Position numbers and translations under genes: made by a program
Shown here: positions 1 to 64,000 of the stretch, in pieces
Position numbering within the stretch: the first letter of the stretch is position 1
How the letters are laid out: every line of letters starts with the position of its first letter
Source: Alphaproteobacteria bacterium
Lineage (GTDB): Bacteria; Pseudomonadota; Alphaproteobacteria; JAJTHO01; CANGXP01
Direction: 5' to 3'
DNA: 64,000 nt
NCBI GenBank assembly: GCA_947457935.1
Contig: CANGXP010000003.1
Span: forward strand, 29,256-93,255
Notes under the pieces: generated by a model
The model's database searches: none
What the model saw: the letters and a program-made list of their open reading frames with translations, nothing else
Told to the model about the DNA's origin: nothing

Positions 1-461
1 TCGGCATCATCAGTTAAATATCCTGCTGGTATGCAGTTTTCAATAATAGAACGGATGGCAGTATCATTTTGAAAATCAGAAAAACTAATGTCTTTCATTG
101 ATTTTGCCACAGAGGATAATATCTCAGCGGTAGTAGTTTTATTTTTTCCTTCTAGCAAACCGTAGGAGCGTTCTTTTAATCCAGTTCTCTCAATGAGAGG
201 AAGATTTTTTAGCCCTAAAATTTCAAGTGTAATTTGTGCCGTTCTTTGTGCACGTACAAGATCAGATGTAAAAACAGTGTCAATCTGCAAGTTATTATCT
301 TGTAAATATGCGTTCAAGTTATTCGCGCCAATTTTGGCTTCTAACTCGCCTTGCTCTGTCAAATAAACATCGAGAAAACCAGAGTAAAAATTCTGTTCAT
401 TGCCAACACTTTGACCGTGACGCACAATAATAAGCCGTCCAACAATATTCTCTTTTTCCAT
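1..461 (-). CDS. histidine phosphatase / phosphoglycerate mutase family protein (5' partial, runs off window start)
   Basis: Minus-strand translation begins MEKENIVGRLIIVRHGQSVGNEQN..., carrying the RHG catalytic motif of the histidine phosphatase superfamily. ATG at 459-461. Not in the ORF track because it is truncated by the window edge. Confidence 0.55.
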   Translation of the reverse strand, partial: MEKENIVGRLIIVRHGQSVGNEQNFYSGFLDVYLTEQGELEAKIGANNLNAYLQDNNLQIDTVFTSDLVRAQRTAQITLEILGLKNLPLIERTGLKERSYGLLEGKNKTTTAEILSSVAKSMKDISFSDFQNDTAIRSIIENCIPAGYLTDDA

Positions 462-528
462 AAAATCCTCAATAATGTTCTACTATAAAGTTTATATAAT
501 ATGATTGTATATAAATAGAAAGATATTT

Positions 529-2139
529 TTAATGCCTAAAATGCCGCACCCCTGTAAACACCATCGCGGCACCGTGTGCATCTGCCGCTGCAATTACCTC
601 AGCATCGCGGATGCTGCCCCCCGGTTGGATAACAGCGGTTACGCCTGCTGCCATCGCGGTAAGTAGTCCATCTGCAAACGGGAAGAACGCATCACTCGCC
701 ACCACTGCCCCTTTGATGGGAGAGACATCCACACCCGCGTTGTGGGCAATGTCTTGCGCCTTTTGCACGGCAATACGAGCGGCATCAACACGGCTCATTT
801 GCCCTGCACCAATGCCAACAGTTGCATGGCTTTTAGCATAGACAATCGCATTGGATTTCACATATTTTGCCACCTGAAAGGCGAACAGCAAATCTTCCAT
901 TTCGCGGCTGTCAGGCTGGCGTTTTGTCACCACTTTAAGGTCTGCCTCATTAAACAATAAGGCATCACGGGTTTGCAGTAAAAAGCCCCCCGCAACAGGC
1001 TTCATAATCAAACTTTTTTGTGTGGCATCGGGCATACCGTTTGTCACCAAAACACGCACATTTTTCTTGGCACTGAGAATGATTTGCGCTTCATAAGAAA
1101 CGCTCGGTGCAATAATAACCTCGAGGAAAATTTGGCTCAGTTCGTTGGCAAGATTTTTATCTAACTCCCGATTCACCGCCACAATCCCGCCGAAGGCACT
1201 GGTGGGGTCACACGCTAAGGCTTTGCGATAGGCATCCGTGAGATTTTTTGCAACCGCCACGCCACACGGGTTAGCGTGCTTGACAATCACCACAGCAGGG
1301 TCGCTAAATTCTGCGACTAATTCAAATGCTGCATCCGTATCATTGATATTATTATAGCTCAATTCTTTGCCCTGCAACTGGGTGGCATTCACCACGCCAA
1401 ACGCCTTGCTGTCTGTGCGGTATAGAGCCGCCTCTTGATGCGGGTTTTCGCCATAACGCAAACTCTCTGTGCGCGTGCCTGCCGCAAAATAGGTTTTTGG
1501 CAGGGTGTCATTCAGGCGTTTGGCGAAGGCATCGGCAATCATTGCATCATACTGTGCGGTGTGTTGGAAGGCTTCTTGAGCAAGACGTTTGCGGAGGAAG
1601 AAATCCGTTCCGCCGCCGTGTTGCGCAAGTGCGTCTAACACGTCTTGATATTGGGTGGGCGAGGTTACCACCGTTACATCGTTATAATTTTTGGCGGCAG
1701 CGCGAATCATCGCGGGCCCCCCAACATCAATCTGCTCCACGCAAGCAGGCCAGCTTTGCCCCGATTGATACGTTGCCGCAAACGGATAGAGATTCACCAC
1801 AACCAAATCAATCATGCTGATTTTGTGTTTTTCAAGGGCTTGCTGATGCAGTGCATCGCCACGTTTAGCAAGAATACCTGCATGAATAGCAGGGTGCAGC
1901 GTTTTAACGCGCCCATCAAGAATTTCAGGAAAACGGGTTGTCTCTGCCACCTCTGTAACATCAACACCTGCTTGTTGCAGTGATTTTGCCGTGCCGCCTG
2001 TGGAAACAATTTCAATGCCTAACGCACGAAGGGCGGTTGCAAATTCAAGCAAACCGTCTTTGTCAGAGACAGATAGCAACGCCCGTTTGATGGGGTGCGG
2101 GGCTGCATGTCTCAGGTTTACGCTTTCTGTAATACCCAT
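529..2139 (-). CDS. purH: bifunctional AICAR transformylase / IMP cyclohydrolase
   Basis: 536 aa. MGS-like N-terminal domain ([14 protein letters not shown]) and AICARFT domain. Full-length similarity to PurH. Confidence 0.95.
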
Positions 2140-3782
2140 TTGAATACCGTTTTCACTTCACTGGTTTTGCCCTGCACAACAATTTGTTTTGTGTCAAGAC
2201 GTGCGCCACTGTGGCAGAAATACACACTTTCTGCAAGTGTTATTGTCCCTGAAAACGCTTGGAATGTCCATAAATCGCGGCTGGGTAAGTCAAGGTACAC
2301 CTTGTTTTTCCCTTGTTCATACACTGCGCGAATGTGTGGGTGAAGGTGAAAACGCAAGGTTATTTCTTGGTGTCCCTGTCCTTCGAGGATATCTTCCCCT
2401 GTGATATGCTCGCCGTTATCAGTCATCATAATTTTGCGGGTGTGCACAATGCCAAAACGCCGCGCATAGCCATCATGCGTGACTTCTAAATGGGCGTTGG
2501 GCGCAAGGGCATCACGGTTGATAGTGACGTTAGGTGAAGACCCTGTGCCTGTGTTGTTTAACGTTAATCCTGAATGGGCAGCAGATTGTTGCAGGGCTTG
2601 TTGCCAAGTTGCATTCAGCAGGGGGGATACGCCGCAACTGGTAATAATTTTCTCTTTGCCCACCGTCATTTCAAAGGCAAGCGTGCTTTCACACAAGGGT
2701 AGACTTGCATAGTGTTGGGTGGCGGCAGTATCCAACAGCACGGTGGTGATGCCTGCCTGCATTTTTTGTAGCCCTAGTGCTTGCCGCCGCCCTTGGATAT
2801 ACGCCTTGCTGTCGGCAATGCTGAGGAGGGTATCAAGCAATTCGCGTCGCTCAAAGCCACTGCCATGAAACTGTGGCATCATCCCATTACCAAGGCGAAT
2901 AAAGCGGAGCACATCCACCATTTTTTCGATGGTTTGTTGTAAGAACAGTGGCACACCGATGCCTTGCCCATGACACAGAGCGCGAATGTCTAATACATCC
3001 CGCAACACGCGGATATGCAAGGCGGGTACGTTGCTTTTGTGGCTGCCATCATCGGCTATTTGGGTGGTGATGAGTTCTTCCAATAAAGGCAAACTGGCAA
3101 CAAAGCCGCCGCGAAAATCTTCTAAACAGGCATAGCCATAGAGAATGCCTTTCAGCACAACAAAACGGCGTTCATCATCAGGTAAAGCGGCGTATTGATG
3201 CCGCAATATATGCAAGTGAACGGTGAGGGCGCGTTCCAGTAATAAGCGCACGGTTCTGTCACTGCTTGCGCCAAAAAAACTATAGTGCGAAAACCATTGC
3301 ACCATCCGCATCGCGGTGATGTCTGCTGCCCATGCGGGGTGGTTTAAATCTTTGTGGGTTTTAATCCATGAAACAACCAGATTCCGCGCCTTAGCCCGTG
3401 CCTGATTCCCGCCCAATGTGTGCAAGTCACGCAACCACGCAAAGCGATGCACCCCCACAGGAAGTGGGGTTTCGCGGGGCACTTGCCACGGATTATCTGA
3501 AAAAGACCATTCCTCATTGCTCACCCGCAACGTGCCCTCAACCAATTTCTGCCCGATGGTTAGAGAACCTGCCCACGGATCAAGCGGGAAAATGGCGACC
3601 TTGCTGCTTTTGCGGGTGCGCAGCCAGAGAGAATACAAAGCGGTATGGCGATAGCGTTGTGCTCTAAGTGCCATGGCGCGAGGCAGCACAAGAAGAGGGA
3701 GTTTTGCTGTTATCACGCTTTGGGATACGGGCGCAATAACCGTGGTATCATCATCCTCTGAGGGCTTTAATATTGGCTGCAT
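2118..3782 (-). CDS. heparinase II/III-like family protein
   Basis: Long ORF lying between rpe and purH, the conserved rsmB-rpe-heparinaseII/III-like-purH arrangement of alphaproteobacteria. Start placed at the internal MQPILK Met (3782), which has a GGGGAGAGG Shine-Dalgarno; the longer ORF to 3938 overlaps rpe. Confidence 0.5.
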
Positions 3783-4407
3783 AGTGCGCCTCTCCCCCTG
3801 TGAAAGTTGCTGTTCCCGCAACGAGCACCGTTGCGCCTGCGTTAATAACATCCGCCGCATTATGCCGTGTAATGCCGCCGTCCACTTGTAAATCGGGCGA
3901 TAATCCTCGTTTGTCAAGGGCGGCGCGAATCGCGGCAATTTTCTCTAGTTGTGAGGGGATAAACGATTGTCCGCCAAATCCGGGATTAACGGACATCACC
4001 AGAATTAAGTCAACCTCTGCCCAAAGGTATTCTAACACGCTTATCGGCGTTGCGGGGTTTAGCGAAATACCTGCTTTTTTGCCAAACGATTTGATGAGTT
4101 GCAGGGTGCGGTGAACATGCGGTGTGGCTTCCGCATGAACGGTGATAATATCCGCGCCAGCATCCGCAAAATCTTTGATAAATCCGTCAACAGGCTGAAT
4201 CATCAAGTGCACATCAAGCGGTAATGTTGTGTGCGGACGTAAGGCTTTCACAACGGTTGCGCCGATGGTAATGTTCGGGACAAAATGCCCATCCATCACA
4301 TCAACGTGAATATAATCTGCGCCCGCTGCCTCAAGGGCGCGGATTTCCTCGCCCAGACGGGCAAAATCAGCAGAGAGAATCGACGGGGCAATTTTGATTG
4401 TTGTCAT
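3751..4407 (-). CDS. rpe: ribulose-phosphate 3-epimerase
   Basis: 218 aa. [21 protein letters not shown]...[14 protein letters not shown] is the canonical Rpe TIM-barrel signature. Confidence 0.93.
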
Positions 4408-4434
4408 GGTTTGTCGTATGTGATTGCTCTGTGT

Positions 4435-4505
4435 GTCATCCCCTCGAAAGAGGGAATCCAGAATTACTTAGGAAGACTGGATTCCCGCCTGCGCGGGAAT
4501 GACAC
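4435..4505. repeat. MITE-like dispersed repeat, copy A (TIR GTCATCCCC...GGGAATGAC; internal ATTCCC-N-GGGAAT palindromes)
   Basis: Intergenic between rpe and rsmB. Stacked hairpins GGGAATCCAG..CTGGATTCCC and ATTCCCGCctgcGCGGGAAT. Related copies at 39458-39528 and 42701-42793. Confidence 0.7.
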
Positions 4506-4538
4506 GTCGTTAAGTGTTGTTGATATGGTTAAAAGTGC

Positions 4539-5861
4539 TTAGCTTCTTCTCACCAACCGAGCCGCATAGAACCCATCCATACCGCCCTTATTGGGAAGAT
4601 AGCACGGTAATGTTCTCAGGTCACCTGTAGAATTTAAAAATGCGCTGTAGGGTGCTTCTTCGTTGGGTTCTGGGGCAATGCGTGCAAAATTGGTATTCAT
4701 GGAGAGAAAATGCTCCACCACATCTTCCCCTTCTTCGGGCAAAAGAGAGCACGTTGCATAGACAAGGATACCACCCACTTTAAGGAAAGTTGCGGCTTTT
4801 GCTATCATGGTTTTTTGTAAGTCTTGCAAAACGGGAATATCAGCTGATTGCTTGTGCCATGCCACATCAGGGTGACGGCGCAACGTACCCGTTGCACTGC
4901 ACGGCGCATCGAGCAACACCGCATCCACCAGCGCATCAGGCTGCCAATTCAGCATATCAACCCATTTCACCGTAATTTTTGAAAATACACCCATGCGCCG
5001 CGCATTTTCCATCAGGCGTTTTGCGCGAGGTTCGCTCGATTCAACGGCGATGACAGTTGCGCCTGCTTTGGCAAGCTGGACGCTTTTCCCCCCCGGTGCG
5101 GCGCATAAATCAATAACCGTTTTTCCTGTTAAATCCGTGCCGAATAACAGGGTGGGGAGGGATGCCGCCACATCTTGCACTTGCCATGCACCCTCTGAGA
5201 AGCCCGGCAGAACATCTATTTTATCCGCGCTTTGTAAGCGGAGGGTGCGTTCGTTAAGAATGTCGCCCGCTAAGCGACGTGCCCAGTCCTCCTGTACGCC
5301 AAAACAAGTGAGGTCAAGCGGCGGGATTGCAAGCTGTGCGGCAACGATTTTATCCGTTGTCTCGATACCATACGCCTGTTGCAGCTTGGTGAGTAGCCAT
5401 GCAGGCAGCAGATTTTCTGGCGTTGTATAGCGCTGTTGGATGCTTTCCGCATCTGCCAGAATTTTCCGCATGATGGCATTACCCAACCCTGCCAGCCCCA
5501 CAAAGCGTTTTTTCTTGAGCAGTTCAACTGTGTTTGAAGCAACAGCATAATCAGGGGTTTTAAGGAAAATCCCTTCTGCAATCCCCAAAAGTAAAATAAA
5601 ATGCGCCACTTCGGTTTTTTTCGGCAAGGGTTTCTGGAGGTGGGCGGAAAGAATGGCATTCAGTGCCCCATAATAGCGCACTGTTGTCGTGACCAACATC
5701 CGCACAAACGCACGATTATCAGGGGATAAGCGTTGAAACTCGCGTATTTCTAGGGCTTCTTGTAAAGGGGTACGCTCCGTAAAAAGACGCAATAATATTG
5801 CTAGTGCAACTTGGCGCGGCACAAGAGTAACAGCAGGTTTTTTAGGCGTGGTTTTTTGCAT
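4539..5861 (-). CDS. rsmB: 16S rRNA (cytosine967-C5)-methyltransferase
   Basis: 440 aa. NusB-like N-terminal region and Nol1/Nop2/Sun methyltransferase core (DLCAAPGGKS, PCSATG). Confidence 0.85.
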   Translation of the reverse strand: MQKTTPKKPAVTLVPRQVALAILLRLFTERTPLQEALEIREFQRLSPDNRAFVRMLVTTTVRYYGALNAILSAHLQKPLPKKTEVAHFILLLGIAEGIFLKTPDYAVASNTVELLKKKRFVGLAGLGNAIMRKILADAESIQQRYTTPENLLPAWLLTKLQQAYGIETTDKIVAAQLAIPPLDLTCFGVQEDWARRLAGDILNERTLRLQSADKIDVLPGFSEGAWQVQDVAASLPTLLFGTDLTGKTVIDLCAAPGGKSVQLAKAGATVIAVESSEPRAKRLMENARRMGVFSKITVKWVDMLNWQPDALVDAVLLDAPCSATGTLRRHPDVAWHKQSADIPVLQDLQKTMIAKAATFLKVGGILVYATCSLLPEEGEDVVEHFLSMNTNFARIAPEPNEEAPYSAFLNSTGDLRTLPCYLPNKGGMDGFYAARLVRRS

Positions 5862-5912
5862 TTGTTCGGACTATATATTAAAAATAAAGTCTTTTACACG
5901 AAAGTACGCGAT

Positions 5913-6089
5913 ATGACCACGGAAAAAGCAAAGAATACCGAGAAAGAGCAGGAGGCACCCTTGATTGCACTGCCGTCTGATGATGAGGGGGAGTCTGATG
6001 CACCAAAAGAATATGGCGGGCGTAAAAAAGGTTTAGACGCAACGCGCTATGGCGATTGGGAGAAGGATGGTCGGGCGATTGATTTTTAG
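5913..6089 (+). CDS. DUF1674 (SDHAF4-like) small protein
   Basis: C-terminal YGGRKKGLDATRYGDWEKDGRAIDF matches the DUF1674 signature. Start placed at MTTEKAK (5913); the longer ORF from 5811 has a basic, low-complexity extension judged spurious. Confidence 0.55.
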   Translation: MTTEKAKNTEKEQEAPLIALPSDDEGESDAPKEYGGRKKGLDATRYGDWEKDGRAIDF

Positions 6090-6143
6090 ATTGACGATAG
6101 CACGTTGAATCGCCAAAATAATCTCCTTATCAAAAGGTATTTT

Positions 6144-6755
6144 ATGCAAAAATTTACGACTTTACAGGGCATTGTTGCGCCCTTGCCGATGATGAATGTC
6201 GACACCGACATGATTATTCCGAAGCAATTTCTGAAAACCATTAAGCGTACAGGGCTTGGCGCGAATCTGTTCCACGAAATGCGCTTTGATTATAACGGCG
6301 CACCGATTGCGGATTTTGTGTTGAACAAACCAGCCTATACCAAAGCAGAAATTCTGGTCAGCGGCGCGAATTTTGGTTGTGGTTCCAGCCGCGAACATGC
6401 ACCGTGGGCGTTGCTGGATTATGGGATTCGCTGTGTCATCGCGTCCAGCTTTGCTGATATTTTTTATAACAACTGTTTCAAGAATGGGATTCTCCCCATC
6501 GTACTGGATGCAGCGATTGTTGATACGCTTGCTGTTCAAGCCGCAACGGAGGGCACAACTTTCACGATTGATTTGCCTGCCCAAACAATCACCGATGCTT
6601 TAGGCAAAACCATTCCCTTTACCGTGGATGCCTTCCGTAAAAAATGTCTGCTAGAGGGCTTAGATGATATTGGTTTGACGCTGCAAAACGAGGAAAAAAT
6701 CACCGCGTTTGAACAGCAGAGTAAGCAGCAAAAGCCTTGGTTGTGGGCGGCTTAG
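6144..6755 (+). CDS. leuD: 3-isopropylmalate dehydratase small subunit
   Basis: [31 protein letters not shown] plus aconitase swivel-domain motifs. Start at MQKF (6144). Confidence 0.9.
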
Positions 6756-6800
6756 GTTCATAATCACTTGACTTATTGTTATCTATAGTTTACATTTTTT

Positions 6801-7124
6801 ATGGATGTTAAGATTTTTCGTACTGTTCAAGGGCAAGAGCCTTTTACAGATTGGCTGTTATCGCTTCGGAATAAAATAGAGCAGGCACGCATTAGGCAAC
6901 GACTTGATAGAGTAAGTGCGGGCAATTTGGGTGATTATAAGACCGTAGGGGATGGTGTGTTTGAGCTAAGATTCTTGTTTGGGGCAGGCTATCGCGTTTA
7001 TTTCGGATTTGTTGAAGGCAGGGTTATTCTGTTGTTGGGTGGGGGAGATAAAGCAACCCAAAATCGCGACATTGAAAAAGCAAAAGCACATTGGCAGGAA
7101 TATCAACATGGACAATTTTCGTGA
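6801..7124 (+). CDS. type II toxin, RelE/ParE superfamily (HigB-like addiction module killer protein)
   Basis: 107 aa. Resembles the putative addiction-module killer family (FRTVQGQEPFTDWL...GDYK.VGDGVFELR...GYRVYFG). Its end overlaps the start of the downstream antitoxin by 17 bp. Confidence 0.75.
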   Translation: MDVKIFRTVQGQEPFTDWLLSLRNKIEQARIRQRLDRVSAGNLGDYKTVGDGVFELRFLFGAGYRVYFGFVEGRVILLLGGGDKATQNRDIEKAKAHWQEYQHGQFS

Positions 7125-7425
7125 TTTTAGAGCGTTAAATCTTTCTTTGCTGCGTGAGCCAGAAGATGCGAACGTGTATCTTCAGGTTGCGCTTGAGGAG
7201 TATGAAAATACAGGGGATACAGATGCTTTATTAAGTGTTCTGCGTGATGTAACGGAAGCGCAAGGTGGTATGACGCAAATGGCACAGAAAATCAATCGGA
7301 GTCGTCAAAGTCTTTACAAGGCTCTTTCGCCAAAAGGAAATCCACGACTTGACACCTTTTTGTTGCTGTTGCATGCTTTGGGGCTTCGTTTGGCAATTGA
7401 ACCACAACGAGCCACTTTGAAATAA
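7108..7425 (+). CDS. HigA-like antitoxin (addiction module antidote protein, HTH)
   Basis: Starts MDNFRDFRALNLSLLREPEDANVYLQVALEEYENTGD, then MTQMAQKINRSRQSLYKALS, which is an HTH. This is the typical partner of the killer protein above. Confidence 0.7.
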   Translation: MDNFRDFRALNLSLLREPEDANVYLQVALEEYENTGDTDALLSVLRDVTEAQGGMTQMAQKINRSRQSLYKALSPKGNPRLDTFLLLLHALGLRLAIEPQRATLK

Positions 7426-7440
7426 CCACGGACAAAAAAC

Positions 7441-8559
7441 ATGACAACACACTCCCTCCTCCTCCTCGCTGGCGATGGCATCGGCATTGAAACAATGCGG
7501 GAAACACGCCGCATTATTGACTGGTTTCAGCAGAAACGCGACTTGAAATTCAACATAGAAGAGGGGCTGGTGGGTGGCTCTTCCTATGATGCTCATGGCA
7601 CGCCGTTGACGGATGAAACATTGGCGCAAGCACAACAAAGTGGGGCGGTGTTATTTGGTGCTGTCGGTGGCGTAAAATGGGATGACTTGCCGTTTCATCT
7701 AAAGCCAGAGCAGGGCTTGTTGCGGCTTAGAAAAGAAATGCAGTTGTTTGCAAATTTGCGTCCCGCAACGGTGTTTGATGCGCTGGTGGATGCGTCCTCT
7801 TTGAAGCCGCATTTGGTGCGGGGCTTGGATATTCTGATTGTGCGCGAATTAACAGGCGGTGTGTATTTTGGGCAGCCTCGTGGCATTGAAATGCTTCCCG
7901 ATGGGCAGCAGCGTGGTGTGAATACCCAAGTATACACCACCAATGAAATTGTGCGAGTCGCGCGTGCGGCGTTTGACCTTGCGAAAAAACGGGGTAACAA
8001 AGTGTGCTCGGTGGAAAAATCGAACGTGATGGAAAGTGGCGCGTTATGGCGCAAGGTGGTGCAAGCGGTGCACGATGCGGAATACCCTGAGGTCGAACTC
8101 TCGCATATGTATGCCGATAATTGCGCGATGCAGTTGGTGCGTAATCCAAAGCAATTCGATGTGATTGTGACGGACAACCTGTTTGGTGATTTGCTTTCTG
8201 ATTGTGCGGCGATGCTCACAGGGTCTTTGGGCATGTTGCCATCGGCCTCCTTGGGTGCGCCTGATGAGACGGGTAAACGCAAAGCACTGTATGAGCCCGT
8301 ACATGGCAGTGCGCCTGATATTGCGGGTAAAAATGTGGCGAATCCGCTCGCAACGATTATGAGTTTTGCGATGTGCTTGCGGTATTCTTTCGGGCTGATT
8401 CCCGAAGCAGATTTGCTGGAAAAAGCGGTGAAAGATGTGCTAAGTCGCGGCTTCCGCACGGCGGATATTATGCAAGACGACATGCAAAAAGTAAGCACCA
8501 GTGAAATGGGCGATGTGTTGCTGAAAGCTTTGGAAGCCCTTGCCTTTGGTGAGTTTTAA
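7441..8559 (+). CDS. leuB: 3-isopropylmalate dehydrogenase
   Basis: 372 aa. Starts [17 protein letters not shown]; [27 protein letters not shown] is the isocitrate/isopropylmalate dehydrogenase signature. Confidence 0.95.
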
Positions 8560-8810
8560 TGCCAACAGAAATCGTGGGACTCGTGGGCGGCACCCTCACC
8601 ACGTTGGCGTTCTTGCCGCAGGTGATCAAGATTCTGCAAACGAAAAACACGCATAGTATCTCGCTGACCATGTATCTTATTTATATTGTGGGAGTAGCGT
8701 GTTGGCTTGTCTATGGTATCTTACAGCAAGACAATATTATTGTTGGTTTTAACATCGGCAGTTTTGTGCTAGCGTTGGTGGTCATTGGCTGCAAACTAAA
8801 GTATAAATAA
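8559..8810 (+). CDS. SemiSWEET / PQ-loop small membrane transporter
   Basis: 83 aa with 3 predicted TM helices and a PQ-loop-like motif (LPQVIKILQTK). ATG overlaps the leuB stop (TAATG), so translationally coupled. Confidence 0.55.
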   Translation: MPTEIVGLVGGTLTTLAFLPQVIKILQTKNTHSISLTMYLIYIVGVACWLVYGILQQDNIIVGFNIGSFVLALVVIGCKLKYK

Positions 8811-8814
8811 ACAG

Positions 8815-9699
8815 ATGGTGCGTAAAAAAACTGCTATGAAGAAAAGTCGAGGGGTGCAAGACCCCTATGCGCCATCGATGCGTAATTTTCTGCTTTCTGC
8901 TGTGATTTTACCCATCTTAGGATATATCGGCAGTTTATATGTTGAGACAGTTAAAACCAACATTTTGGTGGAAACAGAACGCTTGCGTTCCGCAGAAGAA
9001 GCAAAAAACCAACTGTTGGATTACACGAATATTTTTGATTCGCGGCAAGTGGATGCAGCGTTAATTGCATCGGCTATTGATTATGATGCCCCGAGAGAGC
9101 AGCTTGATACGCGCTGGAGTGATTATCAAGCCACCTACAAAAAATACAATATTGCCATTGATAAGATAAACCAATCGATGACAGAATATTTAGGCTGGCA
9201 AACCCGTGATGTGCTGAATCCGTTTATTGATGGGTATATTGGCGGTACCTTTGCTGATATAGACGCGTGCCTGACGGATAGGTATTTCAGCAAAATTACC
9301 AACCGTGCTGAGGGAAAGCAGTGTGGAAATGTTAGCAACATTCAAAAGACCATAGAGAAGCTGAATGTGTGTACGAGTGCGTTTAGTATTGAGTTGCATA
9401 GCGCAACATCGGTGCAGCAAAAATTCCTAGAGCAGAACACACAAAAAGAAAACTTTTTCTCGAGAAGTTATTTCCAATCCCTTTTCTTTGCAGAAGACAG
9501 CACGCCGCGTAAAATCAAAGACGAGACGCACACCAGTGGCTATGCGGGTGTGGGCTATTGCGCCCCACAGGATTTTGCGTGTTTTCGGTTGCTAACGCGT
9601 GATGTGATGCGGGTGAATTTGTGCAGGGCGTGTGAAGGGTTGCAGCCAAAACGAGACGGGGTTTGTGCGGGCGTTAAGCCTGCTGCAGCAACGCTTTAA
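8815..9699 (+). CDS. hypothetical protein (N-terminal TM anchor, Cys-rich C-terminus)
   Basis: 294-aa ORF with one N-terminal hydrophobic segment and 9 Cys in the last ~70 aa. No recognisable family. Its 3' end overlaps convergent rnhB by 26 bp. Confidence 0.4.
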   Translation: MVRKKTAMKKSRGVQDPYAPSMRNFLLSAVILPILGYIGSLYVETVKTNILVETERLRSAEEAKNQLLDYTNIFDSRQVDAALIASAIDYDAPREQLDTRWSDYQATYKKYNIAIDKINQSMTEYLGWQTRDVLNPFIDGYIGGTFADIDACLTDRYFSKITNRAEGKQCGNVSNIQKTIEKLNVCTSAFSIELHSATSVQQKFLEQNTQKENFFSRSYFQSLFFAEDSTPRKIKDETHTSGYAGVGYCAPQDFACFRLLTRDVMRVNLCRACEGLQPKRDGVCAGVKPAAATL

Positions 9700-10273
9700 C
9701 GGGCGCAAAACTTCGCCGATGATGTTTTGTAATACCATACTGTTTTAAAGCAGCTCGATGCTGTGCGGTGGGGTATCCCGCATTGTCTGCCCAGCCATAA
9801 TGGGGGTGCATTTCATGCAATGCCTGCATGAGTGCATCACGATACACTTTGGCAACGATGCTGGCGGCAGCAATCGAACAACTTTTATCATCACCTTTCA
9901 CAACAGTAACAGCTTTGCAAGGTAATATTGGTGCTTTGTTGCCATCAATCAGTGCTACATCAGGGCGGATTGCTAGCCCTGTTACAGCCCGTTGCATCGC
10001 CAGCAGGCTGGCTTGTAGAATATTAAGCGTATCTATTTCAAAAATACTGGCTTCGGCAATGGAGACAATCGCGGTAGCATGAAGTTCTGCTGCAATCGCA
10101 ACGCGTCTGGCGTGGCTGAGTTTTTTAGAATCGCGCACTTGTGTTGCAATAGGAAGGGTAGGGTCAAGAATCACAGCCGCCGCAACAACACAGCCTGCAA
10201 GGGGGCCTCTGCCGACTTCATCAACGCCTGCGATGATACCTGTGTGTTGTTGTTCGAGGGAGAAATCGAGCAT
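9674..10273 (-). CDS. rnhB: ribonuclease HII
   Basis: AGVDEVGRGPLAGCVVAAAV is the RNase HII active-site region. 199 aa. Confidence 0.9.
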   Translation of the reverse strand: MLDFSLEQQHTGIIAGVDEVGRGPLAGCVVAAAVILDPTLPIATQVRDSKKLSHARRVAIAAELHATAIVSIAEASIFEIDTLNILQASLLAMQRAVTGLAIRPDVALIDGNKAPILPCKAVTVVKGDDKSCSIAAASIVAKVYRDALMQALHEMHPHYGWADNAGYPTAQHRAALKQYGITKHHRRSFAPVKALLQQA

Positions 10274-10488
10274 GGCAGGATATATAGTTGCATTTTTGCC
10301 AAGAGGCTATAGTATTTCCTCATGAACGTATGATAAAACATATGCAGGCGAAGGATTTTTGAGGAATTTTTAGGCAGAAAAGCGGGAAAAAGCGGAGTGT
10401 ATTTAAGATACATGAGCATTTTGAGCGATTTTCTAACGACAAAATTACCGAAAAGACAAGCGCTGCTTATGTTCTTTAGGATTTCTGT

Positions 10489-11643
10489 ATGCTCGCTGCC
10501 CTTGCCCCCCAACCTGATAGTGCTTTTTCTTTCACAGCAGAACGCAACCTGTTTTTAAAGGCGTTGTTGCACACACAAAACATTGTGGAGCGGCGCAATA
10601 CCGTGCCCATTCTGGCGAACGTGTTGGTGAAAAATAGTGGCGGGTTGTTGTCGCTCACCGCAACGGATATGGATTTAGACATTGTGGAAGGCGTGCCGTC
10701 TGTGGAATGCAGCGATGGCGCGACAACACTGCCCGTGCATATGTTGTGCGATATTGTGCGTAAACTGCCTGATGGCTCGCAAATCACCCTTAAATCAGAT
10801 GGCGATAGAGCAGAATTAGTGTGTGGGCGTTCGCAATTTACTTTGCCGTGTTTGCCAGTGGAAGATTTTCCTGTGATTGGACAGGGCAATTTGCCGCATA
10901 GTTTTTCTATGCCTGTTGCAGATCTAAAAGAGCTGATTGACCACACGAAATTCGCCATGTCGACCGAGGAAACCCGCTATTTCCTGAATGGCTTGTTTTT
11001 CCATGTTGCTGTGGAAGGGGAATCGCAAGAAAACGTGTTGCGGATTGTGGCGACTGATGGGCATCGTCTTGCGCAAGCACAAGTGCCGTTGCCTGAAGGC
11101 GCGGCAGAGATGCCCGCCGTTATTATTCCGCGTAAAACCGTGGTTGAATTGCGCAAATTGCTTGATGAAGTGAATGAGCCGATCACCGTCGGGATTTCCC
11201 AGAACAAAATTTCTTTTGCGTTTGGCGGGGTGCGCTTGACCTCCAAGCTCATTGACGGCACGTTCCCTGATTATAAAAAAGTCATCCCGCAAAATAACGA
11301 CAAAATCCTCACCGTGAACACCAAAGCGTTTGCAGAGGCGGTTGACAGGGTTGCAACCATCTCCACCGATAAGATTCGCGCTATTAAACTCCATATTACC
11401 AGCAGTCAAATTACACTCACCGCAGCGGGTTCAGACAGTGGACGTGCTCAAGAAGAATTGGAAACGGTTTATGGCGGGCAAACGCTGGAAATCGGCTTTA
11501 ACTCCCGCTATTTGCTGGACATCATCGGGCAAATCCAGACAGAACGCACCGCACTTGCCCTATCCGATGTTGCCGCCCCCACCATCGTGACGGAGCCAAA
11601 CAGCACTGATGCGCTGTATGTTATTATGCCGATGCGGGTGTAA
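10489..11643 (+). CDS. dnaN: DNA polymerase III beta sliding clamp
   Basis: 384 aa with three beta-clamp domains. LKALLHTQNIVERRNTVPILANVLV is the typical DnaN N-terminus. Confidence 0.9.
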   Translation: MLAALAPQPDSAFSFTAERNLFLKALLHTQNIVERRNTVPILANVLVKNSGGLLSLTATDMDLDIVEGVPSVECSDGATTLPVHMLCDIVRKLPDGSQITLKSDGDRAELVCGRSQFTLPCLPVEDFPVIGQGNLPHSFSMPVADLKELIDHTKFAMSTEETRYFLNGLFFHVAVEGESQENVLRIVATDGHRLAQAQVPLPEGAAEMPAVIIPRKTVVELRKLLDEVNEPITVGISQNKISFAFGGVRLTSKLIDGTFPDYKKVIPQNNDKILTVNTKAFAEAVDRVATISTDKIRAIKLHITSSQITLTAAGSDSGRAQEELETVYGGQTLEIGFNSRYLLDIIGQIQTERTALALSDVAAPTIVTEPNSTDALYVIMPMRV

Positions 11644-11830
11644 TCGGTATTAATATTTTTTAGCTCGTTCTCCAAAAACTTCTTGCATTATCCGCAAAAA
11701 AACGTATTACTAAACCATACGCACGTGCCTATGGCCCTTGAGTGGTTACGCTACGACGTACTTTTACTTTAGACAGGGTGTCAAATCCCTGCTGACGCGA
11801 AGGTTACCGTTGGAACCAATCAGGGGGGAC

Positions 11831-13057
11831 ATGTTCATGAAAATGAATTCTGCTTCTTTGCCGCATGTTTTTGCGGCAAGCACTGCTATTAAAAAACAAT
11901 CATCTCCTGCAATCATAAAAAAACTTGAAACGCGTGCGTTTTCAAGTTCTCGTGCGCTGATTCATGCGCTGCAGCCTGTTGTTCCCACCTATCTGATGCG
12001 TCATGCATTGGTGGAACGTGCCGCAACAGAATTTGCACAGCAATTTAACGGTACAACACTGTATGCGGTGAAAGTCAATCCTTCGCGCAAGGTGCTGATG
12101 GGGTTGGCAAAGGCGGGCGTGAGTCACTTTGATGTTGCATCGTTAGATGAGATTCAACTGGTGCGCCGTTTTGCGCCCAAGGCAACGCTGTTTTTCATGC
12201 ATCCTGTAAAGGCGCGTGAAGCCATTGCGGAAGCGTATCAGCACTATGGTGTGCGCGTTTTTGCGGTGGACTGCACAGGCGAGCTTGCCAAAATTCAAAA
12301 ACAAACCCATAACGCCAAAGATGTGTCTTATTTCGTGCGTCTGTCTTTGCCGCATAAAAGTAGTGCGGCGATAGATTTATCACAAAAATTTGGCGCGGAT
12401 TTTGACGAAGCTGTGGCGTTGCTGCAAGCGGCGCGTCCTCATGCTGTCAAACTGGGTGTGACCTTCCATGTGGGGTCACAGTGCATGGATCCTGCGTCCT
12501 ACACCCAAGCGATTAGCTATGCGGCGTCTGTTATTAAAGCAAGCAGTGTGCCTGTTGAGATGATCGACATTGGCGGCGGTTTTGCGGTGGCGTATCCTGA
12601 TATGAATCCGCCGTCTTTGGGTGTATATATGGCGGCGATTGATGCTGCCTTCCATGACAACGATTTACTGCATCTTGAGCGTTTCGCCGAACCAGGGAGA
12701 GCGTTAGTCGCAACGGCGGGTAGCCTTGTGGTGCGTGTAGAATTGCGAAAAGGCAATTTGTTGTATCTCAATGATGGTACCTACGGCGGCTTGTTTGACG
12801 CAGGCAAAAACATTGCGTTTCGCTTTCCGTGTAATGCAATGCGTGTGGGTGGCGATTTGTCTGAACAGTTGTTGCCGTTCCGTTTTGCGGGCCCTACCTG
12901 CGATTCCCTCGATATGATGGAAGGCCCTTTCCATCTGCCGAAAGATATTGATGAGGGCGATTACATCGAAATCGGGCAGATGGGCGCATACAGCGAGTGT
13001 CTCCGCACGGGCTTTAACGGCTATAAAGACTATTTGTCTTTCGATATTGCGGAATAA
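11831..13057 (+). CDS. ornithine/lysine decarboxylase (fold-type III PLP enzyme, Orn/DAP/Arg decarboxylase family 2)
   Basis: YAVKVNPS (PLP-Lys motif), FHVGSQCMDP and GPTCDSLD. Start placed at the MFMKMN Met (11831), which follows a GGGGGGA Shine-Dalgarno. Confidence 0.8.
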   Translation: MFMKMNSASLPHVFAASTAIKKQSSPAIIKKLETRAFSSSRALIHALQPVVPTYLMRHALVERAATEFAQQFNGTTLYAVKVNPSRKVLMGLAKAGVSHFDVASLDEIQLVRRFAPKATLFFMHPVKAREAIAEAYQHYGVRVFAVDCTGELAKIQKQTHNAKDVSYFVRLSLPHKSSAAIDLSQKFGADFDEAVALLQAARPHAVKLGVTFHVGSQCMDPASYTQAISYAASVIKASSVPVEMIDIGGGFAVAYPDMNPPSLGVYMAAIDAAFHDNDLLHLERFAEPGRALVATAGSLVVRVELRKGNLLYLNDGTYGGLFDAGKNIAFRFPCNAMRVGGDLSEQLLPFRFAGPTCDSLDMMEGPFHLPKDIDEGDYIEIGQMGAYSECLRTGFNGYKDYLSFDIAE

Positions 13058-13069
13058 ATTCATCCCCCT

Positions 13070-13100
13070 CTTGACATTGTGGATATGACTTCCTACATGT
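13070..13100 (+). promoter_or_regulatory. sigma32-type heat-shock promoter of groESL (CTTGACA-N15-CCTACATGT)
   Basis: Matches the alphaproteobacterial RpoH consensus CTTG-N17-18-CYTATNT. Sits immediately upstream of CIRCE and groES. Confidence 0.55.
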
Positions 13101-13127
13101 TTGGCACTCGTGAGATGCGAGTGCTAA
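13101..13127 (+). promoter_or_regulatory. CIRCE operator (HrcA binding site) TTGGCACTC-N9-GAGTGCTAA
   Basis: Near-perfect match to the CIRCE consensus TTAGCACTC-N9-GAGTGCTAA, located 50 bp upstream of groES. Confidence 0.85.
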
Positions 13128-13176
13128 TACCCGTTTTCTCCGAACATTGATATAACCAACCTAAAGAGGTACTACC

Positions 13177-13494
13177 ATGAGCTTTAGACCCCTGCATGAC
13201 CGCGTACTCGTACGCCGCATTGACGCGGAAGAAAAAACCGCTGGCGGGATTATTATTCCTGACACCGCAAAAGAAAAACCCATCCAAGGCGAAGTGATCG
13301 CTGTGGGTGCGGGTAGCAAAAACGACAAAGGCGAAATCCAAAAATTGGATGTGAAAGTCGGCGATGTGATTCTGTTTGGCAAATGGTCTGGCACGGAAGT
13401 GAAAATCGATGGGCAAGACCTGCTGATCATGAAAGAATCAGACATTCTGGGCGTGCTGGAAGGCGCGTCTGCAAGCAGTAAGAAGGCTGCTTAA
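13177..13494 (+). CDS. groES: co-chaperonin GroES
   Basis: [35 protein letters not shown] is canonical GroES. Confidence 0.96.
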
Positions 13495-13555
13495 GGAGGC
13501 AAGAGTAGGAAGGCGGGAGGTTACTCTTGCCTGACAACTCCCACCTAATATTTAA

Positions 13556-15238
<1,683 letters not shown>

Positions 15239-15275
15239 ACCGTTTACGACACTCTATTGTACTATTGCGAAGAAA

Positions 15276-15308
15276 AACCGTCCTTGGCAACAGGGGCGGT
15301 TTTTTTTG
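15276..15308 (+). terminator. rho-independent terminator after groEL
   Basis: GC-rich imperfect hairpin (ccgtccttggcaacaggggcgg) followed by a T9 run. Confidence 0.55.
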
Positions 15309-15417
15309 ATTTTTTATGAAATATCCGTAATAGCAGGTCTGTGAAAGTGCCTTATAGTTGTGAAATTCCTCATATTTTCTCTATTTAGTTGCTTTTGAAA
15401 TAAAACAATAAAAAATT

Positions 15418-15446
15418 TTGACAAGCATACAAAAGTATGTAATATT
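15418..15446 (+). promoter_or_regulatory. sigma70-like promoter TTGACA-N16/17-TAATAT with embedded palindrome CATACaaaaGTATG
   Basis: Sits in an extremely AT-rich 170-bp region upstream of the XRE regulator. The inverted repeat between -35 and -10 suggests an autoregulatory operator. Confidence 0.45.
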
Positions 15447-15508
15447 AGAAATATAAAATTTAATATTTTATTTTTAAAGAAATTATTTTAACTTATAATA
15501 GGATTTTT

Positions 15509-15997
15509 ATGGAAACTAGTATGAAAAAAGAAGTAAATGAATATAAAAAAGAAATCGGATTGCCACATGTTGTTGACATTCATGTGGGGCAACGTATGCG
15601 CTTGCGCCGAACAATGCTTGGTATCAGCCAAGAGAAGTTAGGAGCAACACTAGCATTAACATTCCAGCAAGTACAGAAATATGAACGCGGCGCGAACAGA
15701 ATTAGTGCTAGCCGTCTGCATGAAATCAGCAAAATACTTAAAGTACCTGTTGCCTTTTTTTTCGAGGATCTTGAAAAGCTCGATTACCCTGTGGTTTCTA
15801 CACAAGCCGTAGGGAGTGTTGCTGGAAATTCTGCAAGTGCGTATGAAGCCCCTGCAAACGACCCCATGACACGTCAAGAGACATTACGTCTTGTTCGTGC
15901 GTATTATCGGATTGATGATGCAGCCGTGCGTGAGCAATTCTGTGCCCTCCTTGAGAGTTATACGCGCACACCAAGCAGTGTGAAAAAAGCAGATTAG
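15509..15997 (+). CDS. XRE-family helix-turn-helix transcriptional regulator
   Basis: The N-terminal QRMRLRRTMLGISQEKLGATLALTFQQVQKYERGANRISASRLHEISKIL is a classic Cro/C1-type HTH. The ~80-aa C-terminal extension has no recognised family. Confidence 0.75.
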   Translation: METSMKKEVNEYKKEIGLPHVVDIHVGQRMRLRRTMLGISQEKLGATLALTFQQVQKYERGANRISASRLHEISKILKVPVAFFFEDLEKLDYPVVSTQAVGSVAGNSASAYEAPANDPMTRQETLRLVRAYYRIDDAAVREQFCALLESYTRTPSSVKKAD

Positions 15998-16129
15998 TTT
16001 TCGTATTAAACGTTTTTTACTCCGCGCTCGTCATGCCTAAATAATTTAGTCGCATGGTACTGCTCTTCATTAAGAAACAGCCTATTCTCTTTTGAGATAG
16101 GCTGTTGCCATAAGTTTGTGGGGAAGGCA

Positions 16130-16168
16130 TAAAAAAACGCCTCTCGTTTGACGGAGAGACGTTTTTCT
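16130..16168 (-). terminator. rho-independent terminator downstream of dnaK (bidirectional hairpin)
   Basis: Hairpin acgcctctcgtttgacggagagacgt, flanked by A7 on the plus strand (T7 on minus) and TTTTT on the plus strand. Confidence 0.55.
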
Positions 16169-16195
16169 TAAGATTCTCGAAAATGCTTAGAAGGC

Positions 16196-18127
16196 CTAGC
16201 TCGCCGCCTTCTTATCATCCTTCACTTCTTCAAAGTCAGCATCGACGACTTTTTCGTCGTTTGCAGCTGTGCTAGATGCTTCTGCTGTTTGCGCACCAGC
16301 GTCACCCGCCGCAGCGCCTTCTTGCTGTTGCTTGTAAATCGCTTCGCCTAACTTCATGGCGGCTGCCGTCAGTCCTTCGATTTTATTGCGCAGGGTATCC
16401 GCATCTTCGCCTTCTTTCGCTGCTTTCACCGCCTCAATGTTTTGCTCAATCTCGGTTTTCTCAGAAGATCCGATTTTATCGCCATATTCTTTGAGGTTTT
16501 TCTCGGTGGAGTGCACGAGGCTTTCTGCTTGGTTGCGGAGTTCTACCAATTCTTTGCGTTTTTTATCCGCTTCGGCATTGGCTTCGGCATCGCGTACCAT
16601 TTTCTCGATGTCGGCATCAGACAAGCCACCACTCGCTTGAATGCGGATTTGCTGCTCTTTGTTCGTTGCCTTGTCTTTGGCAGATACGCTCACAATCCCG
16701 TTTGCATCAATATCAAACGTCACTTCAATTTGTGGCATCCCACGCGGTGCAGGGGGAATGCCCACAAGGTCAAACTGCCCCAAGATTTTGTTATCCGCCG
16801 CCATTTCGCGTTCCCCTTGGAACACGCGAATGGTTACCGCACTTTGGTTATCATCAGCGGTAGAGAACACTTGGCTTTTCTTGGTCGGAATGGTGGTGTT
16901 GCGCTCAATCAGGCGGGTGAACACGCCGCCTAAGGTTTCAATACCTAATGAAAGAGGGGTTACATCCAGCAACAACACGTCTTTCACGTCGCCTTTCAAG
17001 ACACCGCCTTGGATAGACGCACCAATCGCCACCACTTCATCAGGATTTACGCCTTTGTGCGGCTCTTTCCCGAAGAAGTTTTTGACGATTTCTTGCACTT
17101 TCGGCATACGGGTCATCCCGCCCACCAAAATCACTTCATCAATTTGTGAGGCGGTTAAGCCTGCATCTTTCAACGCCGCTTTGCATGGCTCAACAGTGCG
17201 TTGCAGCAAGTCCTCCACCAAGGCTTCCAACTTTGCGCGGGTGATGGTGACGTTCAAGTGTTTAGGACCGTTTTGGTCAGCAGTGATGAACGGCAAGTTT
17301 ACATCGGTTTGCGACGCGCTCGACAATTCGATTTTCGCCTTCTCTGCCGCTTCTTTCAAGCGTTGCAGCGCAAGGGTATCGTTTTTAAGGTCAATCCCCT
17401 GTTCTTTTTTGAATTCACCTGCAAGGTAATCAACAATGCGGTTGTCAAAATCTTCTCCCCCAAGGAAGGTATCGCCGTTGGTGGATTTCACTTCAAACAC
17501 GCCATCGCCAATCTCGAGGATGGACACGTCAAACGTACCACCACCAAGGTCATACACCGCAATAATGCCGCTGTTTTTCTTGTCCATGCCGTAGGCAAGG
17601 GCTGCCGCTGTTGGCTCGTTAATAATTCGCAATACTTCCAGCCCTGCGATTTTTCCTGCATCGCGGGTTGCTTGGCGTTGGGCATCGTTAAAGTAGGCAG
17701 GCACGGTAATAACCGCCTGTGTAACAGTCTCGCCGAGGTGGCTTTCCGCTGTTTCTTTCATTTTTTGGAGTGTGAACGCGCTGATTTGGCTGGGGCTATA
17801 TTTTTGCCCGTCTGCTTCTACCCATGCATCGCCTGTGTCACCCTTCACAATTTTATAGGGCACTAAGCCTTGGTCTTTTTTGGTCAACGGGTCATCAAAA
17901 CGGCGACCAATTAGGCGTTTAATTGCAAAAAAGGTATTGTGGGGGTTGGTCACCGCTTGGCGTTTCGCTGCTTGACCTACAAGCCGTTCACCTGTTTTGG
18001 TGATTGCCACGATAGAGGGCGTAGTACGCGCCCCTTCAGAGTTTTCAATAACCTTAGAGCTTTTGCCATCCATGTAGGCAACGCAAGAGTTGGTTGTGCC
18101 TAAGTCAATGCCGATAATGTGCGCCAT
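16196..18127 (-). CDS. dnaK: molecular chaperone DnaK (Hsp70)
   Basis: [21 protein letters not shown]..., then [10 protein letters not shown] and [13 protein letters not shown]. Start placed at the Met preceded by the AAGGACAG Shine-Dalgarno (18127); the ORF-track start at 18169 adds 14 non-conserved residues. Confidence 0.97.
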
Positions 18128-18184
18128 AGTGCTGTCCTTTGTTGTATAGCTAGTAAATGTGTGTGCCATAGAGGCGTTATGCAG

Positions 18185-18212
18185 ATATGGGCACTAATCC
18201 CCCAACGTCAAG
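18185..18212 (-). promoter_or_regulatory. sigma32-type heat-shock promoter of dnaK (CTTGACG-N15-CCCATAT)
   Basis: Minus-strand reading cttgacgttgggggattagtgcccatat, about 60 bp upstream of the dnaK start. A good match to the RpoH consensus. Confidence 0.6.
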
Positions 18213-18216
18213 AGGG

Positions 18217-18438
18217 TTATTCTCTAAAATAGAGCATAAAAATAATAAACGCTACTAACGCTAAGCCCTGCAAGCCAACACGCCACTGCATCAGCGTATT
18301 GCTATATTTCTCGCGCACGGCTCCCCCCTTTGCAGTCACAATAAGACCTGCAACCATTACAACGAGTGTTGCAAGCATGAGGGCGATGAGGAGGTAAATC
18401 ATAGTGATGACCTTTGTGAAGAGAGCATATAGTGGCAA
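18217..18438 (-). CDS. HIG1-domain small membrane protein (twin-TM)
   Basis: 73 aa with two hydrophobic helices and the KGGAVREKYSNTLMQWRV motif, resembling the hypoxia-induced-protein conserved region found in alphaproteobacteria. Confidence 0.5.
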   Translation of the reverse strand: MPLYALFTKVITMIYLLIALMLATLVVMVAGLIVTAKGGAVREKYSNTLMQWRVGLQGLALVAFIIFMLYFRE

Positions 18439-18472
18439 TATAGCTGGCTATATAGCAAAGGCGAGGGGTTTG

Positions 18473-19540
18473 TTAGGCATGGACGTGGTGTTGCATTAAA
18501 TATGGCAATAAATGGGGAATGGTTTGCTGATATTGAGATTTCCCCACAAGCGCGCTGAAAATTGTATATGCGACTTCCGCATCTTTTTGTGCAAGGTTTC
18601 TAATGCCATGTAATTCTTGAGGGGTTATCACTTCAATAGAGATATTATTTAATGGTTTTTGCGTTGTTTCGAAATGCTCAATATATTGAGGGTATTTACG
18701 CATTTGCTGATGGAGCCTTGCTCCTTTTCTATCCGATAATAAAAAACGTCGAAATTCAGAAGCATTGTCATGGTTCTGCAGTGCTTCTAGCATTTCCCGT
18801 AACGGTGCATCTTTTGTAATAATAACATAGCCTTGTTCTGTGGAGTTTTTGTTTGCGGCTGCTTGGATAAGTGTTAGCAATATACCAATATCGGCGGATT
18901 CCCGAAAAAGATCGCGCACTTTTTTATTGTCTTGCGTTGCCATCAGTTGAGAGAGAGCATAGCGATTAGTTACTTCTTTCTCATACCCTAAATTGATACC
19001 ATGCTCCGTAATATCTGTTGGGAAATGAATAAATTTGGGATTATTATTAATGAGTCGTGCTATTTTGCTGCGTTGTTGTTTTATTTCGTCATAATTCACG
19101 CTACCTGTTAATTCAACAGCCAATAATAAGGGAATGTCGAGATAATAATGTATTTTACTGAAGCTATGCTCCCCTGATGCAAAAGCGGCTGTATCAAATG
19201 ATTCTTCTGTATCTTTGATATGTTTGCGCATGACACGACAAATCTTTAAGACATCTCGAACAGACTGCCAATCTTTCCCAGCAGCGCATGTATCAACAAT
19301 AAAATGTAGATTATGCGTTTTTCCTGTGGGTAATTTTAAATGTGGGGGAGAATAGTCCGTTCGAAACAAAAACTTTTCGGGTAATTTTATACCGTAACAT
19401 GCTGCCAGCTCTCTCAAAATTTCTCTATCTTCAGGATTTTTAAGAGAAATGCCCAACTCCCTTGCTGCTCTAAGAGATTTGTTTGCCTTGGGAGAAGTGA
19501 GCTTTTGAAGATTATTTTTAACGTCATCTCGTTGAGACAC
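18473..19540 (-). CDS. hypothetical protein, AT-rich; weak NYN/PIN-like nuclease-domain resemblance
   Basis: 355-aa ORF with strongly AT-biased codon usage compared with its neighbours. The segments HFIVDTCAAG and ADIGILLTLIQAAANKNSTEQGYVIITKDAPL resemble the first and last acidic strands of NYN/LabA-like PIN folds. Confidence 0.4.
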   Translation of the reverse strand: MSQRDDVKNNLQKLTSPKANKSLRAARELGISLKNPEDREILRELAACYGIKLPEKFLFRTDYSPPHLKLPTGKTHNLHFIVDTCAAGKDWQSVRDVLKICRVMRKHIKDTEESFDTAAFASGEHSFSKIHYYLDIPLLLAVELTGSVNYDEIKQQRSKIARLINNNPKFIHFPTDITEHGINLGYEKEVTNRYALSQLMATQDNKKVRDLFRESADIGILLTLIQAAANKNSTEQGYVIITKDAPLREMLEALQNHDNASEFRRFLLSDRKGARLHQQMRKYPQYIEHFETTQKPLNNISIEVITPQELHGIRNLAQKDAEVAYTIFSALVGKSQYQQTIPHLLPYLMQHHVHA

Positions 19541-19632
19541 GGTATTACCTTAAATATAATGCACCCAGTATCGAGTGCGCACAAAAACAGAAAATATAAC
19601 TTTAAAAATCAAATTCGAAAAAGAGCCGAGCG

Positions 19633-20220
19633 TTACCCCCGCACCAAATCCAAAAACTCTCCGCGTAACACCGCATCCGTTTTAAACGCGCCCGTGAAAT
19701 GACGGGTTACCATGTTCATGCCTGTTTTATGTACGCCGCGTGTGGTCATGCACTCATGCTCGCCACTTACGAAGACAGCAACGCCTTTAGGCTCAAGCGC
19801 TTGGTCAATAGAATCTCCGATGGAAGAGGTGAGGGCTTCTTGGATTTGTAGACGCTTAGAAAATACATCGCAGACCCGTGCCAATTTACTAATCCCCACT
19901 ACTCGCTCATTCGGGATGTAGGCAACACTAATAGTGCCAATAATAGGGATGATATGGTGTTCGCAATGCGACTCAAAACGAATATTACGCAAGATGACCA
20001 TATCCGCATATCCTGCCGCATCATAAGAAGCAGTTTGCAGCATTTCTATGGGGTTTTCTGAGTAACCAGCAGAAAACTCTTCATATGCGCGTACTACACG
20101 GGCAGGCGTTTCAATCAGGCCTTCGCGTTGAGGGTTGTCGCCCATCCAACGAATAAGAGTTTCAACGGCACTTTCAGCTTCTGTACGAGAGGGTCTGTTT
20201 TGGGCAATTAAGGAAGTCAT
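19633..20220 (-). CDS. folE: GTP cyclohydrolase I
   Basis: FESHCEHHIIPIIGTISVAYIP and SKLARV motifs. Confidence 0.9.
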   Translation of the reverse strand: MTSLIAQNRPSRTEAESAVETLIRWMGDNPQREGLIETPARVVRAYEEFSAGYSENPIEMLQTASYDAAGYADMVILRNIRFESHCEHHIIPIIGTISVAYIPNERVVGISKLARVCDVFSKRLQIQEALTSSIGDSIDQALEPKGVAVFVSGEHECMTTRGVHKTGMNMVTRHFTGAFKTDAVLRGEFLDLVRG

Positions 20221-20258
20221 AAAGTCTCACTGTTAGGTTATAAGGGGAAATTGTAAAG

Positions 20259-20651
20259 TTATTGAATGCTCATCGGTTGGTAGGGACTATCGAGAGAGAA
20301 GGGGGGTATTTCAATATTGAATGCATCACCATGGGCATTTAACATGCCATAACTCCCCACCATAATGCCAGAGGGTGCATCAAGAGGCGTACCGCTCGTA
20401 TATTCAAAGGCACATCCTGGAGGAATGACAGGTTGTTCACCAACCACACCAATCCCATGTATTTCTTGAATCCGACCAAAACTATCGGTAATCCGCCAGT
20501 ACCGATTGTGGAGTTTGACAGGTTCAGCACTGTTATTATGTATACATACATGATATGCCCATACATAGTGTTCTTCTTCGGGGGAAGATTGATCGTCAAG
20601 ATACATTGGGCTGACGGAAACGGTAATAGCGTTAGTGGTTTTTTGATACAT
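20259..20651 (-). CDS. apaG: ApaG (DUF525) protein
   Basis: 130 aa. VSVSPMYLDDQSSPEEEHYVWAYHVCIHNNS..YWRITDSFGRIQEI.G.GVVGEQP matches the ApaG family. Confidence 0.85.
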   Translation of the reverse strand: MYQKTTNAITVSVSPMYLDDQSSPEEEHYVWAYHVCIHNNSAEPVKLHNRYWRITDSFGRIQEIHGIGVVGEQPVIPPGCAFEYTSGTPLDAPSGIMVGSYGMLNAHGDAFNIEIPPFSLDSPYQPMSIQ

Positions 20652-20796
20652 AGTAGCATTATATAGTTTGTCTGTTTGAGAATGCCAATGGAAACGCGAT
20701 TATTTTGAGCCTTTTCTTACAAAAACTGATACTATAAAAAATATTGAGAGTATTTCTCGCTTATAAAACTGCCTCCCTACCAATTAAGAATGTATT

Positions 20797-21531
20797 ATGA
20801 CTGAACGTATTGCTAAATATCTCGCCCGTTGTGGTGTTGCTTCCAGAAGGGGAGCGGAAGATCTTATTGTACAAGGCTTCATTAAAGTAGATGGGAAAAC
20901 CATCGCATCGCCTGCCTTGAATGTAACAGCGCAAAACAAAATCACATTTAAAAATAAGCCTGTCGTGTTGCCTGAAAATACGCTTCGCCTTTGGCGGTAT
21001 CATAAAACAAAAGGGCTTCTTACCACGAATAAAGATCCTGATGGGCGCCCCACTATTTTTGAAAAATTGCCTGAAGAGTTGCCGCGAGTCATTACAATCG
21101 GGCGATTAGATTTAAATAGTGAAGGGTTATTATTGCTCACGAATAATGGTGGTTTAGCAAGGTATTTGGAATTACCCAGTACAGCATGGAAGCGCACCTA
21201 TCGAGTGCGCGTGTTCGGGAAAATAGACAATACGATTTTAGAACCATTAAAGCACGGCGTTACAATTGAGGGTGTGAAATATGCGCCTATTATGGCAGAG
21301 CTAGAACGTCAACAGGGTGACAATGCATGGCTGCTTGTAACGCTAACAGAGGGTAAAAATCGCGAAATCCGTAAAGTGATGGAATATCTGGGGTATTCGG
21401 TGAATAGATTGTTGCGTGTTAGCTATGGCCCTTTCCAATTAGGAAAGCTTGCCGAGGGGGGCGTAGAAGAAGTGCCATTGCGGATATTAAAAGCTTCTCT
21501 CGGCAAAGAATTAATGGAAAAATTGCGGTAA
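20797..21531 (+). CDS. rluB: 23S rRNA pseudouridine synthase, RluB/RsuA family
   Basis: N-terminal S4 domain (RIAKYLARCGVASRRGAEDLI) and PseudoU_synth_2 catalytic motif (GRLDLNSEGLLLLTN). Confidence 0.85.
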   Translation: MTERIAKYLARCGVASRRGAEDLIVQGFIKVDGKTIASPALNVTAQNKITFKNKPVVLPENTLRLWRYHKTKGLLTTNKDPDGRPTIFEKLPEELPRVITIGRLDLNSEGLLLLTNNGGLARYLELPSTAWKRTYRVRVFGKIDNTILEPLKHGVTIEGVKYAPIMAELERQQGDNAWLLVTLTEGKNREIRKVMEYLGYSVNRLLRVSYGPFQLGKLAEGGVEEVPLRILKASLGKELMEKLR

Positions 21532-21999
21532 TTATCGCTGTGCAGTCGTCGTATTAGTCTCACTACTTGCCATTGAAATGGCAATCCCTGTTTCAGTTGC
21601 TGTTGTCGGAATAAGAGTTGCGGCAAGAGTATCGCCGCTAACTTTTGATGCTCCACTTTTTACAGGCCCTTGCCAAAAGATTTTGTTTCCCTCTTGAGAA
21701 ACTTGATAACAGCTCCAATCAGGTGTGCTAGGCCACTTTGAACAAACCATACCGTCATCCGTAACGGTCCAAATTCCTTTTTCTTTTTGTGTACCATCAT
21801 GATCAACAACAGTTTCTGCGGCGGCATTAAAATACTGTTTTTGTTGTCCTTCTTCTCCTTCCCATACAACTGCGTTATTCACTAAAACAACACGGATGGT
21901 ATCAGCAGGAAGAATTTCTGCAGCGGTGGCATTGTGTAGTGGTAGTGCTACGCTACACAACGCGGAAAAAGCAATAAACGGAAGGGTAAGTTTATTCAT
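21532..21999 (-). CDS. hypothetical secreted/periplasmic protein (signal peptide)
   Basis: N-terminal signal peptide MNKLTLPFIAFSALCSVALPLHNATA. About 130 aa mature protein with 2 Cys and no clear family; possibly DUF995-like. Confidence 0.45.
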   Translation of the reverse strand: MNKLTLPFIAFSALCSVALPLHNATAAEILPADTIRVVLVNNAVVWEGEEGQQKQYFNAAAETVVDHDGTQKEKGIWTVTDDGMVCSKWPSTPDWSCYQVSQEGNKIFWQGPVKSGASKVSGDTLAATLIPTTATETGIAISMASSETNTTTAQR

Positions 22000-22248
22000 G
22001 TGTTACTCCTAAAACTGCCGTTTTGTATTTATATTTCAATAATACACGATAATGAGCCTTACGTAAAAACAAAAGTACGTCAAGATAAAAAACACAGATA
22101 AAAAACACATAAGAACTAATTTAATAACGCCAAAGTTGGGTGCAGCGCACAATAAAATCCCTAGGAAACACACGGTGATAAACGCAAAAGCGAGATGCAG
22201 ACCCTCTTAATTTTTTCTGCATTGCAGCATTTGACAGAAGCGATTTAT

Positions 22249-22860
22249 TTAGGAAGGCCTCAACCCCGCAAACGGCTTTTTAAAGAAAGCGGTAATTTTG
22301 GGGATTGCCAACACGTTTTCAATGCGGCGTGTCAGGAAATCTGCCGTCTCTTGGTGATTCTCACTCTCATCTTGCAACCAATATAACAGCGTTGAAAGAT
22401 ACACCCCCGCCAACAAAAAGCGTTTGCTGTAAAAATTATAGTCTGTCGATGTGTCGCCCGCCAATCGCCAGCACTGGTCAACTATTTGATAAAGATAGTT
22501 GCTGGTATCAAGCGCACGGGTTGGCAAAACATAATAGCCCATTGCCGCGCGTACGGCAGGTTTAAAATCTGCCAGCAAATGCAAGCGCAACATAACGCTA
22601 CTGTGGATTTTTTGGCGGATTTTTGCAGGCGGCGGCGTTTGGGTAATGTACGCCTCCTCAAGATCTTTATGCAAACAATCATGCCAATATTGCAACACAT
22701 CGGGAATGTCTTCAGGAAACAAACAAAACGCCGTGCCTTTTTCAAAGCCGCATTGCTGCTCTGCAAGGGTAATCGCGGGGAGGGAAAATCCATCAAACGC
22801 CACATTTGCTAAAATGGCGGCAAGCAATGCATTTTTTTGTTCTAAAACTGTATGGTTCAT
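22249..22860 (-). CDS. COQ9-family protein (rpsU-divergently transcribed protein)
   Basis: 203 aa, divergent from rpsU as in the conserved alphaproteobacterial arrangement. Alpha-helical, resembling COQ9. Confidence 0.6.
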   Translation of the reverse strand: MNHTVLEQKNALLAAILANVAFDGFSLPAITLAEQQCGFEKGTAFCLFPEDIPDVLQYWHDCLHKDLEEAYITQTPPPAKIRQKIHSSVMLRLHLLADFKPAVRAAMGYYVLPTRALDTSNYLYQIVDQCWRLAGDTSTDYNFYSKRFLLAGVYLSTLLYWLQDESENHQETADFLTRRIENVLAIPKITAFFKKPFAGLRPS

Positions 22861-22964
22861 GATACTCTAATAATCCGCTTCAAATTTTTCTTTGCAGATG
22901 CTGTGAAGTTATGTATAGGAAGTTTCTGATTTTTCAATAACTACACTACGATAAGGTTGTTTTT

Positions 22965-23168
22965 GTGTTAGTAAATGTTCGTGATAATAATGTAGAGCAA
23001 GCACTGCGTGCGCTAAAGAAAAAACTGCAACGCGAAGGCGTTTTCCGTGAGATGAAAATTCGTCGTCACTTTGAAAAGCCGTCTGAGAAGCGTGTGCGTG
23101 AAGCGCAAGAGTCTGTTCGTCGTCAACGTAAGTTGGTGCGTAAGCGTCTGGAAAAAGACGGTTTTTAG
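22965..23168 (+). CDS. rpsU: 30S ribosomal protein S21
   Basis: [43 protein letters not shown], with a GTG start. Confidence 0.9.
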
Positions 23169-23277
23169 TTTTTCGCTCTCATCCCTAAACAATAATAACA
23201 TACCTCTGGATTGTACAGCAGAACGCTATATATGAATTAATAGTAAATCGACTATTGGTTCACTCTCTTGGTATGGT

Positions 23278-24498
23278 ATGAAAACTTCTTACACGTTGCA
23301 TTTCTCCGCCGCCCTTGCAAAAATTAAAGCCGAGGGGCGCTACCGTTATTTTCAAGAGCTTGAGCGCAAAGCGGGACAGTTCCCCAGCGCGCTGCATTAT
23401 CGTGAAACAACATCCACTCCCATCACCGTTTGGTGTAGCAATGATTATCTTGGCATGGGACAACACCCCGCCGTTTTAGCGGCTATGCATACTGCGCTTG
23501 ACCAATGCGGCGCAGGTGCAGGGGGAACCCGCAACATTTCAGGCACAACTCTTTATCACGTTGCCCTAGAAAAAGAACTTGCTGCAGTGCATAGCAAAGA
23601 ATCGGCGTTGATATTTTCTTCAGGCTATGTTGCCAACGAAACAACCCTCTCCACCATCGCAAAATTACTTCCCGAGTGTGTGATTTTTTCTGATGCAAAA
23701 AATCATGCTTCCATGATTCACGGCATTCGGGAAAGTGGCGTGGAAAAGGTTATCTTCCGTCACAATGATACAGCGCATTTAGAAGAGTTATTGCAGCAAT
23801 ACCCTGAAAATCGCGCAAAAATGATTGTGTTTGAGTCTGTTTATTCCATGGAGGGGGATATTGCCCCTGTTGCGGAAATCTGTGCGCTTGCTAAAAAATA
23901 CCACGCCTTCACCTATCTGGATGAGGTGCACGCGGTGGGCATGTATGGGGCTGAAGGCGGCGGCATTGCCCAACAAAAAGGCGTGCAACAAGAAGTTTCC
24001 CTTATTCAAGGAACATTAGGCAAGGCGTATGGCGTTGTGGGGGGCTATATCGCTGCCGATGAAGCGGTGGTGGACTATGTGCGCAGCGCTGCTTCAGGGT
24101 TCATTTTCACGACAGCCATCCCCCCTGCTATTGCCGCAGGGGCGTTAGCCAGTGTGCGCCATTTGCGCCAATCTTCCCTAGAACGCGCACAACAACAGCA
24201 AAATGCTTCCCGCCTTAAACATCTGCTAGAACAAGCGGGTTTGCCCGTCATGGTGGGGGAGAGTCATATCGTGCCGCTGATGGTGGGCGATGCTGTGCGC
24301 TGCAAAGCGATTAGTGATGCGCTGCTCTATGACTATAACATTTATGTGCAGCCAATAAACTATCCCACTGTCCCCAAAGGCACGGAACGCTTGCGCTTTA
24401 CACCGTCACCGACCCACACAGAAGCCATGATGCAGGAACTCGTAACAGCCCTAAAAACGGTGTTTGCAGAGAGAGCAGAAGAGAAGAAGACGGCTTAA
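23278..24498 (+). CDS. hemA: 5-aminolevulinate synthase
   Basis: 406 aa. [13 protein letters not shown] and the SMEGD...HAVGMYG PLP-lysine region. This is the alphaproteobacterial C4 pathway enzyme. Confidence 0.95.
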
Positions 24499-25256
24499 GT
24501 TTTCTTATTTCTGTTTTGAATGGATGAATTCGGAACAGGAATACGCGCTTTTAATCCCCGTAATATCGGTTTTGCAACAGCAGGTTTATAGGCGGCAATT
24601 GGTGCATAAAGTTGTTTCCGTGCTTCAATCAGCAACACCCCCGCAAAGGAGGGAAACCAGCGTTGACCGATTTTTTCCCATGCTGTTGCGGCTCTTAAGG
24701 AGACACGCCCTGTAAATGGCGGCATATACAGTGCGGAGACAAAACGAATCGGCGTAAATTGGTGGGCACGCAATAAGCGTTTTGCTTGCCGCATACTAAA
24801 CGGATGTCCCTGCCCAAAAGGGGTGCGCTCTAAATGCGCCCAAATGCCCCGCCTGTTCGGCACAATCATCAGCAATTTGCCATTGCCTGCCAACACCCGC
24901 CACACTTCTTGCAGCATGAGTTGTAGGTTATCGGTGTTTTCCACCGCATGGAGCAGAATCATCGTATCAATACTGTTGTCTGCAAATGGCAGTTGGCTTT
25001 CAAGAGATAGCACAGAGCGATACGCACCCTCACGCGGCCACGCCACAATGCCCTGTTGTGCTGGCATCACGGCAAAGGTACGCGGCGTTTGCTCTTGATA
25101 CGGACGCAACAACGGCGCGGCATATCCCAGCCCGACCACTGTATCACTTGCTAACGTTGGCCATAACTCTAACAATTTCCGCCGTAACAGCCGCTTGGTC
25201 ACGCCCCCCAGCGGCGTGTTATAAAAATCTAATAAATCGGCAATATCGGGGAACAT
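24495..25256 (-). CDS. class I SAM-dependent methyltransferase (Methyltransf_11-like)
   Basis: 253 aa. Region [53 protein letters not shown] Shine-Dalgarno. Immediately follows the hybrid kinase stop, so probably the same operon. Confidence 0.6.
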
Positions 25257-25263
25257 AAAAATT

Positions 25264-27042
25264 TTATTCTCCTAAAACTTGCTTCACTGTACTCGCTAAC
25301 TGCTTCAGGCTGAAAGGCTTGGCAAGAAACGCTATATCTGCTTGGTCTTCAAGGCGTTTGCGCATGTTTTCTTCTGCATAGCCTGAAATACACATCACTT
25401 TAAGATTCGGCATTTTTTCGCGAATAATACGAATGAGCGTAGGGCCATCAATAACGGGCATCATCATATCGGTAATAAGCAGGTCAATATGACGCGGTTC
25501 GGTGTTGAGGATTTCTAAGGCTGCTTCACCGCTCCGTGCTTCAATGACTTCATAGCCTTTGTTGCGCAGCGCACGTGCGCCGAATAACCGCACGGGGTCT
25601 TCATCTTCCACTAGAAGGATAACCCCACTGCCTGTGAGATCCGCAAGTTCCCCTAAATCTTTAGTAGACTTCTTTTCCTCAACACCGTTATGGCGAGGAA
25701 TATACAGGCTGAAGGATGTGCCGCGTCCTACCACGCTATCAACGCCTACATAACCCCCTGTTTGCTTCATAATACCATATACTGTTGCGAGCCCTAACCC
25801 TGTACCCGCCCCCACATCTTTAGTGGAGAAGAACGGATCAAAAATCCGTTCGATAATATCAGCAGGGATACCGCTCCCTGTATCTGTTACACGAATAAGC
25901 ACATATTCGCCAGCAAGCATCTCTTCTGTGCCAAGACGTTCTGGTTTTTCAAGAGTGATATTCGCGGTTGTGATAGTGAGCGTGCCATGATCGGCGATTG
26001 CATCGCGCGCATTCACCGCAAGGTTAATAATCACTTGCTCAAGTTGGGTTTGGTCAACTCTTACAAGCCATAAGTCACGGCTATGCTGAATATTGAGGCC
26101 AACACTTTCGCCTAATAATCGCCGCAGCAAATGCCCCAATTCTGCTAATGTATCTGTAATGTTAAGCACTTTGGGCGTTAGTTTCTGTTGTCGAGAAAAG
26201 GCAAGGAGTTGGCGGACGAGTCCTGCTGCACGTGTAGAATTCTGTTGGATATGGTTAATATCCGCGAAAGAGGGATCACCCGCAGTGTGGCGTTGCAACA
26301 GCAAGTCACAAAATCCCATAATAGCGGTGAGGAGATTGTTGAAATCGTGTGCAATGCCGCCTGCAAGCTGCCCGACAGCTTGCATTTTTTGGGATTGAAC
26401 GAACTGTTTTTCGAGGTCTTTGCGTGCTGAAATATCAAGCAAATGGAGGACAAGGCGCGAATCTTCCGTTTGAGGATTATCCACCATGCCGATATAGACC
26501 GCCACCGTGGTTTCTTTTTTCGTTACGAGTTGAACTTCAATGAGTGCGGGGTCGCCCTGTTGTTCAACAAGGGTGATTGCGGCTTTGAGTTTATCGTGGT
26601 CATTTTTATGAAACAGGGTGTGAACAGGTTGTTTTACGCATTGAATGGCTGATTTTTCCGTCAACGTGCAAAACATCGGGTTGCAAATTTCAATACAATG
26701 ATTGACATTAAGGGCGATAATACCAATCGGGGCAGCATGAAAGTAATGCCGATAGAGAGCTTGTGTGCTGAGGGCTTCTTGATACGCTTCATCTTTTTTT
26801 GTAAAACGCCGTGCAAGTTTAACCCCTGAACCCATTTGTGCGGCAATCGCATCTTTTGTTGCCATCCAAAATAAAATACTGCACAGGAAAAAAAGAAAAA
26901 TAGCAAGATAGGTTAATACCGTAAAAGACTGTTTTATTAATATCAGCCAGAGCGCCAGCCCCCCAAAACCGAGAAAAGACGATGCAAGAAGGAAAAAAAT
27001 TGTAAAGAGTGCAAACTGGTTTGCAAGTTTAATAAGTTTCAT
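25264..27042 (-). CDS. hybrid sensor histidine kinase / response regulator (membrane, PAS, HisKA, HATPase, REC; CckA-like)
   Basis: Two N-terminal TM helices, a PAS region, an H-box (HDFNNLLTAIMGFCDLL), G1/G2 boxes (DTGSGIP, GTGLGL) and a C-terminal receiver domain (LLVEDEDPVRL...ITDMMMP). Start placed at MKLIKLAN (27042); the ORF-track start at 27399 adds a non-hydrophobic, unlikely leader. Confidence 0.8.
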   Translation of the reverse strand: MKLIKLANQFALFTIFFLLASSFLGFGGLALWLILIKQSFTVLTYLAIFLFFLCSILFWMATKDAIAAQMGSGVKLARRFTKKDEAYQEALSTQALYRHYFHAAPIGIIALNVNHCIEICNPMFCTLTEKSAIQCVKQPVHTLFHKNDHDKLKAAITLVEQQGDPALIEVQLVTKKETTVAVYIGMVDNPQTEDSRLVLHLLDISARKDLEKQFVQSQKMQAVGQLAGGIAHDFNNLLTAIMGFCDLLLQRHTAGDPSFADINHIQQNSTRAAGLVRQLLAFSRQQKLTPKVLNITDTLAELGHLLRRLLGESVGLNIQHSRDLWLVRVDQTQLEQVIINLAVNARDAIADHGTLTITTANITLEKPERLGTEEMLAGEYVLIRVTDTGSGIPADIIERIFDPFFSTKDVGAGTGLGLATVYGIMKQTGGYVGVDSVVGRGTSFSLYIPRHNGVEEKKSTKDLGELADLTGSGVILLVEDEDPVRLFGARALRNKGYEVIEARSGEAALEILNTEPRHIDLLITDMMMPVIDGPTLIRIIREKMPNLKVMCISGYAEENMRKRLEDQADIAFLAKPFSLKQLASTVKQVLGE

Positions 27043-27127
27043 GACGTTGCCAACTCTGAAAATAGGGAAGTGCTCTATTATATCAATACTGTAGTCAAAC
27101 AGAACAATCGAGAAAAAGGAAGTCGTA

Positions 27128-30813
<3,686 letters not shown>

Positions 30814-30865
30814 ACAGATTTTTAAAAATCACGCAAACGGATTTGTGGGGTGGAAGACTCCCCCC

Positions 30866-31408
30866 TTATGCCGCTAACGGAACTTGAATGTCATATTTGT
30901 TGCTGGGAAGCACATATTGTTGCGCTGTTCTTTTTGAGGCATCAATAACGATAGGTGCTTTAACATTAAGCGTCATCTGCACTTTACCGAACATTTCCCG
31001 CACGGTAACGATATGCAATAATAACAAATCGTCTTCTGCTATAGAAAATGTATTGCAAAGAGAGGCAACATCACTAGCCTCTAGCAATGCTGTTTTGGCG
31101 GTTGTGGGGAAAACAATAAACGATAGATTTTTTTCTTCTAAAGATTGCAAGATGCGGAAATTATTGGCAGCGGCGGCATTCGGCATGCTGCTCAGACCAA
31201 AGCGTGTAAATTCTGTAAGACCGATTAACCCTTGAGCAAAAGTAATAAATTGATCCGCCTCAAATTGCAGCGTACCGAATTTATTTTGTATAACAACAGC
31301 GTCTTCTTTTTGGGTAGAGGCTGTAACAGTTTTTTGGGTCATATCGCTATATCTATTCACATCTGAATAATCAGGGTTTTCGTAGGTAGCTAACGTTGCG
31401 TAATCCAT
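30866..31408 (-). CDS. fliW: flagellar assembly factor FliW
   Basis: FGTLQFEADQFITFAQGLIGLTEFTRF and NVKAPIVID...QYVL match the FliW (DUF180) family. AAGAGG Shine-Dalgarno before the 31408 start. Adjacent to flgL. Confidence 0.65.
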   Translation of the reverse strand: MDYATLATYENPDYSDVNRYSDMTQKTVTASTQKEDAVVIQNKFGTLQFEADQFITFAQGLIGLTEFTRFGLSSMPNAAAANNFRILQSLEEKNLSFIVFPTTAKTALLEASDVASLCNTFSIAEDDLLLLHIVTVREMFGKVQMTLNVKAPIVIDASKRTAQQYVLPSNKYDIQVPLAA

Positions 31409-31483
31409 AATATTATACCTCTTAAGTGTTCAAAAATTGTTAATGTTCTGTGGTCTCGCTCAATCTATTCATGGTCTATTGTT

Positions 31484-32386
31484 TTAATTCAAATATTGTA
31501 CCAAACTCATGCGTCCCATCCGTCCAATGGTGGAATAGGCTGCACTGAGTAGGGTTTCTTGGTTAGCAAGTTCACTCGTTGCTCGTAAAACGTCTGTATC
31601 TTGAATTGAGCTAATAGTTGTTGCCAACACAGTTTGATTGTCTAAATGGCGACTCTTAACGGTATCCAATGTTTTGCTTTGTGCGCCAATCACACTGATT
31701 GATTGGTTTAGCCCTGCAATAGCCTCATTAATAAGCTGCATGCCTTCCCGTAGTCTCACAGGATCTGTGGCATTTGCTTGAACAATCCGCAGCCCGCGAA
31801 TATATTTTTCAAAGGTTGAATCGCTTGCCTTTACACCGTAATCAAGATTGTAATTGGTATCAATTTTTGCGGTGAGTGTGTTCGCATCGCCTTGATAATA
31901 ATCAGTATCAGCGGTGAGAGCACTAGGAGCACTTGTAAATTTTGTTAAGTCAACAGGCGCTGTTGTGGTGCGCGTGCCTGAAAAAACATATGTATCACCG
32001 TCTTTTGTATTCAGCACGTTTGCAACTTGCTTGAGTAATTGCTCGGCTTGTTGCCCTAAGGCAGAGAAATTCGCGTTGCCGTTGTTTAAGCCTGTGACCA
32101 ATGCTGTTTTAAAAGAAATCCCGTTGTCTAACAGGGAGTTCATTTGTGTCTCCATGGTATTCATGCGGGTGGTGGTTTGCGTAATAGTTGTTACATATTG
32201 CGCGGTGCGTTCACTGGTTGATTGTAAGCCCACAAGCCTTGAGGCATCTTGGTAAATCCCTGTGTATGTTTGGGATTTTTGACCGCTGGAAATTTGCGTT
32301 TGCAAATCAAAGGCACGCTGCTGGATTTTATTCACAAATCCTTGCGTGCTGTTGAATTTTGCAAAAGTTCCTAATCTATCTAACAT
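31484..32386 (-). CDS. flgL: flagellar hook-associated protein 3
   Basis: 300 aa with flagellin-like N- and C-terminal helical regions (C-terminal LSAAYSTIGRMGRMSL). Lies downstream of flgK. Confidence 0.75.
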   Translation of the reverse strand: MLDRLGTFAKFNSTQGFVNKIQQRAFDLQTQISSGQKSQTYTGIYQDASRLVGLQSTSERTAQYVTTITQTTTRMNTMETQMNSLLDNGISFKTALVTGLNNGNANFSALGQQAEQLLKQVANVLNTKDGDTYVFSGTRTTTAPVDLTKFTSAPSALTADTDYYQGDANTLTAKIDTNYNLDYGVKASDSTFEKYIRGLRIVQANATDPVRLREGMQLINEAIAGLNQSISVIGAQSKTLDTVKSRHLDNQTVLATTISSIQDTDVLRATSELANQETLLSAAYSTIGRMGRMSLVQYLN

Positions 32387-32402
32387 AATGCGTTATCCTC
32401 GA

Positions 32403-34589
32403 TTATCCAACAAGCTGACTGAGTTCTTGGAACATGTCTGAAACCACCTTAATGATCCGCGCTGAGGCACTATAGGCGTTCTGAATTTCTGTGAGGGATG
32501 CCAACTCTGAGTCCATATTCACACCACTGGTGGAAGACCGTTGCAGTTCTAATTGGCTCGTTAGACTTTGCTGATTGTCATAGTTATCGGTGTATTGATT
32601 ATTGAGGCGGGCATTATTGCCCAAAAATAAGCTGGCATAACTGGTGAGCGATGTTTGCACATCACTAAGATCCCCTGTGGGAGCAAAAGTAGAGTTTGCA
32701 TCAAACGCGTCTGTAATGGCGTTGGCGATGCTGGCATCTCCTGCTGTAATCGCTGCAATCGGTGTGGTGATAGGCGGCGTGATCACTTGGTTATTCAGTG
32801 CGCCGCGCGTGAGAAGTTGCGGGGTATCAATAAGTTTTTGATTAACAGTGAGAGAGGTTGCAGTGTGTCTTGGATCCCGAAGGTCAAAAAATTTCGTGAG
32901 ATTGCTGCCTGTTGCCGTATCCGTTGCAGGCGGGCTTAACAGCGTCATCTCAATGCTTTCGTTCGGATTGTCCGCTTTGAGATAGAGTTTCCCATCACTG
33001 CCAAGACTGGCTGTCATGCCAATAGCAGCACCATTGATTTGATTAATAACATCACCCACACTGGCGATAGGCAGTGTTGCTAAGTTTAAATTAAAACTTG
33101 TTTGCACAACACCTGCTGCATTCGTCACACCAAAGCGCACACTGCCTGTGCCTGAAAGCGGACTTGTAATGCTAAACGTATTATTACTAACTAACTTAAC
33201 AGGATTAGAGTCGGAAAGGCTGGAGACAAAAATGTCATTTAGTCCGAAGAATTGCCCAACATTGAGATCTCTCCCCGTCACGTTTTCGATAGCAGGGGTT
33301 GTTTGTCCCGCTGCCATGCCAACAGCAATTTTATTTGCGCCGAGGGCTGCAATCGTCATTTTACCATTTGCATCAAGGGAAACACTGCCAACAGTATTAA
33401 AGGCAACACCGTTGACAGCGGTGGTAGAGGCATTAACGGCTGTGATAAAATCATTAATGGTTTTGGGGGCAGGGCTGGTGATGGTTCCTAAATCTAGGTC
33501 AACATAATCACTGTAATTGCCAGCGGCATTGGTAATGGCAATACGCATTTTTCCTGTTGCGTAAAAAGGATCACTCCCATTAAGAACGCGTGTCCCTGTA
33601 AGTGATTGTGGTGGGGGGTATGCAGTGCCTAAGTTGCTAACGGAATTCACAATGTTTTGTAATGTAGAGGAAATATTTTCTAGTTGGTTTGCCATGTTTG
33701 GCAAAACGGTATCGCGTGAATCAATAAGCCCTTTGAGCCGTCCCGTGCGGAAAGTATTGGTTAAATCAGTTGCAAGCGTGTTGTTGGCAAAATCAATTTT
33801 GTCAAACCCGCCATCTGCTTGTGTAACGGTAGGGTCAATACTTGAGACAGGAGTATATTGCAGTTTTTGAGGGGTGTTATCGATGAGCTTTGTGCCATCG
33901 TTTGTGTAGATAACAATTTCTTTATTGGCGCGCGTGAAAACTCGTATATCCATTTGTTCTGCAATTTTATTAATTTCTGCATCACGCTGATCTTCTAGGT
34001 CACCTGTGGCGATGCCCATCACGTCGTTTTTAGCAATTTTGCCGTTTAAATCATTAATGTTAATGAGAGCGGTATTGACCACTTCAATCGAGTTTGCAAC
34101 TTCTTGATCAACGTCTTGACGCAGCGACTGAATGCGGCTGCTGGCGGTATTGATTTGATTGGCAATATCTCGGGCAAGATTAACGAGTTCAACTTTTTTA
34201 ATCGGGTTGTTTGGGTCAGTTGCAACACTGGAGAAACGATTGACGAGTTTTGTAATATTCGCAGTCAGAGATGTTTGTGAGCTAACGCTTCCGAAAATAG
34301 ATTCTGTTCTTTGTGCGTAGTCTTGTTTCGCCGCATATTCTGATAGCTTTGATGTCTGGTTGCGTAACTCGAGTGCAAGACTTTCGTTTACACTGCGTGT
34401 AATGCTTGCAACACTCACACCACTGCCGATGCCTTTGTTGCCTCCAGAAACAATGCTCTCAAGATTCGCTTGCTTGCGAGTGTAGCCAACGGTATTTGCG
34501 TTCGTAATGTTGGAACTGGCAACATTAAGCTGAACCTGCGTGACGCTGATTCCTGTTAGAGCATTTTTGAGGGCAAGGTCTAGAGACAT
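32403..34589 (-). CDS. flgK: flagellar hook-associated protein 1
   Basis: MSLDLALKNALTGISVTQVQLNVASSNITNANTVGYTRKQ is the canonical FlgK N-terminus. 728 aa. Confidence 0.9.
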   Translation of the reverse strand: MSLDLALKNALTGISVTQVQLNVASSNITNANTVGYTRKQANLESIVSGGNKGIGSGVSVASITRSVNESLALELRNQTSKLSEYAAKQDYAQRTESIFGSVSSQTSLTANITKLVNRFSSVATDPNNPIKKVELVNLARDIANQINTASSRIQSLRQDVDQEVANSIEVVNTALININDLNGKIAKNDVMGIATGDLEDQRDAEINKIAEQMDIRVFTRANKEIVIYTNDGTKLIDNTPQKLQYTPVSSIDPTVTQADGGFDKIDFANNTLATDLTNTFRTGRLKGLIDSRDTVLPNMANQLENISSTLQNIVNSVSNLGTAYPPPQSLTGTRVLNGSDPFYATGKMRIAITNAAGNYSDYVDLDLGTITSPAPKTINDFITAVNASTTAVNGVAFNTVGSVSLDANGKMTIAALGANKIAVGMAAGQTTPAIENVTGRDLNVGQFFGLNDIFVSSLSDSNPVKLVSNNTFSITSPLSGTGSVRFGVTNAAGVVQTSFNLNLATLPIASVGDVINQINGAAIGMTASLGSDGKLYLKADNPNESIEMTLLSPPATDTATGSNLTKFFDLRDPRHTATSLTVNQKLIDTPQLLTRGALNNQVITPPITTPIAAITAGDASIANAITDAFDANSTFAPTGDLSDVQTSLTSYASLFLGNNARLNNQYTDNYDNQQSLTSQLELQRSSTSGVNMDSELASLTEIQNAYSASARIIKVVSDMFQELSQLVG

Positions 34590-34602
34590 TGTTTAGTGTT
34601 CC

Positions 34603-35076
34603 CTAAAGACTTTGATTAAGGGCAACAGACATTGACCCTTGCGCCACGCCTGCATGGCGATAAACACCGCGTTGAGTTTTTCCACTACGGTTATAGGCGG
34701 TTAAGGGAGATTGTTGTTCTGTGACAGCATTGCGAATGGCTTCTAAAACAAACTGGCGGCTGTCGCGTGCGGCGCTAAGAGCGCGTTTGTTTTCTTTTGT
34801 CACGCGACCATAAAGTGCCATAACTTCCGCAAGGTGCTGTTTTTGCTCGGCAGAAATTTCCTGTAGCCAATCAAGATTGCTTTGAAACTCAAGGATGAGT
34901 TTTTCATATGCTTGAAACAGAATATTTTTTGATTCTTGTAAAGGTACAATCGAGACAACGTCTTGTTTTCGCAAGAAATCTGTTTCTTGTTGTAGCACTT
35001 GAATAAGGCGATAGGTCAACTCCAGTAGGGTGTTGATTTTCGCGCTTGATGATAAATTTGTATTTTCCTCACTCAT
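34603..35076 (-). CDS. FlgN-like flagellar export chaperone (putative)
   Basis: 157-aa helical protein placed between the rod-binding protein and flgK, which is the usual FlgN position. Confidence 0.45.
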   Translation of the reverse strand: MSEENTNLSSSAKINTLLELTYRLIQVLQQETDFLRKQDVVSIVPLQESKNILFQAYEKLILEFQSNLDWLQEISAEQKQHLAEVMALYGRVTKENKRALSAARDSRQFVLEAIRNAVTEQQSPLTAYNRSGKTQRGVYRHAGVAQGSMSVALNQSL

Positions 35077-35384
35077 TATTTTCTCTGAGCCTCCTCTTGT
35101 AAACGAATCATTTCTGTTTTCACTGCATCAGCTATGCCAAGTTGTCCTGTTGCCGCGATATTCTTGCCGTATTCTGTCACCATGAAGGAACGGAAGGTTT
35201 TTTCGCCTTGTCCGCCGCCAAAAGTGCTGTCTGTATCAATGCCTTCAAAGATGAGAGACAGCATTTGACTCAGGAACATGCCTTCAAATTCTTTAGCTTT
35301 TTCCTCTACGTTTTTAAGCTGCGGATTAGGCGCGGTGAAAGGGGTGTTGTTCAAAGCAAGCGTTGCGGTTTCAAACGTGTTCAT
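35076..35384 (-). CDS. flgJ: flagellar rod-binding protein (FlgJ N-terminal domain only)
   Basis: 102 aa. KEFEGMFLSQMLSLIFEG matches the rod-binding Rod_bind domain. Immediately downstream of flgI. Confidence 0.7.
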   Translation of the reverse strand: MNTFETATLALNNTPFTAPNPQLKNVEEKAKEFEGMFLSQMLSLIFEGIDTDSTFGGGQGEKTFRSFMVTEYGKNIAATGQLGIADAVKTEMIRLQEEAQRK

Positions 35385-36499
35385 TACATCACCTCAATTT
35401 CAGCTTGCAGTGCGCCTGCTGCTTTGATGCTTTGCAGAATGGAAATAAGATCCCTTGGGCCAACACCAAGGGCATTGAGTCCTGTTACCAGTTCTTGAAG
35501 ATCAACGCCTTCCCGCACAATACCGAGTTGTTTGTCTGTATCTTCATCAACTTGGATATTGGTGCGGTCAACAATCGCTGTTTGTCCTGTTTGGGCAAAA
35601 GCATTGGGTTGGGAGACTTGCGGGGTTTCTGTCACACGAATGGTCAGGTTGCCTTGGGCAATCGCCACCGTGCTAATTTTAACATTCTCGCCAATAACAA
35701 TAATCCCTGATTTTTCATCAATCACCACTTTAGCAGGCAAATCAGGCTGCACAGGGAGTTGTTCAATGCGGGTAATAAGCCCCACGGGGTTGTTGGCGTA
35801 ATCATTGGGTAGATTCACAACCACCGTGCCAGAATCTTGGGATTCTGCCGCTTGCACGCCTAAATCTTGGTTGATAACGCTGGCAATGCGGCGTGCGGTG
35901 GTGAAATCAGGGTTGCGTAAGGAAATACGCAGCGGGTTCAACTGCTTCATATCAAAGGGAATTTCTTGTTCCACAATCGCGCCGCTGGCAATACGCCCAT
36001 TTGTGGGCGTGCCTTTGGTAACACTGGCTGCTGCACCACTGGCGGTAAAGCCGCCAATCGCAATGGGGCCTTGCGCCACAGCATACACTTCCCCATCAGC
36101 ACCCATCAGCGGGGTGACGATAAGCGTGCCGCCTTGCAAACTAGACGCATCGCCAATTGCAGAAACAGTCACATCAATACGGTTGCCTTGACGGGCGAAA
36201 GACGGCAAGGTTGCTGTTACCATCACAGCGGCAATATTGTTTGTTTTCAGGTTGTTATCCCGTGCATTAATACCAAGGCGTTCCAACATCCCCACGATGC
36301 TTTCTTTAGTGAATACCGATTTTGTAAGACTATCGCCCGTTGCGTTTAACCCCACAACCAGACCATAGCCCACCAGCATGTTATCGCGCACGCCTTCAAA
36401 ATTGGTGATGTCCTTCACGCGTGTGCCCGCTGATGCTGGCAACGTGGGGACGTTGAGCAACAGGGCTGCACTGATAACGAGTGAGAAAAATTTTTGCAT
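35384..36499 (-). CDS. flgI: flagellar P-ring protein
   Basis: 371 aa with a signal peptide. [30 protein letters not shown] is canonical FlgI. Confidence 0.95.
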   Translation of the reverse strand: [371 protein letters not shown]

Positions 36500-36585
36500 T
36501 ACCTCAAGTCCTTTTTGTTGTTAAGGTAACCAAGTGCAAAAACTGTGCCATGTTCTAACGGTCTAAAAATTGCAAAGAACAAATA

Positions 36586-37653
36586 ATGTCTGAAGAAACC
36601 GACGATTCCCAGAAAACCGAAGAACCCACCCAGCGACGGCTTGAACAGGCGCGGGAAAAAGGGCAGGTCGTTAATTCAAGGGAAGTTTCAACATGGATGA
36701 TGTTGTTTGCAGCAGCCCTTGCGATTTATTTGCTTGTGCCCAGCATGGGGGCTGATTTTATTGATGCACTAACACCGTTTATTGCCCACCCCCACGATAT
36801 TCCCGTTGATAGTGTTTCTGTTCGCAGTGTGCTTGTTGAGCTGTTTTTAAAAACATTTTTGGCGATGGCATTTTTTGCCTTGTTAATGATTATCGCGGCT
36901 CTCGCAGGGAATGGGATGCAATCAGGCATTTTATTTTCCAGCAATAATATTCAGCCAAAGTATGAGCGTATTTCGCTATTCAAGGGGCTTAAAAGATTAT
37001 TCTCGATGAAATCCGTTGTGGAATTTCTCAAAGGGCTAGCAAAACTCGCGATTATTAGCGGTGTTCTCTACACGCTTCTTAAGCCTGTTATCATGAAAAG
37101 CCCGTTAATGGTTGATGCAGATGTTGTGTTGATGGGCGGCAGCATCCAAGAAATTGTCATGGAAATGCTCTCAACAGTATTATCCGTGCTGTTTATGATT
37201 GCGGCACTTGATTTTCTGTATCAAAAACTCTCGTTTATGAAATCCATGCGGATGAGTAAGCAAGAAATAAAAGATGAATATAAGCAAACGGAAGGCGATC
37301 CCGTTATAAAAAGTAAGTTGCGGCAGTTGCGGCAACAACGCTTGAAAAAACGGATGATGGCGGCCGTGCCTGACGCTTCCGTGATTATCACCAACCCCAC
37401 CCACTATTCGATAGCCTTAAAATATGACAAAACATCCATTGGTGCGCCGATTGTGCTGGCAAAAGGTATGGATTTTATTGCCCTAAAAATTCGGGAGATT
37501 GCTAAAGAGCATGATATTCCGATTGTGGAAAACCCGCCGCTGGCGCGTGCGTTATATGCGGATTGCGAGATTGATCAAGAAATCTCTTTTGAGCACTATA
37601 AAGCCGTGGCACAAGTGATTAGCTATATTATGAAGTTGAAGAAGCGGAAGTAG
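36586..37653 (+). CDS. flhB: flagellar biosynthesis protein FlhB
   Basis: MSEETDDSQKTEEPTQRRLEQAREKGQVVNSREV and the NPTH autocleavage site (ITNPTHYSIAL). Confidence 0.92.
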   Translation: MSEETDDSQKTEEPTQRRLEQAREKGQVVNSREVSTWMMLFAAALAIYLLVPSMGADFIDALTPFIAHPHDIPVDSVSVRSVLVELFLKTFLAMAFFALLMIIAALAGNGMQSGILFSSNNIQPKYERISLFKGLKRLFSMKSVVEFLKGLAKLAIISGVLYTLLKPVIMKSPLMVDADVVLMGGSIQEIVMEMLSTVLSVLFMIAALDFLYQKLSFMKSMRMSKQEIKDEYKQTEGDPVIKSKLRQLRQQRLKKRMMAAVPDASVIITNPTHYSIALKYDKTSIGAPIVLAKGMDFIALKIREIAKEHDIPIVENPPLARALYADCEIDQEISFEHYKAVAQVISYIMKLKKRK

Positions 37654-38314
37654 CATTGCCCCAGTGCTCCCGCACAAAGGGAATAGTAATACTGTGCTTA
37701 TGCTGCAAAGCCGCTGCATCCAGCAAGGCAACACAATCGTGGGCGGCGGCAAAAGACCGTTCACTGCGACTCACGATGTATTTCAGCACATCATCACTTA
37801 CCTGCAACTGCCTGTCTGCAAACAACTTGGCAAGAATCGCATGAAATAAACCCGCATCGGGCAATCCCAACACCGCAACGGGGGCGGCTTTGAGGCGAGA
37901 GCGCAAATCGGGCAGCGAAATATTCCATTCTTCTAAAGGCAAACGGCTTACCAGTAACAGAAATTTCCCCGATTCTTTGGCGATATTATATAGATGAAAC
38001 AGGGCGGCTTCTGCAAGATCTTCCCCACAATCATCAATAATGCAGCCCACCGTGTCCCCTTCCAACCAATCAGCGATAGTTGCGGTAGAAAGCTGTGCGG
38101 CGGTATAATATCGCGCCCCTGTTTGTTGTTGCCAAATACTCGCAAGGTGCGTTTTGCCGCTGCCTTGTTCGCCGATTAACAGCAAGGCAGGGGCAGGCCA
38201 GTTGGGGAAGGCATCAATCCAGCGCAATGCGGCTGCATTACAATCGGAAACAAGGAAGTTCTCACGAGTGGCGGTAGTGTGTGCGGGGAGAGAGAAAGTG
38301 AGTTGTTCCGTCAT
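37628..38314 (-). CDS. hda: DnaA-regulatory inactivator Hda (HdaA)
   Basis: 228 aa. Short Walker A-like GEQGSGKTHLASIW and Walker B LLIIDD-like (CIIDD). Sits with flhB/purM/perM as in the alphaproteobacterial hdaA neighbourhood. Confidence 0.7.
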   Translation of the reverse strand: MTEQLTFSLPAHTTATRENFLVSDCNAAALRWIDAFPNWPAPALLLIGEQGSGKTHLASIWQQQTGARYYTAAQLSTATIADWLEGDTVGCIIDDCGEDLAEAALFHLYNIAKESGKFLLLVSRLPLEEWNISLPDLRSRLKAAPVAVLGLPDAGLFHAILAKLFADRQLQVSDDVLKYIVSRSERSFAAAHDCVALLDAAALQHKHSITIPFVREHWGNATSASSTS

Positions 38315-38317
38315 ATA

Positions 38318-39439
38318 CTATTGATAAAAAGAGCTTTTCTTATACTCTTGTATCGCAAAGCGCACCAATACCCCTGTCACCGCCGCAAACGGCACGGCAA
38401 TCAATACGCCCAAAAACCCAAACAGACTGCCCCCTGCAAACAGCGCAAAAATCATCCATACAGGGTGTAGGTTAATGCGACTTCCCACTAATTTCGGGCT
38501 AAGGATATTGCCTTCAATGAATTGCCCCGCGCCATAGATTGCGGCAATAATCGCAACATTTTGCCACTCAGCCATGCCGAATTGCGAGAAGGCAACGCCA
38601 ATACTCACCAGCCCCCCTACAATCGTGCCGACATAGGGAATAAAGGAAATAAACCCACTTGCCAGACCAATGACAAAGCCAAAATCTAGCCCTGCAACAC
38701 TCAGTGTAATGGCGTAAAAAATTCCTAAGCTCAATGAAACCAGCACTTGCCCGCGAATAAACCCTGCAATCGCGGCATCCATCAGTCCGAGCTGTTGCTT
38801 GATAGTCTCGTAATAATGGCGTGGCCACCAACCATCCAGCACTTTGGTAAGCGTTGGCCAATCCCGTAAGAGATAAAACGTAATCACAGGGGTTAGAATT
38901 AACAACGACAATACGCTAAACGCTTTTAAACTGCCGCTTATGAGCGTTTGCACGAATTTCCCTGCAAAGTTTACCACCGTACCTGCTTGCTCTTTCGCAA
39001 TGGCGGGGAGGTCGTTCAGATTCCCAAAGCTGCCTTTTGCAAGGTGCGCTTGGAATTCTTTGTAAAGCGGTTCAAAACGTGTCTGTAGCGTGTTGATATA
39101 TTCAGGCAATTTCAGGAAAAGCCCTGTAAGCTGTGTTTGCAGCAACGGTAGAATCATGAATGCCGCCCCCACAAAGCCGAGTAGTGCGATGAGGAGAACA
39201 ACTGTTGTGCCCAGCCAACGCGGAAGTTTGCGCTTCTCAAGGCTATTAACAAGGGGATTGAGCAAATACGCCAGCAACATTGCCGCAACAAAAGGCACAA
39301 GCACCTCTTGTAAATAAGACAGCACAACAAGTGTACCCACAAAAACAATTAACCAAAAAATCGAACGACGAGAACTTGGAAGCACGGAAGAATTCCTTAA
39401 TTTAAGGGATTTATTTTTATTAGAACTTACATGAAGCAT
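38318..39439 (-). CDS. AI-2E family transporter (PerM-type permease)
   Basis: 373 aa with about 8 TM helices; AI-2E/UPF0118 pattern. Confidence 0.8.
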   Translation of the reverse strand: MLHVSSNKNKSLKLRNSSVLPSSRRSIFWLIVFVGTLVVLSYLQEVLVPFVAAMLLAYLLNPLVNSLEKRKLPRWLGTTVVLLIALLGFVGAAFMILPLLQTQLTGLFLKLPEYINTLQTRFEPLYKEFQAHLAKGSFGNLNDLPAIAKEQAGTVVNFAGKFVQTLISGSLKAFSVLSLLILTPVITFYLLRDWPTLTKVLDGWWPRHYYETIKQQLGLMDAAIAGFIRGQVLVSLSLGIFYAITLSVAGLDFGFVIGLASGFISFIPYVGTIVGGLVSIGVAFSQFGMAEWQNVAIIAAIYGAGQFIEGNILSPKLVGSRINLHPVWMIFALFAGGSLFGFLGVLIAVPFAAVTGVLVRFAIQEYKKSSFYQ

Positions 39440-39457
39440 CTAAGATTTGTCGCGTAT

Positions 39458-39528
39458 GTCATTCCCGTGCAGACGGGAATCCACTCTTATTTAAAAAATG
39501 TGGATTCCCTTTTTCAAGGGAATGACAC
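39458..39528. repeat. MITE-like dispersed repeat, copy B (GTCATTCCC...GGGAATGAC)
   Basis: 71 bp. Hairpins ATTCCCGTgcagACGGGAAT, GGGAATCCAC..GTGGATTCCC and ATTCCCtttttcaaGGGAAT. Intergenic between perM and the DUF2066 gene. Confidence 0.7.
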
Positions 39529-39582
39529 GCGGAGCAATCGTTTCGTATAAGTCCTTTGTGTAGTATATTCTGGTAAAAATTC

Positions 39583-40866
39583 CTATTGTTCAAAAAACAC
39601 ACTCGGCTCAGGGGTGGGGCGCAAGTTCATGGAAGACGGTTGCTCATTCGGCTGCAGCGGGGCAGAGCGTTTTGGTGTGGTTTCTTTATTCGGCTTAGGC
39701 GATGCAACAGGGCTGCCGCCATACGTTGACAGTAAACGATTAAGATTTTCCGTTGTACCCGTATAGGCAATTCGCACACTCGCTTGCTGCGGTTGCAACG
39801 AAAGCACTTGCACATCATTGATGCCCTCTGTGCGCTCAAGGCGTTTTCTGATGCGCACCCAGTCTTGCATCCCTGTTAAAGGAATCGAGAGAACTTTGCT
39901 CGTATTAATGGGGGTTGTGTCAATCGCACCAGCGGCAGCATCCGCGACAAGTTCCGCGCCTTCTACACCCCCTTTGCTGTCTATTTCAGACGTTGTACTA
40001 TCAGGAAGGCTTTCCATTTTGCGCGGTGGAATTTGCAGGGCAGCAATAAGTTGCGGCACCGCACGCGCATACAGCGCACTCGCATCAAGCGGGTTGGGTT
40101 GACCCACACTGCTGATGCTAAAAAGCTCAGGCTCATACAGTTGCTTGCCACGGCTACGATTCAGCGCAACGGTAAGATCTAAGCCGTCTGGTTTTTCTTC
40201 CAACGCCGCAATCGCCACAATCACAATCTTGCTAACATACTTCACGGCAATATCTTGTAATGCATCTATATCGCCATTTTCAGCCGCGTCTTTGGTGAGC
40301 AAATTACCATCTTTCGCATCCCCCACAGGCGTAATGAAACCCAATGATTTCTTGCTATCAGGAAGGTTTTGCAGCGTAGATCGCCATAAATTCTCTGCTT
40401 CCCACAAATAGCTTTTGTCTTGTTGGCGTAAAACAGGGATGAGGAGGGGGGGCGTCTGCGCTTGTAAGCTATAAGACACATTATATTGCGCCAGATAGCC
40501 CTTTACCGCCTGTTTATTCAACTCAACAGTAATATCCGCGATATACCGCACGCGGGAAGCGCGTTCCTTATCAACGGAAACGGCAATCACATAGTTTTGG
40601 GCATTCTCCGCAGAAATTTCAGGCAGACGCTCTAGGTCAGCAGGGTCAACAACGAGCGCAAACAGTTGCTTCAGCGCAAGTTGCGGTGCAAGCAGCAACG
40701 CCTTGTTTTGTGCGGCGGCAGCGGATTTATCCGTCACATCAACATGCACCTGTTGCGCACTGAAAAGGTCAGGTGTATTGGCAGAGGCAGGGCGCACGCA
40801 CAGCGCCATGAGCACAAGAACGCAATAAAAAATCGGGAAGGCGACTGAAGAGCGGGAATGTTTCAT
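39583..40866 (-). CDS. DUF2066-like secreted protein
   Basis: 427 aa with a signal peptide and a Pro/Ser-rich C-terminus. Conserved position next to purM/hda in alphaproteobacteria. Confidence 0.45.
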   Translation of the reverse strand: MKHSRSSVAFPIFYCVLVLMALCVRPASANTPDLFSAQQVHVDVTDKSAAAAQNKALLLAPQLALKQLFALVVDPADLERLPEISAENAQNYVIAVSVDKERASRVRYIADITVELNKQAVKGYLAQYNVSYSLQAQTPPLLIPVLRQQDKSYLWEAENLWRSTLQNLPDSKKSLGFITPVGDAKDGNLLTKDAAENGDIDALQDIAVKYVSKIVIVAIAALEEKPDGLDLTVALNRSRGKQLYEPELFSISSVGQPNPLDASALYARAVPQLIAALQIPPRKMESLPDSTTSEIDSKGGVEGAELVADAAAGAIDTTPINTSKVLSIPLTGMQDWVRIRKRLERTEGINDVQVLSLQPQQASVRIAYTGTTENLNRLLSTYGGSPVASPKPNKETTPKRSAPLQPNEQPSSMNLRPTPEPSVFFEQ

Positions 40867-40923
40867 TGCATTTTTTACTGAGGGTACTAGTATGTTGTGG
40901 CATTATGAGGAAAGCAGTATACC

Positions 40924-42033
40924 ATGAACCACGACCCGCGCCATTCGTCAAGCACAACGCCTGTTCAGCACGGCGGATTAACCTATAAAAAGTCAGGCGT
41001 AAACATTGATGCAGGCAATGCGCTTATCGATATGATTAAGCCCGCAGCCGCCAAAACACGCCGTAGTGGGGTTACAACGGGGCTGGGTGGATTTGGCGCA
41101 ATCTTTGACATTAAAGCAACAGGGTATAAAGACCCCTTGTTGGTTTCCACCACCGATGGTGTGGGCACCAAAGTAAAAATCGCCGTGGAAATTCGTTCCT
41201 ATAAGACGATAGGGATTGATTTAGTCGCCATGTGCGTGAATGACCTTGTAGTACAAGGCGCAGAGCCGCTGTTCTTCCTCGATTATTATGCAACAGGTGG
41301 CCTACAACTTGATAGAGCAGCAACAGTGATTGAAAGCATTGCAGACGGATGCGTTGAGGCAGGTTGTGCGCTGGTGGGCGGTGAAACAGCGGAAATGCCG
41401 GGGATTTACCAAGGGGCGGAAATTGACATCGCGGGATTCGCGGTGGGCGCGGTTGAGCGCGATGCCGTTATAACGGGGCAAAATATTCAAGCAGGGGATG
41501 TGATATTGGGGTGTGCTTCAACAGGCGTGCATTCCAATGGCTACTCCTTGGTGCGGAAGGTTGTTGAGCATTTGAAGGCAGATTATTCTAAGCCAGCGGC
41601 ATTCTCTCCCCATCAAACCTTGGGCGAGGCATTGCTTACCCCTACCCGCATTTATGTTAAAAGCTGTTTGGCAGCGGCAAAAACGGGCGATGTACAAGGA
41701 TTTGTGCACATCACAGGCGGCGGCTTAATTGATAATATTCCACGGGTGTTGCCAGAAGGCTTGGGCGCGGAGATTGATGCAAAAAGCTGGTTTGTGCCAG
41801 AAGTGTTCTCATGGCTGCAAAAAGGTGGCAATGTTCCCGCGGTGGAAATGCTCCGCACGTTTAATTGCGGTATTGGCATGGTGGTAATTGTGCGCCCTGA
41901 TAAAGTAGACAGCATCAAGGCGATTTTGCAGCAGCATGGCGAGGAAGTATACCGTATCGGCGAGATTACCCCGCGTGCGGCTGATCGTGATTTTGTGCAT
42001 TTCCATAATTTAGAAGCGTTGTGGGCGGCGTAA
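40924..42033 (+). CDS. purM: phosphoribosylformylglycinamidine cyclo-ligase
   Basis: LTYKKSGVNIDAGN...GLGGFGA...VSTTDGVGTK is the AIR synthase signature. Confidence 0.92.
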   Translation: MNHDPRHSSSTTPVQHGGLTYKKSGVNIDAGNALIDMIKPAAAKTRRSGVTTGLGGFGAIFDIKATGYKDPLLVSTTDGVGTKVKIAVEIRSYKTIGIDLVAMCVNDLVVQGAEPLFFLDYYATGGLQLDRAATVIESIADGCVEAGCALVGGETAEMPGIYQGAEIDIAGFAVGAVERDAVITGQNIQAGDVILGCASTGVHSNGYSLVRKVVEHLKADYSKPAAFSPHQTLGEALLTPTRIYVKSCLAAAKTGDVQGFVHITGGGLIDNIPRVLPEGLGAEIDAKSWFVPEVFSWLQKGGNVPAVEMLRTFNCGIGMVVIVRPDKVDSIKAILQQHGEEVYRIGEITPRAADRDFVHFHNLEALWAA

Positions 42034-42072
42034 TTCAACCTAAAATATCTGTAATAGTTAGAAGGATTAACA

Positions 42073-42606
42073 ATGCGTTCTTTTTCTAAAAACCTCCTCG
42101 CGCTCGGTCTTGTCGTCGCACTGCCCGCCTGTGCTATGTTTTCCTCAGAGACAGCCAAAGTGGGTGCACCCGCAACGGCTGAACAAGCGAAAAAAGAGAA
42201 AATTGGCAGTATTTCAGGCGATAAAAACGGCTTTGTCCTGTTTGGTGGCAAGAAAAACAAAGCAGGGGAAGGGGCGGGCGGTATCGGCGTGAATGCCTAT
42301 CTGTGGAAAGCCTCCATCCAAACAATTTCCTTTATGCCAATTAATTCGGCGGATCCCTTTGGCGGCGTGATTGTCACCGATTGGTATTCTGCCCCTGAAG
42401 CCCCCGATGAGCGGCTAAAGCTGAACGTGTTTATCATGGATCAAGAATTGCGCTCTGATGGCGTGCGCGTGTCTGTGTTCAAGCAAGTGCGCCGTGGCGC
42501 AACGTGGCAAGATGCCCCCGTTGCGAAGGAAACTGCCCGTGGGCTTGAGGATGCTATCCTCACCAAAGCACGCCAGTTGCGCGTGGAGGCGTTGAGTGGA
42601 CAGTAA
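42073..42606 (+). CDS. DUF3576-like lipoprotein
   Basis: Lipobox LPAC. 177 aa. Conserved neighbour of purM in alphaproteobacteria. Confidence 0.5.
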   Translation: MRSFSKNLLALGLVVALPACAMFSSETAKVGAPATAEQAKKEKIGSISGDKNGFVLFGGKKNKAGEGAGGIGVNAYLWKASIQTISFMPINSADPFGGVIVTDWYSAPEAPDERLKLNVFIMDQELRSDGVRVSVFKQVRRGATWQDAPVAKETARGLEDAILTKARQLRVEALSGQ

Positions 42607-42700
42607 ACACTGTCTTTTAAGGTAGGGCACATTACTGCTATCCCCCCTTCACAACGCCCTAATAATCCGTTAAACAGGCTTTATTACTTACACGAAAGTG

Positions 42701-42793
42701 TCATTCCCGCCCCCGCCTCCGCGAGGGTAAACTTTGGCGGGAATCCACAATTTTTAAGAAAAGACTGGATTCCCCTTTGCAGGGGAATGACAT
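42701..42793. repeat. MITE-like dispersed repeat, copy C (GTCATTCCC...GGGAATGACA)
   Basis: 93 bp. ATTCCCGCC..GGCGGGAAT, GGGAATCCACA..TGGATTCCC and ATTCCCCTttgcAGGGGAAT. Intergenic between the lipoprotein gene and leuS. Confidence 0.7.
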
Positions 42794-42831
42794 ACATCAT
42801 ATATCCTCCTGTATTATAGAAAACGCCTCAA

Positions 42832-45480
42832 ATGACCGACCGTTACAATCCCAAAATCGCTGAACCACACTGGCAAGACAAATGGGCGGCACAAAACGTT
42901 TTTGTTGCGCCTAAGGAAAATCCTGCAAAGCCTTATTATGTCTTGGAAATGTTCCCGTATCCGTCGGGGAAAATCCATATGGGGCACGTGCGGAATTATA
43001 CGTTGGGCGATGTGGTGGCGCGGTTCAGGAAGGCACAAGGCTATGACGTGCTGCACCCGATGGGGTGGGATGCGTTCGGGCTGCCCGCCGAGAACGCCGC
43101 CATTCAAAGTAAGGTGCATCCTGCCGAGTGGACATATAAAAATATCAAAGACATGCGCGAACAGCTTAAACCCATGGGTTTAAGTTATGATTGGAGTCGG
43201 GAGATTGCCACCTGTTCGCCTGATTACTACCGCTTTGAGCAAGAATTTTTCCTCGAATTTCTGAAAAAAGGCTTGGCGTATCGTAAAGAATCTTGGGTGA
43301 ATTGGGATCCTGTCGAGCATACAGTTCTCGCCAACGAGCAGGTGATTGACGGCAAGGGTTGGCGTTCTGGCGCGGTGGTAGAGAAAAAACAACTCGCGCA
43401 ATGGTTTTTGAAAATCACTGATTATGCGGAGGAACTCTTACAGGGTTTAGAAACTCTAGCGCACTGGCCTGAAAAAGTGCGCCTCATGCAAGAACGCTGG
43501 ATTGGCAAATCACATGGCGCGGTGGTTGAGTTTAAACTGGTAAGAAAAGAAGACTGGACACCAGCTTTCGCAGGTGATTCGCACCACAGTCATTCGCCAC
43601 AACTCGGACGAATTGCCAGCGAAAGCTGGCATCCAGAAGAGGGTGCACTCCAGACCATCCCCGTGTTCACCACTCGCCCAGACACCTTATTCGGCGCGGC
43701 ATTCGTGGCAATTTCTCCGTCACATCCCTTAGCGGTTGACTGCGCGAAAACAGACCTAAAACTGGCGGATTTCCTCAAAGAATGCAACGCGCAGGGCACC
43801 TCAGAAGCCGCCATCGAACAACAAGAGAAAAAGGGCTATAAAACCCCGCTCACCGTTAAGCATCCATTTAATGATGCAGCAGAACTTCCTGTTTATGTAG
43901 CAAATTTTGTGCTCATGGAATACGGCACAGGCGCGGTATTTGGCTGCCCTGCCCACGACCAGCGCGACAATGATTTTGCCCATAAATACGCCCTGCCGAT
44001 TAAAACCGTGGTGCTGCCAACAGGGGAGAATCCCGCCACCTTTACCATTACAACAGAGGCCTACACAGGCGACGGCACGCTGTATAATTCCGATTTTCTG
44101 AACGGGCTTTCAGTTGCAGATGCTAAGAAAACAGCCGCTCAAAAACTAGCCGCCAACAAGCAAGGCGAGGCAAAAACCACCTATCGTCTGCGTGATTGGC
44201 TGATTTCCCGCCAACGCTATTGGGGTTGCCCGATTCCCGTGATTTACTGCGATAGTTGCGGGATTGTGCCTGTGCCAAAAGCACACCTGCCCGTCACCTT
44301 GCCCGAAGATATTGAACTCGGGCAGGCAGGCAACCCGCTTGACCGCCACCCAACGTGGAAACACACAACCTGCCCCCAGTGTAATAAGCCTGCAACCCGC
44401 GAAACAGATACGTTTGACACGTTTTTTGAGTCCTCGTGGTACTTTGCACGGTTTACAGGCTTGACCGCTGATAAGCCGTTTAACAAGGAACTTGCCGAGG
44501 CTTGGCTGCCCGTTGACCAATATATTGGCGGGGTAGAGCACGCGGTGCTGCACTTGCTCTATGCGCGATTTTTCACCAAAGCCCTCCGAGATGTAGGGTA
44601 TTGGCGGCTTTCAGAGCCTTTTAAAGGCTTGATGACCCAAGGCATGATTTGCCACCAAACCTTTAAAAACAGCGCGGGACAGTGGCTTTTTCCTGAACAA
44701 GTGGCGGACGGCGTGGAGATTGCCACAGGAAACCCTGTGACCATCGGGGCATCCGAAAAAATGAGCAAATCGCTGAAAAACGTGGTCGATCCTGACTATA
44801 TCATCAGCACCTACGGGGCAGATACGGCGCGGCTGTTCATGCTCTCCGATTGCCCGCCCGAACGCGATATGGACTGGACAGATAGCGGCGTTGAGGGCGC
44901 GTGGCGGTATACCAATCGCTTGTGGAAGCTGGTGCATGGCGCCATCCCTGCCTTGCCGCCTGTGGGCACAAAGGTAACGGATACAACACAGTATACCGAT
45001 GTGTTGCGCCTGATTCACAGCACAATTCATCATGTAACCCAAGATATAAGCCAGTTTCGGATGAATCGCGGTGTGGCCAGAATCCGTGAACTCAGTAATG
45101 GGCTAGAAGCCTTCAATGCCACAGACACAGCGGGTTTGACCGTTTTTCGCTTTGGTTTAGAAACACTGTGCCAACTCATCGCGCCGATGATGCCGCATCT
45201 TGCAGAAGAGCTGTGGAAATTGTTAGGGCATGAAACCCTTGTGATTCAAACGCCTTGGCCTGTTGCCGATGAAACATTGATGGCAAAAGACGTGGTGACG
45301 ATTGCGGTGCAAATTAACGGCAAACTCCGCGCTACGCTTGACGTTGCGCCCGATTTTCCGCAGAGTGAATTGGAACAACAAGCACTTGCCGCACCCACGG
45401 TTATCAAGGCGTTGGAAGGCAAAACAGTGCGAAAAATTATTGTGGTGCCGAATAAGATTGTTAATGTGGTGGCGGCCTAG
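42832..45480 (+). CDS. leuS: leucine--tRNA ligase
   Basis: 882 aa. HMGH class I signature (SGKIHMGHVRNY) and KMSKS. Full-length LeuRS. Confidence 0.97.
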   Translation: MTDRYNPKIAEPHWQDKWAAQNVFVAPKENPAKPYYVLEMFPYPSGKIHMGHVRNYTLGDVVARFRKAQGYDVLHPMGWDAFGLPAENAAIQSKVHPAEWTYKNIKDMREQLKPMGLSYDWSREIATCSPDYYRFEQEFFLEFLKKGLAYRKESWVNWDPVEHTVLANEQVIDGKGWRSGAVVEKKQLAQWFLKITDYAEELLQGLETLAHWPEKVRLMQERWIGKSHGAVVEFKLVRKEDWTPAFAGDSHHSHSPQLGRIASESWHPEEGALQTIPVFTTRPDTLFGAAFVAISPSHPLAVDCAKTDLKLADFLKECNAQGTSEAAIEQQEKKGYKTPLTVKHPFNDAAELPVYVANFVLMEYGTGAVFGCPAHDQRDNDFAHKYALPIKTVVLPTGENPATFTITTEAYTGDGTLYNSDFLNGLSVADAKKTAAQKLAANKQGEAKTTYRLRDWLISRQRYWGCPIPVIYCDSCGIVPVPKAHLPVTLPEDIELGQAGNPLDRHPTWKHTTCPQCNKPATRETDTFDTFFESSWYFARFTGLTADKPFNKELAEAWLPVDQYIGGVEHAVLHLLYARFFTKALRDVGYWRLSEPFKGLMTQGMICHQTFKNSAGQWLFPEQVADGVEIATGNPVTIGASEKMSKSLKNVVDPDYIISTYGADTARLFMLSDCPPERDMDWTDSGVEGAWRYTNRLWKLVHGAIPALPPVGTKVTDTTQYTDVLRLIHSTIHHVTQDISQFRMNRGVARIRELSNGLEAFNATDTAGLTVFRFGLETLCQLIAPMMPHLAEELWKLLGHETLVIQTPWPVADETLMAKDVVTIAVQINGKLRATLDVAPDFPQSELEQQALAAPTVIKALEGKTVRKIIVVPNKIVNVVAA

Positions 45481-45507
45481 AGCTGAGCTGCTTCTAAGGA
45501 ACATACA

Positions 45508-46023
45508 ATGAATCTAAAGACTTTTTTTTCAACAGCCTGCCTTGTTCTCACCCTCACTGCGTGCGGCTTTCATCCGCTGTATAGCAAAAATGGGGCAACA
45601 ATCGCCACCACGGAACCCGCTGTGGCGGAGAACTTACGGCAAATCAAGGTACTGTCCATAGCCGATAGGGCAGGGCAGAAATTGCAATGGCAGTTGAAGA
45701 ACAGCCTTGCACAAGGCTATGAGCCAGACCGCCCGCTCTATCAATTAGCCGTAGGCTTAGACGAAAGCATTGGCTATCTGGGGATTCAGCAGGATGCCTC
45801 GTCCTCATATGGAAAACTGTCTATTACCGCAACATTCACCCTAACAGACACCAAAACAGGCAAAGTAGTGTTTGAAGACAAGCAAAAAAGCACCAGTGGC
45901 TACACGATTGTGGACTCTGAATATGCCTCTCTCAAAGCCGAGCAAGACGCACGGGACAAAGTGTTACGCCAATTAAGTGAGCAGATTACGCGGCGGTTAG
46001 CGTTGTTTTTTAATAAGAAATAG
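45508..46023 (+). CDS. lptE: LPS-assembly lipoprotein LptE
   Basis: Lipobox LTAC. 171 aa. Sits directly downstream of leuS as in the conserved leuS-lptE-holA arrangement. Confidence 0.6.
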   Translation: MNLKTFFSTACLVLTLTACGFHPLYSKNGATIATTEPAVAENLRQIKVLSIADRAGQKLQWQLKNSLAQGYEPDRPLYQLAVGLDESIGYLGIQQDASSSYGKLSITATFTLTDTKTGKVVFEDKQKSTSGYTIVDSEYASLKAEQDARDKVLRQLSEQITRRLALFFNKK

Positions 46024-46094
46024 CTTGCAATATAACCTGAGGTGTATACAACCCTGAATTATATATAGCATGTTGTATTTTTCAGGATATTTTT

Positions 46095-46904
46095 ATGGAA
46101 TATAGCGGTATTTATCGAGAGGTACAAATTTGTTCCTCTGGAACAGAGAAATCTCAAGAAGACCTAAAATTTCAAGAAGCATTAAAAATTGCAAGCCGCA
46201 TTTGGTGCGAGGCAACGGGCAATGATTGCCTGCCCAAGACTCATAAACATGCTGCTCCCTTATACCATCATATCCCCGATTATCCCACTATTCTTGACCA
46301 AGCGATTCAAGCCGCAGAAAAGCAAGACGCTTTTGTAATACTAGTTTATCAACCAATAGGGACGCATACGAGTGCAGAAAAATTGCCTTTATGGGCATTT
46401 GACGAAGAAATAGCAAAACAGCGGCTTGTGCCTGTTTCGTGTGCCTTACTGTGCGAAGGATTGCCGCCTCACAAAAACTATTTAGTGGGGGCTTTGCCCG
46501 TAGCAGAATGTAATCTATGGTATGGGGGACGCTTTGCAACGCTCTCGCAATATGGTCAACAAGGCAACTCTAAATTGTTGTGGAATGCAGCAATGCGAGA
46601 AGTTTTTGAGACGAGAGGTTCAGATCAACTCATTTTTTCAAGACGTGTGGGAGAGAACGATAGTAGCGGGAATGTTAACCCTCATGGCTATAAAGATGGT
46701 TTAGTGGCGTGGTATACACGCGAATTTGGCAGCCCAACCGTCATTCCTGTTCCCGAGCAAACCAATGCCGAAACAGGAGAACTGGAGAAAAGAGGGCTAC
46801 TAGAAGCTGTTTACACCTATTCGGCTCAAGCCTATTTTGAAAAACTACAAGAACGTGTTGCTGCAGCAAAAAATATCCGCAGTATGGTGGTGATAGCGCG
46901 TTAA
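46095..46904 (+). CDS. hypothetical protein (no recognisable family)
   Basis: 269-aa ORF interposed between lptE and holA, where those genes are normally adjacent. No motifs recognised. Confidence 0.45.
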   Translation: MEYSGIYREVQICSSGTEKSQEDLKFQEALKIASRIWCEATGNDCLPKTHKHAAPLYHHIPDYPTILDQAIQAAEKQDAFVILVYQPIGTHTSAEKLPLWAFDEEIAKQRLVPVSCALLCEGLPPHKNYLVGALPVAECNLWYGGRFATLSQYGQQGNSKLLWNAAMREVFETRGSDQLIFSRRVGENDSSGNVNPHGYKDGLVAWYTREFGSPTVIPVPEQTNAETGELEKRGLLEAVYTYSAQAYFEKLQERVAAAKNIRSMVVIAR

Positions 46905-47006
46905 CTATTTTCCCGCTAAATATCTGAAATTCATCAAAATTCGTTTTTGCCGATTTTCAGAAATTTGGCTCTATCCTGCCGTGGAAACAATGTTTCACGT
47001 GAAACA

Positions 47007-47074
47007 TATTTACAGCTTTATGTAAATTTAGTACACCAATCCTCATGAAAATTAACGATTCCGCCGCGGGTCGC
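47007..47074 (+). repeat. direct repeat copy 1 (duplicated holA promoter/start segment)
   Basis: 47-bp perfect match (tgtaaatttagtacaccaatcctcatgaaaattaacgattccgccgc) plus imperfect flanks to 48398-48465. Contains the ATG and first 9 codons of holA. Confidence 0.85.
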
Positions 47075-47107
47075 TGTATTCAAGCTGTAAATTCTATCGT
47101 TTTATAA
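47045..47107 (+). pseudogene. 20-codon remnant of the holA 5' end (MKINDSAAG...), duplicated
   Basis: Identical to the first 9 codons of holA at 48436, then diverges to a stop after 20 codons. Confidence 0.6.
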
Positions 47108-47120
47108 CAAATGATGGCGT

Positions 47121-47184
47121 AGTATAGTTAAGTATAGTTAAGTATAGTTAAGTATAGCGTGTTATAGTATAGTTAGACTATACT
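47121..47184 (+). repeat. iteron-like tandem repeats (AGTATAGTTA x3 plus degenerate copies) ending in inverted repeat AGTATAGttagaCTATACT
   Basis: Directly visible in the sequence; lies 20-80 bp upstream of the ATPase gene start. Confidence 0.8.
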
Positions 47185-47204
47185 CGTATAAAAAGGATAT
47201 ACTT

Positions 47205-48377
47205 ATGGATCCCGTACGCAATCCCTTTGCTCCTGGTGCTGGCAATCCCCCGCCTGAATTGGCAGGGCGAGACTCTATCTTACACGCAGCAGACATTGCG
47301 TTGCAGCGTATTTTGCTGGGCAGACACAGTAAATCCCAAATTCTCTTGGGTTTACGCGGCGTTGGAAAGACAGTTCTTCTCAGAAAATTGGAAGCAATGG
47401 CGCAAGGGCATGGGTATCAGACCTCATTCATTGAGGCACCTGAGAATAAATCCCTTGTGGAACTCCTCTATCCCAAGATTCATCAAGTGCTTCGTAAGTT
47501 ATCGAGCATTGAAAATGCAAAAATGATGAGTCTTAATGCAATGAGAACACTGCGTTCTTTTGCAAAAACATTCAAAATCTCTATCGAAGATATTTCTATT
47601 TCGGTTGATCCTGAAATAGGGAGTGCTGATAGCGGCATATTAGAATATGATCTCAGCGAGCTTTTTATTCGTGTGGGAGAAACAGCAAAAGCAGCTGGCA
47701 AAGGCTGGTGTCTTTTTATTGATGAAGTACAATATCTTTCCAAAGAAGAGCTATCAGCCCTTATAGTTGGCATTCATCACAGTAATCAGAAAAGCCTTCC
47801 TATTATGTTTTTTGGCGCCGGTTTGCCACAAGTTGCGGCGTTATCGGGAGACGCTAAGTCGTATGCAGAGAGGCTTTTTGATTATCCGCCTGTTGGTGCG
47901 CTTGATGCTGCCGCCGCTGTTGCTGCAATTAAACAACCTATTTTAGAGGAAGAAGAGCGTATTACAGAGGAAGCACTCGTCAGCATCATCGAAAAAACCA
48001 AAGGATACCCCTTTTTCTTACAAGAATGGGGTTTCCAAGTTTGGAATATTGCTGATCAATCGCCCATTAGTCCGCAAGATGTTGAACAAGCCACGCCCAT
48101 TGCCTTAAACAGGCTAGACGATAGTTTTTTTCGTGTACGATTTGAGCGATTAACTCCCAAGGAACGTGACTATGTTTGCGCAATGGCGCGGCTGGGGAAA
48201 GGCCCTTATCGCTCCGCAGATGTTGCTGATATAATGGGAGAAAATATACAGAAACTAGGTTCTTGCCGTTCACAGATTATCAATAAAGGGATGATTTACA
48301 GCCCCTCACACGGAGACATCGCTTTCACTGTTCCGCTGTTTGAGGAGTATTTGATGCGTACGCATGGAATAAAGTAG
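47205..48377 (+). CDS. STAND/AAA+ superfamily ATPase with C-terminal winged-helix-like region (archaeal-ATPase/COG1672-like)
   Basis: N-terminal NPFAPGAGNPPPELAGRDS motif (NPFxPGxP...GR), Walker A GLRGVGKT, Walker B LFIDEVQ, and GYPFFLQ downstream. 390 aa. Confidence 0.7.
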   Translation: MDPVRNPFAPGAGNPPPELAGRDSILHAADIALQRILLGRHSKSQILLGLRGVGKTVLLRKLEAMAQGHGYQTSFIEAPENKSLVELLYPKIHQVLRKLSSIENAKMMSLNAMRTLRSFAKTFKISIEDISISVDPEIGSADSGILEYDLSELFIRVGETAKAAGKGWCLFIDEVQYLSKEELSALIVGIHHSNQKSLPIMFFGAGLPQVAALSGDAKSYAERLFDYPPVGALDAAAAVAAIKQPILEEEERITEEALVSIIEKTKGYPFFLQEWGFQVWNIADQSPISPQDVEQATPIALNRLDDSFFRVRFERLTPKERDYVCAMARLGKGPYRSADVADIMGENIQKLGSCRSQIINKGMIYSPSHGDIAFTVPLFEEYLMRTHGIK

Positions 48378-48397
48378 CTTGAGAAGACACTCTTTAA

Positions 48398-48465
48398 CAT
48401 TTACGCTTTTCTGTAAATTTAGTACACCAATCCTCATGAAAATTAACGATTCCGCCGCTGGTCGC
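48398..48465 (+). repeat. direct repeat copy 2 (native holA start region)
   Basis: Matches 47007-47074. Confidence 0.85.
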
Positions 48466-49443
48466 CATGCCCAAGCCCTGCCAAAAGAGGTGCACTCTGT
48501 GTTGGTGTTTGGCTATGATGAGGCACAAATTCGTAATCGGGTGCAGCAGCTCACGCAACAGGTGTGCGCGGATGTGAACGATGCGTTTGCGGTGGAGACA
48601 TTGACCCCTGCTACGCTGAAAGACAATGAGGCGGCGTTGGCAACAGCGGTGTTGTCGCCCTCGCTGATGGGCGGGAAAAGAGTGGTGCGGGTGTTGGACG
48701 CAACCGATAAGCTTACCGCCACGCTCAAGGATTTACTGCCAAAGTTACCCGATGCCGACTGTTTGCTGATACTTTCTGCGGGAGAGCTGCCGAAAAATTC
48801 CTCTTTAAGACTGCTCTATGAGAATCACGCAACGTATTTGGGCTGGATTTGCTATAAGGAGGAAGGGGCAGCGTTGCAACGGGTGCTGCAAGAAGCACTC
48901 CAAGCAAAAGGGTTGACCTTGCCTGTTCCCGCGCAACAATATCTGCTCAGCGCCATCGACAATGAGCGCGGATTGCTTGCAGCTGAGGTGGAAAAATTGT
49001 TGCTGTATGCCTATCCCAGAACCGCCTTAACCCTAGAGGATGTAATTGCTAGCGTTGCAAGTGTTATGCAGTCTAGCATTGATGCGTTTTGCTTTGCGGT
49101 GCTGGAGAAAAAACGGGGGGCGATTCAGGCAGAATATGACAAGGCGGTTTTTGAAGGGGTGAATGAGATTGTGCTGCTGCGTGCCTTGCAAAATTTTGTC
49201 GGGCGATTGTTGCAGGTGAAAGCCCTGCAGCAAGAGGGGAAAACGCTGGCAATAGCGATGAAAATCTTAAAGCCGCCTGTGTTTTTTAAAGTGGAACAAC
49301 GTTTTGGTAAGTTGGTGCAAGAGTGTTCAGAAGAGCGGCTGAATACGCTTCTAGGGCTGTTTTTAGAGCTAGAAGTGACCGCCAAACGGGGACATGGCAT
49401 TGGCGAATTATTGGTGCAGCGGGCGTTGTTGCGCGGCGCATAG
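48436..49443 (+). CDS. holA: DNA polymerase III delta subunit
   Basis: 336 aa from MKINDSAAG. VLVFGYDEAQ with delta-subunit helical domains. Last member of the conserved leuS-lptE-holA arrangement. Confidence 0.75.
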   Translation: MKINDSAAGRHAQALPKEVHSVLVFGYDEAQIRNRVQQLTQQVCADVNDAFAVETLTPATLKDNEAALATAVLSPSLMGGKRVVRVLDATDKLTATLKDLLPKLPDADCLLILSAGELPKNSSLRLLYENHATYLGWICYKEEGAALQRVLQEALQAKGLTLPVPAQQYLLSAIDNERGLLAAEVEKLLLYAYPRTALTLEDVIASVASVMQSSIDAFCFAVLEKKRGAIQAEYDKAVFEGVNEIVLLRALQNFVGRLLQVKALQQEGKTLAIAMKILKPPVFFKVEQRFGKLVQECSEERLNTLLGLFLELEVTAKRGHGIGELLVQRALLRGA

Positions 49444-49505
49444 AAATGAAGAAAATCGACTGAAACGCCCTGAAACTGCGGCTTTCCGCTTGCGCAAAAA
49501 ATAAT

Positions 49506-49960
49506 GCGTTTTGCGTGGGTGTTTTGTAAAAAATACCATTGTAAATCAATGTGTTGTGATTTTATGATTGAGGTGATTATCGGCTAAAACCCGCACAAAT
49601 CAATCGTTTCAAGCCAACTTGAAAAAACGACTTTGAAAAACAGTGTTTGTGTGAAAAATAAAATCGTTATAAATCAATATGTTGCAAGAAAATTTTTGCA
49701 CAAATAATCGGCTGAGAACAAGGAAAAAGGCGGCTTTCAAGTCATCCTGTGTAGTGGATGTTTTTTTGTAAGTATGGCGTGTGAAAATAATATTGTTGCA
49801 TATCAATAAGTTAGTTTGTTTTTGGATGCGCAAAAAATCGGCTGAAACCCGCTATTTTCCTTGGGTACAGGGCAAGTTTTGGGTGTAAAATTGGAGAAAG
49901 GGGTGTGTGGCGCAAGAAATACTTTTATTTTGTGTAAAAATTATTTGATTCCGTCTTGAG
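49506..49960. repeat. about 3.5 degenerate tandem copies of a ~130-bp unit in an AT-rich 690-bp intergenic region
   Basis: Recurring motifs GTG(T)GAAAAATA, ATTGT(A/T), A(A/T)ATCAAT(G/A)TGTTG and (T/A)ATCGGCTGA(A/G)AAC(C)CGC at roughly 130-bp phase (49517, 49650, 49780, 49905). Confidence 0.6.
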
Positions 49961-50133
49961 CGGGCGCATGTATTTTTCATACTCAAGGAGTCCGAAACGC
50001 CGTTGGCAGTCCCGTATATTTAATTATGCAATTGTCAATAATTTCGCGCTAATTGCAAGAAGATGGGAAGCTTCCATCCTCTCCCATGTCATCGCAACAC
50101 AGAGTGTTACGAGACACGAGGAGGGTGAGAAGC

Positions 50134-50733
50134 CTAGGGGCAGTTAGGAATTATTTCCTTAACTTCCGCTATAATGACGGGTGGGTTTTTAGTCCCGTCT
50201 AAAGAGCGAACAGTCTGCTCGTAAAAACGACCTTGTAAGTCGAAAAACACGTTGCTAGATGTGTCTTGGGCAGGGAATGCGCCCACATTGCGTGCTCGAG
50301 CAATCGTGAACAGTTCATTCCCATTTTTAGTGGCAAGCGTCACTAAAGAAAGATGGTCTGGCAAAGATTTCACCGAAATGGTCACGGCACCAGACAAGTC
50401 TAGTCTTGCAACAAGAGTGGTTGGGCAAGATTTATATCTTGTACCGTCCACTTTTAGCGCGCGACCAGTATTCGATCCATAGACGGACTTGGGAGTTCCA
50501 AGCCCTTCAAATCGAAACCAAAGAGCTGCTCGTTTTTCTTGAGACCCATCGATAGTGACTTCACCATCGATTATGTTGATACCAACTAATGGCTTGATAG
50601 CCTTGTCTCCAATCGTTCCCGAAATGGGATCGTTTTTAACATCATCTACAGACACGGGTCTGGCAGATACGGCAGGAACGAAAGCAACCAGAGCTAGAGC
50701 AAGAGCAAGATAAAAAAGAGCTTTGATGTTCAT
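50134..50733 (-). CDS. hypothetical secreted protein (signal peptide)
   Basis: Starts MNIKALFYLALALALVAFVPAVSA, followed by a ~175-aa beta-rich mature domain with no recognised family. Start placed at MNIKAL (50733). Confidence 0.5.
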   Translation of the reverse strand: MNIKALFYLALALALVAFVPAVSARPVSVDDVKNDPISGTIGDKAIKPLVGINIIDGEVTIDGSQEKRAALWFRFEGLGTPKSVYGSNTGRALKVDGTRYKSCPTTLVARLDLSGAVTISVKSLPDHLSLVTLATKNGNELFTIARARNVGAFPAQDTSSNVFFDLQGRFYEQTVRSLDGTKNPPVIIAEVKEIIPNCP

Positions 50734-50770
50734 TGTATTTGACGCGTAGCGAAGTGAGTAATTCAACTTA

Positions 50771-50786
50771 ATATATATATATATAT
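50771..50786. repeat. (AT)8 dinucleotide microsatellite in promoter region
   Basis: atatatatatatatat lies 40-55 bp upstream of the secreted-protein gene start, on the minus strand. Confidence 0.8.
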
Positions 50787-51038
50787 TAGTCAAGAATTTA
50801 ATTTATTATTTATGTATGGCTTGCGCGGAACGATGACGCTGCGTGTCTTTGCCTTGTAAAGGATAACCCATAAGCATTGTAAGGGTGGATACCCGACACC
50901 GTGCTTTTGCAAGGCAAATCCCCCAAAAGTAGAGGGATTTGGCAAAATCAGGTTCGAGTATGACACACGCGGAGAGTTGTAAAGACGAGGCGTTGCTTTT
51001 CAAGAAATTAACAGCCGTATTACGGGCTGACGAGCTTA

Positions 51039-51320
51039 CCAGACCCCGTCATGCGACGGGGTGACGGTTATACCACGGACGTCGCCCCGTGCTTGTCACG
51101 GGGTCTGGTTTTTAGATAAACGTGGTGCAGTATAGTGCCAGACCCCGTCATGAAGACGGGGTGACGATTGTATCAATGAAAGTCTATCCAGACCCCGCAC
51201 TTCCCCTCCTTTTAGTCGGGGTAGCGGAGTGACGTTCGGTGGTGATTGAAAGAATTACCAGACCCCGTGACAAGCACGGGGCGACGGACTTTGGTATCGT
51301 CCGTCACCCCATGACAAGCG
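51039..51320. repeat. cluster of 5-6 REP-like palindromic units (CCAGACCCCGT-N7-ACGGGGTGACGG), one pair in inverted BIME-like orientation
   Basis: Units at 51039-51067, 51081-51108 (inverted), 51138-51166, 51188-51226 (degenerate), 51258-51286, and a partial one at 51301-51320, at irregular spacing of 50-100 bp. Confidence 0.75.
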
Positions 51321-51341
51321 CAGAAAGAACTTTTATCATCC

Positions 51342-54300
51342 CTACTTCCACACCGCGGCAATAATCCCGTCAAGCGCGGCACTCACATTAGTAGGGATAA
51401 CATCAGTTCTTGCAGGCGGCGTTGCGCCAAACGCACTCATGGCAGTAACAAGCTGTTGCACATTACTTGCCGCAAGTGTTTTGCCATCGGCAAGAGTGAA
51501 GGCATCAATACGACTGTTTACATCAGTGTACCAATTTTTCACCACCACAGCGTCGCTCGTTCCCACAATCGAAATTTTTAGGTCTTTATTCGCCTGAGTG
51601 AACCACAATTCTTTTGCATCGGTAACATTGGTGAGTTGTAGGGTATCCGTCGTTGTTAAGGAAGCGTCACTTTTTGTATTGACGATGGTATCTTGGTCAT
51701 AGCCCTTGCCAAAATTATAGGTAACGTCGCCTGCATCACCGTATAATGTGTCGTTTCCTGCACCGCCATCAAGTGTTGTACCGTTGCTAGAAGGCGCAAA
51801 AGGCAAGGTGACAGCGGCGGCGAGAGCAGGCTCTGGAGCAGTTGCAGCGGGTGCAAGTGTTTTCGCACCTACAGTGCTAGGCACATTAAACACGAGTTGA
51901 CTTCTGCCAAACAAGAAATTTACGCCTGTGCGGAGCAACCCGCTTTGGCTGGTGACAACGCCCGTTCTGCCGTTGGTTGTTTCAACACGCGCTGACTTAT
52001 TATCAAGCACTGTGCCGTTGACAGAGACACTACCCACATAAAGATTGCGGTCTTTACCTTTGCCGCCCCATAAATCGTTCGTGAACTCAATTTGAACGCG
52101 GGAAGACGGTTTAATACCGAAATCACCTTTGAGGGTGAATTCTTGCATGTCCGTTTTACCGTAAATGCTATTGACAGCGGTTGCGCCTTGAATTTGCTTG
52201 CCGTCTACCAACACACGGAATTCAGGCTTGCCCTTGTAATGGTCACCAGAGAGTTTGATAACAAGCGTATCAATGCTTGGCAGTGGTGGGGGTGGGGGGG
52301 GTACGCCACCGCCATCGGTAGGGGGCGTGACACTATTTTGTTCGCCGTTGGCATAAAGAGTGTCATTACCGCCGCCGCCATAAAGACTGTTATTGCCCGC
52401 ACCACCTTTAAGAACATCGTTACCGCTGTTGCCGTTATCAAGTGCGAAGCTCAGCGCACCATTTTCATAGAGGCGATATTGCCCCAGTTGTGCGCCAAAA
52501 CGCTTCATGTTATAGACGGCTTCTGTGCCTGCAAGGGGGAGTCCGTTAATAGCAACAGAATCCAGCCACAAGTTTCTGTCTTGGCGGGTTGCGTTGACGT
52601 ATTCATCATTCAAATATTCAACATCTAGTTTGCCCGCTAACACAGGCGTATCAAGGTTGAAGGTGAAGGTTTGCCGCTGTCCTTTGCTGTATTCAGCGGA
52701 GACTGTTTGCACAGCCCCGACTTGCTTGCCGTCTAACAACAAACGGAATTGCGCGTTGCCGTTGATGGTTGCATCGCCAGAGGCTTTAATCGTGATGCTG
52801 CTAATGGGCACACCATCTCCATAAAGGATATCATCGCCTGTGCCGCCATAAAGTTTGTCATCCCCACTGCCGCCCACGAGCGCGTCATTGCCTCTGCCAC
52901 CATAGAGGGTGTCGTTTCCTTGGTCGCCGAAGAGTGTATCATTGTCAGAAAGGGGTTTTGTGGTGGTTGCCGCTTGCTGTTGAAAGAGAGTATCCGCAAT
53001 CGGCAACTCTGTTTTTAGGTCTCCGTAGAGTGTATCATCGCCTTTGCCACCAAGAAGCAAATCATTGCCTAAGCCGCCGATGAGCAAATCATTGCCATCG
53101 CGTCCCGCCAACATATCATCGCCGATTTTCGCATCGAGCAGCTTTTGCTTCTCTGCGGTGGAAAGGGCGGCATTGTTGAGAATGCTGTTGAGTTCTGTCT
53201 CTGTTACAGCATCCCCTGTAAGAGAATCATTGCCTTGCAGCCCGTTGATAACATCGTCCCGTCCTGTGCCTGTAATGGAGAATGCGGTATCAAGGGCGGT
53301 ATGACGGTCTGCAATGGTGTTGTTGGTGTTGGTAAAAGTACCTGCCACGCCATCAAAACTAATAGGGATGCGGGTGCCCAAAATTTGGTTGTCTCGCGCT
53401 ATAACATTGCTGGGTGCAACCACAAAACCGGGGAAAGGGTTAACGCGAATACCATATTCATGTTTGTAGGCGGGGATAAAGTCAGCAGCAATCCCTTCAT
53501 TACCAAGAATAGTATTGCCTTCAATCACCGCGCCATTGGTGCTTTGCACAACAATATAGCCGCTACCATCACCACGCCAGTTTTGATAGCCTTGCACAGT
53601 GTTGTCTTTAATAACAACATCATAGACGGTTTGCGAGGGGTTTGCGAATTTGTTGACGGGGTGGAATTTAATTGCGTCTTTACCAAAATCTTTGACAAAA
53701 TTGTTGTTGATGACAACGTGATTTTGGTCTTCTATTTTAATACCGCCGCCGTTGACGTTTTTAATGGTGTTAAACTCAATAATCGCGCCACTGTGCGGCG
53801 GTTCTAAAGAAGAATCGCCCCCTGTTGCAGTACCTGTAACCAAAATACCTGCAGTGCCCATGGTGGCACGCGTGCCGTTTATGGCGGTGCCTAAGCCTTT
53901 ATCGCCATCGCCGATGATGGTGTTGTGTCCCGCATAAATGTTTTCAGCGCGTTTGAATTCAATCCCGCCATGCTGCCAGCTTGTAAGCGTGTTACCGATA
54001 GCACTGGGATTGTCTGTTTCAATAAACGCCATTGCGTTGCCCACCGTGTTGCTGATGGTGTTGCTGCTGGCTGTAACGGTGTCACTGTTGGTAAAACGAA
54101 TGCCGTGAATATAGGTATATTTTGCGGGTAGATTGGCTTGATTGCCGTCAATGTTGAGACCATTAACGGTCACATTGCGGGCGTTGTTAAAATCAAGCAT
54201 CCCTTCAATAGGGAGCATAGGTTTATAGGTTGTGGCGGCTTTAATGGTCGCACCAAGTCCTGTTACCGTTTGGTTTTGCCAGCCCTCAAAGGTGAGGCGA

Positions 54301-54473
54301 CCGCTAATAGTATAAGTGCCACTGGAGAAATTTAAGCTTAGGTTGTTGGCGGCTGCGTGTTTAATGGCAGCTTGAATGGCTTTGGTATCATCAACAATAC
54401 CATTACCAACAGCACCAAAGGCTTTGACATCAAGAATATTTCCAGCATTGCTGGCAGGCAGAACTGTACTCAT
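51342..54473 (-). CDS. large secreted RTX-repeat protein with N-terminal right-handed parallel beta-helix (pectate-lyase/AlgE A-module-like) and two ~90-aa internal duplicated domains
   Basis: 1043 aa. N-terminal beta-helix repeats (NGLNIDGNQ..., IGDGDKGLGTAINGTRAT). Multiple GGxGxDxUx nonapeptides (GGLGNDLLLGGKGDDTLYGD, GGRGNDALVGGSGDDKLYGGTGDDILYGDG, GGAGNNSLYGGGGNDTLY, GGAGNDTLYGDAG). Duplicated modules (ITIKASGDATINGNAQFRLLLDGKQVGAV... and LVIKLSGDHYKGKPEFRVLVDGKQIQGA...). No N-terminal signal peptide, consistent with type I secretion. Confidence 0.8.
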   Translation of the reverse strand: MSTVLPASNAGNILDVKAFGAVGNGIVDDTKAIQAAIKHAAANNLSLNFSSGTYTISGRLTFEGWQNQTVTGLGATIKAATTYKPMLPIEGMLDFNNARNVTVNGLNIDGNQANLPAKYTYIHGIRFTNSDTVTASSNTISNTVGNAMAFIETDNPSAIGNTLTSWQHGGIEFKRAENIYAGHNTIIGDGDKGLGTAINGTRATMGTAGILVTGTATGGDSSLEPPHSGAIIEFNTIKNVNGGGIKIEDQNHVVINNNFVKDFGKDAIKFHPVNKFANPSQTVYDVVIKDNTVQGYQNWRGDGSGYIVVQSTNGAVIEGNTILGNEGIAADFIPAYKHEYGIRVNPFPGFVVAPSNVIARDNQILGTRIPISFDGVAGTFTNTNNTIADRHTALDTAFSITGTGRDDVINGLQGNDSLTGDAVTETELNSILNNAALSTAEKQKLLDAKIGDDMLAGRDGNDLLIGGLGNDLLLGGKGDDTLYGDLKTELPIADTLFQQQAATTTKPLSDNDTLFGDQGNDTLYGGRGNDALVGGSGDDKLYGGTGDDILYGDGVPISSITIKASGDATINGNAQFRLLLDGKQVGAVQTVSAEYSKGQRQTFTFNLDTPVLAGKLDVEYLNDEYVNATRQDRNLWLDSVAINGLPLAGTEAVYNMKRFGAQLGQYRLYENGALSFALDNGNSGNDVLKGGAGNNSLYGGGGNDTLYANGEQNSVTPPTDGGGVPPPPPPLPSIDTLVIKLSGDHYKGKPEFRVLVDGKQIQGATAVNSIYGKTDMQEFTLKGDFGIKPSSRVQIEFTNDLWGGKGKDRNLYVGSVSVNGTVLDNKSARVETTNGRTGVVTSQSGLLRTGVNFLFGRSQLVFNVPSTVGAKTLAPAATAPEPALAAAVTLPFAPSSNGTTLDGGAGNDTLYGDAGDVTYNFGKGYDQDTIVNTKSDASLTTTDTLQLTNVTDAKELWFTQANKDLKISIVGTSDAVVVKNWYTDVNSRIDAFTLADGKTLAASNVQQLVTAMSAFGATPPARTDVIPTNVSAALDGIIAAVWK

Positions 54474-54793
54474 ACAATTACCTCAATATGTTTTTAAATA
54501 AAAAATAAAAAATATTTTGCAAGTTATCTCTGCTATGCAGAAACTCCGAGGGGCGGAGTAAGGGAGAGCAATATTTTGTCTAGCTATATATCTCATTAAA
54601 CAGGATATTTCTTAACAAACAGATAAGGGAAATCACTTCAGGGAGATTTTTTAGAGTTATTATTAATCAAAATCCTCCAACTGAATGCAGAAGATAGGTT
54701 TTCTCTTCCATCGTGCATTTGCTTATTGAGCAGAAAATGAGTCGTGTTAAAAAACACAACTGTAAATCTTTATTTTATTGCGTATAAGACTGT

Positions 54794-55954
54794 ATGACCC
54801 ATTCGATTCACTCAATCGCCCTTTACATGCCTAGTTTATTGGGAGGCGGGGCAGAGCGCGTGATGTTTAACCTTGCGCAAGAATTTGTGGCACGGGGTAT
54901 TAAGGTGACACTCGTGGTGGATAGATTGCCGAGTTCTTACGGTAAGAATCTTTCTAGCTATCAGTTCCCCATTGTGGAAGAGCAGGGGCAGCAACTCTTA
55001 GATTTAGGCGCATTGAAACTGCCATTTGTATTGTTAAATGCAAAAAAAACGATATTTGCCTTGCCGAAATTACTAAAATTTTTGCGTAAAAATCGCCCTG
55101 ATATACTTTTGGCTGCATTACCTTTTAACAATTTTAATGCGGCTTTAGCCACGTTATTTCCCGCCGCCAAACAAACACGTATTTTCTTAAGTGACCATGC
55201 AGCGATGCAAATGGACGGCAAAAGCAGGGTTTTAAAGATATTGCGACGGTGTTTGTATCCGTTGGCGCACGGCGTTATTGGCGTATCACGCGGGGTGACA
55301 GAGGGGATGCAGCGCATTGTGCCCCGCCTTAAAAATTGTGTCACCATTTATAATCCCATTTTATCTTTGGATTATTCCACGCTCTATGAAACACCTGTTG
55401 ATACAAGCTTTTTGACAGGCTTTCCCCGCCCATTTATTATGTCAGCAGGGCGGTTTAGTGCCCAAAAAGATTTTCAAACACTGTTAAAAGCGTTTGCCCT
55501 GTTCGCCGCAAACAATACAGGAACGCTGGTGTTATTTGGCGATGGTGAGTTGCGTGCAGAGCTAGAAGGATTGGCAAAAAAACTAGGTATTGCCGACAAA
55601 GTGGTGTTTGCAGGGTTTAAAAACCCCCTTTATCCGTTTTATAAACTTGCGGATGTCTTCGTGCTTGCGTCAAACTTTGAAGGGTTCGGGAATGTGTTGG
55701 TGGAAGCCATGGCAACGCAAACCCCTGTGGTGAGTAGTGATTGCCCGTCAGGCCCTTCTGAGATTCTGATAGGCGGAAAATATGGGGAGCTTGTGCCGAT
55801 TGGCGACGCACACGCTATGGCAAAGGGGATTATCAAAGCCCTCGCCACGCCGCCTACAAAACGTGTTGAATTACAAAAACGGGCAGAAGATTTTATGTGC
55901 GGGACGATTGCGGAAGAGTATTTGCGGTTTTTTGCGCAATCAACACCACGTTAA
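54794..55954 (+). CDS. GT4-family glycosyltransferase (likely LPS core-related)
   Basis: 386 aa. The C-terminal EGFGNVLVEAMA motif is the GT4 E-X7-E signature. Convergent with hldE. Confidence 0.85.
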   Translation: MTHSIHSIALYMPSLLGGGAERVMFNLAQEFVARGIKVTLVVDRLPSSYGKNLSSYQFPIVEEQGQQLLDLGALKLPFVLLNAKKTIFALPKLLKFLRKNRPDILLAALPFNNFNAALATLFPAAKQTRIFLSDHAAMQMDGKSRVLKILRRCLYPLAHGVIGVSRGVTEGMQRIVPRLKNCVTIYNPILSLDYSTLYETPVDTSFLTGFPRPFIMSAGRFSAQKDFQTLLKAFALFAANNTGTLVLFGDGELRAELEGLAKKLGIADKVVFAGFKNPLYPFYKLADVFVLASNFEGFGNVLVEAMATQTPVVSSDCPSGPSEILIGGKYGELVPIGDAHAMAKGIIKALATPPTKRVELQKRAEDFMCGTIAEEYLRFFAQSTPR

Positions 55955-57420
55955 TTAGGGCGAACTTGCATCTTCTCGATTAAATTCGTGGTACTATAGC
56001 CCTGCTTCAAATTTGCTAACACCACTTTGCCGCCATAGCTTTGCACAAATTTTGCGCCCACAACCGTCTCAATCGTATAATCTGCGCCTTTCACCAACAC
56101 ATCAGGGCGGATTTTATTGATAAGCTGTTCAGGCGTGTCTTCCCCGAATAGAATAACACCATCCACAACCTCTAACGCGGCAAGCACCATGGCGCGATCG
56201 CGTTCGCCATTCATGGGGCGCGTCTCGCCTTTGAGGCGTTTTACGGAAGCATCTGTGTTCACGCCGACAACAAGCCTGTCACATGCCGCTTTTGCTTGTG
56301 CTAGAAGGCTGATGTGCCCTGTGTGCAGCACGTCAAAACAACCATTCGTAAAGCCAATACGTAAGCCTGCTGCACGCCATTCTTCCAACTGTTCGGCAAG
56401 CAACCGCCATTCTTTGACTTTTAATTCTTGATGGATGCCGCTTTGCTTAGCGCGTAATGCTTGCTTTATTTCTTCAAGGTTTGCTGTTGCCGTACCTGGT
56501 TTGCGTACCACGATGCCTGCTGCAACATTCGCAAGTTGCATCGCTTCCAACATGCTGGCTTTTGCGCCTAATGCTGCGGCGAGCATTGCAACAACGGTGT
56601 CTCCCGCTCCTGATACATCGAATACTTTTACGGCTTCTGTGGGGATATGAAACACCTCACCGCTTTTCAGCACGAGTGACATCCCTTTGGCACTGCGCGT
56701 TGCAACAATCCCTGCAAGGTCATAGCGTGTGAGGAGGGCACGACACGCTGTTACAACCTCTGCATCGGTTTCTGTGGGCAGACCACTTGCAAGTTCAAGC
56801 TCTTGACGGTTTGGGGTTACATAACTTGCGCCGCTATATTTGCTATAATCCTTGCCCTTCGGGTCAACGATAACAGGACGATGTTTGCGTTTTGCAAGGT
56901 TGATGAGTTTTTGGCACACACTGTCTGAAAGTACGCCTTTGCCATAGTCAGATAATACCAGCACAGACGCTTTTTCTAGCAAATTTTCTGCTTTTTCTAA
57001 GAGCTGCTTTTCCATTGTGGAGGACAAAGGAGCAGTGCTTTCCTCATCGGTTCTCAAAAGCTGTTGAATACCCGCGATATGTCGTATTTTTACAGAGGTT
57101 GTGCGTGTGGCATCAGGCAGCAAATGCGCTTGTACATGGGCGCATTTCTCAATAACAGTGCTGCACTTTGTTGCAACGGAGTCGTCCCCCGTAACGCTTA
57201 ACAAAAAATTGGGCGCACCAAATGCTTCTAAATTCAAGGAAACATTGCCTGCGCCGCCAAGCATCTCTGTTTGACGGTCGATAGACAGCACAGGAATAGG
57301 GGCTTCTGGAGAAATGCGTGTTACCGTGCCGTAGACAAATTTATCAAGCATAATATCGCCCACACACAAAACGGGCGCATGTTGAAAGGCAGACAAGAAA
57401 TGTTCTAAAGGATGTGTCAT
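55951..57420 (-). CDS. hldE: bifunctional D-beta-D-heptose 7-phosphate kinase / D-beta-D-heptose 1-phosphate adenylyltransferase
   Basis: N-terminal pfkB sugar kinase domain (VLCVGDIMLDKFVYG, DVSGAGDTV) and C-terminal cytidylyltransferase domain (GCFDVLHTGHISLL). ATG placed at 57418-57420; the upstream 57456 start is a TTG. Confidence 0.9.
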   Translation of the reverse strand: MTHPLEHFLSAFQHAPVLCVGDIMLDKFVYGTVTRISPEAPIPVLSIDRQTEMLGGAGNVSLNLEAFGAPNFLLSVTGDDSVATKCSTVIEKCAHVQAHLLPDATRTTSVKIRHIAGIQQLLRTDEESTAPLSSTMEKQLLEKAENLLEKASVLVLSDYGKGVLSDSVCQKLINLAKRKHRPVIVDPKGKDYSKYSGASYVTPNRQELELASGLPTETDAEVVTACRALLTRYDLAGIVATRSAKGMSLVLKSGEVFHIPTEAVKVFDVSGAGDTVVAMLAAALGAKASMLEAMQLANVAAGIVVRKPGTATANLEEIKQALRAKQSGIHQELKVKEWRLLAEQLEEWRAAGLRIGFTNGCFDVLHTGHISLLAQAKAACDRLVVGVNTDASVKRLKGETRPMNGERDRAMVLAALEVVDGVILFGEDTPEQLINKIRPDVLVKGADYTIETVVGAKFVQSYGGKVVLANLKQGYSTTNLIEKMQVRPN

Positions 57421-57840
57421 ATCCCTATAGAATAAGGACAACAGCGATTTTTTCAATCAATGATTTTGTGGGATACGGTATTTTGTGTATAACAACGAAA
57501 GCCTGTTCAAGATCTCGCTAGACCGCTAGCGAAAACGGCTTAATGAGAGAAATGGCGCGCAGTTGACTTTTGGGTGAATGAGCACCGTATCGCATCATTA
57601 AGATGTTTGCAGCAAGGTATAGCAGAGATACTGAATATTTAGCAAAGTCCAAAGGGGGGAGGTTGGCTCCCCCCGCTTGGCATGAAAGGAAAACATTATA
57701 TTGGATCTTTTCTCTCACCATACGATTAAAAATTCGTAAGGGTGTGAATAAATAATCCTAGGGGTAGTGTTGTGTTCGCGCATAACGCTACCCTGTTTTC
57801 CTCTTTACCTTACAGAAATTTCCTTAATAAGTCAAGCATT

Positions 57841-59139
57841 ATGACCTCTCCTCTCCTCCAAACAAAACTCGATGCATTGCTTGCGCTGCACCCCAAAGTG
57901 ATTGATTTATCGCTCGGGCGCATTGAAGCATTGCTCGCTAAAATGGGCAATCCTGAACGGTATATCCCGCCTGTCATTCACGTTGCGGGCACGAACGGGA
58001 AAGGGTCAACCGTTGCCTTCCTCCGCGCCATGCTGGAGGCTGCGGGAAAAAAAGTGCATGTTTATACGTCGCCGCATTTGGTGCGTTTTAATGAGCGAAT
58101 TGTGTGCGGCGGGCTTGAGATTGACGATACACGGCTGATAAATGCCCTTGATACGGTTGAGCGCGTGAATGCGGGCGACGCCATTACCTATTTTGAAATT
58201 ACCACCGCTGCGGCATTCATGCTGTTTGCAGAAATTCCCGCTGATGTATTGCTGTTAGAAGTGGGGCTAGGCGGCAGATTGGATGCAACGAATGTTGCGT
58301 TGAAAAAACTGCTTGCGAGTGTCATCACCCCTATTTCCTTTGATCATCAGGATTATTTAGGCGACACGCTGCAACAAATTGCAACGGAAAAAGCGGGGAT
58401 AATCAAGCAGGGCGTGCCTGTTATTAGCGCGGCGCAAAAAGCGCCTGTTCGCACGGTATTAGCGGAAACAGCCATTGCCCACAATGCCCCGCTGGTGTGT
58501 GCAGGGTTGGATTATCGGTTTACACAAACAACAACGGGATTCACTTACCACGGCAGAGTTTGGGAAAATCTTATGCTGCCGCATCCCGCTTTGTATGGTG
58601 CGTATCAATATGCCAATGCGGCAACCGCCATTGCCGCGCTTGAGCAATTACCCGTTTTAGGCGTTACCGAGCAAGCCATTGCACAGGGCGTTGCGTCAGC
58701 ATCGTGGCCAGCACGGATGCAACGGCTTACCATAGAACAACAAGAGCTATGGCTCGATGGCAGCCACAATGAAGCAGGGGCAGAAAGTCTTGCTGCAACA
58801 CTTATGACATGGAAAGAGCAGGGGCTTCCGCCCGTAACGCTGATTCTCGGCATGTTGCAAACCAAAAGCGTTGAACGGTTTGTGGCGCATCTGAAGCCTT
58901 ATATTGGGCAGGTTTACACTGTGCCTATTCCCCGCACCCCCAAAGCTTATTCCCCAGAAGACTTGAGTATTCTGTTAAAAGAGCAGGGGATTGATGCATT
59001 GCCCACACAAAATATACAACAAGCCTTGCAAAATGCTAAAAACCACGGCATAGAGAACGCCAGCAATTCAAAACCCCCGATTGTTATCACGGGGTCGCTG
59101 TATTTAGCAGGGGTGGTATTAGCCGAAAACGCCCCGTAA
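57841..59139 (+). CDS. folC: dihydrofolate synthase / folylpolyglutamate synthase
   Basis: HVAGTNGKGST P-loop plus the Mur ligase fold. Start placed at MTSPLL (57841). Confidence 0.85.
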   Translation: MTSPLLQTKLDALLALHPKVIDLSLGRIEALLAKMGNPERYIPPVIHVAGTNGKGSTVAFLRAMLEAAGKKVHVYTSPHLVRFNERIVCGGLEIDDTRLINALDTVERVNAGDAITYFEITTAAAFMLFAEIPADVLLLEVGLGGRLDATNVALKKLLASVITPISFDHQDYLGDTLQQIATEKAGIIKQGVPVISAAQKAPVRTVLAETAIAHNAPLVCAGLDYRFTQTTTGFTYHGRVWENLMLPHPALYGAYQYANAATAIAALEQLPVLGVTEQAIAQGVASASWPARMQRLTIEQQELWLDGSHNEAGAESLAATLMTWKEQGLPPVTLILGMLQTKSVERFVAHLKPYIGQVYTVPIPRTPKAYSPEDLSILLKEQGIDALPTQNIQQALQNAKNHGIENASNSKPPIVITGSLYLAGVVLAENAP

Positions 59140-59151
59140 TGTTTTTGAGTT

Positions 59152-59239
59152 GCCCTCGTGGCGGAATCGGTAGACGCAACAGACTTAAAATCTGTCGGGA
59201 TTTATTCCCGTACCCGTTCAAGTCGGGTCGAGGGCACCA
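59152..59239 (+). tRNA. tRNA-Leu (anticodon TAA), type II with long variable arm, CCA encoded
   Basis: Acceptor stem GCCCTCG/CGAGGGC, anticodon stem ACAGA/TCTGT with loop CTTAAAA, long variable arm cgggatttattcccgt, and 3' ACCA. Confidence 0.85.
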
Positions 59240-59428
59240 TTCTTATAGTTGGTTGAAGAATTAACAGGACAGAGGCGAGAACAAGTTGAGGTCGACGCGG
59301 TGTACACTTTCGTACATTAGGAGGCCGAAACGAAGTTCGCAGTCCTGTCCAGTTAATTATGCAACTGACTATAAAATTATTACAAGACGTAGTGGCTTTC
59401 ACATAGAGTCTATTCTAGATTATCTGTC

Positions 59429-61276
59429 ATGCTCGCCACCCTCGGTTCATCGTTTCTATTTTTCGCCCTCACTGTCGCGCTTTTACAAGCCATAGGCGTG
59501 TTTTTCCCGAAGCATATTCCCCCGCATCACACGCGTCGTTTCGCACACGCCTGTTTTATAGGCACAGGAAGCGCGTTTTTTACTCTGATGTATGCGTATA
59601 TCGTCTCTGATTTTTCGCTGGAAAATGTGTTCCAGAATTCGCACACCAAAAAGCCGTTGCTCTATAAAATCAGTGGGGTGTGGGGCAATCATGAAGGATC
59701 CATGCTGTTGTGGATGGTGATTCTGGCAGGCTATGGCGCGTGGTATGCGCGGCGTCCGTTAAAAACAGCGCTGCAACATACCACAACCGCGCTGTTGGGC
59801 TGCATCAACACAGGGATTTTGCTGTACATCATCGGCGTTTCCACGCCGTTTATCACGCTGTTCCCGATACCAAAACAGGGGCAAGATTTAAATCCGCTCT
59901 TGCAAGACCCTGCACTCGCGCTGCATCCGCCGTTTTTATACCTTGGCTATATTGGCTTCGCCGTGCCTTACGCGTTGGCGTTGGCAGCACTTCTCAAACG
60001 CGCTGCACCAACAGAATGGACGGCCTCATTACTACGGTACACCTTAGTGGCGTGGAGCTTTCTCACCATCGGTATTGGACTCGGCAGTTTTTGGGCATAT
60101 TACGAGCTGGGCTGGGGTGGTTGGTGGTTTTGGGATCCTGTGGAAAATGCCTCGCTGTTGCCGTGGCTTGCAGGCTTAACGCTGATTCATGCAGCCATCA
60201 TCACCCACAAAAAACAGGCGTTGCAAAGCTGGACGTTACTGCTCGCGTTGCTCACGTTTAGCCTTAGTTTGGTGGGGACGTTTTTGGTGCGTTCGGGTTT
60301 GCTCACCTCGGTGCATAGCTTTGCGAGTGACCCCACACGCGGCTTATTCATGTTGGTGCTGATTGTGCTGACGATTGGTGCAGGATTGTTGGTTTACGCG
60401 CTCCGTGCGCCGAAACTGACACGAGGAAACCCTGTCGAACTTTACACTCCTGCTGGCGGCATGTTGTTAGGCAATGTGCTGCTGATTACGAGTTGTGGCA
60501 CGGTGTTGCTGGGCACGCTCTATCCGTTGTTATTAGAGGCAATGGGGAACAGCACTATTTCTGTCGGTGCACCGTATTTTGAGGCGACGTTTGTGCCGCT
60601 GATGCTCCCGTTATTGGGGCTGATGGCACTTGCGCCGTTGTTAGGCAGCGGACGCAAAAACTATCTTAAATTAGCCTTAGCAACTGTTGTGGGCGGCGGG
60701 GCATTGTGCCTATATTTTCAGCCTCCGAACGTAATGGCGGCGGCGGGTTTTATTCTCGCGGCAGCCGTCACCTTCACCGCGATTTTTTCCTATACCAAGC
60801 AACGCACTTTAAGTTTCAGCTTGGCGCATGGCGGTATGGCGCTTGCTATTATCGGCATGATTACCGCCAGCACCCTGCAACAAACCAAAACCTTTACGCT
60901 AGAGCAGGGGCAAAGCGCGGATTTTAATGGATATACCCTGACCCTCAACAGCATAGAAAGTGCGGTGATTGGCACCTATCAAACGGTGATTGCTAAGGTT
61001 GATGTGTATCAAGGAACACGCTTTCAAGCATCACTCGCGCCTGAAAAACGCTTTTACTTTGCACGGCAAATGATGACCAGCGAAATAGGGCTGCATGGCA
61101 AGGGCTTGAGCGACCTCTATTTAATTTTAGGCGAGAGCCAAAAAGAAGCAGATGGCACAATTAAATATTGGAATTTTCAGGCACTGTATAACCCGTTTAT
61201 TCGACTGATTTGGTTGGGATTGGTGCTCGCGGCTATTGGCGGGCTATTGGGCGTGAGAAAGCGGATTGAACAATAG
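59429..61276 (+). CDS. ccmF: cytochrome c-type biogenesis protein CcmF
   Basis: 615-aa polytopic membrane protein. WGGWWFWDPVENASLLPWL is the CcmF WWD domain. Confidence 0.92.
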   Translation: MLATLGSSFLFFALTVALLQAIGVFFPKHIPPHHTRRFAHACFIGTGSAFFTLMYAYIVSDFSLENVFQNSHTKKPLLYKISGVWGNHEGSMLLWMVILAGYGAWYARRPLKTALQHTTTALLGCINTGILLYIIGVSTPFITLFPIPKQGQDLNPLLQDPALALHPPFLYLGYIGFAVPYALALAALLKRAAPTEWTASLLRYTLVAWSFLTIGIGLGSFWAYYELGWGGWWFWDPVENASLLPWLAGLTLIHAAIITHKKQALQSWTLLLALLTFSLSLVGTFLVRSGLLTSVHSFASDPTRGLFMLVLIVLTIGAGLLVYALRAPKLTRGNPVELYTPAGGMLLGNVLLITSCGTVLLGTLYPLLLEAMGNSTISVGAPYFEATFVPLMLPLLGLMALAPLLGSGRKNYLKLALATVVGGGALCLYFQPPNVMAAAGFILAAAVTFTAIFSYTKQRTLSFSLAHGGMALAIIGMITASTLQQTKTFTLEQGQSADFNGYTLTLNSIESAVIGTYQTVIAKVDVYQGTRFQASLAPEKRFYFARQMMTSEIGLHGKGLSDLYLILGESQKEADGTIKYWNFQALYNPFIRLIWLGLVLAAIGGLLGVRKRIEQ

Positions 61277-61367
61277 GGGAAGAGTTGCTATTAACTGATC
61301 ATCTAATAGTGACGCTTAATTTTGAGTGTTGTGGACACGACGTATTACTTACAAGGAATTGACAGAC

Positions 61368-62375
61368 ATGATCGAAGGTTTGCGATTATTAGATAGAGTT
61401 CTTGATAAGGAGTTCATTCAGCATCCTGCCCAACATACTACAGCTATTACGGCTACAGAGTTACGCAATACTGCGTGGCAGAAGGATGCAAGAATACCAA
61501 GTTGGGTTGATATATTTGGCGTTGGTTTAGATCAATTTTTTACACGCCCTGATGTTGCAAAAGGATGCTGGAAATCATTTTGCGATTACATCACTGCTGA
61601 TGGTGGAAATATATCAAATTATAAATTCATTGAGCCGTCCGCAGGTATGGGGGCGTTTTATGATCTACTACCAGATGATCGGCGTGTAGGTATTGATGTA
61701 GAACAATTTAGACCCTCTTATATTAAGAGCGATTTTTTATCATGGACACCCGAAAAAAATGGTTACAGTTATGCTTGTATTGGGAATCCGCCTTTCGGTT
61801 ATCGGGCGTGGCTAGCACTGATTTTTCTGAATCATGCTGCACAATTCTCTGATTATGTTGGTTTCATTTTACCTATGGGCTTTCAAAGCAGAGGAAAAAG
61901 TAATTTGATAGACAGAGTAAAAGGGCTTTATCTTGTTCATTCTTCGCATCTACCTCAGGACAGCTTTATCGGTATTGATGGAAAATCAGTAAAAGTAAAC
62001 GCGTTGTGGCAAATATGGGCACGCAATCCTAAAGGAAAAGAGCTAACAACTAAAACGTGCAATCAATATATAGATTTGTTCACAGTTGATATGCGCAAAG
62101 AGAGGTTGTGTGGTCAGAAGCGTTTACATGAGGCAGATTTTTTTTTACAGCGAACTTTTTATAATGATCCGCCAAGCCTTGTGACAAGTTTTGACCTAGT
62201 GAAATATTGTTGTGGATACGGAATAGTAATTAAGCGTGATAAGACAAGAGTTATTAATATTTTGAACAATACAGATTGGCGAAAATATAGCAATCTCGCG
62301 AGTCATAATTGCAGACACATTAGTATGTGTCATATAAGGCAAGCACTAACAGATGCGGGGTTTATCGATGTGTGA
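61368..62375 (+). CDS. DNA N6-adenine methyltransferase, gamma class (type II R-M modification subunit)
   Basis: Motif I FIEPSAGMGAFYDLL (ExxxGxG) lies before motif IV IGNPPFGY (NPPF), the gamma-class order as in M.TaqI. AAGGA Shine-Dalgarno 10 nt before the ATG at 61368. AT-rich relative to neighbours. Confidence 0.75.
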   Translation: MIEGLRLLDRVLDKEFIQHPAQHTTAITATELRNTAWQKDARIPSWVDIFGVGLDQFFTRPDVAKGCWKSFCDYITADGGNISNYKFIEPSAGMGAFYDLLPDDRRVGIDVEQFRPSYIKSDFLSWTPEKNGYSYACIGNPPFGYRAWLALIFLNHAAQFSDYVGFILPMGFQSRGKSNLIDRVKGLYLVHSSHLPQDSFIGIDGKSVKVNALWQIWARNPKGKELTTKTCNQYIDLFTVDMRKERLCGQKRLHEADFFLQRTFYNDPPSLVTSFDLVKYCCGYGIVIKRDKTRVINILNNTDWRKYSNLASHNCRHISMCHIRQALTDAGFIDV

Positions 62376-62892
62376 TTCTATCAAATTATTTGCTGATGCA
62401 ATACAAGAGTTTCACAACCATTCTAAATGGGATAATGCTCCGCTAAGTGGTATAAAAACACTATCTAACACCTGTGTAGGCAGTGTTGGGCAGCTTTTTA
62501 TAGAAAAATTATGCAAAGAATTGTTGATGCCCTGTTTATTTCCTATTAACCAAAAAGGCACGCGATTGAACCAGAGTCCGTGGGATATAAAGATAGCTAA
62601 TATTGAATTTGAATTAAAAACGGCAACAGAAGATGTCAACGGCAATTTTCAATTTAACCATGTTCGCTACCATCGTCCATATCAGGCATTACTATGTTTG
62701 GGTGTGTCACCAGCTAATTTATATTTTGGTGTATGGTCGAAAGGTGACGTGGCAACAGGTAAAGCTGGTAGACTAGTAAGCATGGAAAAAGGTGCTAATG
62801 CTTCGTATAAACTTACAAAAACTCCCGCTCAGTTGCACGAAATAAATCAGTTCAAATTTTTGATTGATAAATTTACTGAAGAATTTAGGTGA
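62353..62892 (+). CDS. putative type II restriction endonuclease (PD-(D/E)xK)
   Basis: 179 aa. WDIKIANIEFELK fits the D-Xn-E-x-K catalytic core. Overlaps the methyltransferase gene 3' end by 23 bp, so operonic. Confidence 0.5.
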   Translation: MRGLSMCDSIKLFADAIQEFHNHSKWDNAPLSGIKTLSNTCVGSVGQLFIEKLCKELLMPCLFPINQKGTRLNQSPWDIKIANIEFELKTATEDVNGNFQFNHVRYHRPYQALLCLGVSPANLYFGVWSKGDVATGKAGRLVSMEKGANASYKLTKTPAQLHEINQFKFLIDKFTEEFR

Positions 62893-62960
62893 TGGAGTTT
62901 TAGAGCCAAGTATATTTAGTCTTCAGATTTAGCTTCATACTTAGAAAGTTAGGGATCTTT

Positions 62961-63710
62961 ATGTTTTCACTGAATAATAAAATTGCCCTTGTAACGGGCG
63001 CATCGGGCGGCATTGGGGCAGATATTGCGCGGCATTTTGCGGCAAACGGCGCAACCGTCATTCTTTCTGGCACGAATGTTGAAAAATTAAACAGCGTTTT
63101 AGCCTCGCTGCCAGCAGCAAAAATAGGCACGCACACCATTATTACCGCCAATCTCAGAGATCCTGAAGCCTTGGCAACGCTTGCTAAAGAGGCGGAAGAA
63201 TTGCACGGTCGCATTGATATTCTCGTGAATAATGCGGGGCTGACCAAAGATGGGTTGCTGATGCGGATGAAAGACGAGGATTGGTTGGATGTTCTGGAAG
63301 TCAACCTCACAGGCGCGTTCCGCCTGTCTCGCGCCGTTATCAAAGGCATGATGAAAAACCGCACAGGAAGAATCATCAACATTGCCTCTGTCGTTGGTGT
63401 GATGGGCAATGCAGGGCAAACGAACTACGTTGCCAGCAAAGCAGGGTTGATTGGCTTTAGCAAAGCACTTGCGCAAGAGGTGGCAAGTCGCGGCATCACG
63501 GTGAACACCATCGCTCCGGGATTTATCAGCACCCCCATGACAGAAAAACTCAATGACGCACAAAGAGACGCGATGCTTGCCCGCATTCCTCTTGGTGTTT
63601 TCGGCACAGGGGATGATATTGCCGTTGCTGCATTGTATCTTGCGTCAGACGGTGCAAAATATGTTACAGGGCAAACGCTCCATGTAAATGGCGGGATGGT
63701 GATGGTGTAA
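62961..63710 (+). CDS. fabG: 3-oxoacyl-[ACP] reductase
   Basis: IALVTGASGGIG, NAG and the YVASKAG catalytic tetrad region. Classic short-chain dehydrogenase FabG. Confidence 0.9.
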   Translation: MFSLNNKIALVTGASGGIGADIARHFAANGATVILSGTNVEKLNSVLASLPAAKIGTHTIITANLRDPEALATLAKEAEELHGRIDILVNNAGLTKDGLLMRMKDEDWLDVLEVNLTGAFRLSRAVIKGMMKNRTGRIINIASVVGVMGNAGQTNYVASKAGLIGFSKALAQEVASRGITVNTIAPGFISTPMTEKLNDAQRDAMLARIPLGVFGTGDDIAVAALYLASDGAKYVTGQTLHVNGGMVMV

Positions 63711-63813
63711 GGGGAAAAAATTTACCCCAGCCGCATGCAAGCAGAGGCTAAACTGGGGTGTACAATGTAACAGTACTTCAAAACGGTTGAAAATACGAGT
63801 GCGTATTTGAAAA

Positions 63814-63845
63814 AAGAAAGCCCTTGCAGGGCAAGGGCTTTCTTT
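63814..63845. terminator. bidirectional rho-independent terminator (AAAGCCCTTGC-agg-GCAAGGGCTTT)
   Basis: Perfect 11-bp stem flanked by A-rich sequence on the left and TCTTT on the right, between fabG and a convergent minus-strand gene. Confidence 0.8.
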
Positions 63846-63866
63846 AGGAATCATAACCAGAAAAGG

Positions 63867-64000
63867 TTAAACGTCTTCTTTTTTTGCTGTTGCTTTTTTT
63901 ACTCCCTCAGCAACCCCTCCTGCGAAGGCTCCAACGAGATTTGCAGTCAACATAGTGTAGAATGTTGGAGTATCGATTTGAACCTTAAAACCGAAAATCG
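63867..64000 (-). CDS. hypothetical protein, C-terminal fragment (gene continues beyond window end)
   Basis: Minus-strand frame reads ...GFKVQIDTPTFYTMLTANLVGAFAGGVAEGVKKATAKKEDV*, ending at the TAA at 63867-63869, with no internal stop to the window edge. Confidence 0.3.
   Translation of the reverse strand, partial: IFGFKVQIDTPTFYTMLTANLVGAFAGGVAEGVKKATAKKEDV

Follow-up and report, generated by a model that had tools for sequence, protein, structure and literature searches.

In a 64,000-nt stretch of metagenomic DNA (the window), the gap between a DUF3576 gene and leuS contains a palindromic repeat that recurs in other gaps of the same stretch. This raises the questions to which family the repeat belongs, how its copies came to lie at these sites and whether they act as DNA or as RNA. 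The original prediction had described a MITE-like family of three copies with unexpected similarity to a neisserial repeat. For the present analysis the contig was examined over the window and 10 kb on each side (~85 kb), the source being a 104-kb metagenome contig (ENA ERZ27263728).

The best named homologues of the DUF3576 protein (Azospirillum), of LeuS (the Rhodospirillales genera Telmatospirillum, Magnetospirillum and Thalassobaculum) and of Rpe (Dongiaceae and the Sphingomonadales Polymorphobacter and Rhizorhabdus) show identities of only 55-74%. These taxa, together with the COQ9, HIG1 and DUF3576 domain proteins encoded on the contig, point to an uncultured alphaproteobacterium as the host. 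An origin from Neisseriaceae, to which the exact dRS3 spacing had first pointed, was rejected on these grounds. A genome-contig search with the DUF2066 protein found no relative, which suggests that the host lacks a close sequenced relative.

Copies and architecture of the repeat

All three predicted copies were found, with positions that differ by 1-2 nt from the earlier ones (Table 1). The terminus TGTCATTCCC/GGGAATGACA, which they were said to share, is common to the copies except that the left end of copy 1 reads GTCATCCCC, with one mismatch. As predicted, the three copies are intergenic, and each is flanked by co-directional genes: copy 1 by the rsmB stop (4539) and the rpe start (4407), copy 2 by the DUF2066 stop (39583) and the perM start, all four genes on the minus strand, and copy 3 by the DUF3576 stop (42606) and the leuS ATG (42832), both genes on the plus strand. 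The proposed search for further copies yielded a fourth one ~1.1 kb beyond the end of the window, between fpg and a 186-aa ORF, and a degenerate fifth one inside leuS. The four intergenic copies are located 34-92 nt past the upstream stop codon and 17-39 nt ahead of the downstream ORF. The motif ATTCCC-N4-30-GGGAAT occurs five times in the 64-kb window (0.10 expected from shuffles) and GGGAATCCA exactly six times, and all of these occurrences are within the three elements.

Table 1. Repeat elements and their parts, in coordinates of the window.
Feature	Position	Strand	Description
Copy 1	4434-4504	.	Head-to-head dimer, CGTC-1 REP / NTS-type units
Copy 1, unit	4434-4461	+	TGTCATCCCCTCGAAAGAGGGAATCCAG
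Copy 1, spacer	4462-4476		
Copy 1, unit	4477-4504	-	TGTCATTCCCGCGCAGGCGGGAATCCAG
Copy 1, inserted block	4413-4508	-	96 nt; GACG, dimer, then 21-nt tail CACAGAGCAATCACATACGAC
Copy 2	39457-39527	.	Head-to-head dimer
Copy 2, unit	39457-39484	+	Loop GCAG
Copy 2, unit	39500-39527	-	Loop GAAA
Copy 2 with outer flanks	39423-39554	+	Left GAACTTACATGAAG..., right ACGCGGAGCAATCGTTTCGTATAAGTCC
Copy 3	42699-42792	.	Head-to-head dimer, the element noted originally
Copy 3, left unit	42699-42748	+	Loop with 22-nt expansion
Copy 3, spacer	42749-42764		
Copy 3, right unit	42765-42792	-	TGTCATTCCCCTGCAAAGGGGAATCCAG
Copy 4	~65149-65248 (L003 12189-12288)		Same contig, beyond the window end
Degenerate dimer in leuS	43552-43650	+	In frame, 33 aa, DWTPAFAGDSHHSHSPQLGRIASESWHPEEGAL
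Second CGTC-tagged hairpin family, cluster	51039-51330	.	At least 5 units

Each element consists of two inverted units of ~28 nt with the TGTC tags pointing outward, separated by an A/T-rich spacer of 15-19 nt. Read from the tag, a unit comprises TGTC, ATTCCCNN, a 4-nt loop, NNGGGAAT and CCA(G/C). What had been taken for stacked hairpins is better described as these two inverted stem-loop units (8-bp stem, 4-nt loop) with the spacer, of 15-16 nt in these copies, between them, and the supposed central hairpin corresponds to the inner half-stems and CCA tails of both units, paired over the spacer. The TGTC tag opens all six intergenic window units, and the same six carry GTC ahead of the palindrome and C after it. 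All units have a CCA tail, the C next to the palindrome on its 3' side does not vary in the unit alignment (A5), leuS arms included, and the register of tag, stem, loop and tail is kept by the aligned units, in agreement with their assignment to one family.

In the unit alignment, 94% of the positions of the stem ATTCCCNN/NNGGGAAT are paired, compensatory changes occur at five of the eight pairs and the covariation score was matched by none of 500 shuffles. Complementarity is kept throughout at the two variable stem positions (TC/GA, GC/GC, GT/AC, TT/AA and CT/AG). On the tag strand, the loops of the window units read GAAA, GCAG, GCAG, GAAA and GCAA, so that the signature of the element is strand-specific. 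Expanded loops are present in the left units of copy 3 (22 nt) and of the fourth copy (24 nt). When folded as single-stranded DNA, the elements reach z values of -4.1 to -7.0 compared to shuffles and form either three hairpins or one long hairpin.

The four intergenic copies are heterodimers of one pattern, with a left loop of the GCAG type or expanded and a right loop GAAR or GCAA, and an extra tail, ACGCGGAGCAA(A)TCG..., is common to copies 1 (reversed), 2 and 4. This common pattern and the extra tail imply that the dimer, not the single unit, is what has been copied. The outer flanks of copy 2 are common to copy 4 and partly to copies 1 and 3, and the two flanks combine into an imperfect outer palindrome, ACTTAYRCGAAA ... 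TTTCGYRTAAGT. An unoccupied target with the sequence ACTTAYRCGAAA was not found elsewhere in the window, where its matches are at chance level.

The copy in leuS has its arms at 43554-43581 and 43609-43636 with the tags inward, and its right arm equals the neisserial motif NTS (see below) at 21 of 28 positions. It is also present in a relative with 96% identical LeuS and missing from LeuS of a 90% identical relative and of six other Alphaproteobacteria. Judged by its sequence, this lineage-specific insertion of 33 aa consists of two diverged units. Within LeuS it is located at the entrance of the CP1 editing domain. It parallels the in-frame insertion of RPE elements (RPE-6/RPE-4) into coding genes of Rickettsia, from which it differs as a 99-nt dimer of diverged units with inward tags and by its host, an alphaproteobacterium of the free-living type. 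In translation the repeats give the recurrent peptide W(I/T)PAFAG(M/D), a possible source of spurious ORFs or of genuine protein insertions.

A second family of CGTC-tagged hairpins forms a cluster in the window, with units composed of CGTC, (A/G)CCCCGT(C/G), a 4-5-nt loop, (G/C)ACGGGGT and CTGG (unit sequence CGTCACCCCGTCTTCATGACGGGGTCTGG). The cluster is intergenic, directly 3' of a 1043-aa RTX-like ORF, and is the sole occurrence of this family in the ~85 kb examined; a scan of viral contigs for it gave no match.

Family membership and distribution

CGTC-tagged REPs were defined by Di Nocera, De Gregorio and Rocco (2013; BMC Genomics 14:522; PMC3733652). According to these authors, the CGTC-1 unit is composed of a CGTC tag (often TGTC, with CCTC as a variant), an AT-first stem of 8 bp, which opens with complementary A-T and T-A pairs, a 4-nt loop and a CCA tail. 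The units mostly form head-to-head dimers with the tags outside and spacers of 20-100 nt, and they are extragenic, mainly between unidirectional or convergent ORFs. The hosts are predominantly Alphaproteobacteria, and CGTC-1 is equated with dRS3 in Neisseria and with RPE-6 in Rickettsia (PMC3733652).

The elements described here are like CGTC-1 in the TGTC tag, the 8-bp AT-first stem, the 4-nt loop and the CCA tail, and also in the arrangement as head-to-head heterodimers (4/4 intergenic copies), the sites between unidirectional ORFs and the alphaproteobacterial host. Expanded loops, nesting in a larger palindrome and in-frame intragenic copies are likewise known from CGTC-1 and were found here. 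Differences concern the spacers, which at 15-19 nt are at or just under the reported range, stem positions 7-8, which are unusually variable for one genome (GC, GT, TC, TT and CT), and a lineage-specific tail of 21-28 nt on one side of the dimer.

About half of the dRS3 copies represent a 28-nt oriented motif called NTS, CGTCATTCCCGCGMAVGCGGGAATCYRG, as shown in the Ssn paper (Nat Commun 2025, PMC11893778). NTS-like Ssn-related motifs (SRM) are reported there to be widespread in bacteria, with Rhizorhabdus and Wolbachia among the alphaproteobacterial examples, and to cluster near a small cd10448-type GIY-YIG gene, ssnA (PMC11893778). In the window, the unit 4477-4504(-) matches NTS with one mismatch and two other units match with four. 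The SRM pattern, used in the form HGTCWYN(0-2)YYVSBRHN(0-5)WNVSBRGN(0-2)RNCYNB, fits three of the six window units, that unit among them, where 0.13 would be expected by chance; the remaining three are placed outside the strict pattern by unusual stem bases or an expanded loop.

The resemblance to dRS3 noted in the original prediction is therefore genuine, as the elements have the layout of the family equated with dRS3 and one unit is an NTS with a single mismatch. With dRS3 and the NIMEs they have in common the ATTCCC-N8-GGGAAT core (four exact and one near-exact here) and the GTC and CCAG flanks. In Neisseria the copies number in the hundreds and form large mosaic clusters in which other repeats are interspersed, whereas isolated dimers are found here, at about one per 20 kb. 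The further statement that such a repeat is unexpected in an alphaproteobacterial background has to be withdrawn: the host is indeed alphaproteobacterial, but this is where CGTC-type REPs predominate (PMC3733652). Judging from sequence, the window elements belong to the CGTC-1 REP / dRS3 / NTS family, which has already been described, and are an ordinary new instance of it.

The search was extended to other genomes with the dimer's inner portion, GGGAATCCA-N14-30-TGGATTCCC, which was found in at least 120 genome blocks of a species-representative genome collection, with ~147 chance matches expected for the 18-base dimer core in 596 Gb. Both outer halves (GTCAYYCCC-N8 and N8-GGGRRTGAC) accompany the core in 70 of the 126 matches listed and one half in 29 more, the chance of both flanks being ~2e-10 per match. 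Among the matches listed, the hosts include all Pseudomonadota classes, Desulfobacterota-type 'delta' lineages, Planctomycetota, Nitrospirota, Chloroflexota, Acidobacteriota, Bacteroidota, Ignavibacteria, Patescibacteria and others. In 197 units from the listed loci, Watson-Crick pairs account for 97-98% at the variable stem positions (82-88% when shuffled), the most frequent loops, read on the tag strand only, are GAAA (88), GAAG (38) and GCAG (28), and the tag begins with C in 109 units and with T in 81. IMG/VR contigs, too, frequently contain the single unit. The distribution of the dimer is pan-bacterial.

Filled and empty sites among relatives

Close relatives were reached via the protein database and exact-protein contig look-ups; sister lineages are contained in the samples JGI 3300042517, 3300042383, 3300042964 and 3300047121 and ENA ERZ27272045/47. 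Empty sites, which the original prediction had proposed to look for, are present for copies 1 and 3. The rsmB-rpe gap has a length of 131 nt in the window and in locus L337, compared to 43 nt in a lineage with 97% identical Rpe and 8 nt in one with 99% identical Rpe. The insertion of copy 1 was defined against the 43-nt lineage (L339, L338 and L344), where the flanks can be aligned on both sides (alignment A4). It comprises the 96-nt block given in Table 1, which the window shares with the P0242 lineage (L337) and which is missing from L339, L338 and L344; L332 and L334 are also without the block, but with a larger intergenic deletion. The block directly follows ACTT(A/T)AC, and repeats at the junctions do not exceed 2-3 nt (AC/GAC). 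A target-site duplication, the other predicted trace of transposition, is thus not clearly visible at copy 1, the single cleanly resolved insertion, and no shared duplication was found in the flanks of the four copies.

Copy 3 is missing upstream of leuS in the relatives with 96% and 90% identical LeuS, where the left flank can be aligned. It was rejected as an example of a clean insertion, since the difference from the empty sites also takes in 13 nt on the left side of the dimer and 39 nt on its right side. In the sister lineages (~122 kb), units occur at the rsmB-rpe site of one lineage only, and none were found in 445 kb of distant rpe loci (JGI metagenomes, Rpe identity at most 72%), which were of no use for aligning empty sites. 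Due to this rarity in sister and distant loci, the family is patchy, with a seemingly recent expansion in the lineage of the window. The presence and absence of copies among the close relatives is consistent with a recent gain as blocks of ~96 nt without target duplication.

GIY-YIG genes and the mode of action

A link to GIY-YIG genes is found in other genomes. A GIY-YIG ORF (Pfam E 3.8e-15) ends immediately ahead of a dimer in locus L077 (Microvirga), and one likewise adjoins the repeat in L107 (a gammaproteobacterial MAG). In L210 units are located just 3' of a GIY-YIG gene, and in L302 and L250 the gene has a unit on either side, in the arrangement NTS(+)-gene-NTS(-), with the stop codon abutting the downstream unit in L302. 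The window dimers have the same outer arrangement minus the gene. No GIY-YIG gene was detected in the ~85 kb of the contig by motif scan, tblastn with three SsnA-like proteins and Pfam, nor in the ~122 kb from sister lineages. Transposase and integrase genes were not found in the ~85 kb either (Pfam on unannotated ORFs and precomputed Pfam), and the scanned window ORFs and precomputed Pfam lists contain no RAYT or Y1_Tnp.

According to the Ssn paper, SsnA binds the NTS hairpin only in single-stranded DNA and only one of the two strands, and its cut lies a few nucleotides 5' of the hairpin; cutting requires the GTC ahead of the palindrome and binding the C that follows the palindrome, and the RNA form of the motif is not bound. 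The effects demonstrated there are the cleavage of single-stranded DNA and an effect on transformation in Neisseria only, and the inverted-dimer arrangement is not discussed in the text consulted (PMC11893778). The units described here are likewise extragenic and carry GTC and the following C, whereas ssnA is known from the Ssn systems and was not seen in the ~85 kb of the present contig.

By analogy to enzymes characterised in other species, the best-supported reading is one at the DNA level. The elements are head-to-head CGTC-1 REP dimers whose units probably serve as hairpin targets of an Ssn nuclease, and which would represent the gene-less, non-autonomous counterpart of a unit-bracketed ssnA. 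Following the enzymes of Neisseria and Wolbachia and related ones, each unit would fold into a hairpin when the DNA becomes single-stranded, and a small single-domain GIY-YIG nuclease (Ssn) would bind this hairpin by recognizing its stem and the C that follows, and cut a few nucleotides 5' of the tag. The units have the tag (C/T)GTC and a 4-nt loop of the form G-N-A/R-R, and single-stranded DNA carrying TGTCATTCCCGTGCAGACGGGAATCCAC would be a putative substrate of the cognate Ssn. As an inverted pair of units brackets ssnA in other genomes, the gene-less dimers in the window may be its non-autonomous counterpart. We infer that a cognate Ssn is encoded by the present organism and that this nuclease, or a process triggered by it, copies the dimers. 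Candidates for a benefit to the host would be the trimming of incoming single-stranded DNA in recombination or the provision of hairpins at transcript 3' ends between co-directional genes.

The latter leads to the alternative that the dimers act mainly in RNA, as co-transcribed intercistronic or 3'-UTR hairpins that block 3'-5' exonucleases or attenuate read-through, a role suggested for REPs at large, their spread being incidental. The location of all four intergenic copies between co-directional genes and the A/T-rich spacers speak for such a role, the same positional bias and possible RNA roles were described for CGTC repeats (PMC3733652), and in copy 2 the (-) unit and a T-rich spacer form a terminator-like site on the transcribed strand. 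However, of the three window copies a single one carries its terminator-like site on the right strand, that of copy 3 being on the non-transcribed strand, and Rfam scans gave no match to the elements (tRNA only). For the terminator module considered in the original prediction, the terminator scan gives support to copy 2 at most. In addition, the GNAR loop bias tracks the tag strand and not the direction of transcription, the near-identical sequence across phyla is left unexplained by a generic hairpin function, and the RNA form is not bound by SsnA (PMC11893778). As the main function, a role in RNA is considered unlikely, and such a role is compatible with the DNA-level reading.

Very unlikely is a mobilization as REPINs by a RAYT (IS200/IS605-like) or a use as attachment sites of IS110-type or filamentous-phage recombinases, as for dRS3 in Neisseria. 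The inverted-doublet architecture is shared with REPINs, in Neisseria a phage recombinase is reported to target dRS3 (PMC11893778) and the unit is frequent in IMG/VR contigs, although presence in viral contigs is uninformative for a repeat this widespread. An association of CGTC repeats with RAYT or other transposases was sought and not found by Di Nocera et al. (PMC3733652). In the present contig, no Y1 transposase, integrase or phage gene is located in the window or its flanks, and none of the copies adjoins such a gene, which also speaks against the phage or integrase target sites originally proposed. Moreover, the gene bracketed by units in other genomes is of the GIY-YIG type. The comparison with the REPIN-RAYT system (GTAG-tagged REPs of Pseudomonas and Enterobacteria) remains instructive: both have an inverted doublet of a short hairpin unit, this doublet would in both be the copied unit, without target duplication, and in both it would be the gene-less counterpart of a repeat-flanked single-copy gene. 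The tag is GTAG there and TGTC/CGTC here, and the enzyme is a HUH tyrosine transposase there and would be a GIY-YIG nuclease here.

Classical MITEs, that is, deletion derivatives of DDE-transposase IS elements with terminal inverted repeats of 9-11 bp moved by cut-and-paste, would account for small (71-94 bp), intergenic, multiple copies with inverted identical ends and insertion polymorphism, but are highly improbable, as the target-site duplication at the copy 1 junction is at most an ambiguous 2-3 nt, the supposed terminal repeats are the tags of two self-folding inverted units that also occur singly and tags-inward, the inserted block of copy 1 runs 4 and 21 nt past them, the same 28-mer is conserved in many phyla, unlike lineage-specific MITEs, and no IS with such ends exists in the window, the sole IS in a relative (L329, DDE_Tnp_1) being without units. 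Of the original proposal, the non-autonomous mobile element is defensible from the empty sites and the units bracketing a GIY-YIG gene elsewhere, and its MITE form is not supported.

Under the DNA-level reading with Ssn as the nuclease, the dimers of this lineage might even be currently active non-autonomous elements, copied as ~96-nt blocks by an Ssn-type GIY-YIG nuclease via a single-stranded intermediate. Recent activity is suggested by the filled and empty sites at flanking proteins of 97-99% identity and by the in-frame copy in the essential gene leuS; in this complete form the proposal is doubtful. That the CGTC repeat is spread by Ssn nucleases is put forward as a hypothesis.

For annotation, the elements should be labelled as CGTC-1 REP / NTS-type Ssn-related motif rather than as a novel MITE or a curiosity from Neisseria. 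New are the sites of copies 1 and 3 that are empty in close relatives, the degenerate dimer placed in frame within leuS and the second CGTC-type cluster. The filled and empty sites, the junction without target-site duplication and the in-frame copy in leuS bear on the mode of spread, and their added value is modest. The question of CGTC mobility dates from 2013, when the repeats were reported without a dedicated transposase. If copying by an Ssn-type nuclease proved true, this lineage would be the first natural population in which the Ssn-dependent mobility of CGTC repeats could be reconstructed.

Inversion and variable junctions around leuS

In comparison to a relative at the 90% level, the segment DUF2066-purM-DUF3576-leuS-lptE is inverted in the window (relatives' loci L124 and L328), and the breakpoint at the perM/DUF2066 junction is the site of repeat copy 2 (see table). 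At the other breakpoint, the lptE/holA junction, the window carries two additional ORFs, one of them for an AAA ATPase, and the 5′ end of holA is duplicated. The start codon of holA falls within the second copy of a 78-nt direct repeat, and for this reason the first copy was assigned as the duplicated 5′ end; it borders an inserted segment of ~1.3 kb.

The relatives (contig E2bpaWCj with P0004, L329 and L331) show that the DNA preceding leuS, at the DUF3576/leuS junction, is a hot spot. In one relative, DUF3576 is followed by a DNA methylase and an NgoPII-type restriction gene, another one carries a DDE transposase upstream of leuS, and the relative with 96% LeuS identity has a different hairpin at this position (TTTACCAGCGGAAGCTGGTATCCAGAC).

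Features of the window and of the adjacent contig DNA (L003)
Feature	Position	Remark
Gp49/HI1420-type toxin-antitoxin pair	about 6.7-7.4 kb	
Inversion breakpoint 1	39440-39582	perM/DUF2066 junction
leuS insertion	43552-43650	99 nt, in frame, within leuS (42832-45480, +)
Inversion breakpoint 2	46023-48436	lptE/holA junction
78-nt direct repeat	47008-47085 and 48399-48476	87% identity
67-nt direct repeat	49975-50041 and 59308-59374	78% identity
Second CGTC-tagged hairpin family	51039-51330	cluster of at least 5 units
tRNA-Leu(TAA)	59152-59239	
Fourth head-to-head dimer	L003 12189-12288	past the window end, at about window position 65149-65248
YoeB/Phd toxin-antitoxin pair	L003 16521-17159	just beyond the window

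Further repeats and a candidate island

Between fpg and a 186-aa ORF, beyond the window, is a fourth dimer of the family of copies 1-3, again head-to-head. Its left loop is expanded, and it shares its outer flanks with copy 2. Two toxin-antitoxin pairs are present (see table); in the relatives, a ParE-type pair is found instead at a nearby site.

The second CGTC-tagged hairpin family, with the unit pattern CGTC(A/G)CCCCGT(C/G)-loop-(G/C)ACGGGGTCTGG, has C-G as the second stem pair, whereas T-A is usual. Its cluster lies immediately 3′ of a 1043-aa RTX/HemolysinCabind ORF, and no other occurrence was found in ~85 kb (the window and 10 kb of contig on each side) and none in IMG/VR. The cluster, the RTX-like gene and glycosyltransferase genes are contained in the ~9 kb between the 67-nt direct repeats, one copy of which is located a short way 3′ of the tRNA-Leu gene. 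This region may be a genomic island with remnants of attachment sites.

Repeat-derived insertion in LeuS and the encoded peptide

The insertion in leuS encodes 33 aa (DWTPAFAGDSHHSHSPQLGRIASESWHPEEGAL) shortly before the TTRPDT motif. It is present in the 96% relative, and missing from LeuS of a relative with 90% identity and of six other Alphaproteobacteria. The insertion consists of two diverged CGTC-1-like units (CGTC-1 being the ~28-nt hairpin repeat) with inward tags, and its right arm matches NTS, the 28-nt neisserial motif of this family, at 21 of 28 positions. The contained WTPAFAG resembles WIPAFAGMT, the translation of the consensus repeat, which in other genomes occurs within long spurious ORFs (loci L030, L048, L072 and L108). 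Many annotations probably contain false "hypothetical proteins" that stem from this translated repeat.

Follow-up and report, generated by a model that had tools for sequence, protein, structure and literature searches.

Integrative elements that enter at the 3′ ends of tRNA genes or at the ends of protein-coding genes rebuild their target through attL and attR, and this includes integrase-less, cis-mobilisable derivatives. A repeat at the 3′ end of a tRNA gene is the classic signature of an integrase. Single-crossover insertion-duplications made with suicide plasmids that bear a gene's 5′ fragment are laboratory events, and template-switch insertions are sporadic repair events. The archaeal proteins PAB2304 and SSO1545 are PF01637-type ATPases; we know of no function for either. 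STAND immune receptors are typically tripartite, with an N-terminal effector and a C-terminal sensor (PMC13581612).

We are highly confident that two accessory insertions, independent of each other, separate lptE from holA in the window, the 64-kb stretch of DNA that was analysed, and that the spot they occupy immediately upstream of holA is polymorphic. The second is a 1391-bp ATPase unit that lies in the first codons of holA, of which 47 nt are duplicated exactly.

Organization of the lptE-holA interval

The gene order in the window is leuS, lptE, ORF269, ATPase gene and holA, with the following features:

42832-45480: leuS
45508-46023, plus strand: lptE, left border of the variable interval (Pfam LptE, E = 1e-6)
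46024-46904, plus strand: first, older insertion, consisting of a 71-nt leader and ORF269 (46095-46904, 269 aa)
46905-47020, no strand: native DNA upstream of holA, common to the empty-site relatives L011, L099 and L008 in alignments
47021-47085, plus strand: repeat copy 1, a perfect core (47021-47067) followed by an 18-nt inner arm (47068-47085)
47086-47204, plus strand: cassette leader, AT-rich, with phased boxes and a ribosome-binding site
47205-48377, plus strand: ATPase gene, 390 aa, predicted Orc1/Cdc6-like architecture
48378-48411, plus strand: cassette tail, 21 nt past the stop codon and then the imperfect 5′ inner arm of copy 2
48412-48476, plus strand: repeat copy 2, made up of a perfect core (48412-48458) and, after it, native holA DNA
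48436-49443, plus strand: holA, DNA polymerase III delta subunit (Pfam DNA_pol3_delta and DNA_pol3_delta_C)

GC content is 0.36-0.47 across 46000-48400 versus about 0.50-0.55 in the flanks, a drop that reflects foreign composition. The ATPase gene is the single ORF of the 1391-bp unit, and a terminator scan found no terminator-like site between this gene and holA. The native DNA upstream of holA carries a palindrome, TTTCACGTGAAA, at 46993-47004.

Direct repeats and the duplicated holA start

A repeat search recovered the direct repeats that the initial annotation had placed around the ATPase gene, including their perfect 47-nt core. The repeat spans 78 nt (47008-47085 and 48399-48476) at 87% identity, with the two copies 1391 nt apart. 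These copies bracket the ATPase unit and not the whole 2.4 kb between lptE and holA; ORF269 lies outside them. The core contains holA upstream DNA, the ATG (47045 in copy 1), seven complete codons and the first 2 nt of codon eight, in agreement with the duplication of upstream DNA, start codon and first codons that had been described. When up to three mismatches are allowed, the core occurs exactly twice in the window, where zero occurrences are expected by chance, and the repeat is therefore not a dispersed regulatory element, the reading that had been named as an alternative to insertion.

Because the insertion duplicated the start of holA, a dead 20-codon stub lies upstream of the ATPase gene and an intact, essential holA lies downstream. 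Both had been predicted and both are present. The stub could be read directly from the sequence as 20 codons from ATG 47045 (MKINDSAAGRCIQAVNSIVL) followed by a stop codon at 47105-47107. The working start of holA is supplied by repeat copy 2, in which the ATG at 48436 gives a protein of 335 aa, equal to the length of its homologues; all full-length members of the 10-member HolA 90% cluster have this length. The TTG at 48379 given in the ORF list is not the holA start.

Outside the core the similarity is imperfect. The 5′ part of copy 1 covers 47004-47020, and its inner arm (47068-47085) matches the host sequence at 12 of 18 positions (P = 0.0005 versus random windows). The inner arm of copy 2 (48395-48411) does so at 10 of 17 positions (P = 0.003). 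Beyond the inner arms similarity drops to chance level, and no inverted repeat pairing the two cassette ends was found.

Empty sites in close relatives

Relatives with HolA at least 90% identical were compared. The claim of normal contiguity agrees with these genomes as regards lptE and holA: in the canonical relatives (L009/L010 and the JGI contig encoding P0132) a gap of 43 nt separates the lptE stop codon from holA. On the P0132 contig lptE occupies 639-1163 and holA is at 1207, and positions 1-280 of L009 match window positions 45741-46020, after which L009 resumes at window position 48406. ORF269 is absent from these canonical contigs.

The comparison also defines the ATPase insertion. 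Across the junction L011 reads, exact to the base, as copy 1 left of the core, a single core and then copy 2 right of the core, and L099, L008 and L009 agree with it as ATPase-empty sites. The left part and core of copy 1 are identical to L011, and the inner arm of copy 1 is unlike every empty site. To the right of the copy 2 core the window is identical to L011, L008 and L009 for 25-26 nt, followed by isolated differences; L008 3807-3941 matches window positions 46940-47074 at 88% identity. These exact empty sites, a comparison that the initial annotation had called for, bear out the proposed insertion into the 5′ end of holA with target duplication. Among the relatives the extra 1391-bp unit is present only in the window, and among the repeat-bearing loci it is for the window locus only that matched empty sites were established.

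The 2.4 kb had been taken for one insertion, but ORF269-type genes sit in relatives without the ATPase, which implies two independent events. In L099 the order is lptE, ORF269-type gene and holA, and in L011 an ORF269-type gene is followed by holA. L098 shows lptE and an ORF269-type gene, but its match to the window ends partway through the palindrome, after 46999 and before the ATPase site. The DNA just upstream of holA was seen in five different states in this lineage, and the term hotspot used for the site holds only in this narrow sense.

ORF269

The description of ORF269 as a protein without a recognisable family stands, as no match was found in Pfam (E <= 0.1), PADLOC, NCBIfam or PHROG. 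Only four homologues were found among 5.8 billion proteins. In L098, L099 and L011 the homologue adjoins lptE and/or holA, and the remaining one comes from the contig of the window itself. Compared with L099 the flanks have 85-93% nucleotide identity versus only 45-70% for the body of the ORF. By these sequence comparisons ORF269 is an orphan gene restricted to this lineage and strongly variable between relatives. It is a separate insertion, older than that of the ATPase.

An AF2 model of ORF269, based on four sequences, reached a pLDDT of 73, and GNAT acetyltransferases made up the whole of its top 50 Foldseek matches in the PDB, with E values of about 4e-7 and TM scores of 0.42 (query) and 0.6-0.7 (target). 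The fold is therefore predicted to be GNAT-like. A conserved acetyl-CoA-binding motif A was not found in the protein; the candidate loop, QYGQQGNS, varies among the four homologues.

The ATPase and its leader

The 390-aa ATPase has the motifs that had been described for it, and these are invariant across 51 homologues: the N-terminal NPFAPGAG...GR, Walker A GLRGVGKT (residues 49-56), Walker B IDEVQ (Asp-Glu at 173-174) and GYPFFLQ. The alignment of these 51 closest homologues has a mean column identity of 74%; some of the proteins carry the label Alphaproteobacteria and one the label Bacteroidota. The best-scoring 150 representatives of the family are nearly all about 390 aa long. Pfam assigns the protein to AAA_16 (4.4e-10; 40.7 bits versus a cut-off of 32.6) and AAA_22 (1.6e-9). 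It stays below the cut-offs of the Orc1/Cdc6 sequence models (TIGR02928, 18.6 versus 181.3 bits; PF24389, 21.8 versus 27) and of PF01637 (19.4 versus 33.2). When the family profile was compared with PDB sequences only Cdc6 was found (E = 0.0012).

An AF2 model of the ATPase (pLDDT 84, pTM 0.80) gave as top Foldseek matches in the PDB the Orc1/Cdc6 protein 2qby_A (7e-10), PAB2304 (2qen), RuvB and SSO1545 (2fna). Matches to 2v1u and 1fnn were also obtained, and the archaeal set covers E values from 7e-10 to 3e-7 and TM scores of 0.48-0.61. In the model the whole 390 aa are accounted for by an AAA+ base, a lid and a C-terminal winged helix, which supports the winged helix suspected earlier and leaves no place for the effector fold that had also been considered; neither a sensor nor an effector domain is present in the model. 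The winged-helix sequence LGxxRxxIIxKGMIYS is invariant or nearly so in the 51-homologue alignment. The protein is accordingly modelled as an AAA+/STAND-like P-loop ATPase with a C-terminal winged helix and a fold nearest to archaeal Orc1/Cdc6.

The leader of the ATPase gene contains four exact AGTATAGTTA boxes (47121, 47131, 47141 and 47166) together with inverted TATAC boxes, and Tandem Repeats Finder reported a period of 10 with 3.7 copies at 100% match. A ribosome-binding site, AGGATATACTT, is located directly ahead of the ATPase ATG. Similar boxes are found across the family. In 68 family loci the 140-nt leader contains on average 1.79 TATAC/GTATA boxes, versus 0.015 in a control further upstream and 0.36 in shuffles, and the spacings of 10 and 19-20 nt correspond to the helical phase. 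Family leaders have a GC content of 0.45 versus 0.60 further upstream. The AT-rich leader with its boxes travels with the ATPase gene across the family. A consensus promoter scan of the leader gave no signal above chance; the leader likely holds a promoter and an operator.

Distribution of the ATPase family

The family comprises 823 clusters at 50% identity (E < 1e-30), and the gene occurs alone in unrelated contexts (the window, L002, L004, L012-L014 and the plasmid loci L015-L017). No shared partner or integrase was found among 96 flanking ORFs of 51 metagenome loci. These ORFs include two HsdS, one HsdM, one SWI2/SNF2 and one YhcG protein, and most of the others have metabolic or housekeeping functions. 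Neither the window nor the DNA adjoining about 60 family copies yielded a recombinase.

Direct repeats of 16-126 nt bracket the ATPase gene in 8 of 80 loci. In five of these (the window, L012, L082, L094 and L045) they measure 41-126 nt, and in L078, L057 and L067 they are shorter. A mispaired control gave one 15-nt match. In 537 kb, four loci have repeat pairs of 35 nt or more on either side of the ATPase, versus two loci with such pairs elsewhere; with L012 and L082 added from the 80-locus survey, six loci have such pairs around the ATPase. The spacing of the repeats is 1.39-1.75 kb, and they end 89-323 nt before the ATPase ATG. Three of the eight repeats duplicate the end of a target gene. 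In the window this is the holA 5′ end, in L094 the 3′ end of a SEC-C-motif gene, and in L045 that of a tRNA-Val gene, of which the repeat contains the 3′ 41 nt, beginning at a distance of 1 nt from the gene's 3′ terminus. In these three loci the target gene is kept whole because its end is duplicated. The L012 cassette adjoins a tRNA-Thr gene, and a piece of the tRNA-Thr 3′ end lies close by in inverted orientation. A conserved terminal sequence of the cassette is not visible across family members. Since about 90% of the family loci have no flanking repeat, the duplication may be an occasional by-product and not the rule.

A plasmid search gave 119 matches among 72,556 records. None of the 60 plasmids sampled was smaller than 11.5 kb, and those of them with a full-length match all measured at least 52 kb. 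In the three plasmid loci inspected (L015-L017) the ATPase gene is cargo, in one case beside separate partition genes. An excised circle, a free replicon or a small plasmid with the ATPase gene was not found, and none of the 97 loci was a circular contig.

Possible routes of insertion

The geometry of the window locus corresponds to an insertion-duplication. The unit comprises about 120 nt of leader with phased AGTATA/TATAC boxes, the ATPase gene and some 20 nt of tail. Its entry within the first codons of holA duplicated 47 nt of target exactly, each junction falling in a 17-18-nt patch of imperfect homology. For the window locus we favour a microhomology-guided illegitimate insertion, or template switching in which the 47 nt were copied again, and give this route close to an even chance. 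It is favoured because the core is perfect though close relatives differ inside it, and because conserved cassette termini are not present. A Campbell-type integration, in which a circular form enters at an att-like site with the catalyst supplied in trans, is possible but somewhat doubtful. The tRNA-Val case of L045 resembles such an integration; however, the route needs a trans-acting factor that has not been seen, since there is no recombinase in the window or beside other copies. In a more specific form of this idea the unit would be a site-specific integrative cassette without its own integrase, with an att-like site of about 82 nt, the repeats as attL and attR, and a tyrosine or serine recombinase acting in trans, comparable to cis-mobilisable elements and decayed tRNA-targeting islands. 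The arrangement fits an attL of host arm, core and element arm and an attR of element arm, core and host arm; the tRNA-Val repeat of L045 and the tRNA-Thr neighbourhood of L012 point in the same direction, and in all three cases examined the target gene regains its end through the duplication. Yet the family copies surveyed have no integrase nearby, none of the 97 loci is circular, repeat length and cassette ends vary without a conserved terminus, and the targets differ (holA 5′ end, tRNA-Val, SEC-C-motif gene and others), so that many different recombinases would be needed. We consider such a cassette unlikely.

Other explanations fit the observations less well. The unit could be an autonomous mini-replicon or self-mobilising element, or a descendant of one, in which the ATPase acts on the phased boxes like an initiator on iterons and a circular form persists and integrates. 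The nearest folds are indeed origin-binding Orc1/Cdc6 proteins, phased 10-nt boxes in an AT-rich leader accompany the gene family-wide, and the unit is compact and self-contained, as is reflected in the narrow repeat spacing. However, the size of the sampled plasmids, the cargo position of the gene in those inspected, the lack of circular contigs and the score against the Orc1/Cdc6 family model (18.6 versus 181 bits) make this very unlikely. An insertion sequence or transposon was rejected: there is no transposase domain, paired terminal inverted repeats are absent, and the duplications vary in length instead of being fixed. It is hardly conceivable that nothing was inserted, in which case both genes would belong natively in the lptE-holA interval and the repeat would be either a regulatory element or an artefact of assembly. 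A second record of the same locus (L001) has the identical gene order, and the arrangement is thus at least reproducible in assembly, but the relatives do not uniformly carry the two genes without repeats; empty sites and canonical lptE-holA junctions were found in them instead. The restriction of the core to two copies in the window, the GC drop and the unrelated contexts of ATPase homologues elsewhere also contradict a native arrangement.

A bolder proposal is that the ATPase and its phased-box leader together form a minimal mobile unit, so far unrecognised, that measures about 1.4 kb, encodes a single protein and lacks a canonical recombinase. Such a unit would spread widely among bacteria and insert at gene ends with long target duplications of variable length that keep the target working, and the ATPase itself would help to maintain or integrate the unit, for instance if it assembled on the boxes of a circular intermediate. 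We rate this proposal as improbable at present.

Possible function and significance

The ATPase could be a nucleotide-dependent DNA-binding switch of the Orc1/Cdc6 type. Its highly conserved winged helix would probably let it oligomerise on the phased boxes in its own leader, which would make it at least self-regulating. We hold this view tentatively; binding to the leader boxes is suggested by their co-occurrence with the gene and by their phasing. The initial annotation had instead proposed a single-gene antiphage or abortive-infection STAND module in a defence hotspot. It is true that the gene is accessory, being present or absent among close relatives, and that it encodes an AAA_16-type P-loop ATPase with weak PADLOC matches to PDC-S01, BrxD and PtuA. 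A few family copies adjoin type I restriction genes, an SWI2/SNF2 ATPase or a YhcG nuclease, and relatives occur on one phage-labelled contig and in PHROG 6841. However, the best PADLOC match, to PDC-S01 (E = 2.7e-4), covers residues 41-130 only, those to BrxD and PtuA have E values of about 0.005-0.01, and all are at the level of the P-loop. No NCBIfam antiphage model passes its cut-off (BrxD, 13.8 versus 350 bits), and the searches of Pfam, PADLOC and NCBIfam gave no credible defence match for either protein. The ATPase lacks an N-terminal effector and a C-terminal sensor, it has no conserved partner, and most genes next to the family copies have housekeeping roles. The closest homologues (51 proteins from several lineages) are very highly conserved and do not show the diversification expected of an arms-race sensor. 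We found no positive evidence for a defence role and regard it as improbable. Overall, the combination of two insertions, the inferred insertion route and the DNA-binding switch is likely the best explanation of the locus.

The locus offers a clean natural case in which a foreign gene lies in the first codons of an essential replication gene that survives through its duplicated start, and matched empty sites in close relatives define the ATPase insertion to the base. The family represents a very large, unnamed group of solitary Orc1/Cdc6-like ATPases whose genes bring along phased DNA boxes. Should a dedicated insertion route lie behind the duplications, this would be a new class of mobile unit of very small size. 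If there is no dedicated route, the family would still be an abundant and strongly conserved one of putative DNA-binding ATPases.

Comparison with known systems

Like the STAND receptors (Avs, NLR-like), the ATPase has an AAA_16/STAND-like P-loop with invariant Walker motifs, an NPFxPG...GR lead-in and a patchy, accessory distribution. In contrast to them it lacks the tripartite effector and sensor architecture (PMC13581612), matches no PADLOC family and is conserved instead of diversifying.

The resemblance to archaeal Orc1/Cdc6 proteins (2qby, 2v1u, 1fnn), PAB2304 (2qen) and SSO1545 (2fna) lies in the predicted AAA+ base with a helical insertion between β2 and β3, the lid and the C-terminal winged helix. 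As with initiator boxes, phased short repeats in AT-rich DNA precede the gene. In contrast to these initiators the ATPase is bacterial, solitary and horizontally scattered, scores far below the family cut-offs, and does not appear on small replicons among the plasmids sampled. The likeness of ORF269 to GNAT acetyltransferases is confined to the structural matches of a model of moderate confidence, whereas a Pfam GNAT match is absent and the putative acetyl-CoA loop is unconserved.

With integrative elements that target gene ends the ATPase unit shares direct repeats of target sequence, an intact target, matched empty sites and a copy at tRNA-Val. It differs in its size of 1.4 kb with one gene, in having no integrase of its own or other recombinase here or nearby, in its mutually unrelated targets, and in the variable length of the repeats and cassette ends. 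The order of truncated 5′ copy, insert and complete gene is also that of a suicide-plasmid single crossover or a template-switch insertion, and the position of the junctions in short patches of imperfect homology resembles microhomology template switching. In contrast to such single events, flanking duplications recur around this ATPase family at 5-8 independent loci at least, which suggests more than a one-off accident.

The interval between lptE and holA

The genes and repeat copies of the interval are arranged as follows (window coordinates).

42832-45480, leuS
45508-46023, lptE
46095-46904, ORF269, an orphan gene for a 269-aa protein
47008-47085, left copy of the direct repeat (copy 1)
47205-48377, ATPase gene, product of 390 aa
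48399-48476, right copy of the direct repeat (copy 2)
48436, ATG start of holA; product of 335 aa, equal in length to its homologues

A repeat search of the window gave one standout direct repeat of 78 nt with 87% identity, the copies of which lie 1391 nt apart and share a perfect core of 47 nt (47021-47067 and 48412-48458). With three mismatches allowed, this core is present exactly twice in the 64-kb window, where none is expected by chance, which argues against a common regulatory element upstream of many genes. Copy 1 holds a holA ATG at 47045 with a remnant of 20 codons, MKINDSAAGRCIQAVNSIVL*, and the working start of holA is that of copy 2. This confirms the initial annotation, in which direct repeats were described as duplicating the holA start, with a 20-codon remnant upstream of the ATPase and intact holA downstream. 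The GC content of the lptE-holA interval is 0.36-0.47 as compared to about 0.50-0.55 in the flanks. No terminator-like site was found between the ATPase gene and holA in a terminator scan, the matches in a scan for consensus promoters and terminators were not above chance, and inverted repeats pairing the two ends of the cassette were not found. Elsewhere the window consists of core chromosomal genes (purH, rsmB, leuD, leuB, dnaN, groEL, dnaK, flagellar genes, ligA, purM, leuS, ccmF and fabG). No recombinase was detected in the 64 kb, and an Rfam search of the whole window returned tRNA-Leu only.

Occupied and empty sites in relatives

The comparison covered the contigs of the ten-member 90% HolA cluster and the contigs with ORF269 homologues. 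Scanning with HolA gave a single locus in genomes (L008) and no relatives in metagenomes; the further relatives were obtained via the 90% cluster. Across these contigs the DNA upstream of holA is found in five states, the last of them putative.

States of the DNA upstream of holA in the window and in related contigs
(a) canonical: lptE, 43-nt gap, holA; L009, L010 and the JGI contig encoding protein P0132; window 46024-48398 wholly absent
(b) ORF269-type gene and then holA directly, without the ATPase; L099 (lptE, 300-aa homologue, holA) and L011 (380-aa homologue, holA)
(c) DUF2066 gene, then the same upstream DNA and holA; L008 (DUF2066 in the window at 39583-40866, other strand)
(d) ORF269 and ATPase both present; the window
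(e) lptE and a 266-aa homologue, diverging in mid-palindrome between TTTCACG and TGAAA at window 46999; L098

The sequence of contig L011 equals the left part of copy 1, a single core and the right part of copy 2 joined together. L011 thus preserves the empty site, against which the ATPase unit is a discrete gain of 1391 bp. Compared to state (a), the ORF269 segment was gained independently and earlier. The site is polymorphic and carries two nested accessory insertions, the second of which is a single-gene unit in the first codons of the essential holA gene. An exact 47-nt duplication accompanies insertion of this unit, and holA is preserved. The 2.4 kb between lptE and holA had been proposed to be one insertion. 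The part of this proposal that holds is the insertion of the ATPase unit with target duplication, for which the relatives provide exact empty sites and defined borders; ORF269 was gained separately. The two genes are not a uniform feature of the relatives, as both are missing in state (a) and the ATPase in state (b). Assignment of ORF269 to the same cassette as the ATPase was considered and rejected because the likeness of their leaders is loose and ORF269 is present without the ATPase in relatives.

A perfect palindrome, TTTCACGTGAAA, is located at 46993-47004, close to the holA repeat on its upstream side. Homology between L098 (about 1525-1581) and the window breaks off halfway through this palindrome, and the L098 contig is unrelated to the window from there to its end. 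Judged from this alignment, the break points to a fifth structural state at the site. In L008 the segment 1-3806 corresponds to window 39584-42607, with the block of DUF3576, purM and DUF2066 inverted; this block directly adjoins the holA upstream region, and neither leuS nor lptE is seen in between. Either the same junction was rearranged or the MAG contig is chimeric.

ORF269 and other variable DNA

Family searches of ORF269 with PADLOC, NCBIfam and PHROGs gave no match. Only four homologues exist among 5.8 billion proteins, the window's own protein included, and the other three adjoin lptE and/or holA. Between window 46110-46833 and L099 150-905 the body of the gene has 45-70% nucleotide identity (45% for the protein), whereas its flanks have 85-93%. 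This mosaic pattern suggests allele replacement or diversifying selection. For a structural model of moderate confidence (pLDDT 73, four sequences), the 50 best PDB matches were exclusively GNAT acetyltransferases. There was no Pfam GNAT match, and the loop that would form motif A is not conserved.

Downstream of holA, at 49515-49900, three units of about 129 nt occur in tandem-like order, with 42-nt cores at 49515, 49643 and 49772, a second repeated 19-mer and a 21-nt inverted pair. The 42-nt core is a dispersed repeat in the lineage, since L008, L009 and L011 carry copies of it elsewhere. A 219-aa ORF at 50134-50793 without a family match is 74% identical to L009 and thus far more diverged than the surrounding DNA (87-90%). 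It neighbours the gene for a 1043-aa protein (51342-54473, minus strand) with beta-helix, RTX (HemolysinCabind) and CBM60 domains. In L009 an insert of 577 nt at 7715-8291, between glycosyltransferase and PfkB/cytidylyltransferase genes, contains a ParE-family toxin gene and a 71-aa ORF; the window lacks it at 55941/55968. It adds to the small accessory segments by whose presence or absence close relatives differ.

The ATPase and its leader

In Pfam the ATPase matches the generic P-loop families AAA_16 and AAA_22 and no others, the NCBIfam and PADLOC matches are below threshold and confined to the P-loop region, and a weak match was obtained to PHROG 6841, to which PHROGs assigns no function. 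The best PDB match of an AlphaFold2 model (51 homologues, pLDDT 84, pTM 0.80) is archaeal Orc1/Cdc6 bound to origin DNA (2qby_A, 7e-10); further best matches are the uncharacterised archaeal ATPases PAB2304 (2qen) and SSO1545 (2fna), RuvB, and clamp-loader subunits. Searching PDB sequences with the family profile retrieved Cdc6 alone, weakly (E = 0.0012), and the single sequence gave noise only. The winged helix expected from the initial annotation is present in the model, in which AAA+ base, lid and winged helix account for the entire protein, and the recognition-helix region is almost invariant among homologues.

The window leader contains four exact AGTATAGTTA boxes (47121, 47131, 47141 and 47166) and, nearer to the ATG, inverted TATAC boxes. 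Across 68 family loci the mean number of TATAC/GTATA boxes in the 140 nt upstream of the ATG is 1.79, compared to 0.015 further upstream and 0.36 in composition-matched shuffles. The boxes lie between -90 and -10, their same-orientation spacing is mostly 10 or 19-20 nt, and the GC content of the leader is 0.45 as compared to 0.60 further upstream. From the boxes, their phasing, the leader GC and the near-invariant recognition-helix region we infer that the ATPase would bind its own leader as an oligomer. It could act as a nucleotide-dependent DNA-binding switch of the Orc1/Cdc6 type on its own phased boxes.

Genomic contexts of the ATPase family

A homologue search with the ATPase gave more than 8000 matches. 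None of the top 120 falls below 68% identity; where a source label is given, these are mostly Alphaproteobacteria, with one Bacteroidota. An exhaustive search of cluster representatives yielded 823 clusters (E < 1e-30), and almost all of the top-scoring representatives have the full length of about 390 aa. The family is very large, strongly conserved and uncharacterised; no description of it was found in the literature on AAA_16/AAA_22 in mobile elements, on COG1672/PF01637 and on Cdc6-like anti-phage functions. In every context examined the gene is solitary among unrelated genes, and 96 flanking ORFs from 51 metagenome loci included no shared partner or integrase.

Neighbours of the ATPase gene at other loci
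L002: DUF2948 and hisD on one side, murA on the other
L004: ferredoxin gene; small unannotated ORF and then nrdD
L012: thrC and tRNA-Thr; DUF2157
L013: kdpD and argS
L014: unannotated ORF upstream, mnmA downstream
Large plasmids: partition, toxin-antitoxin or imuABC-type genes

The ATPase gene is rare in plasmid records (119 of 72,556). All plasmids with a full-length match in a sample of 60 hits are at least 52 kb, and the absence of a small plasmid with the gene from this sample disfavours the ATPase unit as a plasmid initiator or free replicon. Phage records nearly lack the gene. A relative with 42% identity is encoded at 1116-2321 of L100 (MT837995.1), a 5.9-kb unverified and unannotated 'Bacteriophage sp.' contig from human faeces.

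Flanking duplications and the route of insertion

Direct repeats on either side of the ATPase gene were found at 8 of the 80 family loci with adequate flanks, so that about 90% have none; mispaired flanks, used as a control, gave one 15-nt match only. The repeats are long in the window, L012 (64 nt), L082 (at least 64 nt), L094 (110-126 nt) and L045 (41 nt), and shorter in L078, L057 and L067. Repeat pairs of at least 35 nt at a distance of 1-3 kb bracket the ATPase at four loci and are found at only two loci elsewhere in 537 kb of fetched DNA; the four become six when L012 and L082 are added from the separate flanking-repeat survey. The bracketing repeats are spaced 1.39-1.75 kb apart. At three of the eight repeat-bearing loci the duplication covers one end of a target gene, of which one copy is whole in each case: the 5' end of holA in the window, the 3' 41 nt of tRNA-Val(CAC) in L045, and the 3' end of a 90-aa SEC-C-motif gene with downstream DNA in L094. 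The closest ATPase homologue, in L012 (82% identical), has an intact tRNA-Thr(CGT) gene alongside, the 3' end of which recurs as an inverted copy of 25 nt immediately past the ATPase stop codon. In L012 the tRNA gene, the inverted copy and the repeat region are at 4715-4790, 6200-6226 and 6351-6414, and the 64-nt direct repeat resembles sequence coding for the C-terminal end of a small protein (...NRIEELQVVLQDWAE[I/L]FKS...). Cassette ends vary, the distance from the end of the repeat to the ATG being 89-323 nt. A terminal sequence common to the family cassettes was not found, and terminal overlap revealed no circular contigs among all fetched loci.

The outer parts of the repeats in the window track the empty sites, exactly in the left part of copy 1 and with isolated differences only in the right part of copy 2. 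The inner parts, on the cassette side, differ from the empty sites yet are non-random: 10 of 17 positions match in the 5' arm (P = 0.003) and 12 of 18 in the 3' arm (P = 0.0005), after which similarity drops to chance (3/20 and 4/20). From these matches the left junction reads as host arm, perfect core and imperfect arm, and the right junction as imperfect arm, perfect core and host arm. Simple Campbell or homeologous recombination with a naturally diverged holA fragment on a donor molecule is unlikely, since close relatives vary at 3-6 positions inside the 47-nt core and such a donor would hardly have a perfect one. Two other routes would give such junctions. A microhomology-guided illegitimate insertion or template switch would re-copy 47 nt of the target, and for this locus it is the route that we tentatively favour. 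Alternatively, a circular molecule bearing an att-like site of about 82 nt would be integrated by a single reciprocal exchange catalysed in trans; for this locus that is somewhat less likely, and for the family the tRNA-Val case in L045 keeps this route alive. The minority reading that the ATPase unit is a new minimal mobile unit is improbable.

Comparison with known systems

The antiphage role raised by the initial annotation found no positive support, as the PADLOC matches of the ATPase are sub-threshold and limited to the P-loop and the model contains no effector fold. STAND immune receptors typically combine an effector and a sensor (PMC13581612), whereas the ATPase has neither domain. Insertions that rescue their target by a duplication are known as a type of event; what is unusual is that long target duplications recur around a gene without a linked recombinase.

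Follow-up and report, generated by a model that had tools for sequence, protein, structure and literature searches.

The 64,000-nucleotide stretch of DNA analyzed here (the window), from an uncultured alphaproteobacterium, encodes an RTX exoprotein that is best explained as a calcium-dependent carbohydrate-active enzyme exported by a type I secretion system (T1SS), most likely an endo-acting depolymerase that cleaves a bacterial polysaccharide as a lyase or a hydrolase (probability about 0.6). The substrate is probably an extracellular or cell-surface polysaccharide that the producer itself makes by way of GT4-type glycosyltransferases. The open reading frame of 1043 residues is real and was placed exactly by the first-pass annotation; GAGG lies 9 nt upstream of its ATG, and the annotation of ENA contig k141_346769 includes the same protein. 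With a pI of 4.77 (4.8 rounded) and no cysteine, the protein has the acidic, low-cysteine character of RTX substrates of T1SS, and inspection of the N-termini showed that a signal peptide is absent both from it and from four close homologues, all of which start at the β-helix cap. From the N-terminus, the domain order is β-helix, RTX blocks I–III, CBM60 module 1, RTX block IV, a linker, CBM60 module 2, and the last RTX block with its cap and tail. The features of the locus are as follows.

51342..54473, minus strand: RTX exoprotein gene, open reading frame with ATG start, 1043 residues, acidic, cysteine-free, no N-terminal signal peptide.
53274..54440, minus strand: residues 12-400, right-handed parallel β-helix, putative catalytic domain (Pfam, AF2, Foldseek).
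53667..53738, minus strand: residues 246-269, putative active centre, 'GGIKIED' and 'FGKDAIK' (family alignment, AF2 strand register, alignment with the RbmB E253 rung).
52818..53243, minus strand: residues 411-552, RTX blocks I–III (1+3+4 GGxGxDxUx nonapeptides) with short helical or linker spacers between them (Pfam, PDB sequence search, sequence).
52434..52811, minus strand: residues 555-680, CBM60 module 1, paralogue of module 2, with the invariant ND...DRN signature (Pfam CBM60).
52353..52433, minus strand: residues 681-707, RTX block IV, three nonapeptides, the middle one degenerate (Pfam, sequence).
52281..52331, minus strand: residues 715-731, Gly/Pro-rich linker, GGGVPPPPPPLPS (sequence).
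51876..52280, minus strand: residues 732-866, CBM60 module 2 (Pfam; AF2 pLDDT 88; match to vCBM60 2XHH).
51345..51776, minus strand: residues 900-1043, last RTX block, HCBP_related/CyaA-block-V-like cap and conserved tail '...DGIIAAVWK' (CyaA match, Pfam, conservation).
54474..54793: AT-rich divergent intergenic region of 320 bp between the exoprotein and GT4 genes (sequence).
54794..55954, plus strand: GT4 glycosyltransferase gene, divergent to the exoprotein gene (profile match, loci of relatives).

The N-terminal ~400 residues had been proposed to form a parallel β-helix, and this proved right: the AF2 model built from an 18-sequence family alignment is a right-handed β-helix (pLDDT 88, pTM 0.89), and Pfam Beta_helix matches residues 228-391 with 41.4 bits, while the match of Pect-lyase_RHGA_epim to residues 15-194 is borderline (28.0 bits, cutoff 27). 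From residue 12 onward the domain carries the cap motif 'DVKAFGAVGNG..DDT' of the pectate-lyase-3 superfamily. K246, E248, D266 and K269 are invariant in 18/18 aligned family members, together with an Asn ladder, and E248 and D266 are the only invariant acidic residues of that alignment. In the AF2 strand register, K246/E248 and D266/K269 occupy neighbouring rungs, at equivalent strands, and the members bearing these residues belong to two phyla and share 24-55% identity with the exoprotein. On the alignment and the model, we regard K246/E248 and D266/K269 as the putative active centre.

Among structures in the PDB, Foldseek ranked RbmB (9ozd) first for the catalytic domain (E 1e-11, TM 0.68/0.75, rmsd 3.8 Å), with AlgE4, GH28 enzymes and tailspikes ranking lower, and RbmB was also matched by profile (E 4e-17, profile positions 11-261). 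RbmB is an exopolysaccharide lyase acting on the VPS of Vibrio cholerae (PDB 9OZD/9OZL; PMC12993940), in which the general base K227 is activated by E253 and for which the reported site of action is the periplasm (PMC12993940). The two proteins share the N-terminal cap and a genetic linkage to polysaccharide biosynthesis genes, RbmB being a single β-helix of ~370 residues. The active-site rungs of RbmB, bearing E253 and R282, line up with those that hold the invariant pairs K246/E248 and D266/K269 in the exoprotein family. At residue level, the HMM alignment puts K227 on a hydrophobic 'GILVT' strand, without conservation, and E253 opposite K246, a replacement by Lys; identity in this alignment is ~17%, and its register may be off by 1-2 residues. 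Unlike RbmB, which is reportedly periplasmic and has neither RTX repeats nor a CBM, the exoprotein is built for T1SS export.

The middle of the protein had been described as holding two duplicated, carbohydrate-binding-like modules of ~90 residues. Their duplication and nature stand, since the modules at residues 555-680 and 732-866 share 35% identity (E 9e-16) and Pfam CBM60 (PF16841) matches the protein in two stretches with 129.4 bits (cutoff 28.2); their length is actually ~125-135 residues. The CBM60 Pfam core is 91 residues, and the alphaproteobacterial copies add a C-terminal extension of ~40 residues. The module alignment contains the invariant CBM60 signature N68-D69...D77-R78-N79. 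When module 2 was modelled by AF2 (pLDDT 88), the sole PDB match with E<1e-3 was vCBM60 2XHH (E 1.6e-5, TM 0.62/0.70), the calcium-dependent module of a xylanase; a phmmer search of the PDB with module 1 as a single sequence gave no match and did not reach 2XHH. The likeness to vCBM60 thus consists of a profile match far over threshold and a predicted fold that finds 2XHH uniquely. Compared to the xylanase module, the copies in the exoprotein are duplicated, extended, interleaved with RTX β-rolls and joined to a β-helix, and glycosyltransferase genes adjoin. In the literature searched, no joint mention of CBM60 and RTX was found. The CBM60 is fused C-terminal to the catalytic domain in the RTX-type proteins, and N-terminal to it in shorter, non-RTX proteins of the Deinococcus type.

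At least four blocks of GGxGxDxUx repeats had been placed in the C-terminal half. The repeats are indeed of RTX type (Pfam HemolysinCabind, 101 bits in 6 stretches) and comprise 11-12 nonapeptides in all, grouped in five blocks and starting at residues 411; 457/466/475; 516/525/534/543; 681/(690)/699; and 903, but they are interleaved with the CBMs rather than gathered in one half. Residues 901-1017 match the last RTX repeats (block V) and capping structure of CyaA (PDB 7usl/5cvw/6sus; 60 bits, domain E 1e-15), and Pfam HCBP_related is found at the C-terminus (38 bits). The kinship with CyaA (PDB 5CVW, 6SUS, 7USL) is confined to this C-terminal folding and secretion module; the exoprotein contains no toxin, acylation or pore-forming region. 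Partial matches to NCBIfam RTX_toxin and EhxA models were rejected as a sign of toxin identity: they score 46-95 bits where the cutoffs are 1000-2000, and they cover the RTX and cap regions only. The C-terminal 140 residues are conserved among 5 homologues, including the '(I/L)(I/L)AAVWK' tail, and residues 900-1043 presumably serve as the T1SS secretion signal and as the nucleus of folding.

The window contains no ABC, MFP or OMP export genes, every ORF of at least 500 residues in its 64 kb having been identified, and T1SS genes were found neither in a further ~20 kb of contig read across both flanks (~84 kb in all) nor beside any of the 4 homologues examined. Both the earlier observation that type I secretion genes are not adjacent and its corollary, an exporter encoded elsewhere, are therefore upheld; no T1SS was seen because a single contig of the genome was covered. 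The stress put on this absence is not supported: the Rhizobium PrsDE system exports many proteins, most of them from genes unlinked to those of the exporter, and a T1SS substrate need not be encoded beside its transporter (PMC2275737).

The catalytic domain belongs to a rare family that has no name. An exhaustive search of 1.84 billion representatives yielded four close clusters, together with CBM60-bearing relatives in Deinococcus; a word-indexed search with residues 1-421 gave 4 matches, the query protein itself not among them. A scan of metagenome contigs with the family profile was dominated by the generic cap motif 'GAxGDGxTDD' and recovered distant loci of the pectate-lyase-3 superfamily and no true member. 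A scan of genome contigs gave 5 loci, which were used for context and are too few for statistics.

The neighbours named by the first-pass annotation were all confirmed, namely the GT4 glycosyltransferase, HldE (515 bits against NF008454) and a FolC-type Mur ligase. It had considered the exoprotein out of place among them, a view that is not supported, as the GT4 adjacency recurs in relatives. In a second alphaproteobacterial lineage, the homologue P0005 (41% identical to the exoprotein) is flanked by a GT4 that is 42% identical to that of the window, and in three Deinococcus species a GT4-AsnB-GT4-GT4-β-helix operon has the family member as its last gene. A further homologue, P0006, is flanked by a Wzx-like flippase and an additional RTX-CBM60 protein without β-helix. 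Within the DNA read at each locus, GT4 was absent at 3/5 alphaproteobacterial loci (P0006, P0007 and P0008). Overall, the position of GT4 beside the exoprotein gene looks non-random, though GT4 and HldE in the window could be merely LPS-core genes kept by synteny. The promoters of the exoprotein and GT4 genes presumably lie in the divergent region 54474..54793; a consensus scan for promoters and terminators around the exoprotein gene gave no signal above shuffled background.

The polysaccharide at issue might instead be foreign, the exoprotein being a secreted degrader of plant or algal cell-wall polysaccharide of the xylan, galactan or pectin type that serves nutrition. All CBM60 ligands reported to date are glycans of plant type, and Pfam labels the family 'xylan-binding'; this counts against a self-made polysaccharide and would indicate a foreign one, as would the match of the module model to vCBM60. 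The catalytic domain belongs to a pectate-lyase-like superfamily, the polygalacturonase ADPG2 and GH28 enzymes are among the sequence and structure matches, and the window also contains a heparinase II/III-like gene, a sign of some glycan-degrading capacity. GH28 polygalacturonases carry conserved catalytic Asp residues on successive rungs, in NTD, GDD and RIK motifs. In the 18-sequence alignment, the rungs preceding K246, on which the catalytic Asp residues of a GH28 enzyme would be expected, lack any invariant Asp, and membership of GH28 was rejected on this ground. In addition, family members reside beside or inside glycosyltransferase clusters, not among sugar-uptake or catabolic genes, and the top structural match, RbmB, is an EPS lyase whose gene lies in an EPS cluster. 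We consider a nutritional role of this kind unlikely.

The first-pass annotation had left the choice between a polysaccharide-modifying enzyme and a surface-layer protein. As a non-catalytic surface protein, it would be an adhesin, an S-layer-like protein or a scaffold of the matrix that leaves the cell through a T1SS; its CBM60 modules would anchor it to the producer's glycan, and its β-helix would serve as a binding surface, as in PfbA. That β-helix adhesin is among both the sequence and the structure matches, T1SS substrates commonly include adhesins and S-layer proteins of the RTX type, and the RTX-CBM60 protein lacking a β-helix beside P0006 suggests a purely binding role for the pairing of RTX and CBM60. 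However, strict invariance of K/E and D/K on adjacent rungs across two phyla, at 24-55% identity, is a pattern that an active site would show, CBMs are typically attached to enzymes, and the members from Deinococcus are small proteins without RTX repeats, encoded inside biosynthetic operons. The enzyme half of the earlier alternative is thus the best reading, and the S-layer or adhesin half is disfavoured because of the invariant charged cluster on the β-helix and the CBM fusion in two phyla; we judge it distinctly unlikely.

The likeness to alginate epimerases raised earlier holds for architecture and fails for specific kinship. AlgE1-7, the mannuronan C5-epimerases of Azotobacter vinelandii, likewise place an N-terminal β-helix before RTX modules, depend on calcium and are exported by T1SS without a signal peptide, and the A-modules of AlgE4 and AlgE6 were recovered by profile search (E ~1e-16, the match lying mostly in the N-terminal cap and the first rungs) and also by Foldseek (2pyg/5lw3, E ~2e-9, TM 0.52-0.60). 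The fold match to AlgE4 (TM 0.56/0.60) is poorer than that to RbmB. Catalytic roles in AlgE4 are reportedly held by Y149, D152, H154 and D178. In a weak (15 bits) profile-sequence alignment, these correspond to N145, A148, F149 and R175, the motif 'YGFDPHE' being aligned to 'NAMAFI', and a DPH(D/E)-like motif was found nowhere in the N-terminal domain. AlgE proteins have no CBM60, and their R-modules (2ml3/2agm/2ml1) matched at noise level (E 0.06-0.44), only through generic RTX repeats. With 0/4 residues of the YG(F/I)DPH(D/E)/D178 tetrad kept, the family's own invariant residues 3-4 rungs nearer the C-terminus and no alginate genes in the window, AlgE membership was rejected, and a secreted C5-epimerase of this type, or a bifunctional epimerase/lyase, acting on a polyuronate is very improbable.

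For a calcium-dependent depolymerase of a bacterial polysaccharide, the domain order suggests the following course. The protein would leave the cell unfolded, C-terminus first, through an ABC/MFP/TolC exporter encoded elsewhere that recognizes the conserved C-terminal ~60-140 residues. Outside the cell, folding driven by Ca2+ would begin at the CyaA-block-V-like cap and proceed to the five RTX β-rolls, and the two modules of CBM60, a family described as calcium-dependent, would fold and bind glycan. The N-terminal β-helix would emerge last and act on the bound chain in a groove centred on K246/E248 and D266/K269. Such a role may be analogous to that of Rhizobium PlyA and PlyB, EPS glycanases secreted by PrsDE that combine a pectate-lyase/PL6-like domain with a calcium-dependent lectin domain (PMC9298526, PMC2275737). 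PlyA, PlyB and PlyC of Rhizobium leguminosarum are the closest functional analogue by described architecture and biology, not by sequence, as alphaproteobacterial T1SS substrates with a catalytic and a calcium-dependent carbohydrate-binding domain that cleave the producer's own EPS at its surface. They differ in their cadherin-like Ra/CHDL lectin in place of CBM60 and in their size of ~50-56 kDa, and no Ply protein was among the named matches of the family search.

As a tentative proposal, which we hold to be somewhat less probable than its negation, the N-terminal domain may found a new and very rare PL or GH family with a K-x-E / D-x-x-K centre, coupled to GT4 polysaccharide pathways in Deinococcus and Alphaproteobacteria. 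CBM60 would here recognize a bacterial exopolysaccharide or LPS glycan, not plant xylan, and the alphaproteobacterial form would have been refitted with RTX β-rolls for type I export, giving an enzyme of dispersal or chain-length control with its CBMs set between β-rolls. The impact would be modest, because the principle of a T1SS-exported RTX β-helix glycan enzyme is already established. RbmB, PlyA/B and AlgE-type enzymes control the chain length and dispersal of biofilm matrix, and a new specificity could therefore serve as a matrix-degrading tool. If correct, the proposal would define an uncharacterised family of polysaccharide-processing enzymes, extend CBM60, known from plant-biomass enzymes, to the biology of bacterial surface glycans, and describe one compact molecule in which Ca2+ coordinates export, folding, substrate binding and possibly catalysis.

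The exoprotein gene lies on the minus strand at 51342–54473 and encodes 1043 amino acids from an ATG with a GAGG 9 nt 5' of it; translation of the plus strand over the same interval is riddled with stops. The first-pass annotation had placed this ORF correctly, and the strand is our correction. A 104-kb metagenome contig in ENA and a copy at NCBI are also annotated with this protein, which belongs to a cluster of five sequences at 90% identity whose sole source name is 'Ca2+-binding RTX toxin-like protein'. The window's GroEL shares 85% identity with that of MAGs labelled Alphaproteobacteria/Holosporales and about 78–80% with that of Azospirillum, which places the host among uncultured Alphaproteobacteria. 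The parts of the exoprotein were delineated as follows.

Domain features of the exoprotein (residue positions)
15–194: Pect-lyase_RHGA_epim (Pfam, 28 bits, barely over the cutoff)
228–391: Beta_helix (Pfam, 41 bits)
Six stretches: HemolysinCabind (Pfam, 101 bits)
Two stretches: CBM60 (Pfam, 129 bits)
964–1000: HCBP_related (Pfam)
411; 457/466/475; 516/525/534/543; 681/(690)/699; 903: GGxGxDxUx units (motif scan)

The motif scan resolved five RTX blocks, where at least four had first been noted, but these are interleaved with the CBM modules at residues 555–680 and 732–866 rather than confined to the C-terminal half, and one poly-Pro and one Ala/Pro linker separate parts of the protein. The two modules are true paralogues (35% identity, E 9e-16), so that the proposed duplication of carbohydrate-binding modules stands, at a length of about 125–135 aa and not about 90. 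Residues 901–1017 align to CyaA over its last RTX block and its C-terminal cap (domain E 1e-15), and the final 140 residues are conserved across relatives, with the terminal motif '(I/L)(I/L)AAVWK'. The acidic protein (pI 4.8) contains no Cys, and because its N-terminus is directly the 'DVKAFGAVGNG..DDT' β-helix cap motif, it shows no signal peptide on inspection. The reported absence of nearby secretion genes was upheld: neither an ABC exporter gene nor one of HlyD type or TolC type was found in the window, where every ORF of at least 500 aa was identified, in about 20 kb of further contig, or beside any of the four close homologues. Such unlinked T1SS genes are not unusual, since Rhizobium PrsDE exports many substrates from unlinked loci, including PlyB, the RTX β-helix protein pRL90140 and an RTX glycosyl hydrolase (PMC2275737).

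A word-indexed homologue search with the β-helix domain returned next to no matches. Exhaustive phmmer against 1.84 billion cluster representatives recovered four close clusters (P0005–P0008; 950–1213 aa) with 51–55% identity across this domain, below which scores fell steeply to E ~1e-28, with only 31 matches below 1e-10. All four share one architecture of β-helix, RTX, two or three CBM60 modules and HCBP_related. The next tier comprises proteins of 480–810 aa, of which those named by source are from Deinococcus, and many carry a single CBM60 N-terminal to the same β-helix. No functional name was found among family members, and a scan of 185,579 species genomes for the family signature 'FGKDGIK..P' yielded only five loci, four from Deinococcus and one from an Alphaproteobacteria MAG. 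In an 18-sequence alignment, K246 and E248 ('GGIKIED'/'TKTEG') and D266 and K269 ('FGKDxIK') are invariant, and an Asn ladder is formed by N184, N235, N258, N291 and N320. AF2 modelling from this alignment gave a confident right-handed β-helix (pLDDT 88, pTM 0.89), bearing out the N-terminal fold first proposed. In the model, K246/E248 (strand 243–248) and D266/K269 (strand 268–271) occupy equivalent strands on adjacent rungs, a predicted placement that matches the pattern expected of a putative active-site groove.

For the CBM60 modules, a single-sequence search reached no solved CBM60 structure. Modelled by AF2 (pLDDT 88), module 2 had exactly one significant PDB match, 2XHH (E 1.6e-5, TM 0.62/0.70), which is the founding CBM60 structure. 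An alignment of 17 family modules showed an invariant N-D...D-R-N signature; alphaproteobacterial modules carry a C-terminal extension of about 40 aa, whereas Deinococcus modules do not. Among the papers of the library searched, none mentioned both CBM60 and RTX. Beside P0006, the segment 8560–11605 of its locus encodes a protein of 485 aa that has RTX repeats and CBM60 but lacks a β-helix, and then a Wzx-type (Polysacc_synt) flippase; thus, the RTX and CBM60 cassette also exists independently.

The top Foldseek match in the PDB was RbmB, the Vibrio cholerae VPS lyase (E 1e-11, TM 0.68/0.75, rmsd 3.8 Å), followed by AlgE4/AlgE6 A-modules (TM 0.52–0.60), GH28 exo-polygalacturonases, tailspikes and the adhesin PfbA. 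In RbmB, K227 is the general base, E253 activates K227, R282 is a possible acid and Ca2+ assists (PMC12993940). With the RbmB chain numbering offset by +28, anchored on W138, R167, K227, R231, E253 and R282, profile alignment puts E253 opposite family K246, R282 just past the K269 strand, and K227 on the hydrophobic 'GILVT' strand. This alignment suggests that the putative active-site location is common to RbmB and the family and that the residues differ. The match to RbmB, together with the invariant Lys residues, speaks for β-elimination; E248/D266 could alternatively be an acid/base pair for hydrolysis. GH28 membership fails because the 18-sequence alignment has no invariant Asp on the rungs preceding the family's invariant cluster.

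The window is ordinary chromosomal DNA. On one side of the exoprotein gene are leuS, lptE, two unknown or AAA genes, holA and an unknown 219-aa ORF; on the other are GT4 (plus), hldE (minus), folC and ccmF.

Further features of the contig
2118–3938, minus: heparinase II/III-like protein (Hepar_II_III_C, 158 bits) between rpe and purH, another polysaccharide-acting gene amid housekeeping genes
About 6801–7425: small toxin-antitoxin-like pair, Gp49/HI1420-type
30866–36499: flagellar cluster flgI, flgN, flgK, flagellin-like gene, fliW, with no unusual insertion
46095–48377: two extra genes between lptE and holA, local GC down to ~0.42
50134–50793, minus: 219-aa ORF downstream of the exoprotein gene, with no Pfam or NCBIfam match
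51039–51290: five clustered REP/BIME-like palindromic units in the exoprotein gene's 3' intergenic region
L093 16521–17159, past the window end: small toxin-antitoxin-like pair, YoeB/Phd

The two extra genes may be an inserted island or defence-like module; one is an ORF of 269 aa without a family match, and the other encodes an AAA_16/AAA_22 (ORC/Cdc6-like) ATPase of 390 aa. A 199-aa call within the 219-aa ORF opens with the signal-peptide-like 'MNIKALFYLAL', and a (TA)n run (~50772–50789) lies directly upstream of its start, inside the longer, TTG-started ORF. The palindromic unit is CCAGACCCCGT-N6-7-ACGGGG, in both orientations and including one 30-nt perfect inverted pair; its 10-mer core has no copies elsewhere in the 64-kb window (0.05 expected by chance). 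P0008 also adjoins flgI, probably coincidentally.

The neighbourhood of hldE, GT4 and folC had been considered an unusual setting, a view that comparison with relatives does not support for GT4, since GT4 linkage recurs at P0005 and in three Deinococcus species. A pair of GT4 genes precedes P0005, which is 41% identical to the exoprotein over its full length. One gene of the pair is divergent and shares 42% identity with the window GT4, and a GT9 is nearby. P0006 adjoins the Wzx-type flippase and second RTX-CBM60 protein. The family member forms the end of a conserved operon in D. hohokamensis, D. navajonensis and D. marmoris.

Deinococcus operon GT4 – AsnB-like amidotransferase – GT4 – GT4 – β-helix
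L009: 4241–11323
L010: 4271–10993
L011: 639–10930

Sugar-nucleotide epimerase and dehydrogenase genes adjoin the operon in D. hohokamensis (L009). P0007 and P0008 had no neighbours of these kinds in the available flanking DNA. The GT4 neighbour of the exoprotein gene appears meaningful.

The best-supported reading is that the exoprotein is a type-I-secreted, Ca-dependent polysaccharide-processing enzyme whose target is a glycan of bacterial origin, probably one that the producer itself makes. It would be exported C-terminus first through an unlinked T1SS, and Ca would then trigger folding of the cap and RTX β-rolls, as Bumba and colleagues reportedly established for CyaA in 2016. The CBM60 modules would attach to the glycan, which would be cleaved or modified by the β-helix groove centred on K246/E248/D266/K269. 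The nearest functional counterparts of the exoprotein are PlyA/PlyB of Rhizobium. These EPS glycanases are secreted by a T1SS and work at the cell surface, and in them a pectate-lyase/PL6-type domain is joined to a Ca-dependent lectin domain (PMC9298526).

That the enzyme instead degrades a plant glycan is unlikely, and a non-catalytic adhesin or S-layer-like protein, as first suggested, is rather improbable. A true AlgE-type epimerase is highly doubtful: AlgE4 'SGYGFDPHEQ...VADY' aligns to 'VGNAMAFIETD...KR' of the exoprotein, in which counterparts of Y149, D152, H154 and D178, which we take to be the catalytic residues, are absent (0/4), the family's invariant cluster lies 3–4 rungs farther along the helix, and R-module similarity reaches only E 0.06–0.44, so that the AlgE-like layout stands and AlgE membership fails. 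The roles of these four residues were reportedly described by Rozeboom and colleagues in 2008. The original observation is confirmed and its interpretation partly supported.

RTX-exported β-helix glycan enzymes, the kind to which the exoprotein would belong, are already known. What is new is a rare, unnamed, putative catalytic family with, as judged from sequence, its own invariant K-x-E/D-x-x-K centre, the fusion of the family's β-helix to CBM60 in two phyla, and the interleaving of CBM60 modules with RTX β-rolls.
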